Positions 1 to 64,000 of a stretch of 64,000 nucleotides of DNA are shown here, in pieces. Position 1 is the stretch's first letter; each line of letters begins with the position of its first letter. A program made the translations under genes and the position numbers. The notes under the pieces were generated by a model. The model was not told the origin of the DNA, did no database searches, and saw only the letters and a program-made list of their open reading frames with translations. Source of the stretch: Candidatus Freyarchaeum deiterrae (GTDB lineage: Archaea; Asgardarchaeota; Jordiarchaeia; Jordiarchaeales; Jordiarchaeaceae); assembly GCA_037305845.1 (NCBI GenBank), contig CP147778.1, forward strand, positions 1,280,001-1,344,000, written 5' to 3'.

Positions 1-586
1 AAGCTCTCGCCGTAACAAGGATAAAGAAAACAAGACCCAGAATCAAGGGAATCGCAAAAACGAAAGCGATATTCCCACCAGTTACCATCTGAATCCAAGA
101 TTGCAGACTATCCAGAATCGTGGGAAATACCGAAATGAAATACGGATTCCCACTATACAGCAACTGTATAGAAATTTGCAGATTAGCTGTACTGTTCGAG
201 CCCGTTTGAGCGGGGAAGAAAAGGATGTATAAAGTGGCCGCCACCCCCACAACTATCCCCAAAATAAACGTAAGAAGCGTGGATTCCGTGATTAAATCAT
301 CTTTCTCCTCCTTAGGATAAAAAGCAGAAATAGTGGAACTCAAACCCAAAATAGGAATAGAAGACAAAAAGAAACCCAAAGAAAGATAATAGTTTAAATA
401 ACCATAATCGGAAACGCCCAGCATTCTCGCAGCAAGCAGATAAAACACTCCGCCTAAAACAGCGTTAACCAAGTTACCAGCAGTGACATAAATGAAACCC
501 CTGTTTTTCAGCCCCTTTTTAACCATGCCGAACAATGAACCCGAATTTGTCTTAGTAGGTGCACTCCGACTTTTCCGCTCAGACAT
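1..586 (-). CDS. Oligosaccharide flippase / polysaccharide transporter (Wzx/MOP-like), runs off the window edge
   Basis: Not in ORF track. ATG at 586 opens MSERKSRSAP...GFIYVTAGNLVNAVLGGVFYLLAARMLGVSDYGYLNYYLSLG, the typical flippase N-terminus (ARxLGxxxYG), followed by hydrophobic segments with no stop to base 1. Confidence 0.75.
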   Translation of the reverse strand, partial: MSERKSRSAPTKTNSGSLFGMVKKGLKNRGFIYVTAGNLVNAVLGGVFYLLAARMLGVSDYGYLNYYLSLGFFLSSIPILGLSSTISAFYPKEEKDDLITESTLLTFILGIVVGVAATLYILFFPAQTGSNSTANLQISIQLLYSGNPYFISVFPTILDSLQSWIQMVTGGNIAFVFAIPLILGLVFFILVTARA

Positions 587-1172
587 GTGGATACCCCTTG
601 TGTAGATAAAAGGAATAGTGAACAGACTACAGATGCAAAACTTTCCTTGTAACTGGTTTGATAAACTAAATGTGAATAGATAGTAAAGATAAAATGAAGT
701 AGTAATAAATTCCTATAAACCTTTTGATTAAAAAAAGCGGATTAGATTAAACCTGAAGCGTCCACCCAAGAGGAAGGATTAGGAAATCCAAGTTACCTTG
801 AGACTAGATTGGCTTCATCAGCCTTCATAGTATTTGAAAAAAAAGACTTATATAATTACTCAAATACTGAGAATAGTACCCAAATCAAATTATGTACGAA
901 GCCAAACTTACCAAGAGGTCATAGAAGGAATATCCTGTTTGTTCAATTTTTTCCAATTCAAAAACAGGACTCAAAAAGGAAAGAAAAATAATCTCCGGAA
1001 TTCGCTAGAATAACTAAAAAGTGTATAATAAGAATACTGTTCCGATAAAAGTAATTACAAACACTCAATTAAAAAAATAGCCTACAAAAGAGAAAAGTAT
1101 CCGAAAACATAAGAAAACAATCCCCACATAAAGGAATTCTAAAAAACACCGAAATGAGGGAGCAAGAATAGA

Positions 1173-2042
1173 ATGAAGATCACAAAAAATGTGAAAGATG
1201 AAAACAATTCGAAGAAGTATTTATCATCCTCTCCCTCTAGCACACAAGAACCTGCAAAGGTTCAAAACAGTGACAAACAATACTTGGTCAACAACGCGTT
1301 TTCCACATTGGACTCCTTTAGCATAAACAATGTGGAAAAAACGGAAATAGAAGTCTCAGTCGTCATACCCTGTCTAAATGAAGAACCAACAATAGGAGAA
1401 TGCATCAAAAAGGTCAAAAACGTGTTCGGAAATCTAAATCTACGTGGTGAAATAATAGTTTCAGACAGTTCCACAGACAACTCCCCCGTAATCGCAAAAA
1501 AATTAGGAGCCAAAGTGGTTAACCCCACTCAAATGGGCTACGGCAGCGCGTATCAAACCGGATTTTCAGAAGCGAGAGGAAAATATATAATTATGGCTGA
1601 TGCTGATGGAACATACGACCTCCAAGAAATATCCAAATTCATAAAAATACTAAAAAATAATGATGTAGACATAGCAATAGGGACTAGGCTCAAAGGCAAA
1701 ATCTTTCCCGGAGCTATGCCAAGACTACACAGATATGTAGGAAACCCACTCCTAACCCTTACCACAAACATACTATTCGGAACCAGAATATCAGATACGA
1801 ACTGTGGAATGAGGGCGATCACTAAAAAAGCGTGGGAAAAAATAAAAGCCTTATCACCGGGAATGGAGTTCGCATCCGAAATATTAATCAAAGCTGCAAA
1901 AAATAAACTGAAAATTGTAGAAATACCCATAACATACTATCCAAGACAAGGTCGACCCTCCAAGCTAAATCCATTAAAAGACGGTTTCAGACACCTAAAA
2001 CTCCTAATAAAATTACGGTTTACAAACCCATTTCCAAAATAA
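1173..2042 (+). CDS. GT2 glycosyltransferase, dolichol-phosphate hexosyltransferase (DPM-like)
   Basis: SVVIPCLNEE, SDSSTD, GYGSA, MADADGTYD, DTNCGMRA, GMEFASE motifs. Confidence 0.9.
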   Translation: MKITKNVKDENNSKKYLSSSPSSTQEPAKVQNSDKQYLVNNAFSTLDSFSINNVEKTEIEVSVVIPCLNEEPTIGECIKKVKNVFGNLNLRGEIIVSDSSTDNSPVIAKKLGAKVVNPTQMGYGSAYQTGFSEARGKYIIMADADGTYDLQEISKFIKILKNNDVDIAIGTRLKGKIFPGAMPRLHRYVGNPLLTLTTNILFGTRISDTNCGMRAITKKAWEKIKALSPGMEFASEILIKAAKNKLKIVEIPITYYPRQGRPSKLNPLKDGFRHLKLLIKLRFTNPFPK

Positions 2043-2130
2043 GTCTCCAAAGGTATAAACGACTAATTGGACGCCCAAACCACCTTCCCTTGATAGGGTA
2101 TACGAAAACCAGAAATGGGAGGTAGCAATC

Positions 2131-2571
2131 TTGATTTGGAGTGACAAAAACGTCTTAGTTGCCGGGGGTGCAGGATTTACCGGTTCCCACTTGGTAAAAA
2201 GATTGCTTGACCTAGGAAGTGTCATATCCGTCGCTGATGAATTCTCTAGAAGTAAAAGAAAGAACATGGAGCCTTTCCTAGACGAGATACACCTCCATAT
2301 ATTAGATTTAGCAAAGCTCGAGAACTGCTTAAAGGCTACGAAAGATATAGATTACGTTTTTCATCTAGCGGCACGCGTTAAGAAACCTAAATCTACGTGG
2401 CGGAATAATAGTCTCAGACCGCCCCACAGACAACTTCCCTCCTTAATTGCAGAAAATAAAGGAGCAAAAGTGGTCCACTCCAACGAAAAACGCTACTGCA
2501 ACGCGTACCTAACCGGATTATTTGAAACGAGAGGGAAATACATATTTATGGCCGACGCAGACGGCACATAA
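2131..2571 (+). pseudogene. Chimeric fragment: N-terminus of an NAD-dependent epimerase fused to a degraded copy of part of the upstream GT2
   Basis: VLVAGGAGFTGSHL...VFHLAARV up to ~2378; ~2383-2570 aligns by eye to ~1430-1615 (ends RGKYIFMADADGT*). Confidence 0.8.
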
Positions 2572-2646
2572 ATTGTTTGTTTCTGGAAAGAAATAACATG
2601 ATTAATACTAAGTTATCAAAAATGGCCTTGAGGGAGAGATAATACA

Positions 2647-3690
2647 ATGAGAAAAGCATTGATAACGGGGATTACAGGACAAGACGGTTCTTACTTAGCT
2701 GAATTTTTGCTAAGTAAGGGTTATGAGATTCACGGTATTATCCGAAGGGCGTCTACGTTCAATACAAAGAGGATAGACCATATTTACGTTGATCCTCATG
2801 ATCCAGATGCTAGATTATTTCTCCACTATGGAGATCTCTCAGATTCTGAACAGATAACAAACATAATCTACAATTTAAAACCTGATGAAATCTATAATTT
2901 GGGTGCTCAAACCCATGTTCGTGTTAGTTTTGATACACCTGAATACACAGGCAACGTTACCGCACTCGGCACAACAAGACTGTTAGAAGCAATAAGAAGA
3001 AGTGGAAATAGGGTGAAATTTTACCAAGCTTCAAGTAGTGAGATGTTTGGCGAATCTCCGCCACCACAAAATGAAGAAACGCCTTTTAAACCGAACAGCC
3101 CTTACGCATGCGCTAAAGTCTATTCGTATTGGATGACGAAGATTTACCGGGATGGGTATAAAATATCCGCCTACAATGGAATATTGTTCAATCATGAATC
3201 CCCGAGGAGGGGTGAGATCTTCGTAACGAAAAAAATCACAAGGGGCATAGCGAGAATTCTTGCTAAAAAAGAGAAATATTTGTACTTAGGGAATTTAGAA
3301 ACGAAAAGGGACTGGGGATACGCGCCCGAATATGTTGAATGTATGTGGACGATGTTGCAAAATGGACAACCAGAAGATTTTGTCCTAGGAACAGGGGAAG
3401 CTCATTCAGTAAGGGAATTTTTGGAAGCAGCCTCCTCATACGCAATGTTCGATATAGAAGAACATGTAAAAATTGACCCGAGATATTTCAGACCAATAGA
3501 CGTTGATGTGTTAGTTGCGGATCCTACAAAAGCAAAGAAGAAGTTAAATTGGAATCCAAAGATCAAATTTGAAGATTTGGTTAAGATTATGGTGGATGCA
3601 GATATGAGGGCTGAGGGATTAGAGCCTATTGGGGAGGGCGATAAAATCATAAAAAAGAAGTTTCCGAATAGATGGTGGGATGTAGATTAA
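2647..3690 (+). CDS. gmd: GDP-mannose 4,6-dehydratase
   Basis: [52 protein letters not shown]. Confidence 0.97.
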
Positions 3691-3877
3691 TGTGGAGAGA
3701 CAATAAGAAGATCCCAAAATATTGTCAAGTTCATTCTAAAGAAATCTTTTTAGATGGTGATTAGGAAAACAAATTAAACTATTTGGAGAAAAATATAAAG
3801 CGTTTAACGATTCGAATAACAGATTCAAAAACAGTAGAATCCCCAAATAGTCGAGACAATAAAGAAGGTAGGTAACC

Positions 3878-4816
3878 ATAACATTTTGGAAAAATAAAAA
3901 AGTCTTAGTAACTGGCGGTGCAGGATTTTTAGGTTCTTTCGTAGTAGACAAACTAAAAGAAAAAGGAATGAAGGAAGAAAACATAAGAATACCAAGAAGT
4001 AAAAATAATGACCTAAAGCAGTGGAAAAACTGCGCTAAAGTAGTAAAAGATATTGATATAATTATCCATTTGGCTGCGAGGGTAGGAGGTATCGGATACA
4101 ACCAAAAATATCCCGCTACACTTTTTTACGATAACGCTATAATGGGAATTCAAATGATAGAAGCAGCGAGACAGGAAAATGTTGAAAAACTTGTAGCAAT
4201 GGGAACTATTTGTGCTTATCCAAAATTCACACCAGTTCCATTTAAAGAAGAAGATTTGTGGAAAGGGTATCCAGAAGAAACAAATGCACCCTATGGGTTG
4301 GCAAAGAAGATGATGCTTGTTCAGGCTCAGGCTTACAGGCAACAATATGGATTTAATTGCATTTATTTGCTCCCGGTGAACTTATACGGTCCGAGAGATA
4401 ATTTTGATCCCGAGCATTCGCACGTTATTCCTGCATTGATCAAGAGGATATTTGATGCAAAGGAATCCGGTGAAGAATATATAACTGTGTGGGGGACTGG
4501 GAAGGCAACAAGGGAGTTTTTGTACGTTGAGGACGCTGCCGAAGGAATAATATTAGCTACAGAAAAGTATAACAAACCAGAACCGATAAACCTAGGCGCT
4601 GGATTTGAAATTTCAATAAAAGCTCTTGTTGAGTTAATAGTAGATATTACTGGGTTCGATGGAGAGATAAGATGGGATAAAAGTAAGCCGGATGGACAGC
4701 CTAGAAGATGTTTAGATGTTAGTAAAGCAAAGGAAGAGTTTGGGTTCGAGGCGAAGGTGGGTTTCAAAGAGGGGCTTAAGAGGGCGGTTGAGTGGTATAC
4801 AAACAATATTAGATAA
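3878..4816 (+). CDS. fcl: GDP-L-fucose synthase; probable start is ATA at 3878 (ORF track starts at 3968)
   Basis: [45 protein letters not shown]. The Rossmann motif [14 protein letters not shown] is in frame upstream of ATG 3968 and an in-frame TAG is at 3869. Confidence 0.92.
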
Positions 4817-4838
4817 TATAATGGTTTGTTGGTGAAAA

Positions 4839-4978
4839 ATGACAAAAGCAAGCTTTATATTACCAACGAGAAACGCAGAAAAACATTGGGAATTTATTTG
4901 AAAGCATATTCTCTCAAGACTATAAGGAAGAAATCGAAGTATTAATTATGGACTCTTCCGAGGACAGAACTCCAGAAA
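4839..4978 (+). pseudogene. GT2 N-terminal fragment, frameshifted
   Basis: MTKASFILPTRNAEK, then in another frame SIFSQDYKEEIEVLIMDSSEDRTPE; truncated at ~4978. Confidence 0.7.
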
Positions 4979-5298
4979 GGATTGGCTGGATAAGCTTTTT
5001 CTTCCTCAAATCTGTTGACGGCTAATGTTTTCTCTCAGTATACGCAGGCAGAACTGGTAAAAAGAAATCTTCCCACATAATTTATTTTAACGGATTCCAG
5101 CATATTAGTGTTCATTAAAAGACTGGGAGTGGATTCTCCAACGTTTTCTTTCTTTACATAGCGTATCCGCTTACCGATGCTGTTAGATAAAAACTTAGTT
5201 TATGTCCTCTGTAGCCTTTAAGCAGTTTTCGAGCTTTGTTAAATCTAATATATGAAGGTGTATCTCGTCTAGGAAAGGCTCTATGTTCTTTCTTTTAC
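4979..5298 (-). pseudogene. NAD-dependent epimerase remnant (GDP-mannose 3,5-epimerase-like)
   Basis: Minus strand reads KRKNIEPFLDEIHLHILDLTKLENCLKATEDIN* ... LMNTNMLES...RFLFTSSACVY*...EEEKAYPANP with stops and frameshifts; its 5' part is a near-identical inverted copy of ~2251-2365. Confidence 0.8.
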
Positions 5299-5679
5299 CT
5301 CCCCCTCCACGAGAGCCATTACCCTCAAGAAAATCGTCGTGTTGGAGATGTTTAGTCGGGCACCCGCGAGTCCGAAGAGGGTTTGGGTGAAGACCTTGAG
5401 TTGCCGGTAAGGGGAGCTTGAGGCAGATCCGGAGCAAGGCGAGGATTCAGACGATGCTGTCTGTGTATTTGAAGGGTCGCCCCACCTTGTCCTCGTTCAT
5501 TCTCCTGAGCTCCTCTCTGGGGCTCTAACCCCGCTTTAAGAAGCAGGATCAGCTCCCCCCTCTTAACCAGCTTGTCATCAACCACTAATAGTAACCTCCA
5601 GTAAGGGAAAGAAATACAGAAGGAGGAGGGAAAAATAAGTTTTATTCCCTTTGAGGGGGCAAGCAAAGGTGAACAGAGC
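5299..5679 (-). mobile_element. IS5-family insertion sequence relic (left end plus degraded transposase N-terminus)
   Basis: GC-richer patch. Frame-corrected peptide DKLVKRGELIL...REELRRMNEDKVGRPFKYTDSIV*ILALLRICLKLP-RQLKVF...NTTIFLRV resembles archaeal IS5 transposases (LVRRGE..GRP..Y..LPYRQ..STI.RR). Terminal repeat GCTCTGTTCAC starts at 5679. Confidence 0.75.
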
Positions 5680-5741
5680 TAATTTATCAAACAAGCAGAT
5701 AAAGCACAAAATTAATAAGATTCTATTACAAAAATCATTCC

Positions 5742-5960
5742 ATGAACTCGATACCCCCAGCCATCAGGAAACTCGTAGTTGACGGGTTCAAAGACAAAAT
5801 ATCTGTAAAAGTCGAAAATCATTACACCGACGCCTTAATAAACTCACTCAACCAAGGAAAGTGTACTTACCTCCAAGGAAGGTTTAACCACGCGAAAGGA
5901 AACATAATTATTACAATGGATGGTGACTCGCCTCACAAAGCTAAGGAGATGAGGGGTTGA
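5742..5960 (+). pseudogene. Degraded GT2 fragment
   Basis: KLVVDG.. and AKGNIIITMDGDSPH remnants, only 72 aa. Confidence 0.6.
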
Positions 5961-6748
5961 ATAGTGAAGCCCAGGGAAGAGCGATGAACAGTATAAGTCA
6001 AAACAAGTATAGCACATCGAAGTCAGTGATTGTTATAATACCCACTTTAAATGAAGAACACGGCATAGGCTTGACTATTGAAGAAGTTAAAAAAAACATT
6101 GATGCAGAAATCATAAATATTGACGCAAATAGTGTTGATAAGACACAGGAAATTGCCGCAAGCCTAGGTGCTAAGGTAATAAAGCAAAGAGGCTTTGGCA
6201 AGGGAGTGGCAATAGCCCAAGCTCTCCAATGTTTGAACCAAAATACAAAATACATAGTCATAATGGACGGCGATTATACCTATTCAGCCACCTACATTCC
6301 ACAAATGCTGAAAGTCTTGGAAAAGAATACAGATTTCGAAATGGTGACTGGGAAAAGGTTTAGTAATGATGATGCACTTCTCACTCATTTTAAGAGAATT
6401 GTAAAGAGCCCTTACTGGTTTGGCAATTACGCCATTGCATTCACTCACCGAATATTGAATAATGTTTCGATGAATGATCCCCTCACCGGCCTTCGTGTTA
6501 TAAGATTTGACTGCATAAAATATTTTCAACCTAAAGCAAAAAGCTTTGATATCGAAGTCGAACTTAATAATTATATCAAAAAACAAGGAGGCAAAATCTT
6601 CGAAATCCCTATCGAATATCGCCAGAGGCTAGGTGAGAAGAAGCTCAAAACAAGACACGCCTTCATCATATTTATGAGAATGGTGGTTATGGCAGTCGAG
6701 GATTTTTTACTACGAATAAAGTCAAGTTTGAGAAACAAAAATAAATGA
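5957..6748 (+). CDS. GT2 glycosyltransferase (AglJ/DPM-like)
   Basis: IIPTLNEE, IDANSVDKT, GKGVAI, MDGDYTY, DPLTGLR, FDIEVE, YRQRLGEKKL. Confidence 0.9.
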   Translation: MNSEAQGRAMNSISQNKYSTSKSVIVIIPTLNEEHGIGLTIEEVKKNIDAEIINIDANSVDKTQEIAASLGAKVIKQRGFGKGVAIAQALQCLNQNTKYIVIMDGDYTYSATYIPQMLKVLEKNTDFEMVTGKRFSNDDALLTHFKRIVKSPYWFGNYAIAFTHRILNNVSMNDPLTGLRVIRFDCIKYFQPKAKSFDIEVELNNYIKKQGGKIFEIPIEYRQRLGEKKLKTRHAFIIFMRMVVMAVEDFLLRIKSSLRNKNK

Positions 6749-6881
6749 GAAAAATGCAGGGCAAGCTAACCCCCAAACCGTAAATAATTTAAATCTCTAC
6801 AAAATACCGTTAAAAAATATTTGACCTAAAACTCAGAGTATATCTAAAACAATTTGAACGCTTCAAAAAAACATATGACTC

Positions 6882-7097
6882 ATGAAGGTAACCACGATGC
6901 AAACTTTTTCGGAATATGAAGATAAAATTGTTTTAGTAACTGGCGGGGCAGGATTTATAGGTTCTCACTTAGTGAAGAAAATGTTGGATATTGAAAATCT
7001 TGTTCATGTTGCAGATAATTTCTCAATAGGGAGAATAGAGAACATCACGATAGAAAAAGTGAAAGCAAAATTGGAAACTCTTCTTATGGAACGCTAA
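6882..7097 (+). pseudogene. NAD-dependent epimerase N-terminal fragment
   Basis: [15 protein letters not shown]...VADNFSIGRIENI then stops at 71 aa. Confidence 0.75.
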
Positions 7098-7110
7098 GGA
7101 AGGTGTTAAA

Positions 7111-8286
7111 ATGAAGTTTTTAGTAGTAGCACAAGCTCTTGACCTAAAATATAGACTTGGGTGCGTTCCCTCGTGGTGGCAGTTATTAAAGGCTCTTCAT
7201 GAAGTAGGAAACGAAGTCATAGTTACTCCTTATCTTGGCAAACCAATAGAAAGTTTATGGTGGAGAATTTATGGAAACCCATGCACCAGAGAAAGCATAA
7301 TGTTTAACTCTTATTTGGAGAGGAAAAAGAGAAAAGGTGAAGCGCCAAATGGAAAAAGTTTGCTTTCACCCGTTTTTGACCTGCTTATAAAACGCTATAT
7401 AAGACCTAAATGGGAGAGGCATTTGATGAAAATAATAAAAAAAGAGAGGGATGTTGATGTTATACTGATGCTGGGCATTCCTATTAACCATATTAATGGT
7501 ATACCTTCTAAAATTAAGAAAACTTTCGACATCCCAATAGCCTATTATGAGGGAGATATGCCGACTATTTTGCCTAAATATGCAGTTGACAGGGAATTCA
7601 AATTTAACTACTACGAAGGCGCCGATTTATCCGAGTTTGACGCATTTTTCTCCAACTCTAAGGGAGTTGTGCCAGAGTTGGAAGAAGCAGGAGCGAAAAA
7701 TGTCCATGCTTTGTATTGGGCTATTGATCCGATGCTCTTTACGCCAGTAAATGTCAAGAAAGATATAGACATTTCATTTTACGGACACGGTAGTGAACTA
7801 CGTGAAGAGTGGATGGAAAAAATGATTACAAATCCGAGTAAAAAAATGCCTGACGTAAACTTTTCAATTGGAGGAGGAAATTTCAGAATAGATTTAGGTA
7901 ACGCTAAATTGGTTGGTCCTATTCCATTCAGTGCATTTAGAAATTTTTGTTGCAGAAGTAAAATCAATCTCAATATTACAAGATGGACGCATACAAATGT
8001 TTATGCTTCCGCAACAGCTAGGCCCTTCGAATTAGCTGCATATGGCGCTTGCATTGTTTCGCAGCCTTACAATGGAATCGAGGAGTGGTTTAAAGTAGGA
8101 AAAGAATTATTTGTGGCGAACAGCGAAGAAGAAGCAATGGAGTTGTATAAATGGTTGCTTGATGATGAAGAAGAAAGAGAAAAAGCGGGTAAAAAAGCTA
8201 GAGAGAGAATATTGAAGGAACATACTTTCCACCACAGAGCAAATGAAATGGTTAAAATTATAAAGAGCACTAATAGCGGGATATAA
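7111..8286 (+). CDS. GT-B glycosyltransferase, CgeB-like (GT4-related)
   Basis: SKINLNITR, RPFELAAYGACIVS, ARERILKEHTFHHRA C-terminal signature. Confidence 0.85.
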   Translation: MKFLVVAQALDLKYRLGCVPSWWQLLKALHEVGNEVIVTPYLGKPIESLWWRIYGNPCTRESIMFNSYLERKKRKGEAPNGKSLLSPVFDLLIKRYIRPKWERHLMKIIKKERDVDVILMLGIPINHINGIPSKIKKTFDIPIAYYEGDMPTILPKYAVDREFKFNYYEGADLSEFDAFFSNSKGVVPELEEAGAKNVHALYWAIDPMLFTPVNVKKDIDISFYGHGSELREEWMEKMITNPSKKMPDVNFSIGGGNFRIDLGNAKLVGPIPFSAFRNFCCRSKINLNITRWTHTNVYASATARPFELAAYGACIVSQPYNGIEEWFKVGKELFVANSEEEAMELYKWLLDDEEEREKAGKKARERILKEHTFHHRANEMVKIIKSTNSGI

Positions 8287-8299
8287 AATCGGGTATGAC

Positions 8300-8614
8300 A
8301 GTGAAGAAATAGTCTACTATTCGTATAGTTATACGCTAAAAAATGTCTTCCAACAAGACCTTGATTCTGATGCCACAATGCACTATGTTTATGACCAAAG
8401 AGTTAAAGAATACTCCATGAAAAACTTCATGCTAGACGAGATAAGAATATACATTAAGAAAGTACAACTTTATGGCAAGAAATGGCCACGTCTCTTGGAT
8501 CCAGTATGCGACAATAACGATGTATTCAAACTTCCAGGTATGGTCCTAAGCTCAAGACAGAAACGTATGCCACTATGGCTAAAAAAGGCACTATCCAAAA
8601 AGAAAAATCCCTAA
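8300..8614 (+). pseudogene. Possible degraded glycosyltransferase C-terminal remnant
   Basis: YYSYSYTLKNVFQQ resembles the GT2 'VYHSHNY.L..VF' segment; broken frames. Confidence 0.3.
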
Positions 8615-8798
8615 GACAAATACAATGATGTCATAAATCAAGAAGTAATTAGCAAATTTAAAACGCTTATGTAGGGGAAAGTATTACAATTTTTACCTCT
8701 AAATTTATATTAGGAAATTGAAAATGATTATTTTTGATAAATAAAAACACTCTTAAAGAATATTTAATTATGCATGTAAATGTAATGAGGTTATCTTA

Positions 8799-9470
8799 AT
8801 GTCTCAACTATTACGTCTCTATGAAAGAAACAAGTATTTCCGTGCCCTAGTTCAAAAAATGGGCGTACGCGGAGCAGGCTACACCGATATCTCCTCCGAA
8901 CGCTTTATCGAGTATTCTTGGTCCTTCATAAATCTTGAAGAAAAAACCGGGAGAATACTCGATGTAGGTTCTACTGGATCCTATTTTCCTCTCGCACTTG
9001 CTTGTTTAGGATACGAAGTATACACATCCGATGTAAGACCTTATGAATACAGTTTTCTCCTACCAAATCTTAAGAGCGTAACGGGAGATATTAGGCATAC
9101 GAAATTTCCAAATGATTTCTTTAAAATAGTTACATCAATATCAACGATTGAGCATATAGGCTTGGGAAGATATGGAGATCCCATAGACAAAGAAGGAGAT
9201 AAAAGGGCTATAAAAGAGATAGAGAGAATTTTATTGAGGAACGGGAAATTACTTCTAACAGTACCATATGGAAAATCGACAGTCACACAATTGCACAGAG
9301 TTTATAATGCTAGTCAACTCCAATTAATGCTTAAGAATTTCAAAATAGAAAGGGAGGATTACTTTTTGAAAAAAACAGGCTATTGGGTGCGTGTTTCAAA
9401 GGAAGATTTAACGGACGCCGACTCCCAGAAAAATGTTATTGGAATTGCCTGCATAAAGTGCATCAAATAA
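8799..9470 (+). CDS. Class I SAM-dependent methyltransferase (DUF268-like)
   Basis: ERFIEY, ILDVGS, SISTIEHIGLGRYGDPID, LLLTVPYG. Confidence 0.85.
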   Translation: MSQLLRLYERNKYFRALVQKMGVRGAGYTDISSERFIEYSWSFINLEEKTGRILDVGSTGSYFPLALACLGYEVYTSDVRPYEYSFLLPNLKSVTGDIRHTKFPNDFFKIVTSISTIEHIGLGRYGDPIDKEGDKRAIKEIERILLRNGKLLLTVPYGKSTVTQLHRVYNASQLQLMLKNFKIEREDYFLKKTGYWVRVSKEDLTDADSQKNVIGIACIKCIK

Positions 9471-9516
9471 CTTTAAAGAAATCTTAAGTGGCTACCAAAC
9501 TTAGGAGGCATTAAAA

Positions 9517-10518
9517 ATAAGAGGTTTTAGAAAGAACGGGAAAAATTCGAGAGTATGCAACATTTCTGTGATTATTCCCGCATATAATGAAGAAAAAATG
9601 ATTGGAAAATCATTAGTAGAGATCTTAAAATTGGATTATAATAATTTGGAGATACTTGTCTGTTTAGATGGATGTACAGATGGTACAGAACGTGTTGTTA
9701 ATGATACCATTAACAAATACAAGACCACAGATAAAAGAGTATTAATTCTTAAAAATAAAGAAAGGTTAGGAAAAGCAGCCACAATAATGAAATTACTGAA
9801 AACGGCAACGGGTGAAATTATAGTATTAAATGATGCTGATTGGAAATTTCTGGCAAATAAAGAAGAATTTGATAAATTAATCAGATGTTTCGATGACCCT
9901 AAAGTCGGTGGAGTGCATATAGGAACTACATTAGGTTTTTTGGAAAATGCAGAAAACGCCTCGAAATTAAAGTCAACTCTCTACTTGGGAAACGCTTGGG
10001 CATGCATTTTTATAACAAAATATCAAATAGAAAGATTTACGAAACGCATTAACGGTAAATTGTATGTTGATAAAGATAAAATGGGATTTCCTTTCGAGAT
10101 AGATATTTTTAGGAAGGAACTTATAGGCGACATTCATACAACTTGTGATGATAGTGAATTCAGTTATCAAATTTTACGAAAAGGATATGAGGTGCAGGTC
10201 GTAATAGAGGAGGGCTATCCTAGATTTGAAGATATGAATAGGATACTTACATTTAAAGATGTCATTAAGACAAAAATTAGAGGGGAGGCCGGACGCAAAT
10301 TACTTACCAAAGAATTTAATGCAAATTTTGTTACATTTTATTTTAAAATCTCCATGTATATGTTGTTTAATATATTTAGAGTAAAAACTTCAAGGGCAAA
10401 GATTGGCTTATTGGCCTGGATATATTTAACGATAATTTCAGTGGTGGCATCAAAGCTGTTGATACGAAGAAGTCGTTCGACAAGAGTGATGTGGAGTATG
10501 AAAGTGAGAAGAGAATAG
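9517..10518 (+). CDS. GT2 glycosyltransferase with C-terminal hydrophobic helices; probable ATA start at 9517 (track: 9568)
   Basis: NISVIIPAYNEE, LDGCTDGT, GKAA, LNDAD, CDDSE; AGGAGG at 9503-9508. Confidence 0.85.
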   Translation: MRGFRKNGKNSRVCNISVIIPAYNEEKMIGKSLVEILKLDYNNLEILVCLDGCTDGTERVVNDTINKYKTTDKRVLILKNKERLGKAATIMKLLKTATGEIIVLNDADWKFLANKEEFDKLIRCFDDPKVGGVHIGTTLGFLENAENASKLKSTLYLGNAWACIFITKYQIERFTKRINGKLYVDKDKMGFPFEIDIFRKELIGDIHTTCDDSEFSYQILRKGYEVQVVIEEGYPRFEDMNRILTFKDVIKTKIRGEAGRKLLTKEFNANFVTFYFKISMYMLFNIFRVKTSRAKIGLLAWIYLTIISVVASKLLIRRSRSTRVMWSMKVRRE

Positions 10519-10546
10519 CTTCTTAAATTTGTTGAGGAGGTATGTA

Positions 10547-11204
10547 ATGGTTTGCAAGCAGAATTATGATTCTTTATATTATCAATATCGTGATCCCAAT
10601 AGTTTAATGTATAAAAAGTTGCGAGCTGTAGATGGATACATAAGTGCCGGGAGTTGCCTTTTAGATATTGGTATGGGCATAGGAGAATTGATTGAATTAG
10701 AAAAACAAAAATTCGAGAAGATGTATGGAATCGATGTGTGTGAAGAATCTGTTAAGATCTGTCGTAAACGATTTAAAAAAAAATGAAAAAATTTGTATTA
10801 TGCAAGCTGATATAAACGGACTGAAGCATCTATTTAAAGTCGAAAAATTCGATTATATCGCCTGTTTAGACGTATTAGAGCACATTAAGGTAGAGGATTG
10901 CAGAAAAACCTTGAACAGTATTTATAATATCCTTAAAAATAGCGGTAAACTTATCTTTACAGGCCTTTGTCTTTTTGAAAAATTTAGGATATTTTTGGGT
11001 CGATCCCCAACACATTTACATTCGCATTCGTCTTATGGCTGGAAAAAAATGATTGAAAAGGCGGGTTTTAATGTAATAAATGTTGAAACGGTTGAATTCC
11101 CACTACTCCATAGTACTTTTTTAAGGAAAAGGTTTCATCTTTTTGGTAAATGCTGCTTAATTGTAGCTGAAAAAAGAAATAATCCTTTGAGGGATTTTAG
11201 ATGA
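10547..11204 (+). pseudogene. Class I SAM-dependent methyltransferase split by a frameshift in an A9 tract (10775-10783)
   Basis: ORF 10529-10786 has LLDIGMGIG and YGIDV; ORF 10725-11204 has FDYIACLDVLEHI and ILKNSGKL; deleting one A joins them. Confidence 0.85.
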
Positions 11205-12385
11205 AAATCCTCCAAGTAGTTTCAAGCTTCCCACCAGCATATGCATATGGGGGGGCTGCTAGAGCAGCTTATGATATTTCAAAAACTTTAATAAAAGCAG
11301 GTCATGAAGTTACTGTATATACCACGGATGTGTATGATGTACACTCGCGTTTTAAATACGATAAAGACCCAATTTGGATGAACGGCATTAAGGTTCATCA
11401 CTTTAAAAATTTGAATAATAAACTTGCTTATAAAAACTTGCCCATCGCTCCAACAATGGCATTTGCCTTAAATAAAAATATTAAAAATTTTGATATAGTT
11501 CATTTACACGAATATCGAACTTTCCAAGGAAACCTCGTCCACTATTATGCAAAAAAATATGATGTCCCTTATATTTTGCATGCTAACGGTTCAATACCTA
11601 AGGTTGAAAAGATGGTTAGAAAGTGGCTTTATGACACACTTTTTGGATATAAAATCTTGAAGAATGCATCGAAGTTGATAGCTCTGTCGAGAACCGAAGC
11701 TGAGCAGTTTAAGGAATTTGGTATACAAGAAGATAAAATAGCGATAATACCCCACGGCATAGATCTCTCACAATATAAAAAATTGACGCCTAAGGGAACC
11801 TTCAAGAAAAAGTATGGAATAGAAAATAGCGGTAAAAAAATAATACTTTACTTAGGTAGAATCCATAGGACAAAGGGAATAGACTTTCTGTTAAAGGCTT
11901 ACGCCTACCTGATTAAAAATATGAAATATAAAGATGCTTTATTAGTGATAGCTGGACCAGACGATGGATACTTGAACGATGCAAAGCAACTAGTAACCTC
12001 TCTAAAAGTTGCCGATGAAGTAGTGTTTACTAGAATGTTGTTGGGAGAGGAAAAAATCGGAGCTTATGTGGACTCAAGTGTGGTGGTTAATGTAGAGCCG
12101 AGCAATGTGTTCGGCTTGGTTCCTCTAGAAGCGGCGGCATGCTCAACACCTGTAATAGTCAGCAGAGATAACGCTATTAGTGGGGTGGTTCATCAAGGAG
12201 AGTTTGGTTTTTCAGTGAAACATGGTGACATCAATGAGCTTGCTGGGATTATAAGGGAAATGCTTAGAAATGACGATTTGTTGAGAGAGTTGGGTCAAAG
12301 AGGTCGTAAGTTTGTATTTGAAAACTACGGCTGGGCTAATATTGTAAACAAGTTGGAAAAGGTTTACGAGGAACTTGCCAGATAG
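11201..12385 (+). CDS. GT4 glycosyltransferase
   Basis: MKILQV..FPPAYAYGG, YLGRIHRTKGID, IAGPDDG, FGLVPLEAAACSTPVI. Confidence 0.92.
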   Translation: MKILQVVSSFPPAYAYGGAARAAYDISKTLIKAGHEVTVYTTDVYDVHSRFKYDKDPIWMNGIKVHHFKNLNNKLAYKNLPIAPTMAFALNKNIKNFDIVHLHEYRTFQGNLVHYYAKKYDVPYILHANGSIPKVEKMVRKWLYDTLFGYKILKNASKLIALSRTEAEQFKEFGIQEDKIAIIPHGIDLSQYKKLTPKGTFKKKYGIENSGKKIILYLGRIHRTKGIDFLLKAYAYLIKNMKYKDALLVIAGPDDGYLNDAKQLVTSLKVADEVVFTRMLLGEEKIGAYVDSSVVVNVEPSNVFGLVPLEAAACSTPVIVSRDNAISGVVHQGEFGFSVKHGDINELAGIIREMLRNDDLLRELGQRGRKFVFENYGWANIVNKLEKVYEELAR

Positions 12386-12675
12386 GGTAGTCCAAAATCA
12401 ATTTCTGCTGATGATACCACAAAAGAAAATTTGCCATTTCCCAAAAAAAATTTCATAGTTTTATTAATTGATATACTTGAACTCTTCCACAATCCTTCTT
12501 TTACGCTGAAAGAAATTTCATGTGTTCTAAATAGCCCCAGGCTCCTAGTAATTAGAAACCCTAATTGCGCCAAAACGCTTTCGAAAAAGTTTTTCAGAGA
12601 AAATACAATTTAGAAAACGAGAAGATTATTATATCTTGTGAGAATCACTAATAGAAAAGAAAGTTTTTTTATTAT

Positions 12676-13740
12676 CTAAAGATTATTCTTGAAGAGTTCA
12701 ATGTTTGCTTTCAACCATTCAACCATTTTAGAGACCCCTTCCTTGGGACTTATTTTTACTTCCCAACCAAGTTTTTTTCTCACCTTTCTTATATCCGAAA
12801 CATACACCTTCTGATCGCTGGGTCTCCAGTCGGAATATTCTATCTTGGTTCTTTTTCCTGTTACTTCTTCCAATAACTCCAATAATTCCAAAAGTGATAG
12901 TGTATTTTTATGTCCGCCTCCTATGTTAAATACCTCCTGCTTTAAATTACTTTTTATGAAAAGTTCGTATGCTTTTATTAAATCATCAACATAGAGGATG
13001 TCTCTTACCTGACTTCCATCTCCATAAATCGTTATAGGTTTTCCTAATAATGTCGCAATAGCAAACCAGGCAACCCACCCTTGATCTTCCACACCAAACT
13101 GTCTAGTTCCATAAATACAACTCATTCTGAAAACTCCAGTTTTCAAATCATAAATGTGACTGTAATCTTGAACGTAAATGTCTCCAGCGAGTTTAGATGA
13201 ACCGTAGGGGGTGTGCTCGCAGAGATCAATTGAAAAATCTTCTGGAACTCCCTTCTCAAATTTCTCATCTTCAAATTCGTATCTTTTACCTTTTTTACCG
13301 ACTGGAATTTTATTTACGTTGCTTCCATACACCTTATTGGTTGAGCAATAAATTAGATGTGGATCATTGGCGCTTTGTCTTGCGGCTTCTAAAACATTAA
13401 AAGTTCCAAGAGCATTTATCTCAAAATCCTGATTCGGATCCTTCAGGGAAGTTGTGACAGCAACTTGAGCAGCAGTATGAATTATAATGTCCACATCTTT
13501 ACAAACAATTTTCAAAGCTTTTAAATCTCTTATATCCTTTTTAATGAATTCCAAATTATTCAAATTTTTGAGAAAGTTCAAGTTGTAACTTTGGTTAATT
13601 TCCTTCCCTAAAATTTTCCCTCTTTCCAAATTATCGAATGCAATAACTTTACAACCCATTTTCGTGAAATGTTCACATACATGCGAACCTATGAAACCAG
13701 CGCCCCCTGTAACTAAAATATTTTTATCACGAAGTTCCAT
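12676..13740 (-). CDS. rfbE: CDP-paratose 2-epimerase (tyvelose epimerase)-like SDR
   Basis: TGGAGFIGS, AAQVAVTTS, STNKVYG, TPYGSSK, RMSCIYGTRQFGVEDQGWVAWF, WRPSDQKVYVSD. Confidence 0.8.
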   Translation of the reverse strand: MELRDKNILVTGGAGFIGSHVCEHFTKMGCKVIAFDNLERGKILGKEINQSYNLNFLKNLNNLEFIKKDIRDLKALKIVCKDVDIIIHTAAQVAVTTSLKDPNQDFEINALGTFNVLEAARQSANDPHLIYCSTNKVYGSNVNKIPVGKKGKRYEFEDEKFEKGVPEDFSIDLCEHTPYGSSKLAGDIYVQDYSHIYDLKTGVFRMSCIYGTRQFGVEDQGWVAWFAIATLLGKPITIYGDGSQVRDILYVDDLIKAYELFIKSNLKQEVFNIGGGHKNTLSLLELLELLEEVTGKRTKIEYSDWRPSDQKVYVSDIRKVRKKLGWEVKISPKEGVSKMVEWLKANIELFKNNL

Positions 13741-14011
13741 GTTTCAAACCTCTTCAATTTCTTATATTATCTCACAAACTATTGCATGAAATAATCTTTT
13801 AAACGCATTAGTTTGTCACTTCCTTTCACACTCGCCTTTGAAAAGCTTTTTTCTTTTCATTAAAAATCGGATTATCAGACTTGTTCAAACCCTATTCACA
13901 GCATGTTATTTTTCAATAAATTAAGTGAATTCAAGCTTCGTCCTTTTTTATGGGAGACTGCTCTTTCGTAAGCTTGAAATTTGACGTGTTTTCATTCTCC
14001 ACTGGGACCTT

Positions 14012-15157
14012 TTATACCTCTTTCTGAACTACTTTTTCTATTAATTTGTTGTACTTTTGCCCGATTATCTTCCAATCAAATTTTTTAGCACGCTCTCTGG
14101 CGTTTTTACCCATTTCCTCCATTTTTTCTGGGTCAAGAAGCAGCTTGGTAATTTTTTCCCCTAATTCTCTGGAATTCATTGGTTCCACACGATACCCACT
14201 TACGCCATCCTCAATCGTGTCCCGCATCCCACCAACGTTGGTTCCGACCACGGGTTTCCTACACGCCATGGCTTCCAGCACAGCTATACCAAATGGTTCG
14301 GTAATACTTGGCTGAACGTAGATGTCGCATTGTGAGTAGAGCTCTGGCATCTGACGGTTTGGAATCGCCTTATCAATAAAGCTGACAACGCTACCCAACT
14401 GTAGCTTATTAACAAGTGTTCCAAGCTTTTCTCTTTCCGAACCCTTACCCAAAATATAGCATTTGACACCAGAAACCCTCTTGGAAACATACACCATTGC
14501 TTCAATTAGATATCTTAATCCCTTGACCGGGGTAGCACGAGCAACAGTTAGTATCTTAAACTTTCCCTCAAGTAGATTTAACTTTTCAACTTTTTTGGGC
14601 TGGAATAATTGTGTGTCAACCCCTACATGTATCACTTCAACACCCCTTCGAACCCCCAACTCATTGATCCAGAATTCCTTAGCGGCTGTGCAATGAGCAG
14701 TAATAGCGTTAACACCTTCTCGCAGTTTCTTGTTTGTAGCCAAATCATATACCTTGTAAATATTTCGAACAAAAAAATTTTTATTCCAAGTGATGTGTTC
14801 AGACGATACAGTAGTCGGAATCCCTTTCTTCTTGCACTCGTGAAAAGCCTTGTGGCAAATAAAGGGGTAGTCCTCTTGTAACAATACCACATCACTTTCT
14901 TTCACATATTCTGATATTCCGTAAACAAAAGGGTTTGTTTCCCAGAATATATCTATTAAATTTGGAACATAATTTACTTCAAAGTTTTGTGGAACGGATT
15001 CTTTAAATGTTTTCGTATCCATTAACTCACGTCCGGATTTTACACTCGTGGTAATAATGTTAACCCTATGACCCAAATCCACTAGGCTCTTAGCAAGCCC
15101 GAATTCGTTACTCCGAACAAACAATGGAAAGCTTGGAACCACAATGGAAATATTCAT
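14012..15157 (-). CDS. GT4 glycosyltransferase (paralogue A)
   Basis: VARATPVKGLRYLI, QPSITEPFGIAVLEAMAC; close paralogue of 45160-46305. Confidence 0.92.
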   Translation of the reverse strand: MNISIVVPSFPLFVRSNEFGLAKSLVDLGHRVNIITTSVKSGRELMDTKTFKESVPQNFEVNYVPNLIDIFWETNPFVYGISEYVKESDVVLLQEDYPFICHKAFHECKKKGIPTTVSSEHITWNKNFFVRNIYKVYDLATNKKLREGVNAITAHCTAAKEFWINELGVRRGVEVIHVGVDTQLFQPKKVEKLNLLEGKFKILTVARATPVKGLRYLIEAMVYVSKRVSGVKCYILGKGSEREKLGTLVNKLQLGSVVSFIDKAIPNRQMPELYSQCDIYVQPSITEPFGIAVLEAMACRKPVVGTNVGGMRDTIEDGVSGYRVEPMNSRELGEKITKLLLDPEKMEEMGKNARERAKKFDWKIIGQKYNKLIEKVVQKEV

Positions 15158-15394
15158 TCAAATCTCTCCGTGTAATGCTCAGTTTCTGATTTATCAATGA
15201 CCGTAATTATTGAGTTGTATATATTAGTTTTTAGGCACATATTTAGCCCTTTTTTGTCTTTGTTAGCCTTGGACCGAAAATTTAAGCACTATTTGCAATA
15301 TTATTGCAAGAGACCGAAAATTATTTAATTCGAAAACAGCATACGTCTCCCGCAATCTTTCAAGTTAGATAAAAAAAGGCCATCGGAGATTCTT

Positions 15395-17083
15395 ATGGAA
15401 CGCAAATATCTTTTGTTATCTTTTCTGGTTCCTCTGTTTATCAGGGTTGTTCCAGAAGTCATTGCTTATCCATGGCTGATTGGCTACGATACTCTAGTCT
15501 TGTACGCGCCCTACCTATACTATTTTCAGATTTATGGCTTTTCTTTAGCTTTCTATTATACCTTTATTATGTATCACGTTACCCCTCTGCTTTATACTTT
15601 TGTTGGTGGTTTGGGTATTTTGACCGGGGCGAATCCGGTTCTGATATTGCAGGTTGTTGCTCCCATTCTCACCGGCTTTTTGGGGTTCTCGATTTATTAC
15701 TTTTTGACCGGTTATTTGGACTGGAGCGATAAGAGAAGCTTGTTCTGCGTGATTCTCAGCGTGTCATACTTTGTAGCCCTCAGGATATCCTGGGACCTGC
15801 TTAGAAACACGTTGGGACTTGCCTTCCTATTTCTCGCAGTTTCCCAGACTAAAAGTTTAGGTGAGAGAAGGAAAAGCCTTCTTTTCATAATCTTCTCCCT
15901 ACTCTGTACACTCACTCACGAAGGGGTGGCAATCATACTTTTCTTTGTAATTGCTTATCTTCTTCTTTTAGAGGTGTTTCCCTCTCTTAGCGTTTCTGGG
16001 ATTTTAAACAGTTTCAAGTCTCTGAGACGCTCCGATAAAGCCGCTGATTCCGAAACAGCGGAGACTAAGAGGGGGAAGAGTGGAAAATTAAGAACGTTAA
16101 AGCATCCCTCGGGAGACGGAGAACACAAATGGTATCAAAGGTTTTCTGGATCTGATTCTCATCCCTGGATTCTAGCCACGTACACCTTCACAGCGCTATT
16201 AATAGTGTTAATTGAGTTATATTATGCAGGACACTTCACAATTTATACTCCCAGCGACCCCTTTACCCCAAACACGTTTAGTTATTTTGTTGATTACGTC
16301 CCTCAGAATCTCTATTACAATATAAATTTTGGTTATAATGTGTATTCTTCTGTGAGTGCTTTGAGGGTTGATATCTTTTCTCTTTTTTTGGTCTGTTTTC
16401 TGCCTGTACTTCCCTTTGTGGTTTTGGGCTATTTCCGAAACCGCGTCTTGGACTTTATGGTTCTATTTCTTTTGGCGGCCTCTTTTATGCCCGTCGTGCT
16501 GCCCCACTTTGCACTTCTTCTTTGGGATCGTTGGATGCTGATGCTTACGTTTCCCTTCACCATCTACGCCTCTAACTTCCTGCTTCCCAATGAGCAAAAC
16601 TCGATTCTGATCAGGAGGCTGAAAATTTCCAGTAAAACCAGAAGGAAGGTGCTAGTCGTTATGATCCCTGTGCTGCTTTTACTATCGTTTGGGTATATGG
16701 CTTCCGGTGAGCGGGTTTTCCCCTACTTTTTGACTATAACCAATAGTTCATACATTCCACCGGGTATGCAGCGGAATACTATTCCGCTCTCCCAGAACCA
16801 GTATGCGGTGGCGGCCTGTGATTGGTTGGAGTGGAATATGCCTGCTAACTCCTGCCTCATCGTTCACCAAACCTTATATTACTGGGCCCTATCCACGCTC
16901 ACTCCTAGGCCGATGTATGAGTATGATTCTTTTGATTCGGGGTTGCAACTTGCGCTGCTCAATGCGGGTAGGTACAATAGCACCTATGTTCTGACATATT
17001 TCCCCTTTGACCAATACATTTGGAGTAACAATTTTACGCTGGTTTTCAATCTGGGGTTGGTTTATGTTTTTAAGAGTGCTTGA
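15395..17083 (+). CDS. Polytopic membrane protein, probable GT-C fold glycosyltransferase (copy 1)
   Basis: First TM followed by IGYDT acidic motif, about a dozen hydrophobic segments, C-terminal soluble domain (AACDWLEWNMPANS); glycan-locus context. Confidence 0.6.
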   Translation: MERKYLLLSFLVPLFIRVVPEVIAYPWLIGYDTLVLYAPYLYYFQIYGFSLAFYYTFIMYHVTPLLYTFVGGLGILTGANPVLILQVVAPILTGFLGFSIYYFLTGYLDWSDKRSLFCVILSVSYFVALRISWDLLRNTLGLAFLFLAVSQTKSLGERRKSLLFIIFSLLCTLTHEGVAIILFFVIAYLLLLEVFPSLSVSGILNSFKSLRRSDKAADSETAETKRGKSGKLRTLKHPSGDGEHKWYQRFSGSDSHPWILATYTFTALLIVLIELYYAGHFTIYTPSDPFTPNTFSYFVDYVPQNLYYNINFGYNVYSSVSALRVDIFSLFLVCFLPVLPFVVLGYFRNRVLDFMVLFLLAASFMPVVLPHFALLLWDRWMLMLTFPFTIYASNFLLPNEQNSILIRRLKISSKTRRKVLVVMIPVLLLLSFGYMASGERVFPYFLTITNSSYIPPGMQRNTIPLSQNQYAVAACDWLEWNMPANSCLIVHQTLYYWALSTLTPRPMYEYDSFDSGLQLALLNAGRYNSTYVLTYFPFDQYIWSNNFTLVFNLGLVYVFKSA

Positions 17084-17633
17084 TTGATACGCCTAAATTT
17101 TTTGGCTTGCTGACCCTTTCTACGAGACATCAAGCACTGTCCAGCCCTTAGAAGGCAAAAAGTCTTCTCTCTAAAAGTAATCTCCCCAAAATATATCATC
17201 AGGAAATATCCTATAATCTACAATTTTCATTCCAAACCTTTTTCCACCCATTTGCCGTAGAGAGAGAGTCATACTTATCTCTGCAGCGAATATATCTTAA
17301 GTATTTTAGGAAATAAAGCCTCTTCAGGTTTTAGGCAGGTACCCTTGTGAAGACTTTGAGCTTACGCAGTCTTATTCTCTTCCGTCAGGGGGCAGGGTGT
17401 GTGTATTGTAGGGGAAGCGGTTCTAAATATGATCAATTTATTCTTAAGAGTAACCACAGCTGGACAGTTTTCTATATGTGTTCGCACTTAACCTTTCACA
17501 TCAGAAAGCAAACGAAGAATTAGGGCTTAGCTCTTTCTAAAAGTTGAAGAGACAGAAAAATATTTAATTCGGCAACAGCATACGTCTCCCGCAATCTATC
17601 AAGTTCGATAAAAAAAGGCTATCGGAGATCCTT

Positions 17634-19325
17634 ATGGAGCGCAAATATCTTTTGTTATCTTTTCTGGTTCCTCTACTTATCAGGGTTATTCCAGAGGTTA
17701 TTGCATATCCCTGGCCGATTGGCTACGATACAATAGGCTGGTACGCTCCTTTAATATACTATTTTCAGGTTTACGGCTTTTCTTTAGCGTTCTATTATGC
17801 CTTTAATATGTATTACTATGCCCCTCTGTTTTTAGTTTTGGCTGGCGGTTTAGGTATTTTGACCCAGCTCAATCCGGTTCTGATATTGGAGGTTGCTGCT
17901 CCCATTCTCAGCGGTATTTTGGGGTTCTCGATTTATTACTTTTTAACCGATTACTTGGACTGGAGCGGCAAGAGGGGCTTGGCTTGTGTGATTATCAGCT
18001 TATCGTATTTTGTGGCCCTCAGGATATCGTGGGACCTGCTTAGAAATACACTGGGGCTTGCCCTCATATTTCTCGCAGTTTCCCAGACTAAAAATATAGG
18101 TGAGAGAAGGAGAAGCTTTCTTTTCATACTCTTCTCCCTGCTCTGTGCACTCACTCATGAGGTGATTTCAGTTTTACTTTTCTTTGTGATTGTTTATCTT
18201 CTTCTTTTAGAGTTGTTTCCCTCTCTCAGCGTTTCTGGGCTTTTAACCCGTTTCAAGTCTCTGAGACACTCCGACAAAGCCGCTACTTATTCCGAAACAG
18301 CAGAGACTAAGAACGAGAAGAGTAAAAAATTAAAAACGTCAAAGGATTCATCGAGAGACGGAGAATATAAATGGTATCAAAGGTTTTTTGGAAATGATTT
18401 TCATCCTTGGATCATAGCCATGTACACCTTCACAGCGATATTTACAGCGATACTTATGCTATATTACGCGGGATTCTTCCGAATTAATATTCCCAATTAT
18501 CTCTTTAATCAAACAACTGTTGGTCTTTTTGATGATTACGTCCCTCCGAATCTTGGTTATAACTTGGATTTTGGTTATACCGTGTATTCTTCCGTGGGTG
18601 CTTTGAGGGTTGATATCTTTTCTCTTTTTGTGATCTGTTTCCTGCCTGTACTTCCCTTTGCGGTTTTGGGGTATTTCCGAAACCGCGCCTTGGATTTTTT
18701 GACTCTGTTTCTTTTGGCGGCTTCTTTTATGCCCGTGGTATCCCCCCACTTCGCACTGCTTTTTTGGTATCGTTGGATGCTGTTACTTACGTTTCCCTTC
18801 ACCATCTACGCCTCCAACTTCCTGCTTCCCAACGGGCAGAACTCAATTTTAATCCGGAGGCTGAAAATTCCCAGAAAAACCAGAAGGAACATTCTCGTCG
18901 TTATGATCCCTGTGCTGTTTTTAGCATCGACAGTGTACATGGCTTCCGGTGAACAGATTTATCCCTACTTTGCGTTTTTAATTAATAGTCCGTATGTTCC
19001 GGCGGGTATGCAGCGGAATACTATTCCGCTCTCCCAGAACCAGTACGCGGTGGAAGCCTGCGAGTGGCTGGCGTGGAATATGCCTGCCAACTCCTGCCTC
19101 ATCGTTCACAGAAGCCTGTATTACTATGCCCTATCCACCCTCACTCCCAGGCCGATATACCAGTATGACGCTCTTAACTTGGAGTTGCAAACTGCGATGC
19201 TCAATGCGGCGAGGTACAATAGCACCTATGTTTTGACCATTTTCCCAGTTGACTACTACATTGGGAGTTACAATTTTACACTGGTTTTCAATCTGGGGTT
19301 GGTGATGGTTTATAAAAGTGCTTGA
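17634..19325 (+). CDS. Polytopic membrane protein, probable GT-C fold glycosyltransferase (copy 2)
   Basis: Collinear tandem paralogue of 15395-17083. Confidence 0.6.
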   Translation: MERKYLLLSFLVPLLIRVIPEVIAYPWPIGYDTIGWYAPLIYYFQVYGFSLAFYYAFNMYYYAPLFLVLAGGLGILTQLNPVLILEVAAPILSGILGFSIYYFLTDYLDWSGKRGLACVIISLSYFVALRISWDLLRNTLGLALIFLAVSQTKNIGERRRSFLFILFSLLCALTHEVISVLLFFVIVYLLLLELFPSLSVSGLLTRFKSLRHSDKAATYSETAETKNEKSKKLKTSKDSSRDGEYKWYQRFFGNDFHPWIIAMYTFTAIFTAILMLYYAGFFRINIPNYLFNQTTVGLFDDYVPPNLGYNLDFGYTVYSSVGALRVDIFSLFVICFLPVLPFAVLGYFRNRALDFLTLFLLAASFMPVVSPHFALLFWYRWMLLLTFPFTIYASNFLLPNGQNSILIRRLKIPRKTRRNILVVMIPVLFLASTVYMASGEQIYPYFAFLINSPYVPAGMQRNTIPLSQNQYAVEACEWLAWNMPANSCLIVHRSLYYYALSTLTPRPIYQYDALNLELQTAMLNAARYNSTYVLTIFPVDYYIGSYNFTLVFNLGLVMVYKSA

Positions 19326-19630
19326 TTAATACGCCCAAATTTTTAGGCGACCCCAGTTTTTTATTTTTTATAGTTTGAATGCTGTGTAATATTTTTAACA
19401 GTTCTTTCCACTAAAGTGCTATTTAACGATTTCAAACTAGTTTTTCAAGTCGCTAGACCTATCTTTTTATTTAAAAAGAAAATTGGATTGGTTATCTTCT
19501 TAGTGAATTCCAATTTCAAGTGGTTGTTTTCAAAGGTTTTTACGTAAAATACTTATTGCTATGTGTGAATAGGATTTCAATTCTTATGTTATTCGTTTAG
19601 AAACTTTGGATAGCTTTCCTTTTTTGATGT

Positions 19631-20404
19631 TTAGTGAAATAATGAACTTTTGAGAGCGGTTTCGTTTAGGAGCATTTTTATGAATGTTGAGAATTCCTTT
19701 TTTCCCAATTTGGATTTTCCGTGCGCTCTATCTTTGAAAATAATGGGTACTTCCTTGAGATTGAAACCGTTTTCTTTAGCTCTTTTGATCATTTCCACTT
19801 GGAAATCATAGCTGTTACATTTCACATGTGGAAGGATAGCTTCTAGAGTTTCTATACTGTAGGCTCGAAAACCAGAGGTGTTATCCTTTACTCCAAGCCT
19901 GAGTAAAATATCAACGAGCAGGTTTGCGACAAGGCTCACCATTCTCCTAGCGAAATCCCAGCCGATAATCCTTCCGCCGCCCACATACCGCGAGCCTATA
20001 ACCACATCAAAAGCACCATCACATTCTCGGAATATGCGAGGTATGTCTGATGGATTGTGAGAAAAATCAGCATCCATCTCCATAACAACTCTTCCACTAA
20101 CCGCCTTAAACCCTGCCTTATAAGCGTAGCCTAGACCATTCTTCGCCTTTCTTTCCAATATCCGAATATTATCAAATTTTCCCAAGTATTTTTTAACGAC
20201 GCCCGCTGTACCATCGGGACTATTATCATCTACCACAATTATCTCACCGTTTATTCGGTGATTCTGGAAAACACTTTCAATCTCTAGTATCAAAGATCCT
20301 ATGTTTTCAGCTTCGTTGTAAGTGGGAATAACAACGGAAAGTTCTCTCTGATTTTCTTTGTCCCCAGATTTTGGCATATACTCACCCCTGCGTATAACAC
20401 TCAT
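19631..20404 (-). CDS. Polyprenol/dolichol-phosphate mannose synthase (DPM1-like GT2)
   Basis: VIPTYNEAENI, VVDDNSPDGT, EMDADFSHNP, IGSRYVGGG, DNTSGFRAY, FQVEM. Confidence 0.9.
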   Translation of the reverse strand: MSVIRRGEYMPKSGDKENQRELSVVIPTYNEAENIGSLILEIESVFQNHRINGEIIVVDDNSPDGTAGVVKKYLGKFDNIRILERKAKNGLGYAYKAGFKAVSGRVVMEMDADFSHNPSDIPRIFRECDGAFDVVIGSRYVGGGRIIGWDFARRMVSLVANLLVDILLRLGVKDNTSGFRAYSIETLEAILPHVKCNSYDFQVEMIKRAKENGFNLKEVPIIFKDRAHGKSKLGKKEFSTFIKMLLNETALKSSLFH

Positions 20405-20817
20405 AGTTAAACGGGCTCTCCGGAATATTCTCTCTAAAATTAATTGTAATTAAAGTAATTATAATTGGAGCAATTTAAATATTTGGGAAATAAGGAGCTT
20501 AACAAAATTCGAAGCGTATTCTAAAAAAGTCCATTAATTTGGTTGTTTAAAGGAAAATCAGATTTTTGTTAATGGTAGCTCGGTATATTCGTTCCTGAGC
20601 AGCATTATTCCGTTTATTGAAAAAACTATTACAAATCTCCGCTCGAAATAGGTCAGAGATGACTCTAATATAAAATATCGGTTTTGCGAGCACATCGGGG
20701 CGACTGTAAGGCTGGGCGTATTAGAAATCTAATAAATTTTATGTTTTGTTTAGTGAGCCTTTTTTAATTGGTTGGACCTTGTGAGGGGTTTAAGATTATT
20801 CGGCTTATAGGATTTGA

Positions 20818-21627
20818 TTATTTTTGGGGTTTGGTTTTTTCGATTATTTTTCCTTGGGATTTGATTATTTTTTCTTCTAGTTCCTTTTTAGCGTTTTTTA
20901 CGGTTGTGTCAGCGTTTTCTCCTCGTGTTGATAAGTATATCTCTATTGTGACTCTTTTGTCTCGTTGCGGTTGGCTTTTTATCCATACTTGAGGATATTT
21001 TTCTCTCACCTGATCTATTAAGGGTGAGAGATCTGATTCTATCAATTCCTCAATTATGAGGCGTTCTTCCGCATATTTATTTTTGACAGTTTCTTTGAGG
21101 AGTTGGATTAGGTGTTTTTCGAAGAGTGCTTTGACTTCTTGGGGGAATCCTGGTAGGCTTATTATTTTGGTTTCTTTGCATTGCACTAGTGTTGCTGGTG
21201 CTAGTCCGACTGGGTTTAGGAATATTTGGCTGCCTCTGGGCACGTATGCTAGTTTTTTCCTTTCTTCGGTCATTTCTTTGTGTTTTGCTCTTCCCATCTG
21301 ATATATTAGTTCGAATTTCTTTTCCAAGTCGTTTAAGAGTTCTTGGTTTATTTCTAGGGGTTGGTTTAGAGCTTTCGCAAAGGCTTTTAGTGTCATGTCA
21401 TCGTACGTTGAGCCCAAGCCTCCGGTAGTTATTATGAAGTCTGGTTTCCTGCTGATTGCTTCTCTCAGTGTTGACGTTATTGTTTCCAGGTTGTCTGGTA
21501 TTGTGGTTATGCGTGTTACTTCTACGCCCAGTGCGGTTGCTTGGTTGCAGATGTAGTGGCTGTTGGTGTCCTGAATCCTTCCTGCGAGTACCTCGCTTCC
21601 AATTACTATGATTTCTATGGTGGCCAT
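20818..21627 (-). CDS. CinA-like molybdopterin-binding-domain protein (probable ADP-ribose/FAD pyrophosphatase)
   Basis: IIVIGSEVLAGRIQDTNS, TTGGLGSTYDDMT, NPVGLAP, LPGFPQE; likely start ATG 21627. Confidence 0.88.
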   Translation of the reverse strand: MATIEIIVIGSEVLAGRIQDTNSHYICNQATALGVEVTRITTIPDNLETITSTLREAISRKPDFIITTGGLGSTYDDMTLKAFAKALNQPLEINQELLNDLEKKFELIYQMGRAKHKEMTEERKKLAYVPRGSQIFLNPVGLAPATLVQCKETKIISLPGFPQEVKALFEKHLIQLLKETVKNKYAEERLIIEELIESDLSPLIDQVREKYPQVWIKSQPQRDKRVTIEIYLSTRGENADTTVKNAKKELEEKIIKSQGKIIEKTKPQK

Positions 21628-21808
21628 TTTTTTAACCCGTAATTGTTTTTTTATGAATTTTGCATTCCAAAATACTAAAACTTTTGTCCCAAACAATTTA
21701 TTCATTGCTCTTGCAGAAGGAGACTTCCTCCTATAGGGTGAAACTGTTGAAAGAGGAAGAAGAAGAATGGATTTTATTTTGAGGTTATTTGTTTTTGTGA
21801 TTGTGGAT

Positions 21809-22849
21809 TTATTTTATTTGTATTGTTGCGTTGTCTCCCACGTTTAGTTCTAGTAAGGTTCCTTTGACGATGGCCTCGTCTCCCACTAGGGTGTCGGTTA
21901 GGTTTGTGTTTTCGATTTGTGCGTGTGAGCCGATTATGGTGTTTTTTATTATTGAGTTTTTTATTTTTGTGCATTCTGCTACTGATACGTATGGTCCTAT
22001 TACAGAGTTTTCGATTTGACATTCCTCTGCTATAGCTATGGGTGGGATTATTACAGTGTTTGTTGGTTTGCTATGTGTAAGTTTTGTCTGGTTACCGTGT
22101 TTTTCTTGAAGTAAGACCTGGTTTGCTTCAAGCAAGGTGTCTTTCCTCCCGCAATCGTACCATTTTTCAACTTTGAAGGTTTTGAGGTGGGCTTTCCAGT
22201 CTATCATTTTTTGTAGGGCGTCTGTTAGTTGATACTCTTCTCCGGTTTTGGGTTCTTTTTCAATTATTTGTTCCAAAGCTTTGTAGAGTAAGGGGGAGTC
22301 GTTTATGACATAGACTCCAGATATCGCTAGGTTTGATAGGGGAGTGGTGGGTTTTTCGACAAGTTGGGTTATGTCTCCGTTTTTTATCTTTACGTTTCCG
22401 TAGTGTTGGGGTTGGTCCACTTCTTTTACTCCTATTGAGGCTGCGCATTCTCCGTTTTTCTGGTGTTTTTGAAGCATATCTTTGTAGGTCTGTAGGAATA
22501 CCATATCCCCTAAAAGGATTAAAAGTGGCTGGTCTATTGCCTGTTCTTTTGCTACATAGACCGCGTGTCCCAGTCCGAGTCGGGGTTCTTGTTCAACGAA
22601 TATAAATTCGAATTGGTTCGAGTAATTTTTTTGGAGGTATTCTGTGATTTGTTCCTTCATGTATCCTATGACTACTACTACTTCTCGGATTTGTGTTGTT
22701 TTTAGATTGTCTAGGATGTGTCCGATGAGGGGTTTCTCCGCTACTCGGAGCAGGGATTTGGGTTTCGTGTTAGTTTGTGGTCTGAGACGTGTTCCACGAC
22801 CAGCAGCAGGTATTAACGCTCTCAACTCTTTTTCTACTCCGTTTTTCAT
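21809..22849 (-). CDS. Sugar-1-phosphate nucleotidyltransferase with C-terminal beta-helix
   Basis: PAAGRGTRLRPQTNTKPKSL, LVEKP, YQLTDAL, WYDCG, hexapeptide repeats. Confidence 0.92.
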   Translation of the reverse strand: MKNGVEKELRALIPAAGRGTRLRPQTNTKPKSLLRVAEKPLIGHILDNLKTTQIREVVVVIGYMKEQITEYLQKNYSNQFEFIFVEQEPRLGLGHAVYVAKEQAIDQPLLILLGDMVFLQTYKDMLQKHQKNGECAASIGVKEVDQPQHYGNVKIKNGDITQLVEKPTTPLSNLAISGVYVINDSPLLYKALEQIIEKEPKTGEEYQLTDALQKMIDWKAHLKTFKVEKWYDCGRKDTLLEANQVLLQEKHGNQTKLTHSKPTNTVIIPPIAIAEECQIENSVIGPYVSVAECTKIKNSIIKNTIIGSHAQIENTNLTDTLVGDEAIVKGTLLELNVGDNATIQIK

Positions 22850-23067
22850 TGATTAAAGCGCTCTTGTGTGAATTCTATTGGAACGTCTTAATAAAATATA
22901 CTTATAGTTTTATTTTCTATAATATAATCTTTGGGATATATCTTAATATCGTTGTTTTTCTGGAAAATAAAATAAAGTAGATAATGGGAATTATTTTCTA
23001 GGGCATGAAATTCTTTAAAAATCAACTTGACCAATTCTAAGCTCAATAATTAAAGAGGCGAATACTA

Positions 23068-24399
23068 ATGTTTGACTATGAAATTAAAACAATTTCTGTA
23101 GTGGGTCTGGGATACGTTGGCGTTGTAACAAGTGTGTGTTTTGCGGAGATGGGCTACAATGTAATTTGCGTTGATATCGATAAAGATAAAATTGAGTTAG
23201 TTAATGAAGGCAAATCTTCTATTTTTGAGCCCGAGGTTCCAGAGCTGTTAGCGAAGGCTTTGAACCAAAACAAACTTGTTGCAATAACAGATGTCCCGAA
23301 GGCGGTAACCAACTCGGAAGCGACATTTATCACTGTGGGAACCCCCACCGTTAAAGGAAAGATAGACCTAACAGCAATAAAATCCGCCTCAGAAATGGTT
23401 GGTAAAGGCTTGGCAGACAAAAATTCTTATCACATTGTAGTAGTCAAAAGCACAGTAATCCCCGGAACAATAGAAAGCGTTGTCATACCAACGATTGAGA
23501 AAACTTCAGGAAAATCTGAAGGAAAAGAGTTCGGCGTGTGTTCCAACCCCGAATTTCTCCGGGAGGGAGCTGCGGTTTATGACTTCAGAAAGCCTGATAA
23601 AATAGTAATCGGGAGCAACAATGAAAAGGCTGGAGACATTTTAGAAAGAATTTTTAGGGCTTTCAATTCAACAATCCTAAGAACCGATATTCGAACAGCG
23701 GAAATGATCAAGTATGCTAATAACGCTTTTCTTGCAACCAAAGTTTCATTCATAAACGAAATCGCCAACATCTGTAAAAAACTTGGGGTGGATGTTACTA
23801 AAGTAGCAGAAGGAATAGGTTTGGACTTCAGAATCAACCCCCATTTTCTGAGAGCGGGACCCGGCTTTGGCGGTTCCTGTTTTCCTAAAGATGTTCAAGC
23901 ATTAATTTCCGCCTCAAATAGCGTGGGCTATAACCCTATACTACTGACTTCGGTATTAGAAGTGAATCGAAAACAACCCTTAAAACTAATAGAACTTGCA
24001 AAAGAGCTTCTAGGAAATTTGAAGGGAAAGAACATTGCCGTACTAGGATTATCCTTTAAACCCAATACGGATGACATGAGGGAAGCGCCTTCATTGAAGA
24101 TAATTCCCGCCCTAATAGGGGAGAAAGCAGATGTGACCGTGTACGATCCTGAGGCAGTAATGAACGCAAAAAAAATTTTTGGGGAAAAGATAAAATACGC
24201 TTCAAATGCTCTGGATGCCTTGAAGGGAGCGGATTGTTTGATGATAGTTACCGAGTGGGATGAGTTCAAAAATCTACCTCTAGCAGAAGTTAAAGGTTTG
24301 ATGAGAACCCCCTTTATCGTGGATGGTAGAAGGATCCTGAATCCAGAAGCAGCCAAGAAAGAGGGTTTCAAGTACAAGGGAATAGGCTGGAAAGACTAA
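23068..24399 (+). CDS. ugd: UDP-glucose 6-dehydrogenase
   Basis: VGLGYVG, VGTPT, KSTVIPG, SNPEFLREG, GFGGSCFPKD, FKPNTDDMREAP. Confidence 0.95.
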   Translation: MFDYEIKTISVVGLGYVGVVTSVCFAEMGYNVICVDIDKDKIELVNEGKSSIFEPEVPELLAKALNQNKLVAITDVPKAVTNSEATFITVGTPTVKGKIDLTAIKSASEMVGKGLADKNSYHIVVVKSTVIPGTIESVVIPTIEKTSGKSEGKEFGVCSNPEFLREGAAVYDFRKPDKIVIGSNNEKAGDILERIFRAFNSTILRTDIRTAEMIKYANNAFLATKVSFINEIANICKKLGVDVTKVAEGIGLDFRINPHFLRAGPGFGGSCFPKDVQALISASNSVGYNPILLTSVLEVNRKQPLKLIELAKELLGNLKGKNIAVLGLSFKPNTDDMREAPSLKIIPALIGEKADVTVYDPEAVMNAKKIFGEKIKYASNALDALKGADCLMIVTEWDEFKNLPLAEVKGLMRTPFIVDGRRILNPEAAKKEGFKYKGIGWKD

Positions 24400-24474
24400 G
24401 GGTGCTATGAAAAATGAGTGCCCAAATTCCATGTCATGATCTATCGGCCAGGATTGGTCAAATTAAGACCACAC

Positions 24475-25482
24475 TTATTTTAAAACTGTCGACTGCGGCA
24501 GATTGCACTTGTACCAATCAATTGTTTTCTTTAATCCTTCTTTTAGCGATATTTTGGGTTCATACCCCAATATGTTTCTTGCTTTTCTGATATCTGCTAC
24601 TCTTCTCAAAGTATCTTCGTAGTTATCTCCATAGAATTCAGTATAGGGTATATGTTTTGGTTTAATTTTATTTATGTTATCTGTTAGCTCTAATATGAGG
24701 TCGGCTAGTCGATTAATTGTTATCTCTTCTTCATGTCCAAGATTAAAAATTTCTCCGATACTTTGTTCCTTTTCAACTGCGAGAAGAGTACCTTCCACTA
24801 TGTCTGTTATATAAGTGAATCCTCTTGTCTGTTTTCCATCTCCATGTACTAAGGGGGGGTTACGCTCAAGAACTCTTTTTATAAAAATAGGTATTACCGC
24901 ACCGTAATCACTGGATTCCTGTCTTGGACCATAAGCATTAAAGTATCTTAATATTGTTACGGGGAGCCCTTTCTTGTGATGATATGCAAGAAGCATATGT
25001 TCATCTAAAGCTTTTGTTGTTGAATAACACCATCTAAAAATATTGGTAGGGCCAAGAATTCTATCCGAGTTTTCACTAAGTGGAACATTGACATTTTTAC
25101 CATATACCTCACTGGTGGAGGCAAACAAAAATAGTTCAACATGGTTTTTTAAGGCACCTTCTATTACGTTGTGGGTACCAAACGTATTTGTTAATATCAC
25201 TTTTAACGGATTGTCCATGTATTTTTTTACACCGACTACTGCAGCTTCATGAATAATAATATTAACATTCTTAGAGGCTTTTTCCACAACTTTTTTATCC
25301 AAAATACTGCCCTCAATAAATACAAAATTTTTCTTTTGCAAATGATTCTTAATGTATTGAATACGGCCACTACTTAAATCATCTAGCACTACAATTTCGT
25401 TATCTTCTATCAGGCTATCCACTAAATGCGAGCCGATGAATCCAGCACCGCCTGTAACCAATATTTTTTTACCAGAAATCAT
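24475..25482 (-). CDS. NAD-dependent epimerase/dehydratase (UDP-glucuronate decarboxylase-like)
   Basis: TGGAGFIGSHL, ASTSEVYGK, RWCYSTTK, RYFNAYGPRQ; convergent with ugd. Confidence 0.85.
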   Translation of the reverse strand: MISGKKILVTGGAGFIGSHLVDSLIEDNEIVVLDDLSSGRIQYIKNHLQKKNFVFIEGSILDKKVVEKASKNVNIIIHEAAVVGVKKYMDNPLKVILTNTFGTHNVIEGALKNHVELFLFASTSEVYGKNVNVPLSENSDRILGPTNIFRWCYSTTKALDEHMLLAYHHKKGLPVTILRYFNAYGPRQESSDYGAVIPIFIKRVLERNPPLVHGDGKQTRGFTYITDIVEGTLLAVEKEQSIGEIFNLGHEEEITINRLADLILELTDNINKIKPKHIPYTEFYGDNYEDTLRRVADIRKARNILGYEPKISLKEGLKKTIDWYKCNLPQSTVLK

Positions 25483-25518
25483 TGCTTCTCACCAGAGAGC
25501 TGCCTTGTTGCATAATTA

Positions 25519-25593
25519 GCTCTGTTTACTTTGTTTAGTACTCAAAAGGGCGTAAAACGTATTTTCTTTCCTTCTCCTATATTTCTTTCCTTT
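25519..25593 (+). mobile_element. Isolated left-end relic of the same IS5-like element
   Basis: gctctgtttactttg...caaaagggcgtaaaacgtattttc...tatttctttcc aligns over ~75 bp with the reverse complement of ~5603-5679; both are preceded by AATTA. Confidence 0.7.
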
Positions 25594-25755
25594 GTGATTT
25601 AAATCTTTAATTGGCTGTGCCTTCTAGAAGTATTATTTTATTTCTCTAGAGTAGGCTTTATGGCTAACGGATTCTTTATAGTAAAATTTATTACTTAATT
25701 CATTAGTAAATAATACGCTGTGAATGGAGTTTGAACAAGTCTAATTATCCACTTT

Positions 25756-26811
25756 TTGATGAAAAGAAGCGGACGGGTCTTTTCCAGGTCGCCTTTGGAA
25801 GGGAGTGACAAACTAATGCCTTTAAAAGATTATTTCAAACACTACATTTTTAACCTGAATTTTTATTTTTGGATTGGTTGGGCCATTATTATATCAACGA
25901 AGAATCCTTGGGTTGTTCCTCCAGTAGTTTTTAAAATTAAAAAGGAGGCCGTTGTAAGAATAAAATCTGAGCCAGTGGAGTTGTCAATAAAAATAAATTC
26001 TCATAACTATAAGATTTTATATTACCTGTCATTTTTGAGAAATCAGGGTAACTTGCTTTTTGATGGAACTAAGGTCAAGTTCTTACCTTGTGGAGTTGAA
26101 TTACTGCCAGATCAAATGGTGGAAGAAGAAGTCGTAATCATCTACTTTGCCTGTATTCTTAATTTATCATTAGAGAGACATGAAGATTATTATCTGTTAC
26201 GATTAAAAGATGGAATGAAGTTTAAAGTAAAAAAAATCTCCCAAATCTCAAACTTGGCTGAAACGTTTATCAAGAATCAATATCAGAGATTTGGCCAAGA
26301 TTTAAAGGGAAAGGTGGTTTTAGACATAGGTACTTCCATAGGAGATACACCAATCTATTTTTCACGTGCTGGTGCTAAGATGGTGTATGCCTATGAACCC
26401 GACCCATACTCATTCAATCTAGCGATGGATAACTTAAAGCTGAATAGTATAAGTAATGTGAAGCTATTCGAAGTGGGAGTTGGTGCTTCTAAAGGGAAAA
26501 TTGCTACTAAATCTTTTTCAAGCTCTGAAAAAGTTATTATTAATGTGCTACCTTTTAGTGAAGTCATCAAACAAGTTGGAGAAGTTGACTTTTTAAAAAT
26601 GGATTGTGAAGGCTGCGAGTTTCCTGCACTGTTATCATTATCTAACAAAGAACTTTCTAACATTAAAGAGTTAGTCATTGAGTACCATAAAAATCCTTCT
26701 CAAATAGTTGAGAAATTAAAGAACGCAGGTTTTCTTGTTAATGTTGAGGAACCATGGATGTACGATCAAGGATACCCTGTAGGATTCTTACATGCAAGGA
26801 AGCAAAATTAA
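25756..26811 (+). CDS. FkbM family methyltransferase (start may be 25816)
   Basis: VLDIGTSIGDT, YAYEPDP, LKMDCEGCE, VIEYH. Confidence 0.9.
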   Translation: MMKRSGRVFSRSPLEGSDKLMPLKDYFKHYIFNLNFYFWIGWAIIISTKNPWVVPPVVFKIKKEAVVRIKSEPVELSIKINSHNYKILYYLSFLRNQGNLLFDGTKVKFLPCGVELLPDQMVEEEVVIIYFACILNLSLERHEDYYLLRLKDGMKFKVKKISQISNLAETFIKNQYQRFGQDLKGKVVLDIGTSIGDTPIYFSRAGAKMVYAYEPDPYSFNLAMDNLKLNSISNVKLFEVGVGASKGKIATKSFSSSEKVIINVLPFSEVIKQVGEVDFLKMDCEGCEFPALLSLSNKELSNIKELVIEYHKNPSQIVEKLKNAGFLVNVEEPWMYDQGYPVGFLHARKQN

Positions 26812-27175
26812 TACAGAGCGTACTAGTCCTTAGAACTTAAGATTGGTAAGAGTTTAAGCTCAAAAACGAAATTCTACAACAAGCATATTTTTCCGAGAAG
26901 ATTGAATAACACACAACTATTGCTTCAATTTTTATTCAAACTGCGATTTCTAATGAATTTTAGTTGAAACATAAAAAATTAAAAAACATGATTGATAATG
27001 AAAGTATTACAAAACATTATGAAAAACATGTGGAACACTGTTTAATTACTATACACATGAGAACTTTAATGAGTTATAAATTTAGGAACCTGATTATCAA
27101 AGAGCTTTGGCTAGGAGGGCTTATGGCTTGACTATGAAATGAGTTGTAGAAGAGGTTTTGGCAGGAGAGTTTTTT

Positions 27176-27730
27176 CTATGAGTTAGTTTTTATTGGTGGA
27201 ATGTATCCCAGATTCTCCAGTTTTTTGAGTATTTTGTTTACGCTCTCCTCTAAACTTTCCTGGGATGTGTCAACTGTGACCTCGGGGTTTAGTGGTTCTT
27301 CGTAGGGCTCTTGGATTCCGGTTAGGTCGTTTAGTTCTCCCTTAATCGCCTTTTGGTAGAGGCCTTTTGGGTCTCGTCTTATACATTCTTCTAGTGGGCA
27401 TTTTACCCAGACTTCAACAAAGTTTCCTATCTGGTTTCTGGCCTGTTCACGGAAGTCTCTGAAGGGTGAGATTAATCCTACTATTACAGCTACTCCGTTT
27501 CTTACCAAGAGTTTGGCTACGTAGGCTACTCTTTTGGCGTGAGTCTCGCGATCCTCTTTGGTGAACCCTAAGTCTGGGCTCAGATTTTTTCTAACCTCAT
27601 CCCCGTCTAGAACTTCTACATTTAAGCCCTTTTTCCTGAGAGCTTTTTCTAGGGCTCGTGCTATGGTGGTTTTTCCAGACGCGGGTAATCCGGTGAGCCA
27701 GACTCCGAAGCCTTCCCTCAAGTAAATCAC
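27176..27730 (-). CDS. cysC: Adenylyl-sulfate (APS) kinase
   Basis: WLTGLPASGKTT, LDGDEVR, LGFTKEDR, RDPKGLY, TGIQEPYEEP. Confidence 0.96.
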   Translation of the reverse strand: MIYLREGFGVWLTGLPASGKTTIARALEKALRKKGLNVEVLDGDEVRKNLSPDLGFTKEDRETHAKRVAYVAKLLVRNGVAVIVGLISPFRDFREQARNQIGNFVEVWVKCPLEECIRRDPKGLYQKAIKGELNDLTGIQEPYEEPLNPEVTVDTSQESLEESVNKILKKLENLGYIPPIKTNS

Positions 27731-29103
27731 CAGTTTATTGCTTTGCCTCGCATTTCTTTTGGAATTGGTACCTCTAGTATGCTTAGAACCGTGGGAGCTA
27801 CATCGAGAATATTAAGGTTTTTAATTTCTGAGCCTGATTTTTTTGTTGGATCGTAGAGTATGAATAGTCCGTACTCGGCGTGTACCGCGTCATCTGGTCC
27901 GGTGTCGTTTTCTGACAGGTATAGGGTGTCGTATCCGATTGTTCCCGCGGATCTCCAGTATAGGTCGTCGAGGTAGACTATTAAATCGGGGGAATCGCCG
28001 TTAAGCTCGTCGTAGATTTCTTCTGGTTTGTATATTTTATTGTTAAGCTTTTCCCCATTGGGTCCATGAATATTTTTTAGTTTTTCTGCCAATTCGTCTC
28101 GGATTTTTTCGTAGTCTTCTGGTGTCACGGTTCCTCGGGGTTCTCTTCCCTCGACGTTTATGAATATTCTGGCATAGTATCCGCCCCATCCCCAGGCTTT
28201 GGTTTTGCTCCAATCTATTTGGGACTCTTTTAACTCCGCACCTCTCGCTGGCTTGTCTTTTGTTTTTAGGTATCCTTCTCCTATCAGCCACTGGTTGATG
28301 CAGAAGGCTCCCTTCATTCCTTTGGCTCCGTGGTCTGAAACTACTATTACAATTGTATTTTCATCTATGATTTCCAGTAGGCTGCCTATCTCTTTGTCTA
28401 GGTATTTGTAGTATTCTTTGACTACGTTTTCGTATTTGTTATTGAGGACGTATTTTGGGTGTTCTTTGTCGAAAAACTTCCAGAAGGCGTGGTGTATTCT
28501 GTCTAAACCGATTTCTACGAAAGCGAAGAGGTTCCACTCTTTTTTTTGTATTAGATATTTTATCACTTTGAAGTGTTGTTTGGTCATCTCGTATATTTGT
28601 TCTAAGGTTTTGTCTCTTTCCTCTGTTCTGAACTCTACGTCGAATATGTACTCTTGGAACTGTTCTTCCAGTTCATTTTTTAGTTCTTTGGGATAGGTGT
28701 AATCCTTAGTGGCGTCTGGAGTTATGAAGCAGGAGATCATGCACCCATTAACCGGCTTGGGTGGGTAGCTTGGGGGTACGCCTACCGCACAGGTTTTGAG
28801 TCCCTTTTCCGATAGGACATCCCAGACAGTTTTGTATTTTACGGATTGGGAGTTTGCTATCCACGTTTCGTACGAGTAGCTCTTTTTGTGCCTGAATCCA
28901 TATAAGCCTAGTGTCCCAGGGTCTCTGCTTGTCATCATAACCATCCAGGCGGGAATAGTTATTGCAGGGATGCAGGACTTTAGTTTGCCATAAACACCGT
29001 GGTGGATCATTTTCTTAAGGTTGGGTAGCTCGTCCTGAAATTTTTCGAAAATCAGTTCTGGGGCTGCACAGTCCAATCCTATAATCAGTACTTTCTTTGA
29101 CAT
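27727..29103 (-). CDS. AlkP-superfamily / type I phosphodiesterase-nucleotide pyrophosphatase family protein
   Basis: IIGLDCA, SCIPAITIPAW (Thr nucleophile), DRIHHAFW, VSDHG, DDAVH, LDVAPT; no signal peptide. Confidence 0.9.
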   Translation of the reverse strand: MSKKVLIIGLDCAAPELIFEKFQDELPNLKKMIHHGVYGKLKSCIPAITIPAWMVMMTSRDPGTLGLYGFRHKKSYSYETWIANSQSVKYKTVWDVLSEKGLKTCAVGVPPSYPPKPVNGCMISCFITPDATKDYTYPKELKNELEEQFQEYIFDVEFRTEERDKTLEQIYEMTKQHFKVIKYLIQKKEWNLFAFVEIGLDRIHHAFWKFFDKEHPKYVLNNKYENVVKEYYKYLDKEIGSLLEIIDENTIVIVVSDHGAKGMKGAFCINQWLIGEGYLKTKDKPARGAELKESQIDWSKTKAWGWGGYYARIFINVEGREPRGTVTPEDYEKIRDELAEKLKNIHGPNGEKLNNKIYKPEEIYDELNGDSPDLIVYLDDLYWRSAGTIGYDTLYLSENDTGPDDAVHAEYGLFILYDPTKKSGSEIKNLNILDVAPTVLSILEVPIPKEMRGKAINW

Positions 29104-29105
29104 TT

Positions 29106-30155
29106 CTATGGATTCGCTCCTAACTTCGTTAATAACAGTTCTAGAAATTTTTTCGTTTCGTTCTTGGGAACTACTGCTGCAACTACCTCTTTTTTACCGC
29201 CGGCGCTGTAACCTAGACCTTTAGCGAAATTTATTATTTCGTAGGAATCAAAGAAGTTGTTCCCGGTTCTTATATATACTTGATCCCGATCCTTAAACCA
29301 GCCCTTATTCACGACTACCACTATGTTGTCTTTGTTCTTCCAAGCGAGTCTTCTTGTGATAGCCGAAGTGGTGTTGTACGGTGTATTTATTTCCCAAATT
29401 AGAATTTTACCTTCTGTGCGGGTTGGTGGTTTACTGGTTTGTTTCTCTACGTCATCTCTTAGTTTTTCAAGATTTTTGTTCCATTTCGGGTGTTCTAAGA
29501 TTGCCTCGGGATTGTTTTTTAATAACAGGAAAGGTGCTTCGAGAACACCGTTTCTGTCTCCCATTTTGTAATTCGAGTCTATTAGTTCAGTCATTCTGAG
29601 GAGATCGTCAAAAGAAATTTCTAGCTTTTCTATGAAGTCTTCTATCACGTTGTATACGTCTTTTTTGTTCTTGAGTTTGGTTTCGTGATCGCCTACCGCT
29701 CCTAGAATGGCGGTAATATTTACGGGGTTGCCTAGATAATCGTTTACAAACCAAGATGCCGAGGGGTACTTTTCATCATTTATTCCCTCAATTAAAGGGT
29801 TGAAGTGATGAATCTCTTCTATTTTTTCTTGGATGTGGTGGTCGAAGTAAAATACCTCTGCTTTTGAAGTATTTTTTAGTTTTAAGATGTTGTTCATTGG
29901 GAAGTTTATGTCAGCTATTATTATGAACTCGTAGTTTTGTGAACTTACTCTTTTTATTTCACGGTCTTCAAGGTAGTAGTTTCCAATGGTTGGTGTATAA
30001 TTTTTAATAATTAATTCTTTCTTCATTTTTCTGAGGTACTCTAGAAATAGAGCCGCTGAGGATATACCGTCCGTATCCCAGTGGTGAATTATTAATCCTT
30101 TTTTATAGTTTTTCACACGCTCAATCTCTAGCTCACCACGTTCGGAGGGACACAT
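29106..30155 (-). CDS. DHH-family phosphoesterase (candidate PAP phosphatase)
   Basis: HHWDTDG, IAD, FDHH, GAVGD, C-terminal AGGKKEV (DHHA1-like). Confidence 0.8.
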   Translation of the reverse strand: MCPSERGELEIERVKNYKKGLIIHHWDTDGISSAALFLEYLRKMKKELIIKNYTPTIGNYYLEDREIKRVSSQNYEFIIIADINFPMNNILKLKNTSKAEVFYFDHHIQEKIEEIHHFNPLIEGINDEKYPSASWFVNDYLGNPVNITAILGAVGDHETKLKNKKDVYNVIEDFIEKLEISFDDLLRMTELIDSNYKMGDRNGVLEAPFLLLKNNPEAILEHPKWNKNLEKLRDDVEKQTSKPPTRTEGKILIWEINTPYNTTSAITRRLAWKNKDNIVVVVNKGWFKDRDQVYIRTGNNFFDSYEIINFAKGLGYSAGGKKEVVAAVVPKNETKKFLELLLTKLGANP

Positions 30156-30162
30156 CTAGTCT

Positions 30163-31302
30163 TCACTCCACGAAGGGGTTTCCCGATTTCAGAATTATGT
30201 CAGTTACCTCGGGGCGCATAATTTCCTCCGGAGGACGCTGACCTTTAACGAGCATTTCGCGTATCTTTGTTCCGCTAAATTTTATGCATTGTTCCCCCTC
30301 GTGGGGGCAGATTTTCTCATTAACCATGCCGCCGCACTTTTTGCAGTAGTAGAACTCCTTGAAGAACAGGGGTACAATTCCTAGGTCGGGAAATTCTTCG
30401 AATATGTCTTGTGCGGCGTAGGGTGGATAGAAGTCGCCTACTCCTGCGTGGTCCCTTCCCACTATGAAGTGGGTGCATCCGAAGTTTTTTCTTACGATAG
30501 CGTGGAATATTGCTTCTCGGGGACCTGCGTATCTCATTTCGAAGGGTAGGATGCTTATTACCGCTCGGTCTTTTAGGTAATAGTTTTTTATTAGGGCATT
30601 GTAGGCTTCCAGTATGACTTCGTCTCTGAAGTCACCCTTTTTCTTTTTTCCGATGACGGGGTTGATGAATACTCCGTCTACGAAAGTTAGAGCTACTTTT
30701 TGTACATATTCGTGTCCCAGATGGGGAGCATTTCTTGTTTGAAACCCCACTATGGTTCTCCAGCCTTTCTCCTTGAATAGTATCCTAGTTTCTACTGGTC
30801 TTAGATTGTATTTTGAGAAAGGGTTTTTCATCTCATTGATTAGGTCAATTTTTCCGCCTAACAATAGTTCTTCCATATCTTTTAGTTTTGCAACCCCGGG
30901 ATGTTTGGCGTCTAGGGTTCCGTAAACTTTCTGGGCGAATTCCCTTTTGTTATATTTGTACACTTCGTCTACACGCATTAGTGCTAGAGGCTTGTTTCCG
31001 TATGAGAGGGTGATGGTGTCTCCGTTTCTTGTTTCAAAATTATTCGGAGCGTCTAGGATTATGGGTAGTGTCCAGGGTAAGTCATTGGCTAATCTCTTCT
31101 CATTTAGAACGTTGGAATAGTCTTCTTCCAAGAGAAAGCCTTCCAAGGGGCTGAATACCCCCTTAGCGATGTTTTCAACGTCTTTGGCTAAACCCTCGTT
31201 GATGTTTAGGATTGGAAGTTCGCTGGCTAGTTCTTGGAATTTTTCTTTTTCATGTTCTCCTATTTCCCTGTTTACGAGTTTTCCACCATGAGGTTTCGGC
31301 AT
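30163..31302 (-). CDS. sat: Sulfate adenylyltransferase (ATP sulfurylase)
   Basis: PHGGKLVNR, FSPLEGF, FQTRNAPHLGHE, MRYAGPREA, IVGRDHAGVG, SGTKIR. Confidence 0.97.
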   Translation of the reverse strand: MPKPHGGKLVNREIGEHEKEKFQELASELPILNINEGLAKDVENIAKGVFSPLEGFLLEEDYSNVLNEKRLANDLPWTLPIILDAPNNFETRNGDTITLSYGNKPLALMRVDEVYKYNKREFAQKVYGTLDAKHPGVAKLKDMEELLLGGKIDLINEMKNPFSKYNLRPVETRILFKEKGWRTIVGFQTRNAPHLGHEYVQKVALTFVDGVFINPVIGKKKKGDFRDEVILEAYNALIKNYYLKDRAVISILPFEMRYAGPREAIFHAIVRKNFGCTHFIVGRDHAGVGDFYPPYAAQDIFEEFPDLGIVPLFFKEFYYCKKCGGMVNEKICPHEGEQCIKFSGTKIREMLVKGQRPPEEIMRPEVTDIILKSGNPFVE

Positions 31303-31331
31303 TTATAAACCCCTTTAATAGTATATGCGGT

Positions 31332-31556
31332 TTAGCCGAGATATCCTAGGGCTCTTAGTCTTTCCTTTACTTTCTCCTCGTCCTCTTTGCTGAATGGCTC
31401 CCTTTCTTCCTCCCCTTCTGCTACAATCTCATGAAGCACATACGTTACATAGCTTGAAACCGAGGTAAAGTCGGTGTTTTTAATTCTCTCTTGTATCTTC
31501 TTAAACAGCGGAGTGGGTATAGAAACAGTTGTGAATTTCTTATCCTTTTCAGACAT
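31332..31556 (-). CDS. Ribbon-helix-helix (CopG-like) protein with C-terminal ...EEKVKERLRALGYLG tail
   Basis: TTVSIPTPLFKKIQERI..FTSVSSYVTYVL RHH pattern; first gene of the sat operon. Confidence 0.85.
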   Translation of the reverse strand: MSEKDKKFTTVSIPTPLFKKIQERIKNTDFTSVSSYVTYVLHEIVAEGEEEREPFSKEDEEKVKERLRALGYLG

Positions 31557-31571
31557 TTCAAGCGCACCATT

Positions 31572-31591
31572 TAATTAAATATATTTAATTA
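31572..31591. promoter_or_regulatory. Perfect 20-bp palindrome upstream of the RHH-sat operon, candidate operator
   Basis: TAATTAAATATATTTAATTA equals its reverse complement, 16-35 bp upstream of the start codon. Confidence 0.45.
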
Positions 31592-31702
31592 TAATCCCTA
31601 GCATATTAAAGATTTTCATGTCTATAAACACCTAAAAAAGATGCCTGTGGAAGAGTTATAAAAGCCCATTTAAAGAGAATTTAGAGAGGTTACTAGTATT
31701 GT

Positions 31703-33280
31703 TTATATCTTTTTCAGTTCCTTTAATTTTTTGATTTTTCCCCTTAAGAGGATTTTTTCTGTTTCCATGTCTTGGCTTATAATCTCCTTTTTGCTTAGCT
31801 CTGAACTCTCCTGGAATATTTCGGTTAGGACTCTGCCATCCATATCACGTGGGATCGGTACTTGAAACATGTGGAGTACTGTGGGAGCGAGGTCGTAGAT
31901 TTTCGCGTTTTCTATCCTGTATCCCTCTTTGATGTCTGGACCATAAGCTATGAATACGCCTTGAAGTCTGTGATACGCTGACCAAACCTTATTTTCAAGG
32001 TCCCAGCTACTTCCCTGTAGAATGTCGAATATTCTGTAGCCTTCGTTCGGTATTACTACAAGGTCTGGTGCTAGCTCCAGATGTTCACCCTGATATATAT
32101 CCTCCTTCCTCTTGACGTCGATTACCAGATTTTCCCCAGTTTTCGGATTTTTTATCCCGTTTATTTCTTTTATTAGTTTGGTCCTTAGCGTTTCGTAACC
32201 GTTTCGGTCATGATTCAGATTTAAGAATATACCGCATTCTCCTACATTTATGGCCTTTGTTGTATTCCAGTCTGTTTGAGCTATCAAATCAGAAGCTTCT
32301 GCTAAATTAATCTTCAATTGCAGTCTGATGAGGTTTTTTCGGGGTATTAGTCGAACGATTTTATCTAAACCTAGTTTACGGATTACTTGTGATGTTTTCT
32401 TGTTGTATAACCGGAGGCTGGTTAATAGAATGTTTAAAGTGGATAGGTTTAGGTATCCTTTCTCCAGGAGCCACCGGTTCAGGTAGAATGTCGCTTTTAC
32501 ACTAGTAAAACCATGGTCGGACATGATTAAAATGTTAGTATCCTTTCCAAGCTGGTTGAGTAGCTTTCCGATTTCTGCGTCGATTACTTTCCAAATTTTT
32601 TCAATGACTCCACCGAATCTTTCATCTCGGTCCTCCATTTCTTTCCAGAAAAAGTGTTGTATGGCATCCGTGTAAAAGAGTGTTATGTGAGTAAAATCAG
32701 GCGAGTAACTCTGAATTAGATATTTTGTAGCCGCAAACCTTTTTTTAATAAGGTCTTCTACCTCTGAAACGAGTTTATTTTTTCTAGGTAATTGGCGCCT
32801 GGGATCAAGGGTGTATTCGCTAGGGTTTATCTTGTAGTCATACTTTTCGACCAGAGTCTTTTTCAAATCCTTTGGAAAGGTGTAATCCGCGGAATCAGAC
32901 ATGGGAAATCCGGAAACTATAAAGCCTTTAATTCTTCTTGGGGGGCATGAAAGGGGAAGGTTTATGACCCCAGAAGTTAAATCCTGCTCCCCTAAGTAGT
33001 CCCAAATTTCCTTACTTTGAAAAGGATCAGAATACATTACCTTTAATTCGGGATTTTTGACATCGAATCCGCACCAACTGTACAGGCCCAACTTCCCGGG
33101 ATTCTTACCAGTAGAATAAGATTTCCAAGCTGGCGCAGTTGAAAAGGGATAGGTACTCTGCAAATTCCCCCAAACCCCTTTTTCCATTAGCCTTCTAAAA
33201 GTTGGTAACTTTCCTTGCTCAACCAAGGGTAAAAGTATGTTCCAAGTCGCACCATCCAAACCTATTACTAAGACTTTCAA
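31703..33280 (-). CDS. AlkP-superfamily (NPP-like) protein, long form, copy 1
   Basis: VIGLDGATW, STYPFSTAPAW, TGKNPGK, DAIQHFFW, MSDHGF, IYDLAPTVL, DMDGRVL; TTG start. Confidence 0.9.
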   Translation of the reverse strand: MKVLVIGLDGATWNILLPLVEQGKLPTFRRLMEKGVWGNLQSTYPFSTAPAWKSYSTGKNPGKLGLYSWCGFDVKNPELKVMYSDPFQSKEIWDYLGEQDLTSGVINLPLSCPPRRIKGFIVSGFPMSDSADYTFPKDLKKTLVEKYDYKINPSEYTLDPRRQLPRKNKLVSEVEDLIKKRFAATKYLIQSYSPDFTHITLFYTDAIQHFFWKEMEDRDERFGGVIEKIWKVIDAEIGKLLNQLGKDTNILIMSDHGFTSVKATFYLNRWLLEKGYLNLSTLNILLTSLRLYNKKTSQVIRKLGLDKIVRLIPRKNLIRLQLKINLAEASDLIAQTDWNTTKAINVGECGIFLNLNHDRNGYETLRTKLIKEINGIKNPKTGENLVIDVKRKEDIYQGEHLELAPDLVVIPNEGYRIFDILQGSSWDLENKVWSAYHRLQGVFIAYGPDIKEGYRIENAKIYDLAPTVLHMFQVPIPRDMDGRVLTEIFQESSELSKKEIISQDMETEKILLRGKIKKLKELKKI

Positions 33281-33692
33281 GTTTAGGCCTCTGTTAGTTT
33301 AAGGGCAACTATGTAATGTAGTTAACCCTATTAAAATGTTTTCTCATCGGTCTATAACAGTCAAAATTCCTTTAAAATTAAACTATATGTGCAAATGAAA
33401 ACAACATCGCATATACGATAAACTACCTAAGTATAATTAATATCTTTTACTACCTAATTTCTTTTAGAAAATTTCTAGTATTGACAACAATTTAGGAATC
33501 AGTGTACCTTTCCATGTTTGGCATCAATAAAAAAAGTTTATGATTAATCTGTCAGTAATGCTCAATGCTGCTCGCTTCAAAAATGAATGAGTATTGAAAA
33601 TTTTGAAGCGTATAATCACAAATAAAAAAAATAAATTTGGAAAAATTTTGAAACAATTCATTTATGGAGTTTGAAAGGAGAATTGTCTATCT

Positions 33693-35279
33693 TTATATCT
33701 TTTTTGTTTCCTTTAATTTTTCTATTTTTTTCTTTATAAGAACTTTTTCTGTATCCACATCTCTGTACACAGTCTCTTTTTTAGCCAACTCGGAGTTTTC
33801 CCGGAATATTTCGGCCAAGACTCTGCCATCCATATCTCTTGGAATCGGTACTTGGAACATATGAAGTACTGTGGGAGCGAGGTCGTAGATTTTCGCGTTT
33901 TCTATCTTGTTCCCCTTTCTAATATCTGGACCGTATGCTATGAATACGCCTTGAAGTTTATGAAATGCTGACCAAACTTCATTTTCATAATCCCAGTTAT
34001 TTCTGAGTATACTGTCGTATATTCTGTAGCCTTCGTTCGGTATTACTACAAGGTCTGGTGCTAGCTCCAGATACTCTCCGTGATATATTTCCTCCTTCCT
34101 TTTGACATCGGTTAATAGATTTTCCCCTGTTTGTGGGTTCTTTATCCTTTTCATTTCTGTTATTAATTGTGTCCTTAGCGTTTCGTAATCATTTCGGTCA
34201 TGATTCGGATTTAGGAAAACGCCACAATCGCCCACATTGATGGCCTTAGTTGTACTCCAGTCTGCTTGAATTATCAACCTAGGACTTGGGATTTCTGATG
34301 GGTTTAGTCTCTGTTGAAGTTCAATTAATGTTGACTTGGGTATAAGCCGCTCAACAATTTTATCAAAACCTAGTTTACGGATTACTTGTGATGTTTTCTT
34401 GTTGTATAACCGGAGGCTGGTTAATAGGATGTTTAAAGTGGATAGGTTTAGGTATCCTTTCTCCAGGAGCCACCGGTTCAGGGAGAATGTTGCTTTTAAG
34501 CCAGTGAAACCATGGTCGGACATGACTAAAATGTTAGTATCCTTTCCAAGCTGGTTGAGTAGCTTTCCGATTTCTGCGTCGATTATTTTCCATATTTTTT
34601 CAATGACTCCACCGAATCTTTCATCTCTGTCCTCCATTTCTTTCCAGAAAAAGTGTTGTATGGCATCAGTGTAAAAGAGTGTTGTGTGAGTAAAATCAGG
34701 CGAGTAATTCTGAATTAGATATTTTGTCGCTTCAAATTCATTTTTAATAAGTTCTTCTATCTCTGAAATGAGTTTATTTTTTCTGGGTAATTGGCGCTTT
34801 GGATCAAGGGTGTATTCGCTAGGGTTTATCTTGTAGTCATACTTTTCGACTAAGGTTTTTTTCAAATCCTTTGGAAAGGTGTAATCTGCGGAATCAGACA
34901 TGGGGAACCCGGAAACTATAAAGCCTTTAATTCTTCTTGGGGGGCATGATAGGGGAAGGTTTATGACCCCGGAAGTTAGACCTTGTTCCCCTAAGTAATC
35001 CCAAATTTCCTTACTTTGAAAAGGATCAGAATACATTACTCTTAATTCAAGATTTTTGGCGTTGAATTCGCACCAACTGTACAGGCCCAACTTCCCGGGA
35101 TTCTTACCCGTAGAATAAGATTTCCAAGCTGGCGCAGTTGAAGAGGGATAGGTACTCTGCAAATTCCCCCAAACACCTTTTTCCATAAGCTTTCCAAGAG
35201 TTGGTAACTTTCCTTGCTCAACCAAGGGTAAAAGTATATTCCATGTTGCGCCGTCTAAACCAATTACCAAGACCTTCAA
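33693..35279 (-). CDS. AlkP-superfamily (NPP-like) protein, long form, copy 2
   Basis: Tandem paralogue of 31703-33280 with the same motifs. Confidence 0.9.
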   Translation of the reverse strand: MKVLVIGLDGATWNILLPLVEQGKLPTLGKLMEKGVWGNLQSTYPSSTAPAWKSYSTGKNPGKLGLYSWCEFNAKNLELRVMYSDPFQSKEIWDYLGEQGLTSGVINLPLSCPPRRIKGFIVSGFPMSDSADYTFPKDLKKTLVEKYDYKINPSEYTLDPKRQLPRKNKLISEIEELIKNEFEATKYLIQNYSPDFTHTTLFYTDAIQHFFWKEMEDRDERFGGVIEKIWKIIDAEIGKLLNQLGKDTNILVMSDHGFTGLKATFSLNRWLLEKGYLNLSTLNILLTSLRLYNKKTSQVIRKLGFDKIVERLIPKSTLIELQQRLNPSEIPSPRLIIQADWSTTKAINVGDCGVFLNPNHDRNDYETLRTQLITEMKRIKNPQTGENLLTDVKRKEEIYHGEYLELAPDLVVIPNEGYRIYDSILRNNWDYENEVWSAFHKLQGVFIAYGPDIRKGNKIENAKIYDLAPTVLHMFQVPIPRDMDGRVLAEIFRENSELAKKETVYRDVDTEKVLIKKKIEKLKETKKI

Positions 35280-35629
35280 GTTCTTACACCACCGTTACAA
35301 GTTACACCTTACATGGCGATTAAACCTTTTTTTGTCTTCTTTCCGGTAACCAACATAAAAGAATTGAATAAAACACATTTTGGAGCCAAATCATATTATC
35401 ATATTAGTTGATATTTTTGAAGAGATAAACGGGTAATATCTTAAAATAAATATCATAGTTGTTTTGTTCTATTTTCAAACTAAGAAATCGTTAACGAAGA
35501 GGCTTAAAAAGAATCCGAATAGAGCATATTACTTTCCCAACTAATGTAATGCAAAGACTTTTACTAGTACAATTCGATTAATATTATTAAGGAAGGTAGG
35601 ATACTAAGTAGTTTTGAGGAGATAAAGAA

Positions 35630-36433
35630 GTGGATATCTCAGTGATAATTCCTGCAAAAAATTCTGAAAGAACTATGGGCAAATGTTTACGTTCGGTGTT
35701 TACTCAAACATTCAAACCCTTCGATGTGATCGTGGTAGATGGAGGTTCAACAGATAGAACTCAAAACATAGCTAAAGAGTTGGGAGCTAAAGTTTTTCTA
35801 GAACCTGAACATATTGGTTCTGTGCCGGGTATTGGTCGAAATTATGGGGCAAAGCACACTAAGGGGGATGTACTTGCCTTTTTAGATTCGGACTGTTATC
35901 CAGAAAAAACATGGTTAAGTAAAGTCTCAAAAATTTTAAGCAATCCAAAGGTTGGCATCTATGGAATAATTGTGGATGTTACAAGAGAGGAACCTATTGC
36001 AAGCCAAGCATTCCATTATCTTCATAAGCAAATAAACTATGACTTCGTTCCCTCTCGTTGTATGGCAATTCGAAAAGAGTTATTCTGGAAAGTCGGAGGA
36101 TTTGATGAGAAATTACCCACGGGAGAGGACAACGATTTATCATATAGAATAAAAGAACAAGGATATGAACTTGTTATCGATAAGAAATCTGAAGTTTATC
36201 ACGATGACGAGCATATGAAAACATTATTAGGAATATGGCATTTACAGAAATGGTATGCTTCAACAGAAAGAGAGATGAGGGATAAATATCCTGAAAGGTT
36301 CAGAAGGTTAAAAACGACAAGACCTCTAAATGAACACCTACTACCAGTCATCAAATCTATAAAATACGGGTTAAAGTTTAGTGTGACCTGCATTATAATT
36401 AAAGGTTTATCCGCGTGGAGGCATCTCATTTAA
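35630..36433 (+). CDS. GT2 glycosyltransferase
   Basis: SVIIPAKN, VDGGSTDRT, FLDSD, GGFDE..GEDNDL. Confidence 0.92.
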   Translation: MDISVIIPAKNSERTMGKCLRSVFTQTFKPFDVIVVDGGSTDRTQNIAKELGAKVFLEPEHIGSVPGIGRNYGAKHTKGDVLAFLDSDCYPEKTWLSKVSKILSNPKVGIYGIIVDVTREEPIASQAFHYLHKQINYDFVPSRCMAIRKELFWKVGGFDEKLPTGEDNDLSYRIKEQGYELVIDKKSEVYHDDEHMKTLLGIWHLQKWYASTEREMRDKYPERFRRLKTTRPLNEHLLPVIKSIKYGLKFSVTCIIIKGLSAWRHLI

Positions 36434-36592
36434 TAAGAATAATAGGGACTTGAGAAAAGAACCCAGATTCTATGCGTTTCAGTTGTTCTAGATTTCTAAA
36501 GTATATTTTTAGAGTTTCCAATAAAAGAAATTTGAATGCTACAAGAATGAGTAAAGATAGTACGCTTGAAAGAATTAAAAATGCTTACCCCT

Positions 36593-37642
36593 CTACAATT
36601 TATATTTTTGAAAAGGGTATAATGGTCTTGTTTTTATGATTACTTTAAATATATTTTTGTCCGGAACTCTTCGGAAATTATGTTGTACTTCTCTTCTTTT
36701 AAAAAGTGTACTTTTGAGATTTAACAAATTCCAAATCATGGCTTTAAAAATGGCTTTAGCCAGTTTGAGTCTTTCGGAATGTTCAAGTTTTTTTATAAAG
36801 ATGTAATAAAACATATGTAAAAACTCTAGAAAAATGAGGAAGCCCAGGTATTTTATTAGATTGTAGCAGTTATAATTTTTAATTAGCGTACAAATTCTGT
36901 TTTTATCATGGTGGAATTTTGAAAGACTAGGAACCTTCTTAGCTGAAGCCCCTCCCATATGATATATCACCGAGTTTGGCACAAAGACAACCCTGTAACC
37001 CACCAGCATTATTTTCCATGAAAAGTCAACTTCCTCGTAGTAAAAGAAGTAGTTCGGGTCTAAGCCCCCAAGATAATGGAATAAGTCTTTCCTAAAAACA
37101 GCCGCAGCTCCCTTGGCATAAAATATGTCCTCAATTTTATTATACTGCCCCCTATCTTCATCCATAAAACCCCTCTCGATAGCAAAACCGTAAGGATTTA
37201 TGAATCCCCCCGCACAGTCTATTTGTGTGCTAAGGTGGTTGCTATTCTGCATTGAAAGTATCTTGCTCTGTGCAGCCCCTACCTCGGTGTCGTTATCCAA
37301 AATTTTTACCAATTCGTTTAACCAGTGCTTATCCACTAGCGTATCATTGTTCAGAAGGTAAATATAATCTCCCTTTGCAAACCTCGCTCCCACATTGTTG
37401 CCTTCTGCGAATCCTAAATTCTTAGAATTCTTGACAATTACAAAGGGAATATTCTTCGCTTCAAAAAAAGGTTTAACCCCATTTATAATTTCGATGCTTC
37501 GATCTTTCGAATTGTTATCGACCACAATAACCTCAAAATTGGGATAATCGGTATCCAGAACAGATTTTAAGCAGTTTTCCAAAAACTTCTCACCATTATA
37601 ATTCAAAATAATTACTGAGATGGAAGAATATTTCTTTTTCAT
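36593..37642 (-). CDS. GT2 glycosyltransferase (rhamnosyltransferase-like subfamily)
   Basis: IILNYNG, NLGFAEGNN, LLNNDT, YFFYYEEVD, IYHMGG. Confidence 0.92.
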   Translation of the reverse strand: MKKKYSSISVIILNYNGEKFLENCLKSVLDTDYPNFEVIVVDNNSKDRSIEIINGVKPFFEAKNIPFVIVKNSKNLGFAEGNNVGARFAKGDYIYLLNNDTLVDKHWLNELVKILDNDTEVGAAQSKILSMQNSNHLSTQIDCAGGFINPYGFAIERGFMDEDRGQYNKIEDIFYAKGAAAVFRKDLFHYLGGLDPNYFFYYEEVDFSWKIMLVGYRVVFVPNSVIYHMGGASAKKVPSLSKFHHDKNRICTLIKNYNCYNLIKYLGFLIFLEFLHMFYYIFIKKLEHSERLKLAKAIFKAMIWNLLNLKSTLFKRREVQHNFRRVPDKNIFKVIIKTRPLYPFQKYKL

Positions 37643-38148
37643 GTGCTCTTTGTCCTCCCATACTTCTAAAATTTCGGAGTAAGAGTAAAAATACGAATAC
37701 CGTTTGTCTTTTGCATTTATCTGAAGCTGCTATATATGTTAGAAGTTATGTATTTATTCATTCTATTTTTTAACATTATTTAACATTAAAAACTCTTAAC
37801 ATTAACCGATATAAATAGTTTAATTAGATTTGCTTTTTCGAAGCCCCGTTGCTCTCAAATATAGAAATGATTCTATGCGTTCATAAATTAACAAGTCTAT
37901 CAAAGATGAGTATTCTAACCTTTCTTGTTACTGGACTCAATCGTTTAATTCTTTTTCTCTTCATCATATATCGCTACAAATATATTTGGAAATTGTTGGT
38001 TAATGCCGATTTTTCAATTTCTAGATTAGAGGATTTATATCGAAGTGTTATATATTAACAAAAGTATACACCTTTGAATAAGCTAGCTTAGTGGAATGCT
38101 AGAGTAGGTTAAATTCGAAAAAGGTAAATGATAAAATGATGGCAAAAT

Positions 38149-39165
38149 TTATAGTATAGCTCCGTCGATTTCAATGTTTTTGATAAGGGTTTGCATTTCT
38201 AGGAGATGTTTGTACCATTGGACTGTTATGGTTCTTGGGTCATCGCCGTTTACTTTTCCATTTTTGAGGTTTTCATATATTTCTTTTGCTCCTTCTTTAG
38301 GTGTTTGAGATGGTTTAAAGTTTAGCGTTTCATTGATTTTGTTGAAGTCTACTTTATAGCTTCTCTTATCAGGTGAACCGTACCATTCATAGGTAAATGG
38401 CAGATCAATGGATTCTGCTATGAGTTCTGCTAGGTTATAAATCTGAAAGTTTTGCTCGTTGCTGCCTGCGTTAAATATTTGTCCTTTGACAAGTTCGGAA
38501 TCAGCTTCTAATACTTTAATGAAGGCGTTTGATGTATCTTTCACGTGTATAAAGGGGCGCCATTGTTTTCCATCCCTCATAATAGATATCTTGCCTTTTT
38601 TGAAGAAATCTAAAACCATTCCGTTAATTGCTAGGTCAAATCTCATCCTTTGAGATAAGCCGTAGACAGTGGCTTGTCTAAGCACAGTTACAGAGAATGA
38701 ATCATCGTTTAGTGGTAGGATTTCTTCTTCAGCTAATGCATTTGCCTTAGCATAGGTTGTTAATGGCTCAAGATTGGACTCCTCTGTTATGTTACCCTCT
38801 TGGAATCCATATACACTACAACTACTGGCTAAAACATATTTAGGGATTCTGTATTTTTTAGAGAGTTTGGCTACTCTTACTCTTCCTCTATAATTTATGT
38901 CTAGCGTTTTTTGAGGGTCTAGCTCGCCGCTAGGGTCGTTTGATAGAGAGGCTAAGTCGAGGACGGCGTCCAAGCCTCTCAGAATATTTGGTTTGAACCA
39001 TCTGATGTCATCTTTGACTAAGCGTATTCTGTCAGCGATATTCTTTATAGGATCGATTCCGAAGAATAATCTATCTAGACACGTTACCTCGTAGCCATTT
39101 TCTGAAAGTATTCTGGATAGGACGGATCCTATGTAGCCTGCGCCTCCTGTTACTAATACTTTCAT
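38149..39165 (-). CDS. NAD-dependent epimerase/reductase (extended SDR)
   Basis: TGGAGYIGS, ASLSNDP, SSCSVYG, PLTTYAKAN, RMRFDL, WRPFIHVKD. Confidence 0.88.
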   Translation of the reverse strand: MKVLVTGGAGYIGSVLSRILSENGYEVTCLDRLFFGIDPIKNIADRIRLVKDDIRWFKPNILRGLDAVLDLASLSNDPSGELDPQKTLDINYRGRVRVAKLSKKYRIPKYVLASSCSVYGFQEGNITEESNLEPLTTYAKANALAEEEILPLNDDSFSVTVLRQATVYGLSQRMRFDLAINGMVLDFFKKGKISIMRDGKQWRPFIHVKDTSNAFIKVLEADSELVKGQIFNAGSNEQNFQIYNLAELIAESIDLPFTYEWYGSPDKRSYKVDFNKINETLNFKPSQTPKEGAKEIYENLKNGKVNGDDPRTITVQWYKHLLEMQTLIKNIEIDGAIL

Positions 39166-39276
39166 TTATTGTCACTTCTTATTTTTGTAGGTAGCTGAAT
39201 TAGTTCCATGTTTTTGAGTGGCATTTTACTAAGGGCACAATCTTTATCTCCATTATTTTTTATTTTAATTTTTGCT

Positions 39277-40248
39277 CTAATTCTCGGTTGTATTGCTAGA
39301 TGTTTTTAATTTGCTTTCCATTTCTTGATAGTATTCTAATGTTTTTTTAAGTCCTTCTTTAACTGATACTTTCCAGTTCCACCCCAGTTGTTTGATTTTG
39401 CCGTTATCAATTACGATGTTTCCAACATCTACACGTTTGTGATAGTCTGGAGATTTAACATAAACCAATTTTCCCGATGTTAATTCTTCAATCCACTTTC
39501 CAATTTCATAAAACCATGTTGCCTTGTTTGTTCCGACGAAGTAAAGCTCCCCACTTTTGCCTCTTTCCATGATGACCTCTGCCGCGGATACAATATCAGA
39601 GACGTAGATGTAATCTCTGAAGAATTTCCCCTCATCGTATATGGTTACGTCTTCACCTTTGAAGCCTTTATAGAGTAAGTAGTTCAAGCCGGCTTTCCTT
39701 GGATTATCGTGTTGCTCCCTAGGGCCGAAAGTATTAGTAAGCCGCATCACAATCGCGTCTAAATCATAGACTTTGTTGTAAATCTTGCAATAATGTTCGC
39801 TTGCCAGGCGGTTGGCTGCATAAATATTTAACGGGTTGCATGGTGTTTCCTCGTTTATCGGTAAGGACTCCGGTCTTCCAACAACCCAAAATGTGCTGCC
39901 TAAAATAAAGCGGCAGGGTCTTCTCAGCTTCCTAATGGTTTCCAATGCAACTATTGTGGTCTTCACATTTACGTCGACATCATATAGTGGATTTTCAAAT
40001 GATTCATAGTGAGTTAACTGCCCCGCGAGATGAAAGATTACATCTGGTTGATACCTTAAGATGGTTGATTCTAGCCACTCAAAATTGGTAATGTCTCCAC
40101 ATTCAATCTTCACTTTATCTAAAATGTTGGTGATGTTTTGTAACTTTTGCTTACTTCTGGATATAATGACGACTTCATGGTCAGAGTTGACTAATTTCTC
40201 GGAAAGATGGCTACCGACGAACCCCATTCCACCTAAAATTAATATTAT
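39277..40248 (-). CDS. NAD-dependent epimerase/reductase (candidate NDP-4-keto-dideoxyhexose reductase); probable ATA start at 40248 (track: 40227)
   Basis: In-frame (I)ILILGGMGFVGSHL, FHLAG, PLNIYAANR, RLTNTFGP, RDYIYVSD; directly downstream of rfbH. Confidence 0.8.
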   Translation of the reverse strand: MILILGGMGFVGSHLSEKLVNSDHEVVIISRSKQKLQNITNILDKVKIECGDITNFEWLESTILRYQPDVIFHLAGQLTHYESFENPLYDVDVNVKTTIVALETIRKLRRPCRFILGSTFWVVGRPESLPINEETPCNPLNIYAANRLASEHYCKIYNKVYDLDAIVMRLTNTFGPREQHDNPRKAGLNYLLYKGFKGEDVTIYDEGKFFRDYIYVSDIVSAAEVIMERGKSGELYFVGTNKATWFYEIGKWIEELTSGKLVYVKSPDYHKRVDVGNIVIDNGKIKQLGWNWKVSVKEGLKKTLEYYQEMESKLKTSSNTTEN

Positions 40249-40269
40249 AAAAAACCCTCCTATTAGGAA

Positions 40270-41568
40270 TTATTTCCCCACTTTCCTTAAGAACTCTTCA
40301 AAGGTGTTGACCATATAATTTAGCATATCTTCGGTAAGACCTGGATGCACCCCGACAAAAAAGGATGAAGTCATTACACGGTCTGCATTCTTCAATTCTC
40401 CCACTACTCTGCAATCAATGCCTTGGTAAGCAGGTTGTTTTAAAATATTACCTGAAAAGATTGGTCTTGTGTCGATGTGGTATTTCTCGAGAAAGTTAAC
40501 TATATCTTTCCTCACAAAGGGTGCGTCATCCTTAACCGTAATAGGGAATGTAAACCAACATGGATCTGACTTTGGTAGGGCTTCTGGAAGAATCAGGTAA
40601 TCTTCAAATTCCAATAGCTCATTGTATAATTTGTGAAAATTTTCTTTTCTTTTCTGAATAAAGCTGGGAAGTCTCTGTAGCTGTTGTAGCCCTATAGCTG
40701 CTTGAAGATCTAACGGTTTTAGATTATAGCCTATGTTAATGTAGGTAAATCGTTTGTCATAATCCGGAAGCGGAGATTTAGAAAATCTTAGGGGGCAGTT
40801 AGCGTTTGGGTCTAAAGAAATTTTGCAGACGGGACAAACGCAAGCTCTACCCCAGTCTCTAAGTGATCTAACGGTTAGGGAGATTTCTTCATTATTTGTC
40901 ACTATGGCTCCGCCTTCTCCCATGGTTATATGGTGAGCTGGATAAAAACTAAAAGTGCCTACATCTCCAAAAGTTGAGACGTATTTTCCGTTGTACCTTG
41001 AACCTAAAGCGTCACAAGCATCTTCAATGACATATAAGTCGTGTTCCTCTGCAAAGTCCATTATATAGTCCATTTCATTTGGATTGCCTAGGGTATGAGG
41101 AAGCATGATAAGTTTAACCTCTTTCGAAAAGGCATTTTTCAATTCTGAAGCATTAATATTGTACGTTGTAGGATTTATATCCATTAAAACAGGCCTGATA
41201 CCTTTTTGAATTAATGGATTTAGTGTTGTCGGAAAGGTTGTAGCTGGCGTGATTGCTTCTGCTCCTTTGGGAATATCAAGAGATTCAACAGCCAATAAGT
41301 TAGCTGAGGAACCGCTGTTTACTAGCACGCAGTATTTTGTTCCTAGAAATTTTAAAAACTGTTTTTCAAATTCAGCCGCGTATTTTCCGATTCCAAACCA
41401 TCCTGAAAGCAGTGATTTTAATGCTGCAAAAATTTCATGATGGTCATAAACAGCCCAAGCGTAATGAATAGTGGTTTCACCTGGAACAAACTCTTCTTTC
41501 CTCTCTTCAAATATTAGCTCTAAAAGTTTGAAAAGTTCTTTATCGTAAGCTTCTGATATTACTTTCAA
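40270..41568 (-). CDS. rfbH: NDP-4-keto-6-deoxyglucose 3-dehydratase (E1, RfbH/DdhC-like)
   Basis: NSGSSANLLA, HTLGNP, EDACDALG, SFYPAHHITMGEGG (His in place of the PLP Lys), RDWGRACVC Fe-S cysteines, GYNLK. Confidence 0.88.
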   Translation of the reverse strand: MKVISEAYDKELFKLLELIFEERKEEFVPGETTIHYAWAVYDHHEIFAALKSLLSGWFGIGKYAAEFEKQFLKFLGTKYCVLVNSGSSANLLAVESLDIPKGAEAITPATTFPTTLNPLIQKGIRPVLMDINPTTYNINASELKNAFSKEVKLIMLPHTLGNPNEMDYIMDFAEEHDLYVIEDACDALGSRYNGKYVSTFGDVGTFSFYPAHHITMGEGGAIVTNNEEISLTVRSLRDWGRACVCPVCKISLDPNANCPLRFSKSPLPDYDKRFTYINIGYNLKPLDLQAAIGLQQLQRLPSFIQKRKENFHKLYNELLEFEDYLILPEALPKSDPCWFTFPITVKDDAPFVRKDIVNFLEKYHIDTRPIFSGNILKQPAYQGIDCRVVGELKNADRVMTSSFFVGVHPGLTEDMLNYMVNTFEEFLRKVGK

Positions 41569-42206
41569 CTCTCCTATTTTTTATTGGAATCCATCCAAAA
41601 TATTGTAGATTTAAGACAATAAACTCCCTTAATAATTTTATTTTTGGAATTTTTAGATTTTTTGTCCTATATGCTTGCTTTTTTAAGTTATTGCAAGCCT
41701 TCTACAAAAATGAAATCTTGCAAATATTAGGACAGTAAAAGATGTTGAATAGTGGATTGGCTTTGGACAACGTAGTGTTTGACTTTTCAGCATATCAGAA
41801 AGGAAAGGTAAAATTTGCAACTTATTTCCAAGAATCTAACATATTTCGGGATTTGCTAAAGAAGAAGAACAGGCTAACAAAATTTGAAAGTATGAAACCG
41901 ATACTATATTACCCGTTAGTGGAGTCATTTAATTGTAAACGAAAGTGCTTTTAGAGTGTAAAAAATGATGAATCCGAAAACTAAATATAAATTAGAATCC
42001 TTGGAAGTATTATACAGGTAATAATAAAACCATTTGGGGAGTAAACCAATTAAATTTTAGTAATATAACTTTCTTTATAACTCATGTAAAGATTCTTTAT
42101 CTGTTTTGTATCAAATTTTAAAACGGCTATAAAGCCGATAAGGTAAAATAGATATTTAATAAGGAGTTTGCTAAGGGGTTATAACAGATAGCAAAAATGC
42201 CAGGTA

Positions 42207-43280
42207 ATGCATATGAAGGGTTTACTATTAGCTGGTGGGCATGGGACCCGTTTGAGGCCCCTCACACACACTGGAAATAAGCATATGTTACCCGTAGCGA
42301 ATAAGCCAATCATTATTTACGGGTTAGAACATTTGAGAAACACGGGTATACGGGATATCGGAATAGTTCTGGGACCTATAAAAGAAGGAGTGAAAGAGTT
42401 GATTGGGGATGGTTCCAAGTTTGGTGTTAGAGTTTCCTATATTGAGCAGGATGAACCAAGGGGTTTGGCTCACGCGGTTAAGGTTTCTCAAGATTTCCTT
42501 GGTGAGGATCCTTTTGTAATGTATTTGGGGGATAACCTTCTTAAAAGCGGGATAGAGTCTCTCCTAGACGATTTTAAAAAGACTAATCCAGAGGCGGTTA
42601 TCGCGGTTGCTAAGGTGAGGGATCCTCAAAGGTTTGGAATAGTGGAGATGGAGGGTAATAAGATTGTCCGACTTGTTGAAAAGCCCAAATTTCCAAAAAG
42701 TGACTTGGCTCTCGTCGGCGTGTATCTCTTTCATTCCTCGATTTTTGATGCCATTGAAAAAATTAAGCCGTCTTGGAGGAATGAGCTTGAGATTACCGAC
42801 GCTATACAAGAGCTGATAAACTCCAATTATGATATTCATGTTCATTTTGTTTCCGGCTGGTGGAAAGATACAGGAAAGCCGGAAGATCTTTTAGAAGCTA
42901 ACCAACTTGTTCTAAGTGATATTGAACCAAGAAACGAGGGGGAAATTCACGAAAATGTCATAATACAAGGGAACGTGCAAATTGGTGCAGGTACAATTAT
43001 TCATAAGGGATGCTGTTTGAGAGGGCCAATAATTATCGGAGAAAGATGCGAGATAGGACCTAACACCTACATCGGCCCTTATACCTCCATCGACAATAAT
43101 GTAATCATATGTGGAGGAGAAGTAGAATACTCCATAGTTATGCCCGAGACAAAAATTGTTTGCGAAAAAAGAATTGTTAACAGCATAATAGGAAGAAACG
43201 TGTCCATTATTTCTTCAAATAAGGACATTCCCAGCGGTCACAGGTTAGTTATAGGCGACAACTCTTTTGTGAGCTTGTAA
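42207..43280 (+). CDS. rfbA: Glucose-1-phosphate thymidylyltransferase, long form
   Basis: LAGGHGTRLRPLT, YLGDN, PSWRNELEITDAIQ, WWKDTG, C-terminal beta-helix. Confidence 0.9.
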   Translation: MHMKGLLLAGGHGTRLRPLTHTGNKHMLPVANKPIIIYGLEHLRNTGIRDIGIVLGPIKEGVKELIGDGSKFGVRVSYIEQDEPRGLAHAVKVSQDFLGEDPFVMYLGDNLLKSGIESLLDDFKKTNPEAVIAVAKVRDPQRFGIVEMEGNKIVRLVEKPKFPKSDLALVGVYLFHSSIFDAIEKIKPSWRNELEITDAIQELINSNYDIHVHFVSGWWKDTGKPEDLLEANQLVLSDIEPRNEGEIHENVIIQGNVQIGAGTIIHKGCCLRGPIIIGERCEIGPNTYIGPYTSIDNNVIICGGEVEYSIVMPETKIVCEKRIVNSIIGRNVSIISSNKDIPSGHRLVIGDNSFVSL

Positions 43281-43352
43281 AAAATTAGATGTCTCCTTAT
43301 CCGCTATAGAAAGCTTATTTAGGGGAAAGTCCCGTACTTTAGAAAGTAATAT

Positions 43353-45002
43353 ATGGCGCACGGTGTAACTAAATTGTCCAAAGAGCGGGCTAGAGTTTTT
43401 TCAGGAACTCTATATAATTATCTTACTCTACTACTTTTGGTTTTACTAACTGCTATCAATACTATTGTTATCGCAAATAATATTGGTAACGGTCTTTATG
43501 GAAGTTTTAGTATTGGGACAACTTTGCTTGATTTACTTACGGGTATTAGTTATGTTGGTATGAGCGCTTCGTTGATACGTTTTGTTCCCGATTTTCTTGT
43601 TAGGAAAAAATTTGGCTATGTTAAGACCGCTGTTAGTACTGCAAGTATTGTAATTCTTTTGGCCACTGGGGTACTGTCGGTTATTAGTTTTTTTGCAGCA
43701 CCATATATTGCTAACAATGTTTTTCACAATTATTGGTTAACGCCCGTTCTTCAATTGTTGGTTTTAACTTTTCCTTTGTTAAGTGTTAACATTATTTTTG
43801 GTGCTATTCTGGCTGCTTTTCAGCGATTCGGTATATCTATGGTTATGAGAGTCGTAGATATTTCAGTTTATTTTCTTTTTGCTTTTATTTTTCTTGGACT
43901 TGGGCTTAGTATTGTAGGCGTGATATACGCGTTTGCTATTGGATATGCTTTTTCTGGATTGTTTGGTTTTGCTTTTTCTTTGAAGGAAATAAGGAAGAGG
44001 GCTAAAATAGATAAGGGATTTAAGATTTTCGATTCCCACCTTTTTAGGGAGATGTTTAGTTTTGGTAAGTGGGATTATGGTATGTCTTTTATTAATCTTG
44101 GGTTCACGCGTTTTAATGAGCTTCTTATAGGTGTATTTCTTACAATAGCAACTTTAGGTGTATATGCAATTGGTCAAACATTCGCTTCAATCCTAGGCTA
44201 TATAGGATCTGCTCTTGCGACTACTTTGAATCCCTATCTTTCGGAGTTAACAGCTATTAATATGAAAAAAAGGGTTGTAAATTTGATGAAGACGTCGACA
44301 GGATACTCGTTAATTTTGTCATTATTATTTTCAGCTCCATTAATAGTGTTTTCGTATCAAATATTTGATGCATTCTTTTCCCAGGATTTCCTTTTGGCTG
44401 TGGACCCAGCGAAAATTCTTATTATTGGTTTTGTTGTGTCTAATATTTCTGGACCAGTGGGATCGTATTTCTTTGCTAGAAAGAAACTTTGGGTAAACTT
44501 TTCAATTCTCCTTGTTTCTTTGCTCACGGGAGTTGGGTTGAGCGTTTTACTTATTCCAATTTTTAGTATGTATGGATTAAATCAAGCTATGGGAATGATT
44601 GGAGCTGCGATTGGTCTTGTTTATAGTGGGATGCAAGCTATGGGAATGATTGGAGCTGCGATTGGTCTTGTTTATAGTGGGATGCAAGCTATGGGAATGA
44701 TTGGAGCTGCGATTGGTCTTGTTTTTGGTTGGATAGTTAATGCAGTATTATACGCATTTTTCACCAAGAGGTACTTTAAGATTAATATTTTGGAAAAAAA
44801 ATCTGCGATTTCGGCGGCTTTATTCGTGGGAGGACTTTTGGTTCTTGGTCTTCTCACTAATATTTATTTTGGATTATCTGTTTTGGGTTTAGTTATATTT
44901 GAAGTTGCTGTAGTGTTTGTATATAGGCGTGAGTTGCGGAGCATTGCCAAAACTGCTGAGGCCTATTTGTTACCCTCGCAGAAAAAAGTAACCAGTAAAT
45001 AG
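43353..45002 (+). CDS. Oligosaccharide flippase (MOP/Wzx family) with an internal tandem repeat
   Basis: Multiple TM segments, IGNGLYGSF, LIRFVP, LGVYAIG, LLIPIF..GMIGAAIG. Confidence 0.85.
   Translation: MAHGVTKLSKERARVFSGTLYNYLTLLLLVLLTAINTIVIANNIGNGLYGSFSIGTTLLDLLTGISYVGMSASLIRFVPDFLVRKKFGYVKTAVSTASIVILLATGVLSVISFFAAPYIANNVFHNYWLTPVLQLLVLTFPLLSVNIIFGAILAAFQRFGISMVMRVVDISVYFLFAFIFLGLGLSIVGVIYAFAIGYAFSGLFGFAFSLKEIRKRAKIDKGFKIFDSHLFREMFSFGKWDYGMSFINLGFTRFNELLIGVFLTIATLGVYAIGQTFASILGYIGSALATTLNPYLSELTAINMKKRVVNLMKTSTGYSLILSLLFSAPLIVFSYQIFDAFFSQDFLLAVDPAKILIIGFVVSNISGPVGSYFFARKKLWVNFSILLVSLLTGVGLSVLLIPIFSMYGLNQAMGMIGAAIGLVYSGMQAMGMIGAAIGLVYSGMQAMGMIGAAIGLVFGWIVNAVLYAFFTKRYFKINILEKKSAISAALFVGGLLVLGLLTNIYFGLSVLGLVIFEVAVVFVYRRELRSIAKTAEAYLLPSQKKVTSK
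44583..44724 (+). repeat. Perfect in-frame 51-bp tandem repeat, 2.8 copies
   Basis: caagctatgggaatgattggagctgcgattggtcttgtttatagtgggatg at 44583 and 44634; first 40 bp again at 44685. Confidence 0.95.
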
Positions 45003-45159
45003 GGAAGTATGAAGGTAGTCACTTTTTATGGGTTTTCTAATTCCATTATTAATGTCTTCTAGAGGAGCTATTTAAAAAATTCTAAAAAGTAATATATGCA
45101 ACTCGATAATTCACAGTCAGTGATAAATCGGAAACTGAGCATTACATGGAGAGATTTTA

Positions 45160-46305
45160 ATGAATGTTTCCATTGTAGTTCCACACTTTGAATTGTTTGT
45201 GGCGAGCAATGAATACGGGCTTGCTAAGAGCCTAGCGGAGTTGGGGCATAAGGTTAACATTATTACCACGAGCCAAAAATCCGCCCGTGAGCCAATGGAT
45301 ATAAAAAAATTTCAAGAATCTGTTCACCTTAACTTTAAAGTAAATTATGTTCCAAGTTTAATAGATTTCTTCTGGCGAGAAAACCCTATTGTTTACGGAA
45401 TATCTGAGTACATTGGAGAAAGTGATGTGGTATTATTGCAAGAGGACTACAACTTCATTTGCCACAAGGCTTTTCATGAATGCAAGAATAAAAAGATTCC
45501 TACTACTCTTTCGATTGAACGCATCAACTTACCTAAAAATTTTTTAAGACGAAAATTTTACAAGCTGTTTGATTTGGCTACAAACAAGAAACTGCGAGAA
45601 GGTGTTGCTGCTATTACTGCTCATAGCACAGCCACTAAAAAATTCTGGATCAATGAGTTGAGGGTTAAAAGGAACATTGAAGTGATACAAGTGGGGGTTG
45701 ATACACGAATATTCCAACCCAAAAAAGTAGAGAAATTAGACCTCAATGAGGGAAAGTTCAAGATACTAACTGTGGCTCGCGTGAAGCCGTTTAAGGGGTT
45801 GAGGTACCTAATAGGAGCGATGGTGTACGTTTCCAAGAGAGTTTCTGGTGTCAGATGCTATATTCTGGGTAAGGGTCCGGAGAGAGGAAAGCTTGAAAAA
45901 CTTGTTAATGAGCTGCAGTTGAACCGTGTTGTCAGCTTTATCGATAAATCGATTCCAAACCTGCAGATGCCAGAGTTCTACTCGCAGTGTGATCTCTATG
46001 TTCAGCCGAGTATTATTGAACCCTTTGGTATAGCCGTGCTGGAGGCTATGGCGTGTGGAAAACCTGTGGTCGGAACCAATGTTGGTGGTATGCTGGACAC
46101 TATCGATGATGGTACAAGTGGGTATCGTGTGGAACCAATGAATTCCAGAGAATTAGGGGAAAAAATTACCAAGCTGCTTCTTGACCCAGAAAAAATGGAG
46201 GAAATGGGTAAAAACGCCAGAGAGCGTGCTAAAAAATTTGATTGGAAGATAATCGGGCAAAGGTATAACAAATTGATAGAAAGGGTAGTTCAGAAAGAGG
46301 TATAA
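45160..46305 (+). CDS. GT4 glycosyltransferase (paralogue B)
   Basis: VARVKPFKGLRYLI, QPSIIEPFGIAVLEAMACG; inverted duplicate of 14012-15157. Confidence 0.92.
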   Translation: MNVSIVVPHFELFVASNEYGLAKSLAELGHKVNIITTSQKSAREPMDIKKFQESVHLNFKVNYVPSLIDFFWRENPIVYGISEYIGESDVVLLQEDYNFICHKAFHECKNKKIPTTLSIERINLPKNFLRRKFYKLFDLATNKKLREGVAAITAHSTATKKFWINELRVKRNIEVIQVGVDTRIFQPKKVEKLDLNEGKFKILTVARVKPFKGLRYLIGAMVYVSKRVSGVRCYILGKGPERGKLEKLVNELQLNRVVSFIDKSIPNLQMPEFYSQCDLYVQPSIIEPFGIAVLEAMACGKPVVGTNVGGMLDTIDDGTSGYRVEPMNSRELGEKITKLLLDPEKMEEMGKNARERAKKFDWKIIGQRYNKLIERVVQKEV

Positions 46306-46638
46306 AAGGTCCTAGTGGAGAGGGAAATGCAGCGATTTTTTTACAAGCTCACAAAAGAACCGCTGCCTATAAAAAAGGTAGCTTGAATTCACTTATTATT
46401 TAATTATTGATAAAAACAGTTTACTGCTTTCAGGTTAGAATATATCAATTAGAAGGGAAACCGATTTGTGCCTCATTTAGAGGCGCACGAAACGAAGATA
46501 AAAAAATTACATGATATGACTTTTTATCCCATAATGCTTAAAAATAGAAAAGTTAGTATAAATAAAACAGCAAAAGTGGAAAACCGTATCCGAGAAAACA
46601 AGCGTTAAATGTTTTATTGCGAAGCATGACAAGCTAGA

Positions 46639-46821
46639 GCCGGGGTAGTCTAGGATCACGTAGCCGTAGAATCGCGTGGTGGATAGCGGCGAGGCGCCGG
46701 ACAGTTTTTGCCCGGAATGCAGATTCGGTATTTCCGGCTTGGATTTAAGCTTGGGCCGAAACCAGGGTTCAAAATCTTTGGAGCTTTGCCTCCAGTGAGG
46801 AATTTCCCTGCCCCGGCTCCA
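46639..46821 (+). tRNA. tRNA-Cys(GCA) with four introns (46654-46686, 46703-46717, 46732-46760, 46774-46804)
   Basis: Spliced 75-mer GCCGGGG TA GTCT AGCGGCG AGGC G CCGGA CTGCAGA TTCGG TATAC CAGGG TTCAAAT CCCTG CCCCGGC T CCA folds into a full cloverleaf with U73, G37, G15:C48 and encoded CCA. Confidence 0.92.
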
Positions 46822-46993
46822 AATAAACCATCAAAAAATTTGAAGTGGAATCCAAAAATTTTAATTGTGTTAATAGGATTTAGAAACAAAATCTAATTGG
46901 AACCGGAATGGGGAAGCGATAGGTAATTATGATTATTAATAGAGATTACTTTAGATGTTATAGCGTAACTAGCTTTTGGCATAATCTGAACTA

Positions 46994-47641
46994 TTGAAGG
47001 ATAGGTTGGTGAGTGGACTGGTGAATTTTGGAAGAGAGGATATCGTTAGAATTAACAGTGCTCTTGACGCCTTAGTTGCTATTTTATGTGAAGTTAGAGC
47101 CTTCGTGCCGAGTTATAATTTCGATTCTGCGGCCGAAGAGGACATCAGAAAACTTCTAAAAACGGTACAGGACGCCCTAAACGTGACAATGGGGAAATTA
47201 GGCTTGGAACAGCCGCAAGAGAGGGAGAGGATTGAATTTAAAACAATTGATTTCACAGGTATTCTTTTCATTACTGTTTCCTCATCTACGAGGAGAAAGC
47301 TTTTGGATTTGGGAGTTGATCCTAAATTCGTTGTGGTAACTGGTGGACCTTTGAATGCGATGGATGTTAAGAGTTTGAATCCTAGCATTCCTGAAGAGGC
47401 TCTTGAGACAGTTAGAAGGAAGGTGGAGGGAGTTTGGCGGGACATAGAGAAGAGGGCGCCTGAGGCGAATAAGATTCTGGTTCTTGCTGAGAGGGATAAT
47501 AAAGGTGATTTAATGGTCTCTGAAAGATCGGGGGAGATTCAGAAAAGAACAGGTTTGAAGACTTTTGTTAAGGCCTTTTCTAGCCTTCAGGATTTGTCAG
47601 GAGAATTTTTTGAAGAATTTTTGGGTGATGTTAATGTTTGA
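46994..47641 (+). CDS. SepCysE-like translation factor (DUF2100 family); start may be GTG 47021
   Basis: VVTGGPLNAMDVKSLNPSIPEEAL..VRRKVE pattern recalled from DUF2100; ~210 aa; overlaps the SepCysS start and follows tRNA-Cys. Confidence 0.72.
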   Translation: MKDRLVSGLVNFGREDIVRINSALDALVAILCEVRAFVPSYNFDSAAEEDIRKLLKTVQDALNVTMGKLGLEQPQERERIEFKTIDFTGILFITVSSSTRRKLLDLGVDPKFVVVTGGPLNAMDVKSLNPSIPEEALETVRRKVEGVWRDIEKRAPEANKILVLAERDNKGDLMVSERSGEIQKRTGLKTFVKAFSSLQDLSGEFFEEFLGDVNV

Positions 47642-48833
47642 TGAAAGGGTATTAGAGAAATATAAGAACTTGACTCGAGGTGTCGAGGAGAATCTGATAA
47701 ATCTTCATCCTATTCAATCCGGAGGAAGAGCTGGTGATTACCCAGGTGTTGTTCAGGCTGTTTTGAGGTTTGTTGATGGTTATAGTGTCTGTGATTTTTG
47801 CATGAAAGGAAGATTAGACCTTGTGGAGTCTCCTCCGCTCTGCGATTTTCATAATGACATCGCCGCGTTTTTGGATATGGATAAAGCTAGACTTTTCCCG
47901 GGTTGCCGCCAGGCTCAATACGCCACATTCCACGCATTGGTTAAACCTGAGGATACCATTATTATAGATTCCTTAGCGCATTACAGCACCTATCTGAGTG
48001 CTGAGCGGGTTGGGGCAAATATTGTTGAGGTTCCTCATTCGGGACCTCCAGAGTTTGATCTTTTTTTGGATGCTTACACTGAGAAGATTGAGGAGATTAA
48101 GAAAGAAACCGGTAAATGGCCGGCTTTGGCATTTTTGACACATGTTGATTATAACTATGGGAATGTTTTTGATGCAAAAAATGTGGGAAAGATTTTACAT
48201 GATTACGGTATTCCTTTTGTTTTGAACGGTGCCTATACTATTGGGCGAATGCCAGTCTCTGGTAAAGACTTGGGCGCTGATGTTTTGACAGCCTCACTAC
48301 ACAAATCTTTTGCTTCCCCAGCACCCTCTGGGCTTCTACTAGCTAATGAGGGCTATACTGACGTGGTTTTCAAAAACTCATCAATCAGGGGGCCTTGGAG
48401 CGGTAGGAATTTTGGGAATAAAGAAGTTGAAACTCTGGGATGCACTTTGCCAGGTTGTGTAGCCGTTGGAGTCATGGCAGCTTTTCCGTATGTTGCAGAG
48501 CGTATTAAGCATTGGGATGAGGAGGTTAAGAAGGCAAGATACTTCATAGAACAGTTAGAGAGAATAAAGGGTATCAAGCAGCTTGGACAGCGCCCGCACA
48601 ACCATGATCTGATACACTTTGAAAGTGAATCATTCTTTGAGATATCAAAGAACCATCCTCGAAAAGGCTTCTTTCTTTACGAAGAACTGAGGGAAAGAGG
48701 TGTAACAGGAGTACAACCAGGCTTATCAACGGCCTTCAAAGTGTCAACTTATGGAAAAACATGGGATCAGATTAAACTAGCAACGGAAGCCTTCTTGAAC
48801 ATCGCTCAAAAACATAATATTCCAACATATTGA
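47634..48833 (+). CDS. pscS: O-phosphoseryl-tRNA:Cys-tRNA synthase (SepCysS)
   Basis: INLHPIQSGG, DGYSVCDFC, AHYSTY, HVDYNYGN, LNGAY, SLHKS (PLP Lys), LGCT; ATG 47634 after GGTGA. Confidence 0.95.
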   Translation: MFDERVLEKYKNLTRGVEENLINLHPIQSGGRAGDYPGVVQAVLRFVDGYSVCDFCMKGRLDLVESPPLCDFHNDIAAFLDMDKARLFPGCRQAQYATFHALVKPEDTIIIDSLAHYSTYLSAERVGANIVEVPHSGPPEFDLFLDAYTEKIEEIKKETGKWPALAFLTHVDYNYGNVFDAKNVGKILHDYGIPFVLNGAYTIGRMPVSGKDLGADVLTASLHKSFASPAPSGLLLANEGYTDVVFKNSSIRGPWSGRNFGNKEVETLGCTLPGCVAVGVMAAFPYVAERIKHWDEEVKKARYFIEQLERIKGIKQLGQRPHNHDLIHFESESFFEISKNHPRKGFFLYEELRERGVTGVQPGLSTAFKVSTYGKTWDQIKLATEAFLNIAQKHNIPTY

Positions 48834-48928
48834 AAATGCGAAATTATTGAATAAGTAAAAGGTGTAAAAAGCCTACCATCTACGAAACTAGGGAATTTAC
48901 TAAATAGTTATTTTTCGTGGTTGAGGGT

Positions 48929-49342
48929 TTAGATTTTGTATTTTTCTCGGTATTGGGATAACATGTTTTGGATTTCGTTGTTTTGTTGAACGCTTCCTCG
49001 GAGAATGTCAAACACCTTATCTATTTTAACTCCTCCGATATTATGTCTAATTTTTAGATTTGATTTCATGTCTTGGAAGGAAGCTTTCCCTTGCAAGAGG
49101 TCGAGATATGAGCTAAGAGGTGCTACGTATTCAGCCTGATAGTCCGGTATTTTGCAAGGTGTTATAGAAATCTTTCCTTTTCCGAGAATTAGGGTAAATT
49201 CCATTTCACTATTTTGTTCTGGAATCGCTGTGATTTTCTCGTAAATCTTGATTTTTGGTATGACCTCAAGAAATTCTGAATTTTTCTTTTCACAGGGTAT
49301 TGTTCTTTCGAATATGTGTTTGAAGATGTTTAATAAATCCAT
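48929..49342 (-). CDS. Hypothetical protein, possibly SCP2 sterol/lipid-binding-like fold
   Basis: FTLILGKGKISIT...YLDLLQGKASF..LKI pattern resembles SCP2. Confidence 0.4.
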   Translation of the reverse strand: MDLLNIFKHIFERTIPCEKKNSEFLEVIPKIKIYEKITAIPEQNSEMEFTLILGKGKISITPCKIPDYQAEYVAPLSSYLDLLQGKASFQDMKSNLKIRHNIGGVKIDKVFDILRGSVQQNNEIQNMLSQYREKYKI

Positions 49343-49474
49343 AGGCTCAACCCGTATTTAATTCTCTATTTAGGGGAATGTCGTATTTTTAGTATTTAAA
49401 TTTGTTCTTTAAGATTTCCAAATTACTTTTAAAAAATTTATTTTAATAATAAATTCTTATTTAAAAAGATGAGG

Positions 49475-50752
49475 TTATGTTGCTTTTTCAGTTACCTTTC
49501 TAACTATATCCAAGAATTCACTCTTGTAAATTCCTGTGTGAAGCGTTCTCATTTTTTGTTTTACATCCATAAAACGGGCACGAACAATCTCTTTACTTTG
49601 CATCTCCTGTCTTTTCTTTAATTCATTAACTATCTCCCTCAGCTGGTCATCCGTAACTTCTATTCCATCTGACTGAAGTAAATAGCTTACAGAATGTTTA
49701 CCTGATTTTTTTCCGAGGAACACTTCGGTTTGCCGCCCTATGAGTTCTGGTGAGAACGGTTCGTAGGTTTGCTTATTTCTCATAAGTGCGTAAACGTGAA
49801 TTCCACTCTCATGTCTGAAACTGTTATCCCCTACAAGAGGCTTATGCGCGGAGAGTGGCAGTCCAAATGTTCTTTCGAATTTTTGAGAGACTTCGTAAAT
49901 TCGATCTAACTTTATGCCTGTATCAACTTTATACAGTAATTCTAGTGATACAACAACCTCTTCAAAGGCCGCGTTTCCACCCCGTTCTCCATATCCATTT
50001 ACACAGGTGTGAGGATAGACGACGCCTTCTTCAACGCCAGCAAGGGTGTTTGCCGTTGCCAATCCAAAATCATTATGGCAGTGAACAGAAAGGGGGATTT
50101 CCCTGTTGAATCTGACTTTTAATTCGTCTCTAATTCTGGACACAAGGTATTTCATAGATGCCGGACGCATAATGCCCAAGGTATCAGCTAATGCAATCTT
50201 GTCGGAGCCTACACTTACAGCAGCTTCACAAATTTTCATCAGCTCATCAAAATAAGCTCGAGTAGCATCCTCTGCGATGAAGTCCACAACCACACCATGA
50301 TCCTTTGCATAGGTTATGGCGTCAACCAGCATTTCGGTAGCTTCATCTACAGTTTTTCTTATTGAGTATTCTAGCAGAATCCTGCTGGTAGACATGAAAA
50401 TTGGGATTTCTTCAACATCACAATCCAGACACGCATCTATATCAGATCTCACCGGTCTCGCGGCAGCAGCAATCTTTGCGTTTACAAGGTTTTCTCTAGA
50501 AAGAGCCCTAACAACACTCTTTTCAGATTCGGATACTGCAGGATAACTCGGAACAATTACCTTAACGCCAATCTCATCTAATAGTTTGGAGAGTTCAACC
50601 TTCTCATCCACTGTTAGGAAAGTGCCTGGAGTTTGTTCACCGTCTCGCATGGTTTCGTCCCAAATAGCTACCTTTTTTGGCAAGTGTTTAGGTACTGTTT
50701 CTTGAACCTTATTGTAATCCATTATCAAATTTTCAGACGGTTCTAAAACCAT
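49475..50752 (-). CDS. Homocitrate/isopropylmalate/citramalate synthase family (DRE-TIM), no C-terminal regulatory domain
   Basis: DETMRDGEQTPG, HCHNDFGLATAN, NGYGERGGNA, HESGIH, LGKKSG. Confidence 0.92.
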   Translation of the reverse strand: MVLEPSENLIMDYNKVQETVPKHLPKKVAIWDETMRDGEQTPGTFLTVDEKVELSKLLDEIGVKVIVPSYPAVSESEKSVVRALSRENLVNAKIAAAARPVRSDIDACLDCDVEEIPIFMSTSRILLEYSIRKTVDEATEMLVDAITYAKDHGVVVDFIAEDATRAYFDELMKICEAAVSVGSDKIALADTLGIMRPASMKYLVSRIRDELKVRFNREIPLSVHCHNDFGLATANTLAGVEEGVVYPHTCVNGYGERGGNAAFEEVVVSLELLYKVDTGIKLDRIYEVSQKFERTFGLPLSAHKPLVGDNSFRHESGIHVYALMRNKQTYEPFSPELIGRQTEVFLGKKSGKHSVSYLLQSDGIEVTDDQLREIVNELKKRQEMQSKEIVRARFMDVKQKMRTLHTGIYKSEFLDIVRKVTEKAT

Positions 50753-51036
50753 TTTTTGAAACCACCAGAAGTTATAGAACAGAAAAACAATTGACTAAGA
50801 GTTTAAAAATTTTTTATTATGATTTCATCCAAAAGAACAAGTTTGCTTTCCTATTTTATGTTTTTGCTTCTTTTTTCATAATAATTTCTACTGCAAATTA
50901 TAAATAGGAGAATCTGTGCTAACCGAAAGCTATAAGCCTATAAATATATATAAAGATGTAAAAAGTTTTTCATAAAAAGGGTTTTATAAAGGAAATCTGG
51001 TAATCAGGAAATCTAGAGACGATTGGGACAAGGAGT

Positions 51037-52089
51037 ATGGTGATTATGAAAGCAGCTTTGTTTCAAGGGCCCGATGCTAAACCCATGTTCACAGTTGAAG
51101 AGGTGGAAGAGCCTAAGCCTAAACCCAATGAAGTTGTGGTTGAAGTTGAAGCCTCAGCGTTGTGTGGAACCGATCTTCATATTCTGGATGGATCTCTTCT
51201 AAACAAGGCGTATAAACAACCACCATTAATTGTGGGTCACGAATGGGCAGGAACCGTGGTTGAGATTGGGGGCTCTGCGAAGAAATTTGAGATTGACGAT
51301 CGAGTTTTTAGTGCTCCTAGCTTTTCTTGTGGGGTTTGTAAATTCTGTTTGGAAGGAAAATCTAACCTGTGTGATAACAGAGGAGTTTTTGGTTTACACG
51401 CCCCGGGAAGCAACGCGGAGTACATTGCGGCGCCTCAGGAATCGCTTTATCATCTTTCAGAGGGAATAAGCTTCAGGGTGGGATGCCTGATAGGTGACAC
51501 TCTTGGAACCGCTTACCACGCTATTAGACGCGTACAGGTACAACCAGGAGATACAGTAGCACTTTGGGGTTTGGGACCTGTAGGTATGACTATCGCTCAA
51601 ATGGCTAAGGTTGCGGGCGCCGCGAAAGTGATAGTGGTCGATGTGGTTTCTTCACGGTTGGAACAGATTATTGAGTTAGGAATGGCTGATTTTGCAGTAA
51701 ATGGTAAAGAAAAAGATGCAGTTAGGGAAGTAAAAGAGCTGACCGGCGGAGTGGGTGCGGATATCACCATTGAGGCGACCGGTGTTGATTCAGCTCTAGG
51801 ACAAGCCTTTGACGCACTGCGTAAGGGAGGAAAGTTATTGTTGGTGGGCACGCACTCTAAGAATTACAATCTATGGTCTCTTGCAGTAATGTATAGGGAA
51901 ATTTCGATTATTGGAACATTCGCTCATGTTCCAGTCGAGGCTGAACGGTTCATAAATCTCGTTGAATCAGGAAGAATTAAACTGGAGCCGCTAATTACCC
52001 ACGAATTTGGCTTAGATAAGGTGAATACCGCGTTTGAGCTTTTCATGGCTAGGAAAACTAACAAGGTTATTCTTTATCCAAAGAAGTAG
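51037..52089 (+). CDS. Zinc-dependent medium-chain alcohol/polyol dehydrogenase
   Basis: LCGTDLH, GHEWAG, CGVCKFC..NLC, GLGPVG. Confidence 0.92.
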   Translation: MVIMKAALFQGPDAKPMFTVEEVEEPKPKPNEVVVEVEASALCGTDLHILDGSLLNKAYKQPPLIVGHEWAGTVVEIGGSAKKFEIDDRVFSAPSFSCGVCKFCLEGKSNLCDNRGVFGLHAPGSNAEYIAAPQESLYHLSEGISFRVGCLIGDTLGTAYHAIRRVQVQPGDTVALWGLGPVGMTIAQMAKVAGAAKVIVVDVVSSRLEQIIELGMADFAVNGKEKDAVREVKELTGGVGADITIEATGVDSALGQAFDALRKGGKLLLVGTHSKNYNLWSLAVMYREISIIGTFAHVPVEAERFINLVESGRIKLEPLITHEFGLDKVNTAFELFMARKTNKVILYPKK

Positions 52090-52181
52090 TAACCAAATTA
52101 ACCGAAAAAATCAGGATTCCCAAAGCCTATTTTTATTGTGAGTTAAAAAAAAGATTTCACCGCAAAGTATTTAGTTCAAAG

Positions 52182-52736
52182 TCATTTTGAGAGTTTAAAT
52201 CCTAAAAAGCCGGATAAGGTACCTAAAGCTAACAGGACTAGGATGCCTACCCAGTTGAAGGCGTAGCCTATCTGAATAAATTCGATTTGGAATGGGATGT
52301 AGAATGGGACGTAATATTTTATATAGACGAATTCGTATGGAGTGTAATTCGTTAAGCGAATGAATACGCTAAAAATTGAGACGGATAAACCGATTAGTAA
52401 ACTGTCTGGAAATAGTTTTTTCTCACCACTCCATGAAAAATACAGTACTACCGCTACTAAAACAGCTACGCAAGTAGTAGCTATCCCATATATGAGATCA
52501 AGGATATAGTAATACCCGTAGGGTATAAATTGGGAGTAAGATCCTGTAATTATTGGAATGAGGTAAGGTGCCAAAGCAGCAAGCGCTGCCAATAGAAAAA
52601 GGCTAAAACCAGCAGCCACAAAAATAAAAGTTAGACCCCTTTTAGGTGAATAATCCTCATCATACTCGACAACTTCTTCATCTTTTTCCTCAGATTTACC
52701 ATTCTCAGAGGTTGAATCCTTTGGGGTTTTAGGCAT
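52182..52736 (-). CDS. Hypothetical membrane protein (about 4 TM, acidic N-terminus)
   Basis: Charged N-terminal ~30 aa then four hydrophobic segments; start uncertain (52760 or 52736). Confidence 0.65.
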   Translation of the reverse strand: MPKTPKDSTSENGKSEEKDEEVVEYDEDYSPKRGLTFIFVAAGFSLFLLAALAALAPYLIPIITGSYSQFIPYGYYYILDLIYGIATTCVAVLVAVVLYFSWSGEKKLFPDSLLIGLSVSIFSVFIRLTNYTPYEFVYIKYYVPFYIPFQIEFIQIGYAFNWVGILVLLALGTLSGFLGFKLSK

Positions 52737-52948
52737 ATTTTCATCTTCTTTCAATCTCAATCTAATAGGTAATTGGGAAATTGATTAGGATTTAGTAATT
52801 TTAGACGCGTTAAAAAGCTTATCTAGCCATTTACAAGAATTGGGAGTAAAAGCCAAAAACCACCCACCTATTAAAAAACGAGTGCTTCCATCGATTGAGT
52901 AAAAAATGAGCTGACTTAAAAAACATGAATGCAGTTATTGGTATATTT

Positions 52949-52984
52949 AAAAAAATATCTGTACCCAAGTAATCGGGTACAGAT
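52949..52984 (-). terminator. Hairpin plus T-tract, candidate terminator
   Basis: ATCTGTACCC-N8-GGGTACAGAT 10-bp stem (52957-52984) followed on the minus strand by a T7 run. Confidence 0.45.
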
Positions 52985-53088
52985 TCAGACGTTGATGATC
53001 TATCTTTGATTTATCGCCTATCTTATGTTCGAATGTTTCTCAAACCGCTAGGTCTTAACCGCTTTCCCCAAAGTTAAGTAAACAGAGC
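52985..53088 (+). mobile_element. Possible right-end relic of the IS5-like element
   Basis: Ends in AAGTAAACAGAGC, the exact reverse complement of the 13-bp end at 25519; preceded by a broken frame QTLMIYL*FIAYLMF...VK* whose stop overlaps the repeat. Confidence 0.4.
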
Positions 53089-53180
53089 ACCTAAATTAGG
53101 ATTTTTTAGTACTCGGTCATTGTAATTGATAAAGTGGTATCTGAGCCCACTTTAGTTCAAGAACCGATATTAACCAGTTT

Positions 53181-53456
53181 TTATGTTTCGCCTTCTTCTG
53201 CGTAGAATTCAAGTGCCTGCCTTTTTAGTTCTTCTCGTTCGTCTTCGTCTATTTCAAGTTTTTTCTCGTTATCTCCTTCGACTACTATAGTTTTGTCCTT
53301 TGGGGTGTGGGGTATTTTGACCACTAGGCGGTATGCTTTGGAGTCTGTGGGTTCTTTTTTGTAGCCGCACTTCCTGCATATGAGTTGACTTTTTCCGTCT
53401 TCCTTTTTAGGCATCAAGAGTGTTCCATCATTTGGACAGAATGACAATTTTTTCAC
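53181..53456 (-). CDS. RpoM/TFS-like zinc-ribbon protein lacking the C-terminal catalytic ribbon
   Basis: SFCPNDGTLLMP...LICRKCGY N-terminal ribbon; acidic tail instead of Cx2C..QTRSADE..Cx2C; start GTG 53456 or TTG 53447. Confidence 0.75.
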   Translation of the reverse strand: MKKLSFCPNDGTLLMPKKEDGKSQLICRKCGYKKEPTDSKAYRLVVKIPHTPKDKTIVVEGDNEKKLEIDEDEREELKRQALEFYAEEGET

Positions 53457-53985
53457 CTTTTTTTGGTAGCTCTTTTCACCTTCAATTTTTATACTCGCGT
53501 AATTACGATACTTGCCCATATATGAGTTTTTCTAACGCATCAATGAAGAAAAAAAACGAGGTTCGACCAGTTAATTTACACATAGTTATATAAAAAAACA
53601 CAAGCTGGCAGATATAATTTTAAAATTTTGAATATACAATTAACAATAGTTAAGTTAAAAGGTCTACTCCTAATGTAATTCCTACTTCTGGGTTAAGAAC
53701 AGTCCATCTTATAATTATTGCCCGTACCGTGGTGGCTATTATTCCTTTCAGTAAGAGGCCGAGGTTCTTATGATATAATGATGCTCGTAATTGCAACAAA
53801 TACAGATTTAACTGATAATGGTTCTGTTCTAGCGTTTTCCCCAATTCCTTCGACCTAGCTTAACTTGAAATTTGCGCTGCCTTTTCATTCAGTTTATAGT
53901 AAGGTTTTGGATGTGGTTAATCACTATTGCCCGAAAAGATTAATAAATTACATACTGACAAAATTGTTATTGGATGGTGTAACAG

Positions 53986-54921
53986 ATGTCAGGGGAAGAA
54001 AGAACTGATTACTGCTGGATTGATGGCGAATTCGTCGAATGGGATAATGCAAAAGTTCACATTAAGACCCATGCTCTTCATTATGGTAGTGGAGTTTTTG
54101 AGGGAATACGAGGGTATGCAACCAAAGACAAAAATGTTTACATATTCAGGTTGAAGGACCACGTAGATCGATTGTTCTACTCGGCAAAAATTTACAAGAT
54201 GGAAATTCCGTACACTAAAGAAGAAATGTCTAACGCCATAATTGAACTGGTAAAAAAGAATAACATAAAAGAAACAATTTACATTCGCCCGATTGTTTTC
54301 AGGGGATATGGTCCCCTTGGACTCAATCCATTCAATTGCCCGGTGAGTGCAGCGATTTATATTGTGCCTTTTGGGAGGTATTTAGGCCCAGAAGCTCTGG
54401 AAAAGGGTGTTAAATGCTGCTTTACTTCATGGGAGAGAATTTCACCCAGAGCTCTACCACCAGAGGCCAAGGCTTGCGGTCAATACATCAACAGTATTCT
54501 TGCAAAGATGGAGGCTATCGAGAACGGATATGATGAAGCATTATTTTTAGACCATAGAGGATTCGTAAGTGAGGGGAGTGGAGAAAATATTTTTATGATT
54601 AAGGATCAAACTGCGATAACCCCTCCAGTAACCGCATCAATTCTTATTGGAATTACACGTGATTCGGTAATAAAACTCATGGGCAGTGATTTAAAAGTTC
54701 CTCTATTTGAGCAGGATGTAACAAGAGCCGCTATGTACAATATGGATGAAGTTTTTATAACTGGGACTGCAGGAGAAGTAACACCCGTGGTCGAAATAGA
54801 TAAACGTGTAATTGGTGATGGGAAGCCTGGGCCGATAACTAGAAAAGTTCAGAAGGCTTTCTCAGATGTCACGCTAGGAAAGAACCCCCGGTACGAGGGC
54901 TGGGTGACCCCTGTTTATTAA
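53986..54921 (+). CDS. ilvE: Branched-chain amino acid aminotransferase
   Basis: HALHYGSGVFEGIR, YIRP, AKACGQYINS, EGSGENIF, ILIGITR, GTAGEVTPV. Confidence 0.96.
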   Translation: MSGEERTDYCWIDGEFVEWDNAKVHIKTHALHYGSGVFEGIRGYATKDKNVYIFRLKDHVDRLFYSAKIYKMEIPYTKEEMSNAIIELVKKNNIKETIYIRPIVFRGYGPLGLNPFNCPVSAAIYIVPFGRYLGPEALEKGVKCCFTSWERISPRALPPEAKACGQYINSILAKMEAIENGYDEALFLDHRGFVSEGSGENIFMIKDQTAITPPVTASILIGITRDSVIKLMGSDLKVPLFEQDVTRAAMYNMDEVFITGTAGEVTPVVEIDKRVIGDGKPGPITRKVQKAFSDVTLGKNPRYEGWVTPVY

Positions 54922-55151
54922 CAGTTATTGTGTAAGTTTTCCTTAATCTAATCTATTTTTATTTGTCTGTTTTTGGGTTTCAACTTTTCGGCAAAATTAA
55001 TATACCAACATTTCTTCTTTTTTAAGGAATGCCAACTATAAGCATAGCGCAAGGAGACAACATAAGTTTCCTTAGAAATGTGTAAGCAACAATTCGCCCA
55101 GGTTAGTTGTATTGACATGAGGCATTTGATAATAGCTTTGGGAGTATAGTA

Positions 55152-55775
55152 ATGATTAAGAGTATTGTATTTGATTTAGACGGAGTTCTAGTGGCTTTAA
55201 ACCTGGAAATGAACATTTTACAAGAAAGGCTGAAAGAAGTATTAGATGCTAGAGTAGAAGCTGAAAAAATGTTTAGTGTCTGTGAAAAGTTGGCAATAGA
55301 GGATTTTGAACGGTATAAAAAGGCCCTAAATTCTCTGGATAGCGTGGAATTAGAGGCTATAGATAAAACCATGGAGATTTATCCAGAAGCAAAGAGCGTT
55401 CTTGAGAGCTTAAGAAAAGACTACGAAATTGCTCTAGTCACACTTCAAGGAAAGAAACCAGCGTACAAGATACTTGACATATTGGGTATAAGGGACTTCT
55501 TTAAAGCCATTTTTACCAGAGAGAATTCATTTTCTCGCCAAGAACAGATAAAACTTGCAGGTGAGGCTTTAGATTTCCCGTTTGAAGAGATTTTGGTGGT
55601 TGGAGATAGAAAGAATGATGTCCACTGCGCTAGAAATCTTGGATGCAAGGCGTTAATAATTAAGAGACCGTACACAGAGATACCGGGAATGACTGTTATA
55701 AGTTCTCTTGAGGAAATCCCCAATGAAATAGAAAATATTAACAAAGAGTATAATAAAATGCAAACCTCCGAATAA
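55152..55775 (+). CDS. HAD-superfamily hydrolase
   Basis: FDLDGVL, LVT, VGDRKND. Confidence 0.88.
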   Translation: MIKSIVFDLDGVLVALNLEMNILQERLKEVLDARVEAEKMFSVCEKLAIEDFERYKKALNSLDSVELEAIDKTMEIYPEAKSVLESLRKDYEIALVTLQGKKPAYKILDILGIRDFFKAIFTRENSFSRQEQIKLAGEALDFPFEEILVVGDRKNDVHCARNLGCKALIIKRPYTEIPGMTVISSLEEIPNEIENINKEYNKMQTSE

Positions 55776-55787
55776 GCCACCTTTATA

Positions 55788-56486
55788 CTATTCTTTAGCG
55801 GTTTTTTCTTTGTGTCTGGATTCAAGTTCTGCGAATATTTTATCTATGTTAATGTTTTGGTATGCGAGCAGAACCATCATGTGGAATAGTAGATCTGTGG
55901 ATTCGTGAACTATTTCCTTTTCTTCATTGTTTTCTGAGGCTTGTATGAGTTCACTGGACTCCTCGTCTATTTTTTCTAGTATCTTGTTTTTTCCCTCTTT
56001 CACGAGCTGGGCTACATAGGAATTAACGGTTGGCCTCTCTATTCGATTTTTTATGACGCTGAATACTTCTTCAAGTATCTTTGCCTTTCCGTAAACTTCC
56101 TCTGGCTCGAAGATTTTTTCTTCTAAAAATTCTTCGCCCTCGATCTTATTGTGAAAACAAGTGAAGTAGCCTTCATGGCAGCATGCCGTAACTTGCTCGA
56201 CCTTAAAGAGAAGCGTATCGGCATCGCAATCGTAATAGGCTTCTCGGACCACTTGATAGTGTTTTGATTCTTCTCCCTTCATCCATATTTTATTTCGTGT
56301 TCGACTGAAATAGTGCATGTAACCAGTTGATAGAGTTTTTATTAGGGATTCTCGGTTCATAAAGCCTACCATAAGTACTGTGTTAGTAGCGATGTCTTGG
56401 GTTACCGCTGGTATCAAACCATTCATTTTGCCAAAGTCAAGCTTGGATAGGAGAGTATCCATGTTTTCTTTACTTGTTTGGTTCAA
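55788..56486 (-). CDS. hisIE: Bifunctional phosphoribosyl-AMP cyclohydrolase / phosphoribosyl-ATP pyrophosphatase
   Basis: YFSRTR..WMKGEES, DCDADTLL, CHEGYFTCF, then SYVAQL..KIDEE..ESTDLLFH. Confidence 0.94.
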   Translation of the reverse strand: MNQTSKENMDTLLSKLDFGKMNGLIPAVTQDIATNTVLMVGFMNRESLIKTLSTGYMHYFSRTRNKIWMKGEESKHYQVVREAYYDCDADTLLFKVEQVTACCHEGYFTCFHNKIEGEEFLEEKIFEPEEVYGKAKILEEVFSVIKNRIERPTVNSYVAQLVKEGKNKILEKIDEESSELIQASENNEEKEIVHESTDLLFHMMVLLAYQNINIDKIFAELESRHKEKTAKE

Positions 56487-56495
56487 CTTTTTCCC

Positions 56496-57302
56496 TCACA
56501 ACCTTACTGGAATGTTTCTTTCTTCGAGATATTTTTTTACCTCTTCAATAGAGTAAGCCCCGTAGTGGAAAATGGAAGCCGCTAACGCCGCGTCAGCCTT
56601 TCCTTTGGATAAAACTTCGTAGATGTGCTCTAGGTCTCCAGCTCCACCCGACGCAATAAGGGGAATATTAACTTTTTCGCAAATAGTTCTTGTTAGAATT
56701 AAATCGTATCCATTTTTTGTGCCGTCGTAGTCCATGCTTGTGAGAAGAATCTCACCGGCACCTTCCTGTTCCACTTGGATCGCCCATTTAATGGCGTCCT
56801 TTCCCGTGGGTTTTCTACCGCCGTAGGTGTATACTTCCCACCAGCATTTTCCCTCTGGTGTATCCACTACAATCTTATCAGAAGCAGCTTCTTCATCGTA
56901 CACTCTTTTCGCATCTATAGCACAGACTATACACTGGCTACCGAACCTTCGAGAGGCTTCATAGATAATTTTGGGTTTTTCCACTGCGGAAGTGTTAATA
57001 GCTATTTTATCCGCCCCTGCGCGGAGAATTTGCCTGATATCATCCAGGCCTCTGATTCCGCCGCCTACAGTGAAAGGAATGAACACTCGATCCGCGGTTC
57101 TCTTAACCACATCTATTAAAATTTCACGTTTATCGCTTGACGCGGTTACATCCAGAAATACGAGTTCATCCGCACCCTGCTGGCTGTATAGTTCTCCGAG
57201 TTCGGGAGGATCTCCCGCATCTCTCAAGTTTTTGAATTTTATACCCTTAACAACTCTTCCCCCAGTCATATCCAGGCAGGGAATTATTCTTTTCGCAAGC
57301 AT
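56496..57302 (-). CDS. hisF: Imidazole glycerol phosphate synthase cyclase subunit
   Basis: [42 protein letters not shown]. Confidence 0.97.
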
Positions 57303-57303
57303 T

Positions 57304-58020
57304 TTACGTAGCTCCCATTTTAATTGCTTCTTTCAAATCTAGGGTTCCTTCAAAGAAGGCTTTACCTATAACTACTCCACTTACTCCGATTTTTTTCAGA
57401 TTCGAAATATCTTCAAGGTTTCGAACGCCACCAGAAGCCACCACGTCAATCTCTACGGATTGAACCAGTTTCTCGATTGTTGGTAGATCAACTCCTTTGA
57501 AGGTTCCGTCTCGTGAGATGGATGTTGATAGGATCCAACCAGCACCCAGTTTTTCCATCTTCGCAGCCATTTGAAACAAGTCGTGCTGAGTGACTCTCTT
57601 CCAACCTTCAATGGCAACCTTCTCATTTTTGTAATCCAGAGAAACCATCACATGCCTTGAACCAATTTTTTGAGCTAAATCACTAACGATTTTAGAATTT
57701 TTAATTGCTTCTGAACCCAAAATTATTCTCTCTGCTCCTTGTGAATAAAGATTCTGTGCTTTCTCTACGCTCCTTATGCCTCCTCCTATCTCCACTTTTG
57801 TAGTAACAGTTTTCATTATGTTAATTATTATATTGAGATTATCTCCAAGACCAAGCGCAGCATCCAGGTCTACAACATGGATTGCTTCCGCTCCTTCATT
57901 TTCCCATCGCAGAGCAGCGTCTATGGGATTTTGGTAGTACACTTTTGCGGTTTCAGGGGTACCTTTAGTTAGTCGAACGCATTTTCCCGCTAGGATATCA
58001 ACAGAAGGAATTACTAACAT
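57304..58020 (-). CDS. hisA: ProFAR isomerase
   Basis: [38 protein letters not shown]. Confidence 0.96.
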
Positions 58021-58022
58021 TT

Positions 58023-58631
58023 TTACTCCCTACAAAGTCTAACAAAGTTTTCCAGTATTTTGATCCCTACTCTTCCAGATTTTTCCGGGTGAAACTGTGT
58101 CGCATAAACATTCTTGTTATTTATAATCGATGAAAATCTAACTCCGTATTCAGTCCAGGCTAAGGTAACGGTAGGATTTTCTGGAACAGGGTAATAAGAG
58201 TGAACGAAGTACACGTATGAGTTATCGGGGATACCTTCAAGAAGAAGGTTTTTACTTTTGTCTAGAATTAATGTGTTCCAGCCGATGTGGGGAATTTTAA
58301 CACTGGGAGGTAGTTTAATTACTCTTCCTTTAATGATGTCTAGTCCCTTAAATAAGCCGTCTTCGGTGCTTTCGCTGAACAGAAGTTGCATTCCAAGACA
58401 TATTCCTAGTAAAGGTTTGCCATCATCAATGTAGTCTAAAACGAATTTAGATAGTGGTTTCAGGTTTTTTATCGCGTCTCGAAAAGCTCCCACTCCAGGA
58501 AGGGCTAAAGCATCCGACTTGGATAATTCTTTCTCTTTATTTGAGATAATACAGTCAGCTCCTACTTTCCGGAGCGCGTTTTCCAGGCTCCTTAAATTAC
58601 CCATTCCGTAGTCAACTATGCCGACGAGCAT
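58023..58631 (-). CDS. hisH: Imidazole glycerol phosphate synthase glutaminase subunit
   Basis: DYGMGNL, LPGVGAF, GICLGMQ, YFVHSY, QFHPEKS. Confidence 0.97.
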   Translation of the reverse strand: MLVGIVDYGMGNLRSLENALRKVGADCIISNKEKELSKSDALALPGVGAFRDAIKNLKPLSKFVLDYIDDGKPLLGICLGMQLLFSESTEDGLFKGLDIIKGRVIKLPPSVKIPHIGWNTLILDKSKNLLLEGIPDNSYVYFVHSYYPVPENPTVTLAWTEYGVRFSSIINNKNVYATQFHPEKSGRVGIKILENFVRLCRE

Positions 58632-59212
58632 TAGATAGACCCCTTTACACTAGGTACTTCTCCTTCTCCTCTCCTAGAATCAATACTAACAGCTTGTCTC
58701 AGAGATATCGCTAGAGCTTTGAATAGAGCTTCGACTTTGTGGTGATTGTTATCGCCGTATAGTATTTTGGTGTGTAGATTCATGTTAGCACTCTGGGCAA
58801 AAGAAAATAGAAAGTGCTTTATGTCTTCAGCTTCCATGTCTTCTATAGTGGCCTCTTTAAAATCTAGGTCTAGATTCACGTAACTTCGACCGCCAATGTC
58901 TATTGAGACTAGTACCAGAGAGTCGTCCATTGGTGTAATCGCCCAGCCGAAGCGGAAGATTCCCTTCTTTTTCCCTAGAGCCTTTGTCAGAGCTTCTCCT
59001 AGCGTCAAAGCGACGTCTTCAATAATATGGTGACTTAGATCTCCCTCGGCTTTGATATCAAGATCTATAAGGGAGTGTTTTGAGAGAGTCCGCAGTTGAT
59101 GGTCTAGAAAGTTTATACCTGTTTGAATATTTCCTTTTCCAGTTCCATCTAGATCTATTTCAACTTCTACTTTAGTTTCTAGAGTTTCCCTTTTTACTTT
59201 AGCATTTCTCAT
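58631..59212 (-). CDS. hisB: Imidazoleglycerol-phosphate dehydratase
   Basis: RETLET, FLDHQL, HHIIED, PMDD, NNHHKVEALFKA. Confidence 0.96.
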   Translation of the reverse strand: MRNAKVKRETLETKVEVEIDLDGTGKGNIQTGINFLDHQLRTLSKHSLIDLDIKAEGDLSHHIIEDVALTLGEALTKALGKKKGIFRFGWAITPMDDSLVLVSIDIGGRSYVNLDLDFKEATIEDMEAEDIKHFLFSFAQSANMNLHTKILYGDNNHHKVEALFKALAISLRQAVSIDSRRGEGEVPSVKGSI

Positions 59213-60446
59213 TTTTCATCATCTCAAAGTTGGTAAAGAGTGGTGATAAATCATTCGGAGTGGTTAATATAACATCTGTGTCTAGTGAAAGATACTTTTT
59301 AACCAGCATTTCACGGTCAGTTGCGGAGCATAAGACACCTATACTCAGAACAGAATATTTGCTTTGCTCCTGCGCTCTTTTTGCCGCTATTATGTCAGCG
59401 ACCGTGTCTCCCACGTAGCCAAAAATTTGGCTGGGAGGATTTATTTTATCAGCCACGGTTAACAGTGAGTAGGGATCTGGTTTTTCTAAATTTTTGTTTA
59501 CGCCCTTATTTCGAAGATTATTCTCAGCTGACATTATTTCCTCTAAGAAAATTGATGAATCCAAGTCAAAGTATCTCTCTAGATTCTCATACTTCTGAAG
59601 CACGGGGATTGTTTGGCTGCGCTGGCGACCGGAGGCGATACCGAATCTTGAGAAACCCAAATCTAGAATCATGTTGTCAAGAACCTCCTTTTTTATTATA
59701 GGCTTTTCGTTCTCGATCAGGCCGGATTCCTTATAGAAAAGGGGGTCGACATTGTAAATATCCTTGAACAATTCACTGCCATTGTACATTTCTTCGAAGT
59801 ATCTTTTGATAATGTTAAAATCAAAAATGGTTCCATGGTAAAGACAAAGCTTCTCCAAAATGCTAGACGCTTGGTCCATGGTTAAGCCGAGACTTTGAAC
59901 TAGTTTGTTTTTCGTTACCTCTTCGGATGAGGGTAAACCTCTCACATCCATTGAATCAGCGTATTCTTCAAGACTCCAATTGCCAAAGCGACTAGAAGCC
60001 AATCTCACAGAATCGAAACCAATTGATTTACACAAGGCTCCAAATTCTTCAAGTCTTCTAATTTTTGATTTTAAGTTACCATTTCCTTTCATTAATGAAA
60101 AAAGTTCTTTCTTGCGGTTTTTTAGGTTAATTATGAGAAGGGTTACATAGTATAAAATAACTCCGTACGTTAAGTGCCAGTCATTGTTGAAGCCCCCCGA
60201 ATTTTTGAATAAATTGATTTCCTCAGGGGTGATAATGTCCTCCGTGATTTCTCCAAGTCCAATGATTTCTGTAATGTACCATTTTGAGGTTTTCATTATC
60301 GCTTCTATAAAAGAACCTGAAGCATCTATAAGAACTCCATCGCAGTCGAATATGAGAAATTTTAGTTGTTCGAGGAGTTCCACTGAAGATTTTTTTACGT
60401 ATGCCTTTTCCCCGCTGGGTAATTTGAGTTCGAGATAATTTTTCAT
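59199..60446 (-). CDS. HAD-superfamily hydrolase, candidate histidinol-phosphate phosphatase
   Basis: FDCDGVLID, GGFNNDW, ASGR, KPDP, YVGDTVAD; overlaps hisC and hisB. Confidence 0.75.
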   Translation of the reverse strand: MKNYLELKLPSGEKAYVKKSSVELLEQLKFLIFDCDGVLIDASGSFIEAIMKTSKWYITEIIGLGEITEDIITPEEINLFKNSGGFNNDWHLTYGVILYYVTLLIINLKNRKKELFSLMKGNGNLKSKIRRLEEFGALCKSIGFDSVRLASSRFGNWSLEEYADSMDVRGLPSSEEVTKNKLVQSLGLTMDQASSILEKLCLYHGTIFDFNIIKRYFEEMYNGSELFKDIYNVDPLFYKESGLIENEKPIIKKEVLDNMILDLGFSRFGIASGRQRSQTIPVLQKYENLERYFDLDSSIFLEEIMSAENNLRNKGVNKNLEKPDPYSLLTVADKINPPSQIFGYVGDTVADIIAAKRAQEQSKYSVLSIGVLCSATDREMLVKKYLSLDTDVILTTPNDLSPLFTNFEMMKNEKC

Positions 60447-61567
60447 TTTTGATCCTCACTAAAGATCTCTTTGATGCATTGTAGTAGCCTTTGATTTAAC
60501 GGTCTTGGGCCGAGTGTTATTCTCAGGCAATTGTTGAGAAGAGGTAGCTCGCTGCGGTCTCTAACTAAAATTTTTTTATCCAAAAGTCTGCTCTGCAAAG
60601 TTTTGGCGGTATAGTTTGGTTTCACAACCCTTACGAGCAGGAAATTGGTTTGTGACGGATATGGTTTCAGGTTTTCGTTTTTGTTTAGCTGGCCGTAGAG
60701 AAATTCTCGTTCTTTTTTTATCTCAGATATTTTTTCGGATAAATAGTCCCAGTTCTTTATTAGTATTGGAACCATTTTTTGAGCAAGCTTGTTAACGTTA
60801 TAGGGAACCACTGTTTTTCTTAGGGTGTCTGCCAGGGTCGAGTTAGTTGCAGCGAAGCCTATTCTTAACCCAGCAATTCCGAACGACTTGGAAAAGGATC
60901 TAAGAACTATTAAGTTGTCGTACTCGTTAATCCACTTGATTAAAGTGTAATCAGCAAAATCAACATAGGCTTCATCCACCGCAACGATACAACCACTTTC
61001 CTCTACTATGCGTTTAACATCTTCCTTAGGATACTGGTTTCCGGTTGGATTATTTGGAGAGCAAAGAATTATGATTCGCGTCTTTTTTGTTACGGCTTTT
61101 AGCACCGCGTCGACGTTTGGTGTAAAGTCCTTATTTAGTAGTACACTTCGAGGTTTTCCATTTAGGAGTACAGTGTAGAAGCGGTATACACTAAAGGTTG
61201 GCTCCAGAATTATGGTTTCGCAGCCAGGGTCAATAAAAACCTTTGTTAGAATATCTAAAGATTCATCCGAACCATTTCCTAGTACAGTTTCAGAGGCTTG
61301 TATTCCGAAATGTTCAGCTATAGCTTCTCTGGCTTCAAGGGTTTCTGGATCAGGGTATAAACGGAAATCCAGAGTTGAAAGAGCTTCTCTAGCTCTTTCT
61401 ATAATCCAGTCCTTTTCTATAAACAGGTTTTCGTTGGCGTGAAGTGGCAAAATGTCTTCCGTGGGCACTCCAAGTTTTTTAGCCAATTCGTCGGGGCTAA
61501 GCTCTCCCTGATATGGTTGGAAACCGGATACTATTTTGCGTACGAGTTCTTCATTTTTCATTTGCAA
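60443..61567 (-). CDS. hisC: Histidinol-phosphate aminotransferase
   Basis: LHANEN, GNGSDE, SPNNPTG, VDEAY, RSFSKSFGIAGLRIG. Confidence 0.95.
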   Translation of the reverse strand: MQMKNEELVRKIVSGFQPYQGELSPDELAKKLGVPTEDILPLHANENLFIEKDWIIERAREALSTLDFRLYPDPETLEAREAIAEHFGIQASETVLGNGSDESLDILTKVFIDPGCETIILEPTFSVYRFYTVLLNGKPRSVLLNKDFTPNVDAVLKAVTKKTRIIILCSPNNPTGNQYPKEDVKRIVEESGCIVAVDEAYVDFADYTLIKWINEYDNLIVLRSFSKSFGIAGLRIGFAATNSTLADTLRKTVVPYNVNKLAQKMVPILIKNWDYLSEKISEIKKEREFLYGQLNKNENLKPYPSQTNFLLVRVVKPNYTAKTLQSRLLDKKILVRDRSELPLLNNCLRITLGPRPLNQRLLQCIKEIFSEDQK

Positions 61568-62843
61568 TCCTCACTTTAATCGATTCTGCGTGGGCAGGTA
61601 AACCCTCAAAGTCAGCCATAGTAATTACGGTTTCGGCCAATCCCTTGAGACCGGAATAGGAGCATTCAACCACGCTAATAGTTTTGATGAAGCTTTGAGA
61701 GGATAAGCCTGAGTATGATTTGGCGAACCCTCCAGTGGGTAGAACGTGGTTGGAGCCGGCGGAGTAATCACCCACAGCAACTGGAGAAAATGGGCCTAGA
61801 AATATGGCTCCAGCATTTTTAATTTTTGGTAACAGAGATTTAGGAGACGTTACCTGAATTTCTAGATGCTCAGGAGCATAGGCGTTTGAGAATTCGACTG
61901 CTTTATCCAAATTATCTGCAATCAGAATCCATAGATTTTCTAAAGATTTCGAAAGTATATCTTTACGTGGAAGATTCTCCGAGAGCTGTTTGATGTATTC
62001 CTCAACTTGGAGGGCGAGGTTCTTTGAGGTGGTGATAAGTATTACTTTGGCTTGGGGGTCGTGTTCAGCCTGTGAGAGTAGATCCGCTGCTATAAACTTG
62101 GGGTCTTCCTCATCGTCTGATATTATTAGCAGTTCGCTTGGACCCGCGGGAAGATCTATCTTTACGTCTCTACTAACTAAAATTTTTGCAGCCGTAACGT
62201 ATATGTTTCCTGGACCGAATATTGCTTCCACTTTTGGAATCGTATCTGATCCGTAAGCCATGGATGCTATTGCTTGGGCGCCTCCCACTCGGTAGATATC
62301 TGAAACCCCTGCCTCGTGGCATGCCATGAGAATCGCAGGATTGACTGTTCCGTTTTCTTGAGGGGGTGTGCAGACTATTATCTGTTCTACACCAACCAGT
62401 CTAGCTGGGACGACGGTCATTAAAACCGTTGAAGGGTAGGCTGCCCTGCCGCCGGGTACATAAATTCCGACTCTTTCCAATGGTCTAGTTATCTGAGAAA
62501 CAGTAACTCCTGATTGTGTCTTACAGGAGAATTCGTTTATCTGCTTCTCGTGGAATTTTTTAATATTATTTATGGATTTCTTGATGGCTTTGAGCAATTT
62601 TTCTGATACTTTTTGGTAAGCAGAATTAATCTCTTCTTCGGAAACTCTGAGCTTTTCTTTTGAAAGAGTTACGCCATCAAATTTTGAGGTGTAATCGATA
62701 ACCGCTTCTTCTTTTCTTCGCTTTACATCTTCCACTATACCTTGTACAGTTGGAAATATTTTCTCTAGGTCTAAATCATAGCGGCGGATTATTGTTTCCT
62801 TTTCATTACTAGTAAGCGAATCCAAATCTCTTATTTTCATCAT
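61551..62843 (-). CDS. hisD: Histidinol dehydrogenase
   Basis: YVPGGRAAYPSTVLM, GGAQAIA, GPGNIYV, AGPSE, QAEHD, APEHLE, NHVLPT. Confidence 0.97.
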   Translation of the reverse strand: MMKIRDLDSLTSNEKETIIRRYDLDLEKIFPTVQGIVEDVKRRKEEAVIDYTSKFDGVTLSKEKLRVSEEEINSAYQKVSEKLLKAIKKSINNIKKFHEKQINEFSCKTQSGVTVSQITRPLERVGIYVPGGRAAYPSTVLMTVVPARLVGVEQIIVCTPPQENGTVNPAILMACHEAGVSDIYRVGGAQAIASMAYGSDTIPKVEAIFGPGNIYVTAAKILVSRDVKIDLPAGPSELLIISDDEEDPKFIAADLLSQAEHDPQAKVILITTSKNLALQVEEYIKQLSENLPRKDILSKSLENLWILIADNLDKAVEFSNAYAPEHLEIQVTSPKSLLPKIKNAGAIFLGPFSPVAVGDYSAGSNHVLPTGGFAKSYSGLSSQSFIKTISVVECSYSGLKGLAETVITMADFEGLPAHAESIKVRIANEK

Positions 62844-62951
62844 TTAAAGCACCAACCGTTCAATTCTCCCTCTAACTTATTGACTCGGAAATAATTTAAC
62901 ACATAAACTCAAAAAACGTTCCCAATTCAAAAAGAAGAAAAGATTAACCTT

Positions 62952-64000
62952 TCAAACTAAATATCGCTTTCGCCTCTCGAAATATTTTACTAGATCTATA
63001 CGGTTTAGCAGTTTTTGTGTAGAGTTCCTCATATCTTTAACTAACACTCCTTCCTGTTTGTATTCTGTTTCTCCAGCAATAATCACGTAGCGTATTCCCT
63101 TCTTATTTGCATAATCCAATCCTTTTTGTAGCTTCCTTTCCATGATGTCTGTTTCTACGGGCAAGTCTATTTCTCTTAAATCCATTGCTATGTTTATTGC
63201 TTCTTTTTTGCTTTCTCGGTCTGTGTATGATACAAATATTTGAGGCCTCTTTTTTAAACCGAAGTCGAATTTTCGTTTTTCTAACGCTAGATGACAGCGA
63301 TCCACACCTATAGCAAACCCAGTCGCCGGAATGGCTCCCCCGCCAAACTGTTCCACTAATTCATCATAACGTCCACCGCCTCCAAGCGCTATTCCCAGAT
63401 CTGGAATAAAACCCTCAAAAACTGCCCCAGTATAATAGTCAATTCCACGAACTATACCCAAGTCCAATGTAACGTGGTCAAAATATAGACCGTACAGGTC
63501 GAGAATTTTAATTATATCGGATATATTATCTATACAGTTCTTAACCTTCTCGCTTTGAACCATATTACGAATCTTATTTATGTCTTCAAGATATCCATGA
63601 AGTTTTGGAAGTGTCCGGAAAACTTCCTTCATACTAGCACTCAGCTCAACCTCACTTAATGCTGCTTCTAATCCCGTTTCGTCTTTCTTGTCGATACTCC
63701 GTCGAATAGCAGCTGCTTCTGTTAGAGAAATGCCTGCCTCTTCAACGATAGCTTTGAAGAGACCCACATGACCTAGCCTCACTCTAACCTCGTTTAGTCC
63801 AATGCGTTTAAGAGTGTTGATAAACATAGCTATCACCTCCGCATCGGCATCGGGTAGACTACTCCCATACAACTCGACGCCAGCTTGCCAAAATTCTCTC
63901 TGACGACCAGATTGAGGTTCTTCATACCGAAACATTGGGGATAAATAATACATTTTCATTGGAAGAAGATGATTCTTAAGCTGAGTGGCTACCATACGAG
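62952..64000 (-). CDS. hisS: Histidyl-tRNA synthetase (5' end outside the window)
   Basis: FRYEEPQSGRQREFWQ, RGIDYYTG, GGGRYD, GFAIGVDR, plus C-terminal anticodon-binding domain (LDYANKKGIRYVIIAGE). Confidence 0.9.
   Translation of the reverse strand, partial: RMVATQLKNHLLPMKMYYLSPMFRYEEPQSGRQREFWQAGVELYGSSLPDADAEVIAMFINTLKRIGLNEVRVRLGHVGLFKAIVEEAGISLTEAAAIRRSIDKKDETGLEAALSEVELSASMKEVFRTLPKLHGYLEDINKIRNMVQSEKVKNCIDNISDIIKILDLYGLYFDHVTLDLGIVRGIDYYTGAVFEGFIPDLGIALGGGGRYDELVEQFGGGAIPATGFAIGVDRCHLALEKRKFDFGLKKRPQIFVSYTDRESKKEAINIAMDLREIDLPVETDIMERKLQKGLDYANKKGIRYVIIAGETEYKQEGVLVKDMRNSTQKLLNRIDLVKYFERRKRYLV

Follow-up and report, generated by a model that had tools for sequence, protein, structure and literature searches.

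In haloarchaea, the genes of two AlkP-fold proteins, Agl30 (VNG1056C) and Agl31 (VNG1057C), lie in a glycosylation cluster, and genetics showed that the proteins are required for the sulfation of a dolichol-linked glycan (PMC11980604); a step of this kind in haloarchaeal N-glycan sulfation also requires Agl7 (HVO_2046) (PMC11980604, PMC3892788). The mode of action of Agl30 and Agl31 was left open by their authors (PMC11980604). In Thermococcales, a cassette (pych_17520-17570; TON_1704-1707) encodes a CopG protein, Sat, a DHH-family pApase, a type I phosphodiesterase and APS kinase (PMC8268124, PMC4463584), and TON_1705 has been reported to be a slow pyrophosphatase with a kcat of 2.1/s and a Km of 18.8 uM (as cited in PMC9653972). 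For archaea that have Sat, CysC and a PAP phosphatase and are without sulfate assimilation, a "non-canonical sulfo-transferase" has been invoked (PMC10322725, PMC8268124). Both the cassette and the AlkP-fold glycan sulfotransferases Agl30/31 are already known; the mechanism proposed below was not described in the literature on COG3379, on AlkP proteins with PAPS or on a tyrosine sulfo-carrier, in a search that covered a minority of the subscription papers.

The window, that is, the whole 64-kb stretch of DNA that was analysed, is from Candidatus Freyarchaeum deiterrae (GCA_037305845.1 CP147778.1:1280001-1344000), and the locus occupies positions 27176-35279 of it (Table 1). All seven ORFs were located on the minus strand at the positions given by the initial annotation, and the gene identities were obtained with Pfam and NCBIfam profiles (APS kinase, ATP sulfurylase, DHH and three times PF01663). 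The tight operon RHH-sat-DHH-AlkP-cysC described by the initial annotation was confirmed, with intergenic gaps of 29, 7, 2 and -4 nt, as were the two further AlkP genes on the same strand; these lie at distances of 146 and 412 nt and may therefore be separate transcription units. AlkP2 and AlkP3, which share 84% amino acid and 85% DNA identity, are, as judged from their sequences, a recent tandem duplication. Among 58 GTDB loci with enough flanking sequence, RHH was found in 53, and in 50 the distance from AlkP1 to sat or cysC was no more than 3 kb, which indicates that the arrangement is not due to chance. No Rfam matches were obtained across the window, and a sigma-70 promoter and terminator scan of it, with a consensus type unsuited to archaea, gave hits at chance level.

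Table 1. Features of the locus, in positions of the 64-kb window; roles of the AlkP and RHH proteins are proposals.
Feature	Position	Strand	Evidence
cysC, APS kinase (giving PAPS)	27176..27730	-	PF01583 E 2e-59; TIGR00455 above cut-off
AlkP1, NPP-fold enzyme without a tail; PAPS-dependent loading of the carrier tyrosine proposed	27727..29103	-	PF01663
Thr49 codon, AlkP1 nucleophile	28957..28959	-	aligned to the Xac NPP nucleophile
DHH-family PAP phosphatase	29106..30155	-	best PDB match 8A8K, E 3.4e-39, residues 20-340
sat, ATP sulfurylase (giving APS)	30163..31302	-	PF01747 E 1e-94; TIGR00339 above cut-off
RHH (CopG-like), 74 aa, acidic linker and C-terminal LxxLGY helix; proposed sulfo-carrier	31332..31556	-	
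Tyr72 codon (RHH), proposed sulfate-carrying residue	31341..31343	-	
AlkP2, NPP-fold enzyme of the variable clade; acceptor-specific transferase (proposed); basic C-terminal helix without Tyr	31703..33280	-	PF01663
AlkP3, tandem paralogue of AlkP2	33693..35279	-	PF01663; 84% identical to AlkP2

The genome is closed and 100% complete, and all of it was covered by the profile searches. No P-loop sulfotransferase profile (PF13469, PF00685, PF03567) scored above cut-off in the whole genome, the Arylsulfotran_2 profile (PF14269) for ASST was not found there, and nothing above cut-off was obtained genome-wide for sulfite reductase (PF01077) or AprA. Among the seven locus proteins there was likewise no match to the Sulfotransfer profiles or to a 5'-PSB loop. 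The initial statement that the window holds neither reductase nor sulfotransferase can thus be widened to the genome for sulfotransferase, sulfite reductase and AprA, with the qualification that a single PF01507 domain is present outside the locus, in a 646-aa protein. The recycling of PAP by the DHH protein, also claimed initially, is in line with full-length homology to MtPAPP that includes the HHWDxDG and DHH motifs (E 3.4e-39 to 8A8K), and by this strong homology the protein would destroy PAP.

The three AlkP proteins matched PF01663 with 176, 145 and 142 bits (cut-off 23), and PF00884 was below cut-off. As had been noted before, the nucleophile is Thr in all three (ITIPAW, STAPAW), and the Thr-x-Pro-x-Trp sequence does not fit the formylglycine motif C/S-x-P/A-x-R; signal or membrane segments are absent (highest 19-residue hydropathy at most 1.47), and the glycosylation cluster around these enzymes was recovered as well. 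The best structural match of AlkP1 was Xac NPP (Z 30.9, rmsd 3.2 A, 344 aligned residues), and a PDB sequence search with AlkP1 gave no close solved relative, the profile reaching Xac NPP only, and weakly. The residues D11, T49, D201, H205, D257, H258 and H408 are invariant in AlkP1 and correspond to the Thr nucleophile and the three Asp and three His metal ligands. In NPPs an Asn 21 residues past the nucleophile binds a phosphodiester oxygen; this Asn is absent here, and its place is taken by an invariant Phe70 in AlkP1 and by Trp69 in AlkP2/3.

AlkP1 and AlkP2/3 belong to two clades with different properties. The AlkP1 clade has conserved active-site arginines (R71, R159, R202, R312 and R384) and tracks sat/cysC, not glycan loci; AlkP1 is often found outside glycan loci with tailed enzymes elsewhere in the genome (e.g. 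G125), stays with RHH even in loci without adjacent sat or cysC, and is naturally fused to CysC in some genomes. A Thermococcaceae locus (L078) has the order sat-DHH-AlkP1-cysC with an AlkP1 that is 59% identical. AlkP2/3 keep the metal ligands and Thr48, whereas the AlkP1 arginines are not conserved in their hypervariable clade, which is found in glycan loci and has no conserved basic pocket for PAPS. Close homologues of AlkP3 occur in glycosyltransferase operons, one of them adjoining aglB, and the family is very large, with 17,679 clusters at 50% identity matching AlkP3 at E <=0.001 and 3,861 at 1e-30. The mean identity was 62% within the AlkP1 clade and 34% within the variable clade, as expected of a universal donor-side enzyme and of acceptor-specific enzymes, respectively.

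A gene survey covered 121 Asgard genomes, which are kin and not independent samples: AlkP1 was found in 35, a small sulfotransferase in 8, and both together in none. In two genomes (G009 and G020) a 195-aa P-loop sulfotransferase, above cut-off for both PF00685 and PF13469, is the X in RHH-sat-DHH-X-cysC. Its best PDB matches were SULT1 and TPST entries, although these are weak and biased by PDB content. All 35 AlkP1 genomes carry sat and 34 carry RHH, the exception lying at a contig edge; PF13469 is absent from 17 of the 35. Furthermore, none of the 56 sat-positive Asgard genomes is without one of three protein types: AlkP1 is present in 35, the small sulfotransferase in 7 and other PF13469 proteins in 14. 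Among 151 genomes of Halobacteriota, RHH was present in 16/16 AlkP1 genomes and the small-sulfotransferase profile had no match. In bacteria, 64 single-chain AlkP-TPR-small sulfotransferase fusions were found, 53 of which have a strict LxxLGY directly past the AlkP core (shuffled rate 2.3%), while the other 11 have the same arm and a Tyr. A minimal trio in G067 consists of a tail-less sulfatase-like enzyme, the small sulfotransferase and RHH-LGY, adjoining a probable sugar cytidylyltransferase.

The LxxLGY tail is absent from AlkP1-3 and present on the neighbouring RHH protein, which bears the Atlas label CopG-like and probably is an autoregulator as well. Its L67, L70, G71 and Y72 are invariant among 35 homologues, and the tail position is Tyr in 95/95 intact RHH tails, a count that leaves out a weak RHH match in G100 ending before the tail. 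The tail was found in 0/120 AlkP1-type versus 52/150 variable-type proteins, never with Phe at the Tyr position, and Agl30 and Agl31 end in the same tail, as read off the primers published in PMC11980604. A model of one tailed variable enzyme shows an ordered helix for the tail (pLDDT ~83) past a flexible linker (~53). CysC has a look-alike helix cap, which was set aside as a carrier because its Tyr varies (59/76). Some CysD proteins, like CysC, also end in LGY-like caps, which is consistent with a docking motif.

A complex of AlkP1 with RHH residues 42-74 was predicted with a score of 0.88 in three runs, compared with 0.03 for the best of three controls; at least 75% of the contacts agreed between runs and the partner pLDDT was at least 67. 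The score mark was reached by 58/80 solved versus 2/110 mismatched pairs, counts that are rough because our own alignments were used. In the predicted complex Tyr72 contacts T49, I48, G69, F70, R71, G308 and Y309, with an expected error of 1.5 A for the Tyr72-Thr49 contact, and 24/35 interface residues are invariant as compared with 74/458 overall. The prediction suggests that the RHH tail binds AlkP1 with Tyr72 at the nucleophile Thr49, and Phe70 would then cradle Tyr72.

We propose the following sulfate relay. Sat and CysC would make PAPS and the DHH protein would remove PAP, both by strong homology. AlkP1 would bind PAPS in its Arg-lined two-metal site and move the sulfuryl group onto RHH Tyr72, probably via a Thr49-sulfo intermediate and with ping-pong kinetics. 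In the last and weakest step, the aryl sulfate on Tyr72 would be the donor for the variable AlkP2/3, which would sulfate a hydroxyl group of a sugar in a lipid-linked or envelope glycan assembled by the surrounding locus. In other genomes the tail could act in cis on variable enzymes as a swinging arm, and the small P-loop sulfotransferase could replace AlkP1 as loader; the RHH domain may couple the state of the carrier to transcription of the cassette. That some non-canonical sulfotransfer is at work appears quite probable to us, and for the full relay from PAPS through AlkP1, carrier tyrosine and AlkP2/3 to sugar we see an even chance. The initial annotation had all AlkPs moving sulfate from PAPS onto sugars. 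Non-canonical sulfation of envelope glycans is supported by the sulfotransferase in the AlkP1 slot and by Agl30/31, but the same PAPS-to-sugar job for all three enzymes is not, given the conserved arginines of AlkP1 that AlkP2/3 lack, its tracking of sat/cysC and its predicted binding of the RHH tail. The earlier reading had treated RHH as a bystander and did not include the published cassette or the TON_1705 report.

Several observations count against the relay. The tail-binding residues of AlkP1 are poorly conserved across the variable clade, and in AlkP2/3 the groove might be occupied by the basic C-terminal helix of the enzyme itself. In haloarchaea and some Methanosarcinia-like genomes, RHH-LGY and tailed AlkPs occur in the absence of both AlkP1 and the small sulfotransferase. 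A conserved tail-less 450-aa paralogue in haloarchaea is a candidate loader only, to which the gene neighbours lent no support. The missing loader and the CysC and CysD caps would fit a direct transfer, in which each AlkP uses PAPS itself to sulfate sugars and the LGY tail serves for docking or gating by completing or blocking the active site, and so would the finding that Agl30 or Agl31 alone gives glycan sulfation in Haloferax volcanii (PMC11980604). We consider this unlikely, though a serious contender: the variable clade lacks a conserved basic PAPS pocket, a PAPS-using P-loop sulfotransferase fused to arm-bearing variable AlkPs would be redundant, AlkP1 is often outside glycan loci with the tailed enzymes elsewhere in the genome, and true tails never exchange Tyr for Phe. 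Also against the relay, AlkP1 retains a complete two-metal site of the NPP type. Such sites natively catalyse attack at phosphorus, so that a Thr-AMP from APS or PAPS is chemically plausible, and TON_1705, which corresponds to AlkP1 in gene order, has been reported to be a pyrophosphatase (as cited in PMC9653972).

This activity, the interpretation of the cassette in the literature (PMC8268124, PMC4463584, PMC9653972), the complete NPP metal site, the NPP as nearest fold and the lack of a family I PPase in the source genome would agree with a helper role of AlkP1. As a pyrophosphatase or a hydrolase of APS/PAPS it would pull or trim the synthesis of PAPS, the RHH tail would inhibit or sense the enzyme, and the sulfation would be performed by an unrecognised enzyme. 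However, the reported kcat of TON_1705 is ~10,000-fold below that of Ton1914 from the same organism (PMC9653972), a family II PPase-like ORF is present in the source genome (G000 363270-364196), and 10/35 AlkP1 Asgard genomes carry family I PPase as well. The replacement of AlkP1 is, moreover, a sulfotransferase and not a PPase, AlkP1 and RHH are kept together without adjacent sat/cysC, and the diester-binding Asn has given way to Phe70; a helper role is accordingly rather improbable. It is more doubtful still that AlkP1 sulfates or AMPylates Tyr72 merely as a signal tuning the RHH repressor to APS/PAPS levels, with AlkP2/3 as unrelated phospho-transferases or hydrolases on glycans. RHH is CopG-like and first in the operon, its tail is predicted in the active site, and NPP chemistry favours nucleotidyl transfer, but hundreds of AlkP enzymes of glycan loci carry the identical tail, which is also present in fusions without a DNA-binding domain and on Agl30/31, sulfotransferases proven by genetics. 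Finally, the cassette might feed reductive sulfate assimilation via the 646-aa PF01507 protein, since a PAPS-reductase-like domain is present and reduction of APS or PAPS has been reported for related proteins of M. jannaschii (PMC10322725). We regard this as very improbable given the lack of sulfite reductase and AprA, the transfer candidates in all sat-positive Asgards and the distribution of PF01507, which was matched in 85/121 Asgard genomes, mostly in the ~650-aa type and many of them without sat, and missed at the threshold used in many with the cassette; as this distribution does not follow sat, the protein was rejected as the PAPS sink.

The proposed relay makes two matters testable, namely where Agl30/31, as AlkP-fold proteins that lack a PAPS-binding loop, get their sulfate from, and what the non-canonical sulfo-transferase invoked for archaea is. 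It names the residues Thr49 and Tyr72, only small soluble proteins are needed, and orthologues exist in culturable thermophiles. If true, it would be a new fold for enzymatic sulfation, part of the very large family above would be reannotated, and sulfated surface glycans would be predicted in many archaea including Asgards. More tentatively, at somewhat less than an even chance, there may be a widespread protein-carrier sulfation pathway in which the LxxLGY Tyr is loaded by AlkP1 or the small P-loop sulfotransferase and unloaded by enzymes, thousands in number and Agl30/31 among them, that now bear phosphodiesterase or sulfatase annotations; many tailed "sulfatase-like" genes would then be sulfotransferases. 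Such a tyrosine-carrier route common to many microbes is apparently undescribed so far.

The Thermococcales cassette has the same five genes in the same order, and neither a sulfotransferase nor a sulfite reductase was found there; the publications interpret it as a pathway of assimilatory sulfate reduction in which the AlkP is a pyrophosphatase. They do not mention the tail or that it binds AlkP1, nor do they describe a sulfotransferase in the place of AlkP1 or a connection with variable AlkPs. Agl30/31 share with the locus AlkPs the AlkP core, the lack of an export signal and the glycosylation cluster. They are, however, annotated as sulfatase-like as opposed to the NPP-like clade here (a contrast drawn from annotation), and carry the tail on the enzyme itself, whereas here a separate small protein bears it and the locus encodes AlkP1 as a dedicated partner. 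The NPPs (Xac NPP, ENPP1-7) share the fold (Z ~30), the Thr nucleophile and the three Asp and three His metal ligands, but are only 12-17% identical to the AlkPs of the locus, which are cytosolic and have Phe/Trp for the NPP Asn, and they differ from AlkP1, whose Arg-lined groove is predicted to accept a protein tyrosine. Caprazamycin is sulfated in two steps, in which a PAPS-dependent loader (Cpz8) forms an aryl sulfate on a phenolic shuttle and the ASST Cpz4 transfers it independently of PAPS to the final acceptor. The relay logic would be the same, but caprazamycin sulfation uses a small-molecule shuttle and an ASST as second enzyme, whereas here the shuttle would be a protein tyrosine and both enzymes would have the AlkP fold. 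As with TPST and SULT1, the proposed product is a tyrosine O-sulfate after an acidic stretch, although AlkP1 has another fold without a P-loop and the sulfotyrosine would be a transient carrier and not the end product, analogous in this respect to the acyl and D-alanyl carrier proteins.

The initial annotation had described a five-gene operon preceded by two further AlkP genes, and all seven open reading frames were recovered in place, encoding an APS kinase (CysC), a DHH protein, an ATP sulfurylase (Sat), a 74-aa CopG-like protein (RHH) and three PF01663 proteins (AlkP1, AlkP2 and AlkP3). The operon and its AlkP genes are real: the five core genes, RHH-sat-DHH-AlkP1-cysC on the minus strand, are separated by 29, 7, 2 and -4 nt, and AlkP2 and AlkP3, a recent tandem duplication, have spacings of 146 and 412 nt. 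They are surrounded by genes for glycosyltransferases, nucleotide-sugar enzymes, a flippase and methyltransferases. The genome is a single closed contig of 3.58 Mb (completeness 100%), and the top matches of AlkP1 were in Freyarchaeota and Jordarchaeia. Further features are listed in the table.

Coordinates of additional features in the genome (G000, contig C1), in the window and in other loci
Location	Feature	Possible reading
G000:C1:530123-530587, outside the window	Second RHH gene with LxxLGY tail (85% identical, tail intact), then a truncated remnant of sat; the DNA matches the window cassette at 76% identity across 412 bp	sat decayed, carrier retained
G000:C1:1578262-1580202	646-aa protein with PAPS_reduct domain, probable PUA and Fe-S parts; common in Asgards regardless of sat
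G000:C1:1852052-1852594	Another protein resembling APS kinase (32% identity with CysC); probable methionine-salvage genes lie nearby
G000:C1:2152452-2153855	Cytosolic sulfatase-like protein (PF00884) lacking both the LGY tail and a standard formylglycine motif; gene next to that of a probable GH38 mannosidase	Additional client or catabolic enzyme
Window 2131-2571	Apparently broken sugar gene, epimerase fragment running into GT2 fragment
Window 3968-4816	Apparently broken GDP-fucose-synthase-like ORF, start missing
Window 15395-17083 and 17634-19325	Paralogous multi-pass membrane proteins, ~562 aa each, without Pfam match	Candidate GT-C-type glycosyltransferases, from gene context
Window 44583-44724	Perfect 51-bp tandem repeat (2.8 copies) within flippase gene, encoding repeated 17-aa hydrophobic segment	Recent expansion or assembly artefact
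L113-L115, ~9800-13700	AlkP-LGY-TPR-sulfotransferase fusion flanked by conserved small upstream ORF and ~290-aa protein with type IX secretion tail	Acceptor may be a secreted protein

No sulfotransferase or reductase had been noted in the window, and this holds genome-wide except for one PF01507 domain elsewhere: profile searches of the whole genome found no Sulfotransfer_1, _2 or _3, Arylsulfotran_2, sulfite reductase domain or AprA, and two home-built sulfotransferase profiles gave no match. The single PF01507 domain lies in the 646-aa protein; such matches, most of them long like this one, are present independently of sat in 85 of 121 Asgard genomes, and the protein is more likely an RNA-modifying or other PP-loop enzyme than a PAPS reductase. 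The proposed role of the DHH protein in removing PAP was supported by homology over its full length to a solved archaeal PAP phosphatase. Strong homology argues that the cassette would synthesize PAPS and remove PAP; with such a phosphatase present, PAP is expected to arise in the cell, and this implies sulfuryl transfer or reduction.

The three AlkP proteins had been treated as equivalent enzymes, which was not borne out, as they fall into two clades. Members of the AlkP1 clade (~460 aa) are 55-90% identical across archaea and bacteria (mean 62%), and some orthologues are naturally fused to CysC. Of 58 GTDB loci with enough flank, 53 carry RHH within 3 kb of AlkP1 and 50 carry sat or cysC in that range. 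The surroundings in many Aminicenantes are housekeeping genes, with just an epimerase adjoining the cassette. The variable clade of AlkP2 and AlkP3 (~530 aa) has a mean identity of 34%, and the three homologues with usable flanks adjoin glycosyltransferases, one bordering aglB. The nearest folds to the AlkP1 model (pLDDT 94.9) are nucleotide pyrophosphatases/phosphodiesterases (NPPs); both clades retain the NPP nucleophile and six metal ligands, and in both the diester-binding Asn is replaced by an aromatic residue. Conserved active-site arginines (R71, R159, R202, R312 and R384) are found only in the AlkP1 clade, a set of the kind that a PAPS-binding enzyme would need.

The C-terminus of RHH consists of an acidic linker and a helix ending in LxxLGY, invariant across 35 homologues. 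It is also the C-terminus of 52 of 150 variable-clade proteins, as compared with 0 of 120 AlkP1-clade proteins; as read from published cloning primers, Agl30 and Agl31 end in it too. The tail Tyr is present in 95/95 intact RHH tails, a count partly biased by the Tyr in the RHH profile itself, and no AlkP tail has Phe in its place. In contrast, 15 of 76 CysC proteins carry Phe or Leu at the corresponding position of a look-alike helix cap, which points to selection on the Tyr hydroxyl. In an AlphaFold model of a tailed variable enzyme the tail helix was ordered and preceded by a low-confidence linker, which would fit docking in cis.

AlkP1 and RHH residues 42-74 gave a complex score of 0.88 in three runs sharing at least 75% of contacts (partner pLDDT at least 67; best control 0.03). 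Of the solved pairs, 58 of 80 attained this score mark, and of the mismatched pairs 2 of 110 did; both figures are approximate since our own alignments were used. Tyr72 was predicted to contact the nucleophile Thr49 as well as I48, G69, F70, R71, G308 and Y309. The predicted interface has 24 of 35 residues invariant as compared with 74 of 458 overall, which is partly explained by proximity to the active site. The prediction is unlikely to reproduce a complex already known, because PDB sequence and profile searches found no solved relative of either partner. The tail is thus predicted to bind AlkP1 with Tyr72 at the nucleophile, a placement supported by conservation.

AlkP1 was found in 35 of 121 Asgard genomes, together with sat in all 35 and RHH in 34; in the second phylum examined (Halobacteriota, 151 genomes) RHH accompanied AlkP1 in 16/16. 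In two Asgard genomes, G009 and G020, the place of AlkP1 in the cassette is taken by a 195-aa P-loop sulfotransferase (X in RHH-sat-DHH-X-cysC), and elsewhere in its genome G009 encodes a variable AlkP with the tail. The small sulfotransferase was found in 8 Asgard genomes, none with AlkP1. An intact RHH tail is encoded in 43 Asgard genomes, of which 34 carry AlkP1 and six the small sulfotransferase. In one of the remaining three a different sulfotransferase-like gene adjoins RHH, and in the other two the cassette is interrupted by a contig end. Zero overlap would have a naive probability of 1e-5, but the six genomes represent only about three lineages. Each of the 56 sat-positive Asgard genomes encodes AlkP1, the small sulfotransferase or another PF13469 protein; PF13469 is entirely missing from 17 of the AlkP1-bearing genomes. 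A minimal trio in G067 (tail-less sulfatase-like enzyme, small sulfotransferase and tailed RHH) adjoins a probable sugar cytidylyltransferase. From the displacement we infer that AlkP1 is functionally a sulfotransferase.

It is possible that AlkP1 is instead a pyrophosphatase, as was proposed when the identical five-gene cassette of Thermococcales and other archaea was interpreted as sulfate assimilation; the authors found neither a sulfotransferase nor a sulfite reductase (PMC8268124). Against this, the present genome has a family II pyrophosphatase-like gene, and what takes the place of AlkP1 is a sulfotransferase, not a pyrophosphatase. For TON_1705, the counterpart of AlkP1 by gene order, a kcat of 2.1/s has been reported, as compared with ~30,000/s for another pyrophosphatase of the same organism (PMC9653972). 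Alternatively, the AlkP enzymes might use PAPS directly, which is hard to reconcile with natural fusions. Of 72 longer homologues of the small sulfotransferase, 64 are AlkP-TPR-sulfotransferase fusions, bacterial where named, whose AlkP domain retains a Ser nucleophile and all metal ligands. A strict LxxLGY lies ~48 residues past the end of the AlkP core in 53 of them (shuffled rate 2.3%), and an equivalent arm with the Tyr present is found in the remaining 11. The union in a single chain of an enzyme that uses PAPS, an arm bearing the tyrosine and an AlkP catalytic domain is what a relay of loader, carrier and transferase predicts.

In such a tyrosine relay AlkP1 would, judging from its fold, form a Thr49-sulfo intermediate, and a sulfotyrosine on the carrier would then be used by AlkP2/3 to sulfate a sugar, as suggested by the fusions, gene context and Agl30/31. 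This handover is the weakest link, because the binding groove is poorly conserved in the variable clade and AlkP2/3 end in a Tyr-less basic helix. Some form of non-canonical sulfotransfer by the cassette is likely, and the full relay has about an even chance of being correct.

No loader was recognised with AlkP1 and small-sulfotransferase profiles in haloarchaea and Methanosarcinia-like genomes among the 151 of the second phylum, where the tailed RHH adjoins an aglJ-like glycosyltransferase or cysDN. Four Methanosarcinia-like loci (L164-L167) have two tandem tailed RHH genes, a CysD ending in an LGY helix and CysN, and two of them a short 260-aa PF01663 protein; this content is possibly a third loader type. 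In five haloarchaeal loci (L163, L170-L172 and L176) the tailed RHH has a conserved position by an aglJ-like GT2 on the margin of a glycosylation cluster, and three of these loci also have tailed AlkP or sulfatase-like genes close by. A conserved tail-less ~450-aa paralogue, present in most haloarchaea outside glycan loci (L136-L145), is a candidate for the missing loader.

The cassette is thus already known, and a non-canonical sulfotransferase has been called for in methanogens (PMC10322725). The tyrosine-relay mechanism appears to be undescribed in the searchable literature. Sulfation of glycans by AlkP-fold enzymes has precedent: after an earlier genetic case of N-glycan sulfation, Agl7 (PMC3892788), the AlkP-superfamily proteins Agl30 and Agl31 were identified as N-glycan sulfotransferases by knockout and heterologous expression (PMC11980604).

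Follow-up and report, generated by a model that had tools for sequence, protein, structure and literature searches.

MetJ is a ribbon-helix-helix (RHH) repressor of sulfur amino-acid genes, which binds cooperatively to tandem 8-bp met boxes with SAM acting as corepressor. Mnt of P22 combines an RHH dimer with a tetramerising C-terminal helix, its operator consisting of two or more adjacent dimer sites. RHH antitoxins of the ParD, CcdA and RelB type are autorepressors with an N-terminal RHH domain and a flexible, partner-binding C-terminal peptide, the disordered tail folding upon contact with the partner. C-terminal peptides and pathway enzymes also meet in sulfur metabolism: in CysE-CysK a C-terminal peptide docks in the active site of an enzyme, the free C-terminal Ile being essential, and in CymR-CysK of Bacillus subtilis a transcription factor is controlled by binding of a pathway enzyme. 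In the Dlt pathway, the membrane microprotein DltX is acylated by an MBOAT enzyme and carries a functionally essential C-terminal Tyr motif.

The cluster PYCH_17520-17560 of P. yayanosii comprises the same five genes in the same order as the locus analysed here, copG-sat-pApase-phosphodiesterase-cysC, and is also present in other archaea (PMC8268124). Its DHH enzyme was characterised there as a pAp phosphatase, the phosphodiesterase was guessed to remove PPi and the first gene was annotated as coding for a putative copG transcription factor, one 'potentially regulating the pathway'. Variants of the cluster with TauE and sulfotransferase are mentioned; in the accessible part of the paper no experiment on the regulator is reported, and neither a C-terminal tail nor an operator nor a spread into bacteria is described. 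In Palaeococcus, CopG and sat are co-induced by sulfur (PMC6981617). Our literature search found no paper on the tail reported below, on its motif, on the operator or on RHH together with sat. What has been published already is the cluster with its 'putative copG regulator'; judged by this search, tail and operator are apparently new.

Here, we analyse the 74-aa protein, RHH-LGY, encoded by the first gene of such an operon in Candidatus Freyarchaeum deiterrae, within a stretch of 64,000 nucleotides which we call the window. The genes RHH-sat-DHH-AlkP-cysC follow each other on one strand (Table 1), and the order copG-sat-DHH-PF01663-cysC is found in the window, in relatives and in the published cluster (PMC8268124). 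We favour, with a probability of about 0.6, a reading according to which RHH-LGY is the autorepressor of this PAPS-making/sulfation operon, its C-terminal tail being a portable interaction tag.

Table 1. Features of the RHH-LGY operon, its promoter region and the encoded regulator; positions are those of the window.
Feature	Position	Strand	Basis and remarks
cysC, APS kinase	27176..27730	-	PF01583; own end ..KKLENLGYIPPIKTNS
AlkP_op, tail-less PF01663 enzyme	27727..29103	-	Pfam
DHH phosphoesterase, probable pAp phosphatase	29106..30155	-	PF01368; characterised P. yayanosii homologue (PMC8268124)
sat, ATP sulfurylase	30163..31302	-	PF01747 and PF14306; 29 nt downstream of the RHH gene
RHH-LGY gene	31332..31556	-	ORF list; 74 aa; heads the operon
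LGY tail module, residues 55-74, FSKEDEEKVKERLRALGYLG	31335..31394	-	AF2 helix 57-70; conservation
Acidic variable linker, residues 47-54	31395..31418	-	pLDDT below 50 at residues 48-52; gapped in the alignment
Predicted ribbon-helix-helix DNA-binding domain, residues 8-46	31419..31535	-	AF2, Foldseek, PF01402 matches in relatives
Candidate operator TAATTA-AATATATT-TAATTA	31572..31591	.	16-35 nt upstream of the ATG
Putative TATA-like box TTTAATA	31604..31610	-	Read from the sequence; upstream of the operator
Long AlkP (PF01663), paralogue 1	31703..33280	-	Pfam; upstream of the RHH gene; basic amphipathic helix at the end
Long AlkP (PF01663), paralogue 2	33693..35279	-	Pfam; upstream of the RHH gene; same kind of ending

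Fold and gene context of the RHH-LGY protein

An earlier note on this DNA had described the open reading frame, its product and the C-terminal endings of the neighbours, and the ORF list and Pfam assignments of the neighbours bear this out in every detail. The protein, ending in EREPFSKEDEEKVKERLRALGYLG, starts with the pattern KKFTTVSIP-helix-TGFTSVS-helix, which fits the strand-helix-turn-helix of RHH proteins with FTTVSIP as strand, helix A, a G-F-T-S turn and helix B. The AF2 monomer model shows helices at residues 15-25, 33-48 and 57-70 and disorder at residues 48-56, the N-terminal strand not being formed. The best Foldseek matches are nearly all RHH proteins (NikR, Arc, ParD, ORF56, VapB), superposing with an rmsd of 1.3-3 Å over 40-50 residues at E-values all above 0.1. 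The window's protein matches no Pfam or NCBIfam model and a PDB sequence search with the family profile returned nothing meaningful; among 105 diverse relatives eight match PF01402 RHH_1 (best E 7.8e-6), and source annotations of relatives read CopG family or Arc/MetJ-type RHH. From the predicted fold and the relatives, we infer that it is an RHH protein. As in RHH antitoxins, a putative N-terminal autorepressor domain is followed by a flexible, putatively partner-binding C-terminal peptide, and ParD and VapB are among the Foldseek matches. Unlike in these systems, no toxin family was seen among the genes neighbouring the RHH genes, the tail is shared with enzymes, and its partners would be proteins of the sulfate pathway.

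A word-indexed search yielded 1759 relatives; the best 120, at 74-88% identity, belong to the window's own group of Asgard archaea (Jordarchaeia/Freyarchaeota) and to Thermoplasmatota/DHVE2, Methanofastidiosia and Bathyarchaeia. In an exhaustive profile search the family comprises 1448 clusters at 50% identity, reaching through archaea, Chloroflexota and Actinomycetota. Gene context was read from the best 80 loci of at least 494 matching species genomes (one genome per species), which include Hadarchaeota, Altiarchaeales, Thorarchaeota, Chloroflexota/Dehalococcoidia and Actinomycetota; the counts use the 75 of these 80 loci with at least 1.2 kb of downstream sequence. The gene directly following the RHH gene is sat in 54 of the 75 and a CysD-like gene of the PAPS_reduct family, usually accompanied by an EF-Tu-like CysN, in 11, so that an ATP sulfurylase gene directly follows in 65/75 and is present anywhere in the locus in 72/75, the median gap between RHH and next gene being 10 nt. 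Neighbours confirmed by Pfam in relatives are CysD-like proteins, CysN, short PF01663 proteins, P-loop sulfotransferases and TauE. The earlier note would have been refuted by RHH-LGY genes occurring apart from sat/AlkP loci; the outcome of this check is split, the genes being tied to sat or cysDN and independent of AlkP. In the same 75 loci, the median identity to the window's proteins is highest for the RHH protein (74%), followed by sat (61%), AlkP_op (56%), cysC (51%) and DHH (39%).

The slot between DHH and cysC holds AlkP_op in 23 loci and a 187-aa P-loop sulfotransferase in about 29, six complete operons having neither. This shared slot fits AlkP_op performing the job of the sulfotransferase or an equivalent one.

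Three further observations concern the arrangement of these loci. AlkP_op and the 187-aa sulfotransferase were not seen together in RHH-led operons (loci L003-L082). In two Thorarchaeota loci (L060, L073), the RHH gene stands after cysC (sat-AlkP-cysC-RHH or sat-cysC-RHH) and not at the operon head. A second RHH-LGY copy, 86% identical, lies outside the window (L002:1261-1725; G000 C1:530123-530587). Downstream of this copy come a 67-aa remnant of sat, corresponding to its N-terminus (51% identity over 49 aa), and, beyond it, an unrelated ABC ATPase and a CobW-like GTPase, so that the operon head is partially duplicated at this second locus.

TAATTA repeats upstream of RHH genes

The candidate operator of the window holds an 18-bp palindrome, AATTAAATATATTTAATT, and agrees with the consensus TAATTA-N4-TAATTA at 15 of 16 positions. 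Across the window five matches with at most one mismatch are present versus 0.96 expected, two of the five lying at the operator site, and the position of the TTTAATA box corresponds to that of TTTTATA boxes in DHVE2 loci. Aligned upstream regions show TAATTA hexamers at a centre-to-centre spacing of 10 bp (e.g. TAATTAAATATAATTA), often in 2-5 copies, which in archaea lie between the TATA-like box and the Shine-Dalgarno/ATG and in Chloroflexota over the -10 box. The exact 16-mer is found within 150 nt upstream of the RHH gene in 36/68 loci, from Asgard archaea, Thermoplasmatota, Bathyarchaeia and Chloroflexota, and many loci without it carry one-mismatch versions. Across the 68 loci, 48 exact sites upstream of RHH genes (4.7/kb) stand against four in the 791 kb elsewhere in the loci (0.005/kb), an approximately 930-fold enrichment, and all four of the latter lie upstream of two TauE genes which precede the RHH gene in locus L070. 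On comparative grounds, the enriched upstream repeats speak strongly for sequence-specific DNA binding and for autoregulation by the putative repressor. The linkage to sat or cysD together with an operator in the promoter therefore suggests an autoregulator of sulfate-activation/sulfation operons, and sequence-specific binding to a conserved operator would account for the extreme conservation of the RHH head. The coupling of the pathway to DNA binding, suggested in the earlier note, becomes plausible because this conserved operator exists. Like MetJ, RHH-LGY would be an RHH repressor of a sulfur pathway acting on tandem short repeats; unlike RHH-LGY, MetJ has no LGY tail, and its operator is a different one.

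In locus L070 (5544-6746) two pairs of exact operators stand before two TauE permease genes, followed by RHH-sat-AlkP-cysC, and owing to these sites the regulon can include a putative sulfate/sulfite permease. Within the 3.58-Mb genome the exact hexamer pair occurs only before the second RHH copy, in the form of four tandem hexamers. A wider TAATTA regulon was considered and rejected, the 56 one-mismatch matches in the genome (41 intergenic-like) being mostly AT-rich noise.

The LGY tail on the regulator and on other proteins

Read off the sequence, the tail consists of an aromatic residue, an S/T N-cap, an acidic turn, a hydrophobic face (V63/L67/L70) and a Gly-Tyr C-cap, and it is predicted to form one amphipathic helix between these two caps, scoring about 84 in structure prediction when isolated from the rest of the protein. 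Its RLRALGY segment is invariant in 24/24 aligned relatives from different phyla, and a GY tail ends 136 of the 150 best cluster representatives (50% identity), the remainder seeming truncated. In 105 diverse representatives, 37-64% identical to the window's protein, L67, G71 and Y72 are the only invariant columns, the invariance of G71 and Y72 being partly due to the selection of these sequences and that of L67 not. The Tyr whose conservation the earlier note had made a point to check is invariant in both the 24 and the 105 sequences, and in no tail on any carrier examined is it replaced by Phe. To judge from these alignments, the tail is the most conserved part of the 1448-cluster family. 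Unusual architectures comprise an RHH protein with two LGY tails in tandem (P0208), a chain of three RHH domains bearing two LGY tails (P0129) and 212-aa proteins in which an additional N-terminal RHH and a middle domain precede a C-terminal RHH-LGY unit (P0121-P0123).

We find the same tail on proteins of other folds. The earlier note had described such a tail as common on sulfatase/AlkP-family proteins, which is borne out by four bacterial long PF01663 proteins (in L093 and L111) and a PF00884 sulfatase (in L100) that end with ..EE..LRERLRALGYIE or similar. Among the 56 candidates of a length-unrestricted search with the tail as seed there was neither an AlkP nor a sulfatase; this is a false negative of the word index, as the tailed AlkPs of these loci demonstrate. 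The loci stem from a metagenome scan that sampled bacterial CysC genes, and small RHH-like proteins of 63-64 aa encoded in them carry the tail as well. APS kinases of candidate division TA06 have their own ...LRELGYL end, then a Gly/Glu linker and then Y-T-K-EEEEKVKERLRALGYM, giving the overall pattern ...LGYL-linker-YTKEEEEKVKERLRALGYM. Such a linker-attached second LGY tail is present in about 23 of the 72 complete CysC genes sampled, about a third (L083-L162, e.g. L093:6986-7603 and L125:6998-7600; P0125-P0128). CysD-like enzymes encoded beside RHH genes end with ...MQKLRALGYM, aligning with ..MEEKKRQGY, the C-terminus of CysD in 1ZUN_A. By its distribution the LGY tail is a portable, separable 20-residue unit. 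In the loci examined it was never seen on Sat, DHH, the sulfotransferase, AlkP_op, CysN or TauE, and in the window's genome the full tail is present only on the two RHH copies.

The PF01663 enzymes of the window itself lack the tail. AlkP_op ends abruptly with ...PIPKEMRGKAINW (...EMRGKAINW), as do its 40-odd orthologues, which all stop straight after ..DVAPT.L..LG.P.P..M.G.., and the long paralogues end with ...LRGKIKKLKELKKI (paralogue 1) and ...KKKIEKLKETKKI (paralogue 2), without GY. At the C-termini of the two long AlkPs, the basic helices (TEKILLRGKIKKLKELKKI) space their hydrophobic residues as the LGY tail does (L..[KR][LI]..L), with charged residues replacing GY, and may be a diverged form of the LGY helix.

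The tail could also be a generic helix-capping ending of the type L..LGY with no specific role, its recurrence reflecting descent from local gene fusions. Short L..LGY endings are found on unrelated proteins of this genome, i.e. a CheY-like receiver and a 165-aa protein, as well as in the native ends of APS kinases, and the cysC-RHH order in Thorarchaeota could be a source of CysC-tail fusions. The apparent CheY-type receiver (L163:2929-3381; G000 C1:3257928-3258380) ends with KKFSEEKVAEFVESRAKELGYLP, a loose look-alike of the tail, and adjoins an apparent large histidine-kinase gene outside any sulfate context. A generic ending is very improbable considering that 19 residues are identical between different carriers and between domains of life, and considering the conservation of the tail within the family.

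Possible roles of the tail

Operons of the AlkP_op type (23), the sulfotransferase type (29), the sat-only type (6) and the cysDN type (13) share one and the same tail consensus, FSKEDEE[KR]VKERLRALGY. An orthologue of AlkP_op was not found in five sulfotransferase-type genomes, which are MAGs and possibly incomplete; two of these have no AlkP match at all and two only a distant long AlkP elsewhere. The earlier note had suggested that the tail is supplied in trans to AlkPs lacking it. This holds insofar as the tail is a separable module, present in cis on AlkP and sulfatase enzymes elsewhere and on a separate small protein here. The identical consensus and the AlkP_op orthologues not found in those genomes argue that the tail is not maintained to complement tail-less AlkPs, and on this comparative evidence AlkP_op cannot be the sole reason for it. 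A more specific form of this idea has the tail docking in or near the catalytic cleft of AlkP_op as a lid or regulator, the occupancy of the enzyme controlling the repressor as in CysE-CysK and CymR-CysK. Long relatives of AlkP_op being tailed in cis and AlkP_op never would agree with such docking, as would the AlkP genes adjoining tailed CysC in 17/23 cases versus 6/49 for tail-less CysC (Fisher p = 4e-7, a statistic which ignores phylogeny). Apart from the unchanged consensus in the 29, 6 and 13 operons without AlkP_op and the five genomes just mentioned, it is opposed by five CysC-tail loci in which only sat stands beside cysC. RHH-LGY also differs from CysE-CysK and CymR-CysK, which involve other proteins and folds, in the 0-3 variable residues following its Tyr and in the interaction being putative here. 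Docking to AlkP_op is conceivable and, in our view, unlikely.

According to the central proposal of the earlier note, the Tyr is transiently sulfated, relaying sulfate from the PAPS-linked AlkP to the glycan-acting paralogues or reporting PAPS flux to the DNA-binding domain. Tyr72 is indeed invariant, without Phe on any carrier, and the tail is met only in contexts of sulfate activation or sulfation; PAPS_reduct-family genes stand beside tailed CysC in 0/23 cases versus 14/49 for tail-less CysC. Moreover, the CysD-like tail aligns with the CysD counterpart of the sulfo-carrier region of CysH, whose C-terminal ECGLH tail, at the homologous position of the PAPS_reduct fold, is a real covalent sulfo-carrier, on Cys. 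Unlike CysD and CysH, however, the RHH tail has neither a Cys nor a PP-loop domain, and most RHH operons use Sat and not CysD. In the alignment and the AF2 model Tyr72 lies inside a hydrophobic helix C-cap (L67, L70, Y72, L73) with basic residues adjacent, not in an exposed acidic context as expected for sulfation. The same tail is kept with AlkP, with a sulfotransferase or with neither, persists where AlkP was not found, and is also carried by enzymes acting upstream of PAPS, i.e. CysD-like proteins and APS kinase. The GY[FM] end is likewise present on CysD of assimilatory bacteria, which is not known to carry a sulfo-Tyr. The sulfo-carrier reading is not supported by these data and we give it hardly any credence. 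The accompanying analogy to DltX extends to a small protein with a C-terminal Tyr motif and breaks down for the membrane anchor and the partners: RHH-LGY has a soluble DNA-binding domain and no hydrophobic (membrane) segment in its 74 residues, many operons with an identical tail lack AlkP, the partner proposed for it, and no structural or contextual counterpart is seen.

Since the folds of Sat and CysD are unrelated, there is no operon-encoded protein which all operon types have in common; AlkP_op, the sulfotransferase, DHH and CysC are each absent from some of them. A common enzyme receptor is therefore not evident, and the constraint on the tail would have to come from the repressor itself, from other tails or from a receptor or ligand outside the operon. 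As sulfate activation chemistry, and no single protein, is what all operon types share, tail and RHH core might form a site for a small effector (sulfate, APS, PAPS or pAp), as MetJ does for SAM, the tail having the same ligand-lid role on the enzymes. By its position, the tail of CysD corresponds to the active-site lid of the PP-loop fold. A nucleotide site is hardly to be expected on a helix of 15 residues following a disordered linker, though, and the tandem tails of P0208 fit a docking tag better, which makes the effector site quite unlikely.

We return to the reading of RHH-LGY as an autorepressor with an interaction tag. Putative RHH dimers would bind TAATTA hexamers one helical turn apart; as the hexamers stand between TATA box and start codon in archaea, or over the -10 box in bacteria, binding would block transcription of RHH-sat-DHH-AlkP-cysC, from which we infer repression. 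The C-terminal 20 residues would fold autonomously into an amphipathic helix tethered by a flexible acidic linker. This helix looks like a protein-interaction tag and would be a portable one, being carried as well by APS kinase, long AlkP/sulfatase and CysD-like ATP sulfurylase. Such a tag might tie the oligomeric state or the DNA occupancy of the repressor to pathway proteins. No other tailed protein being present in this genome, co-assembly with tailed enzymes cannot be the role of the tail here, and it would act by self-association or on a tail-less partner. A possible route is bundling of the tails of neighbouring dimers on the 10-bp arrays, as in Mnt, with which RHH-LGY shares the order of RHH domain and C-terminal helix (57-70, following a disordered linker) and operators of at least two repeats, here hexamers; unlike the tail of RHH-LGY, the helix of Mnt is not common to metabolic enzymes. 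Alternatively, the tail may dock on a tail-less partner. In either case the Tyr would be a binding anchor and not a sulfate carrier.

Several observations speak against this autorepressor/tag reading: the window's protein matches no RHH model directly and the Foldseek E-values exceed 0.1, the operon types have no encoded protein in common, the genome encodes no further tailed protein, short L..LGY endings are found on unrelated proteins, and the Tyr is strict, never Phe, in every tail seen, suggesting more than hydrophobic packing. The Tyr might be chemically engaged, for instance by transient sulfation or adenylylation within an active site that binds sulfonucleotides, the tail acting as a covalent flux sensor or relay from PAPS metabolism to the repressor and the tailed enzymes. 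We keep this chemical role in consideration because the invariance of the Tyr is unbroken, at a very low probability. Three known types of C-terminal signal were rejected as explanations of the tail: a proteasomal HbYX motif, the Tyr not being penultimate in most members; a membrane-targeting helix, the tail being net acidic; and a SAMP/ubiquitin-like tail, a GG ending being absent.

How sulfate activation is regulated in archaea has hardly been studied. A sharper question arising from our analysis is what the tail-less PF01663 enzyme does, which in these operons occupies a slot filled elsewhere by a canonical sulfotransferase. One repressor-operator pair, with TAATTA repeats and predicted binding, is conserved across two domains of life and is directly testable. 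If the LGY helix is a pathway-specific tag on the repressor and on enzymes of three or four unrelated folds, this would be an unusual tie between gene control and enzymes, or would point to the assembly of a sulfation metabolon.
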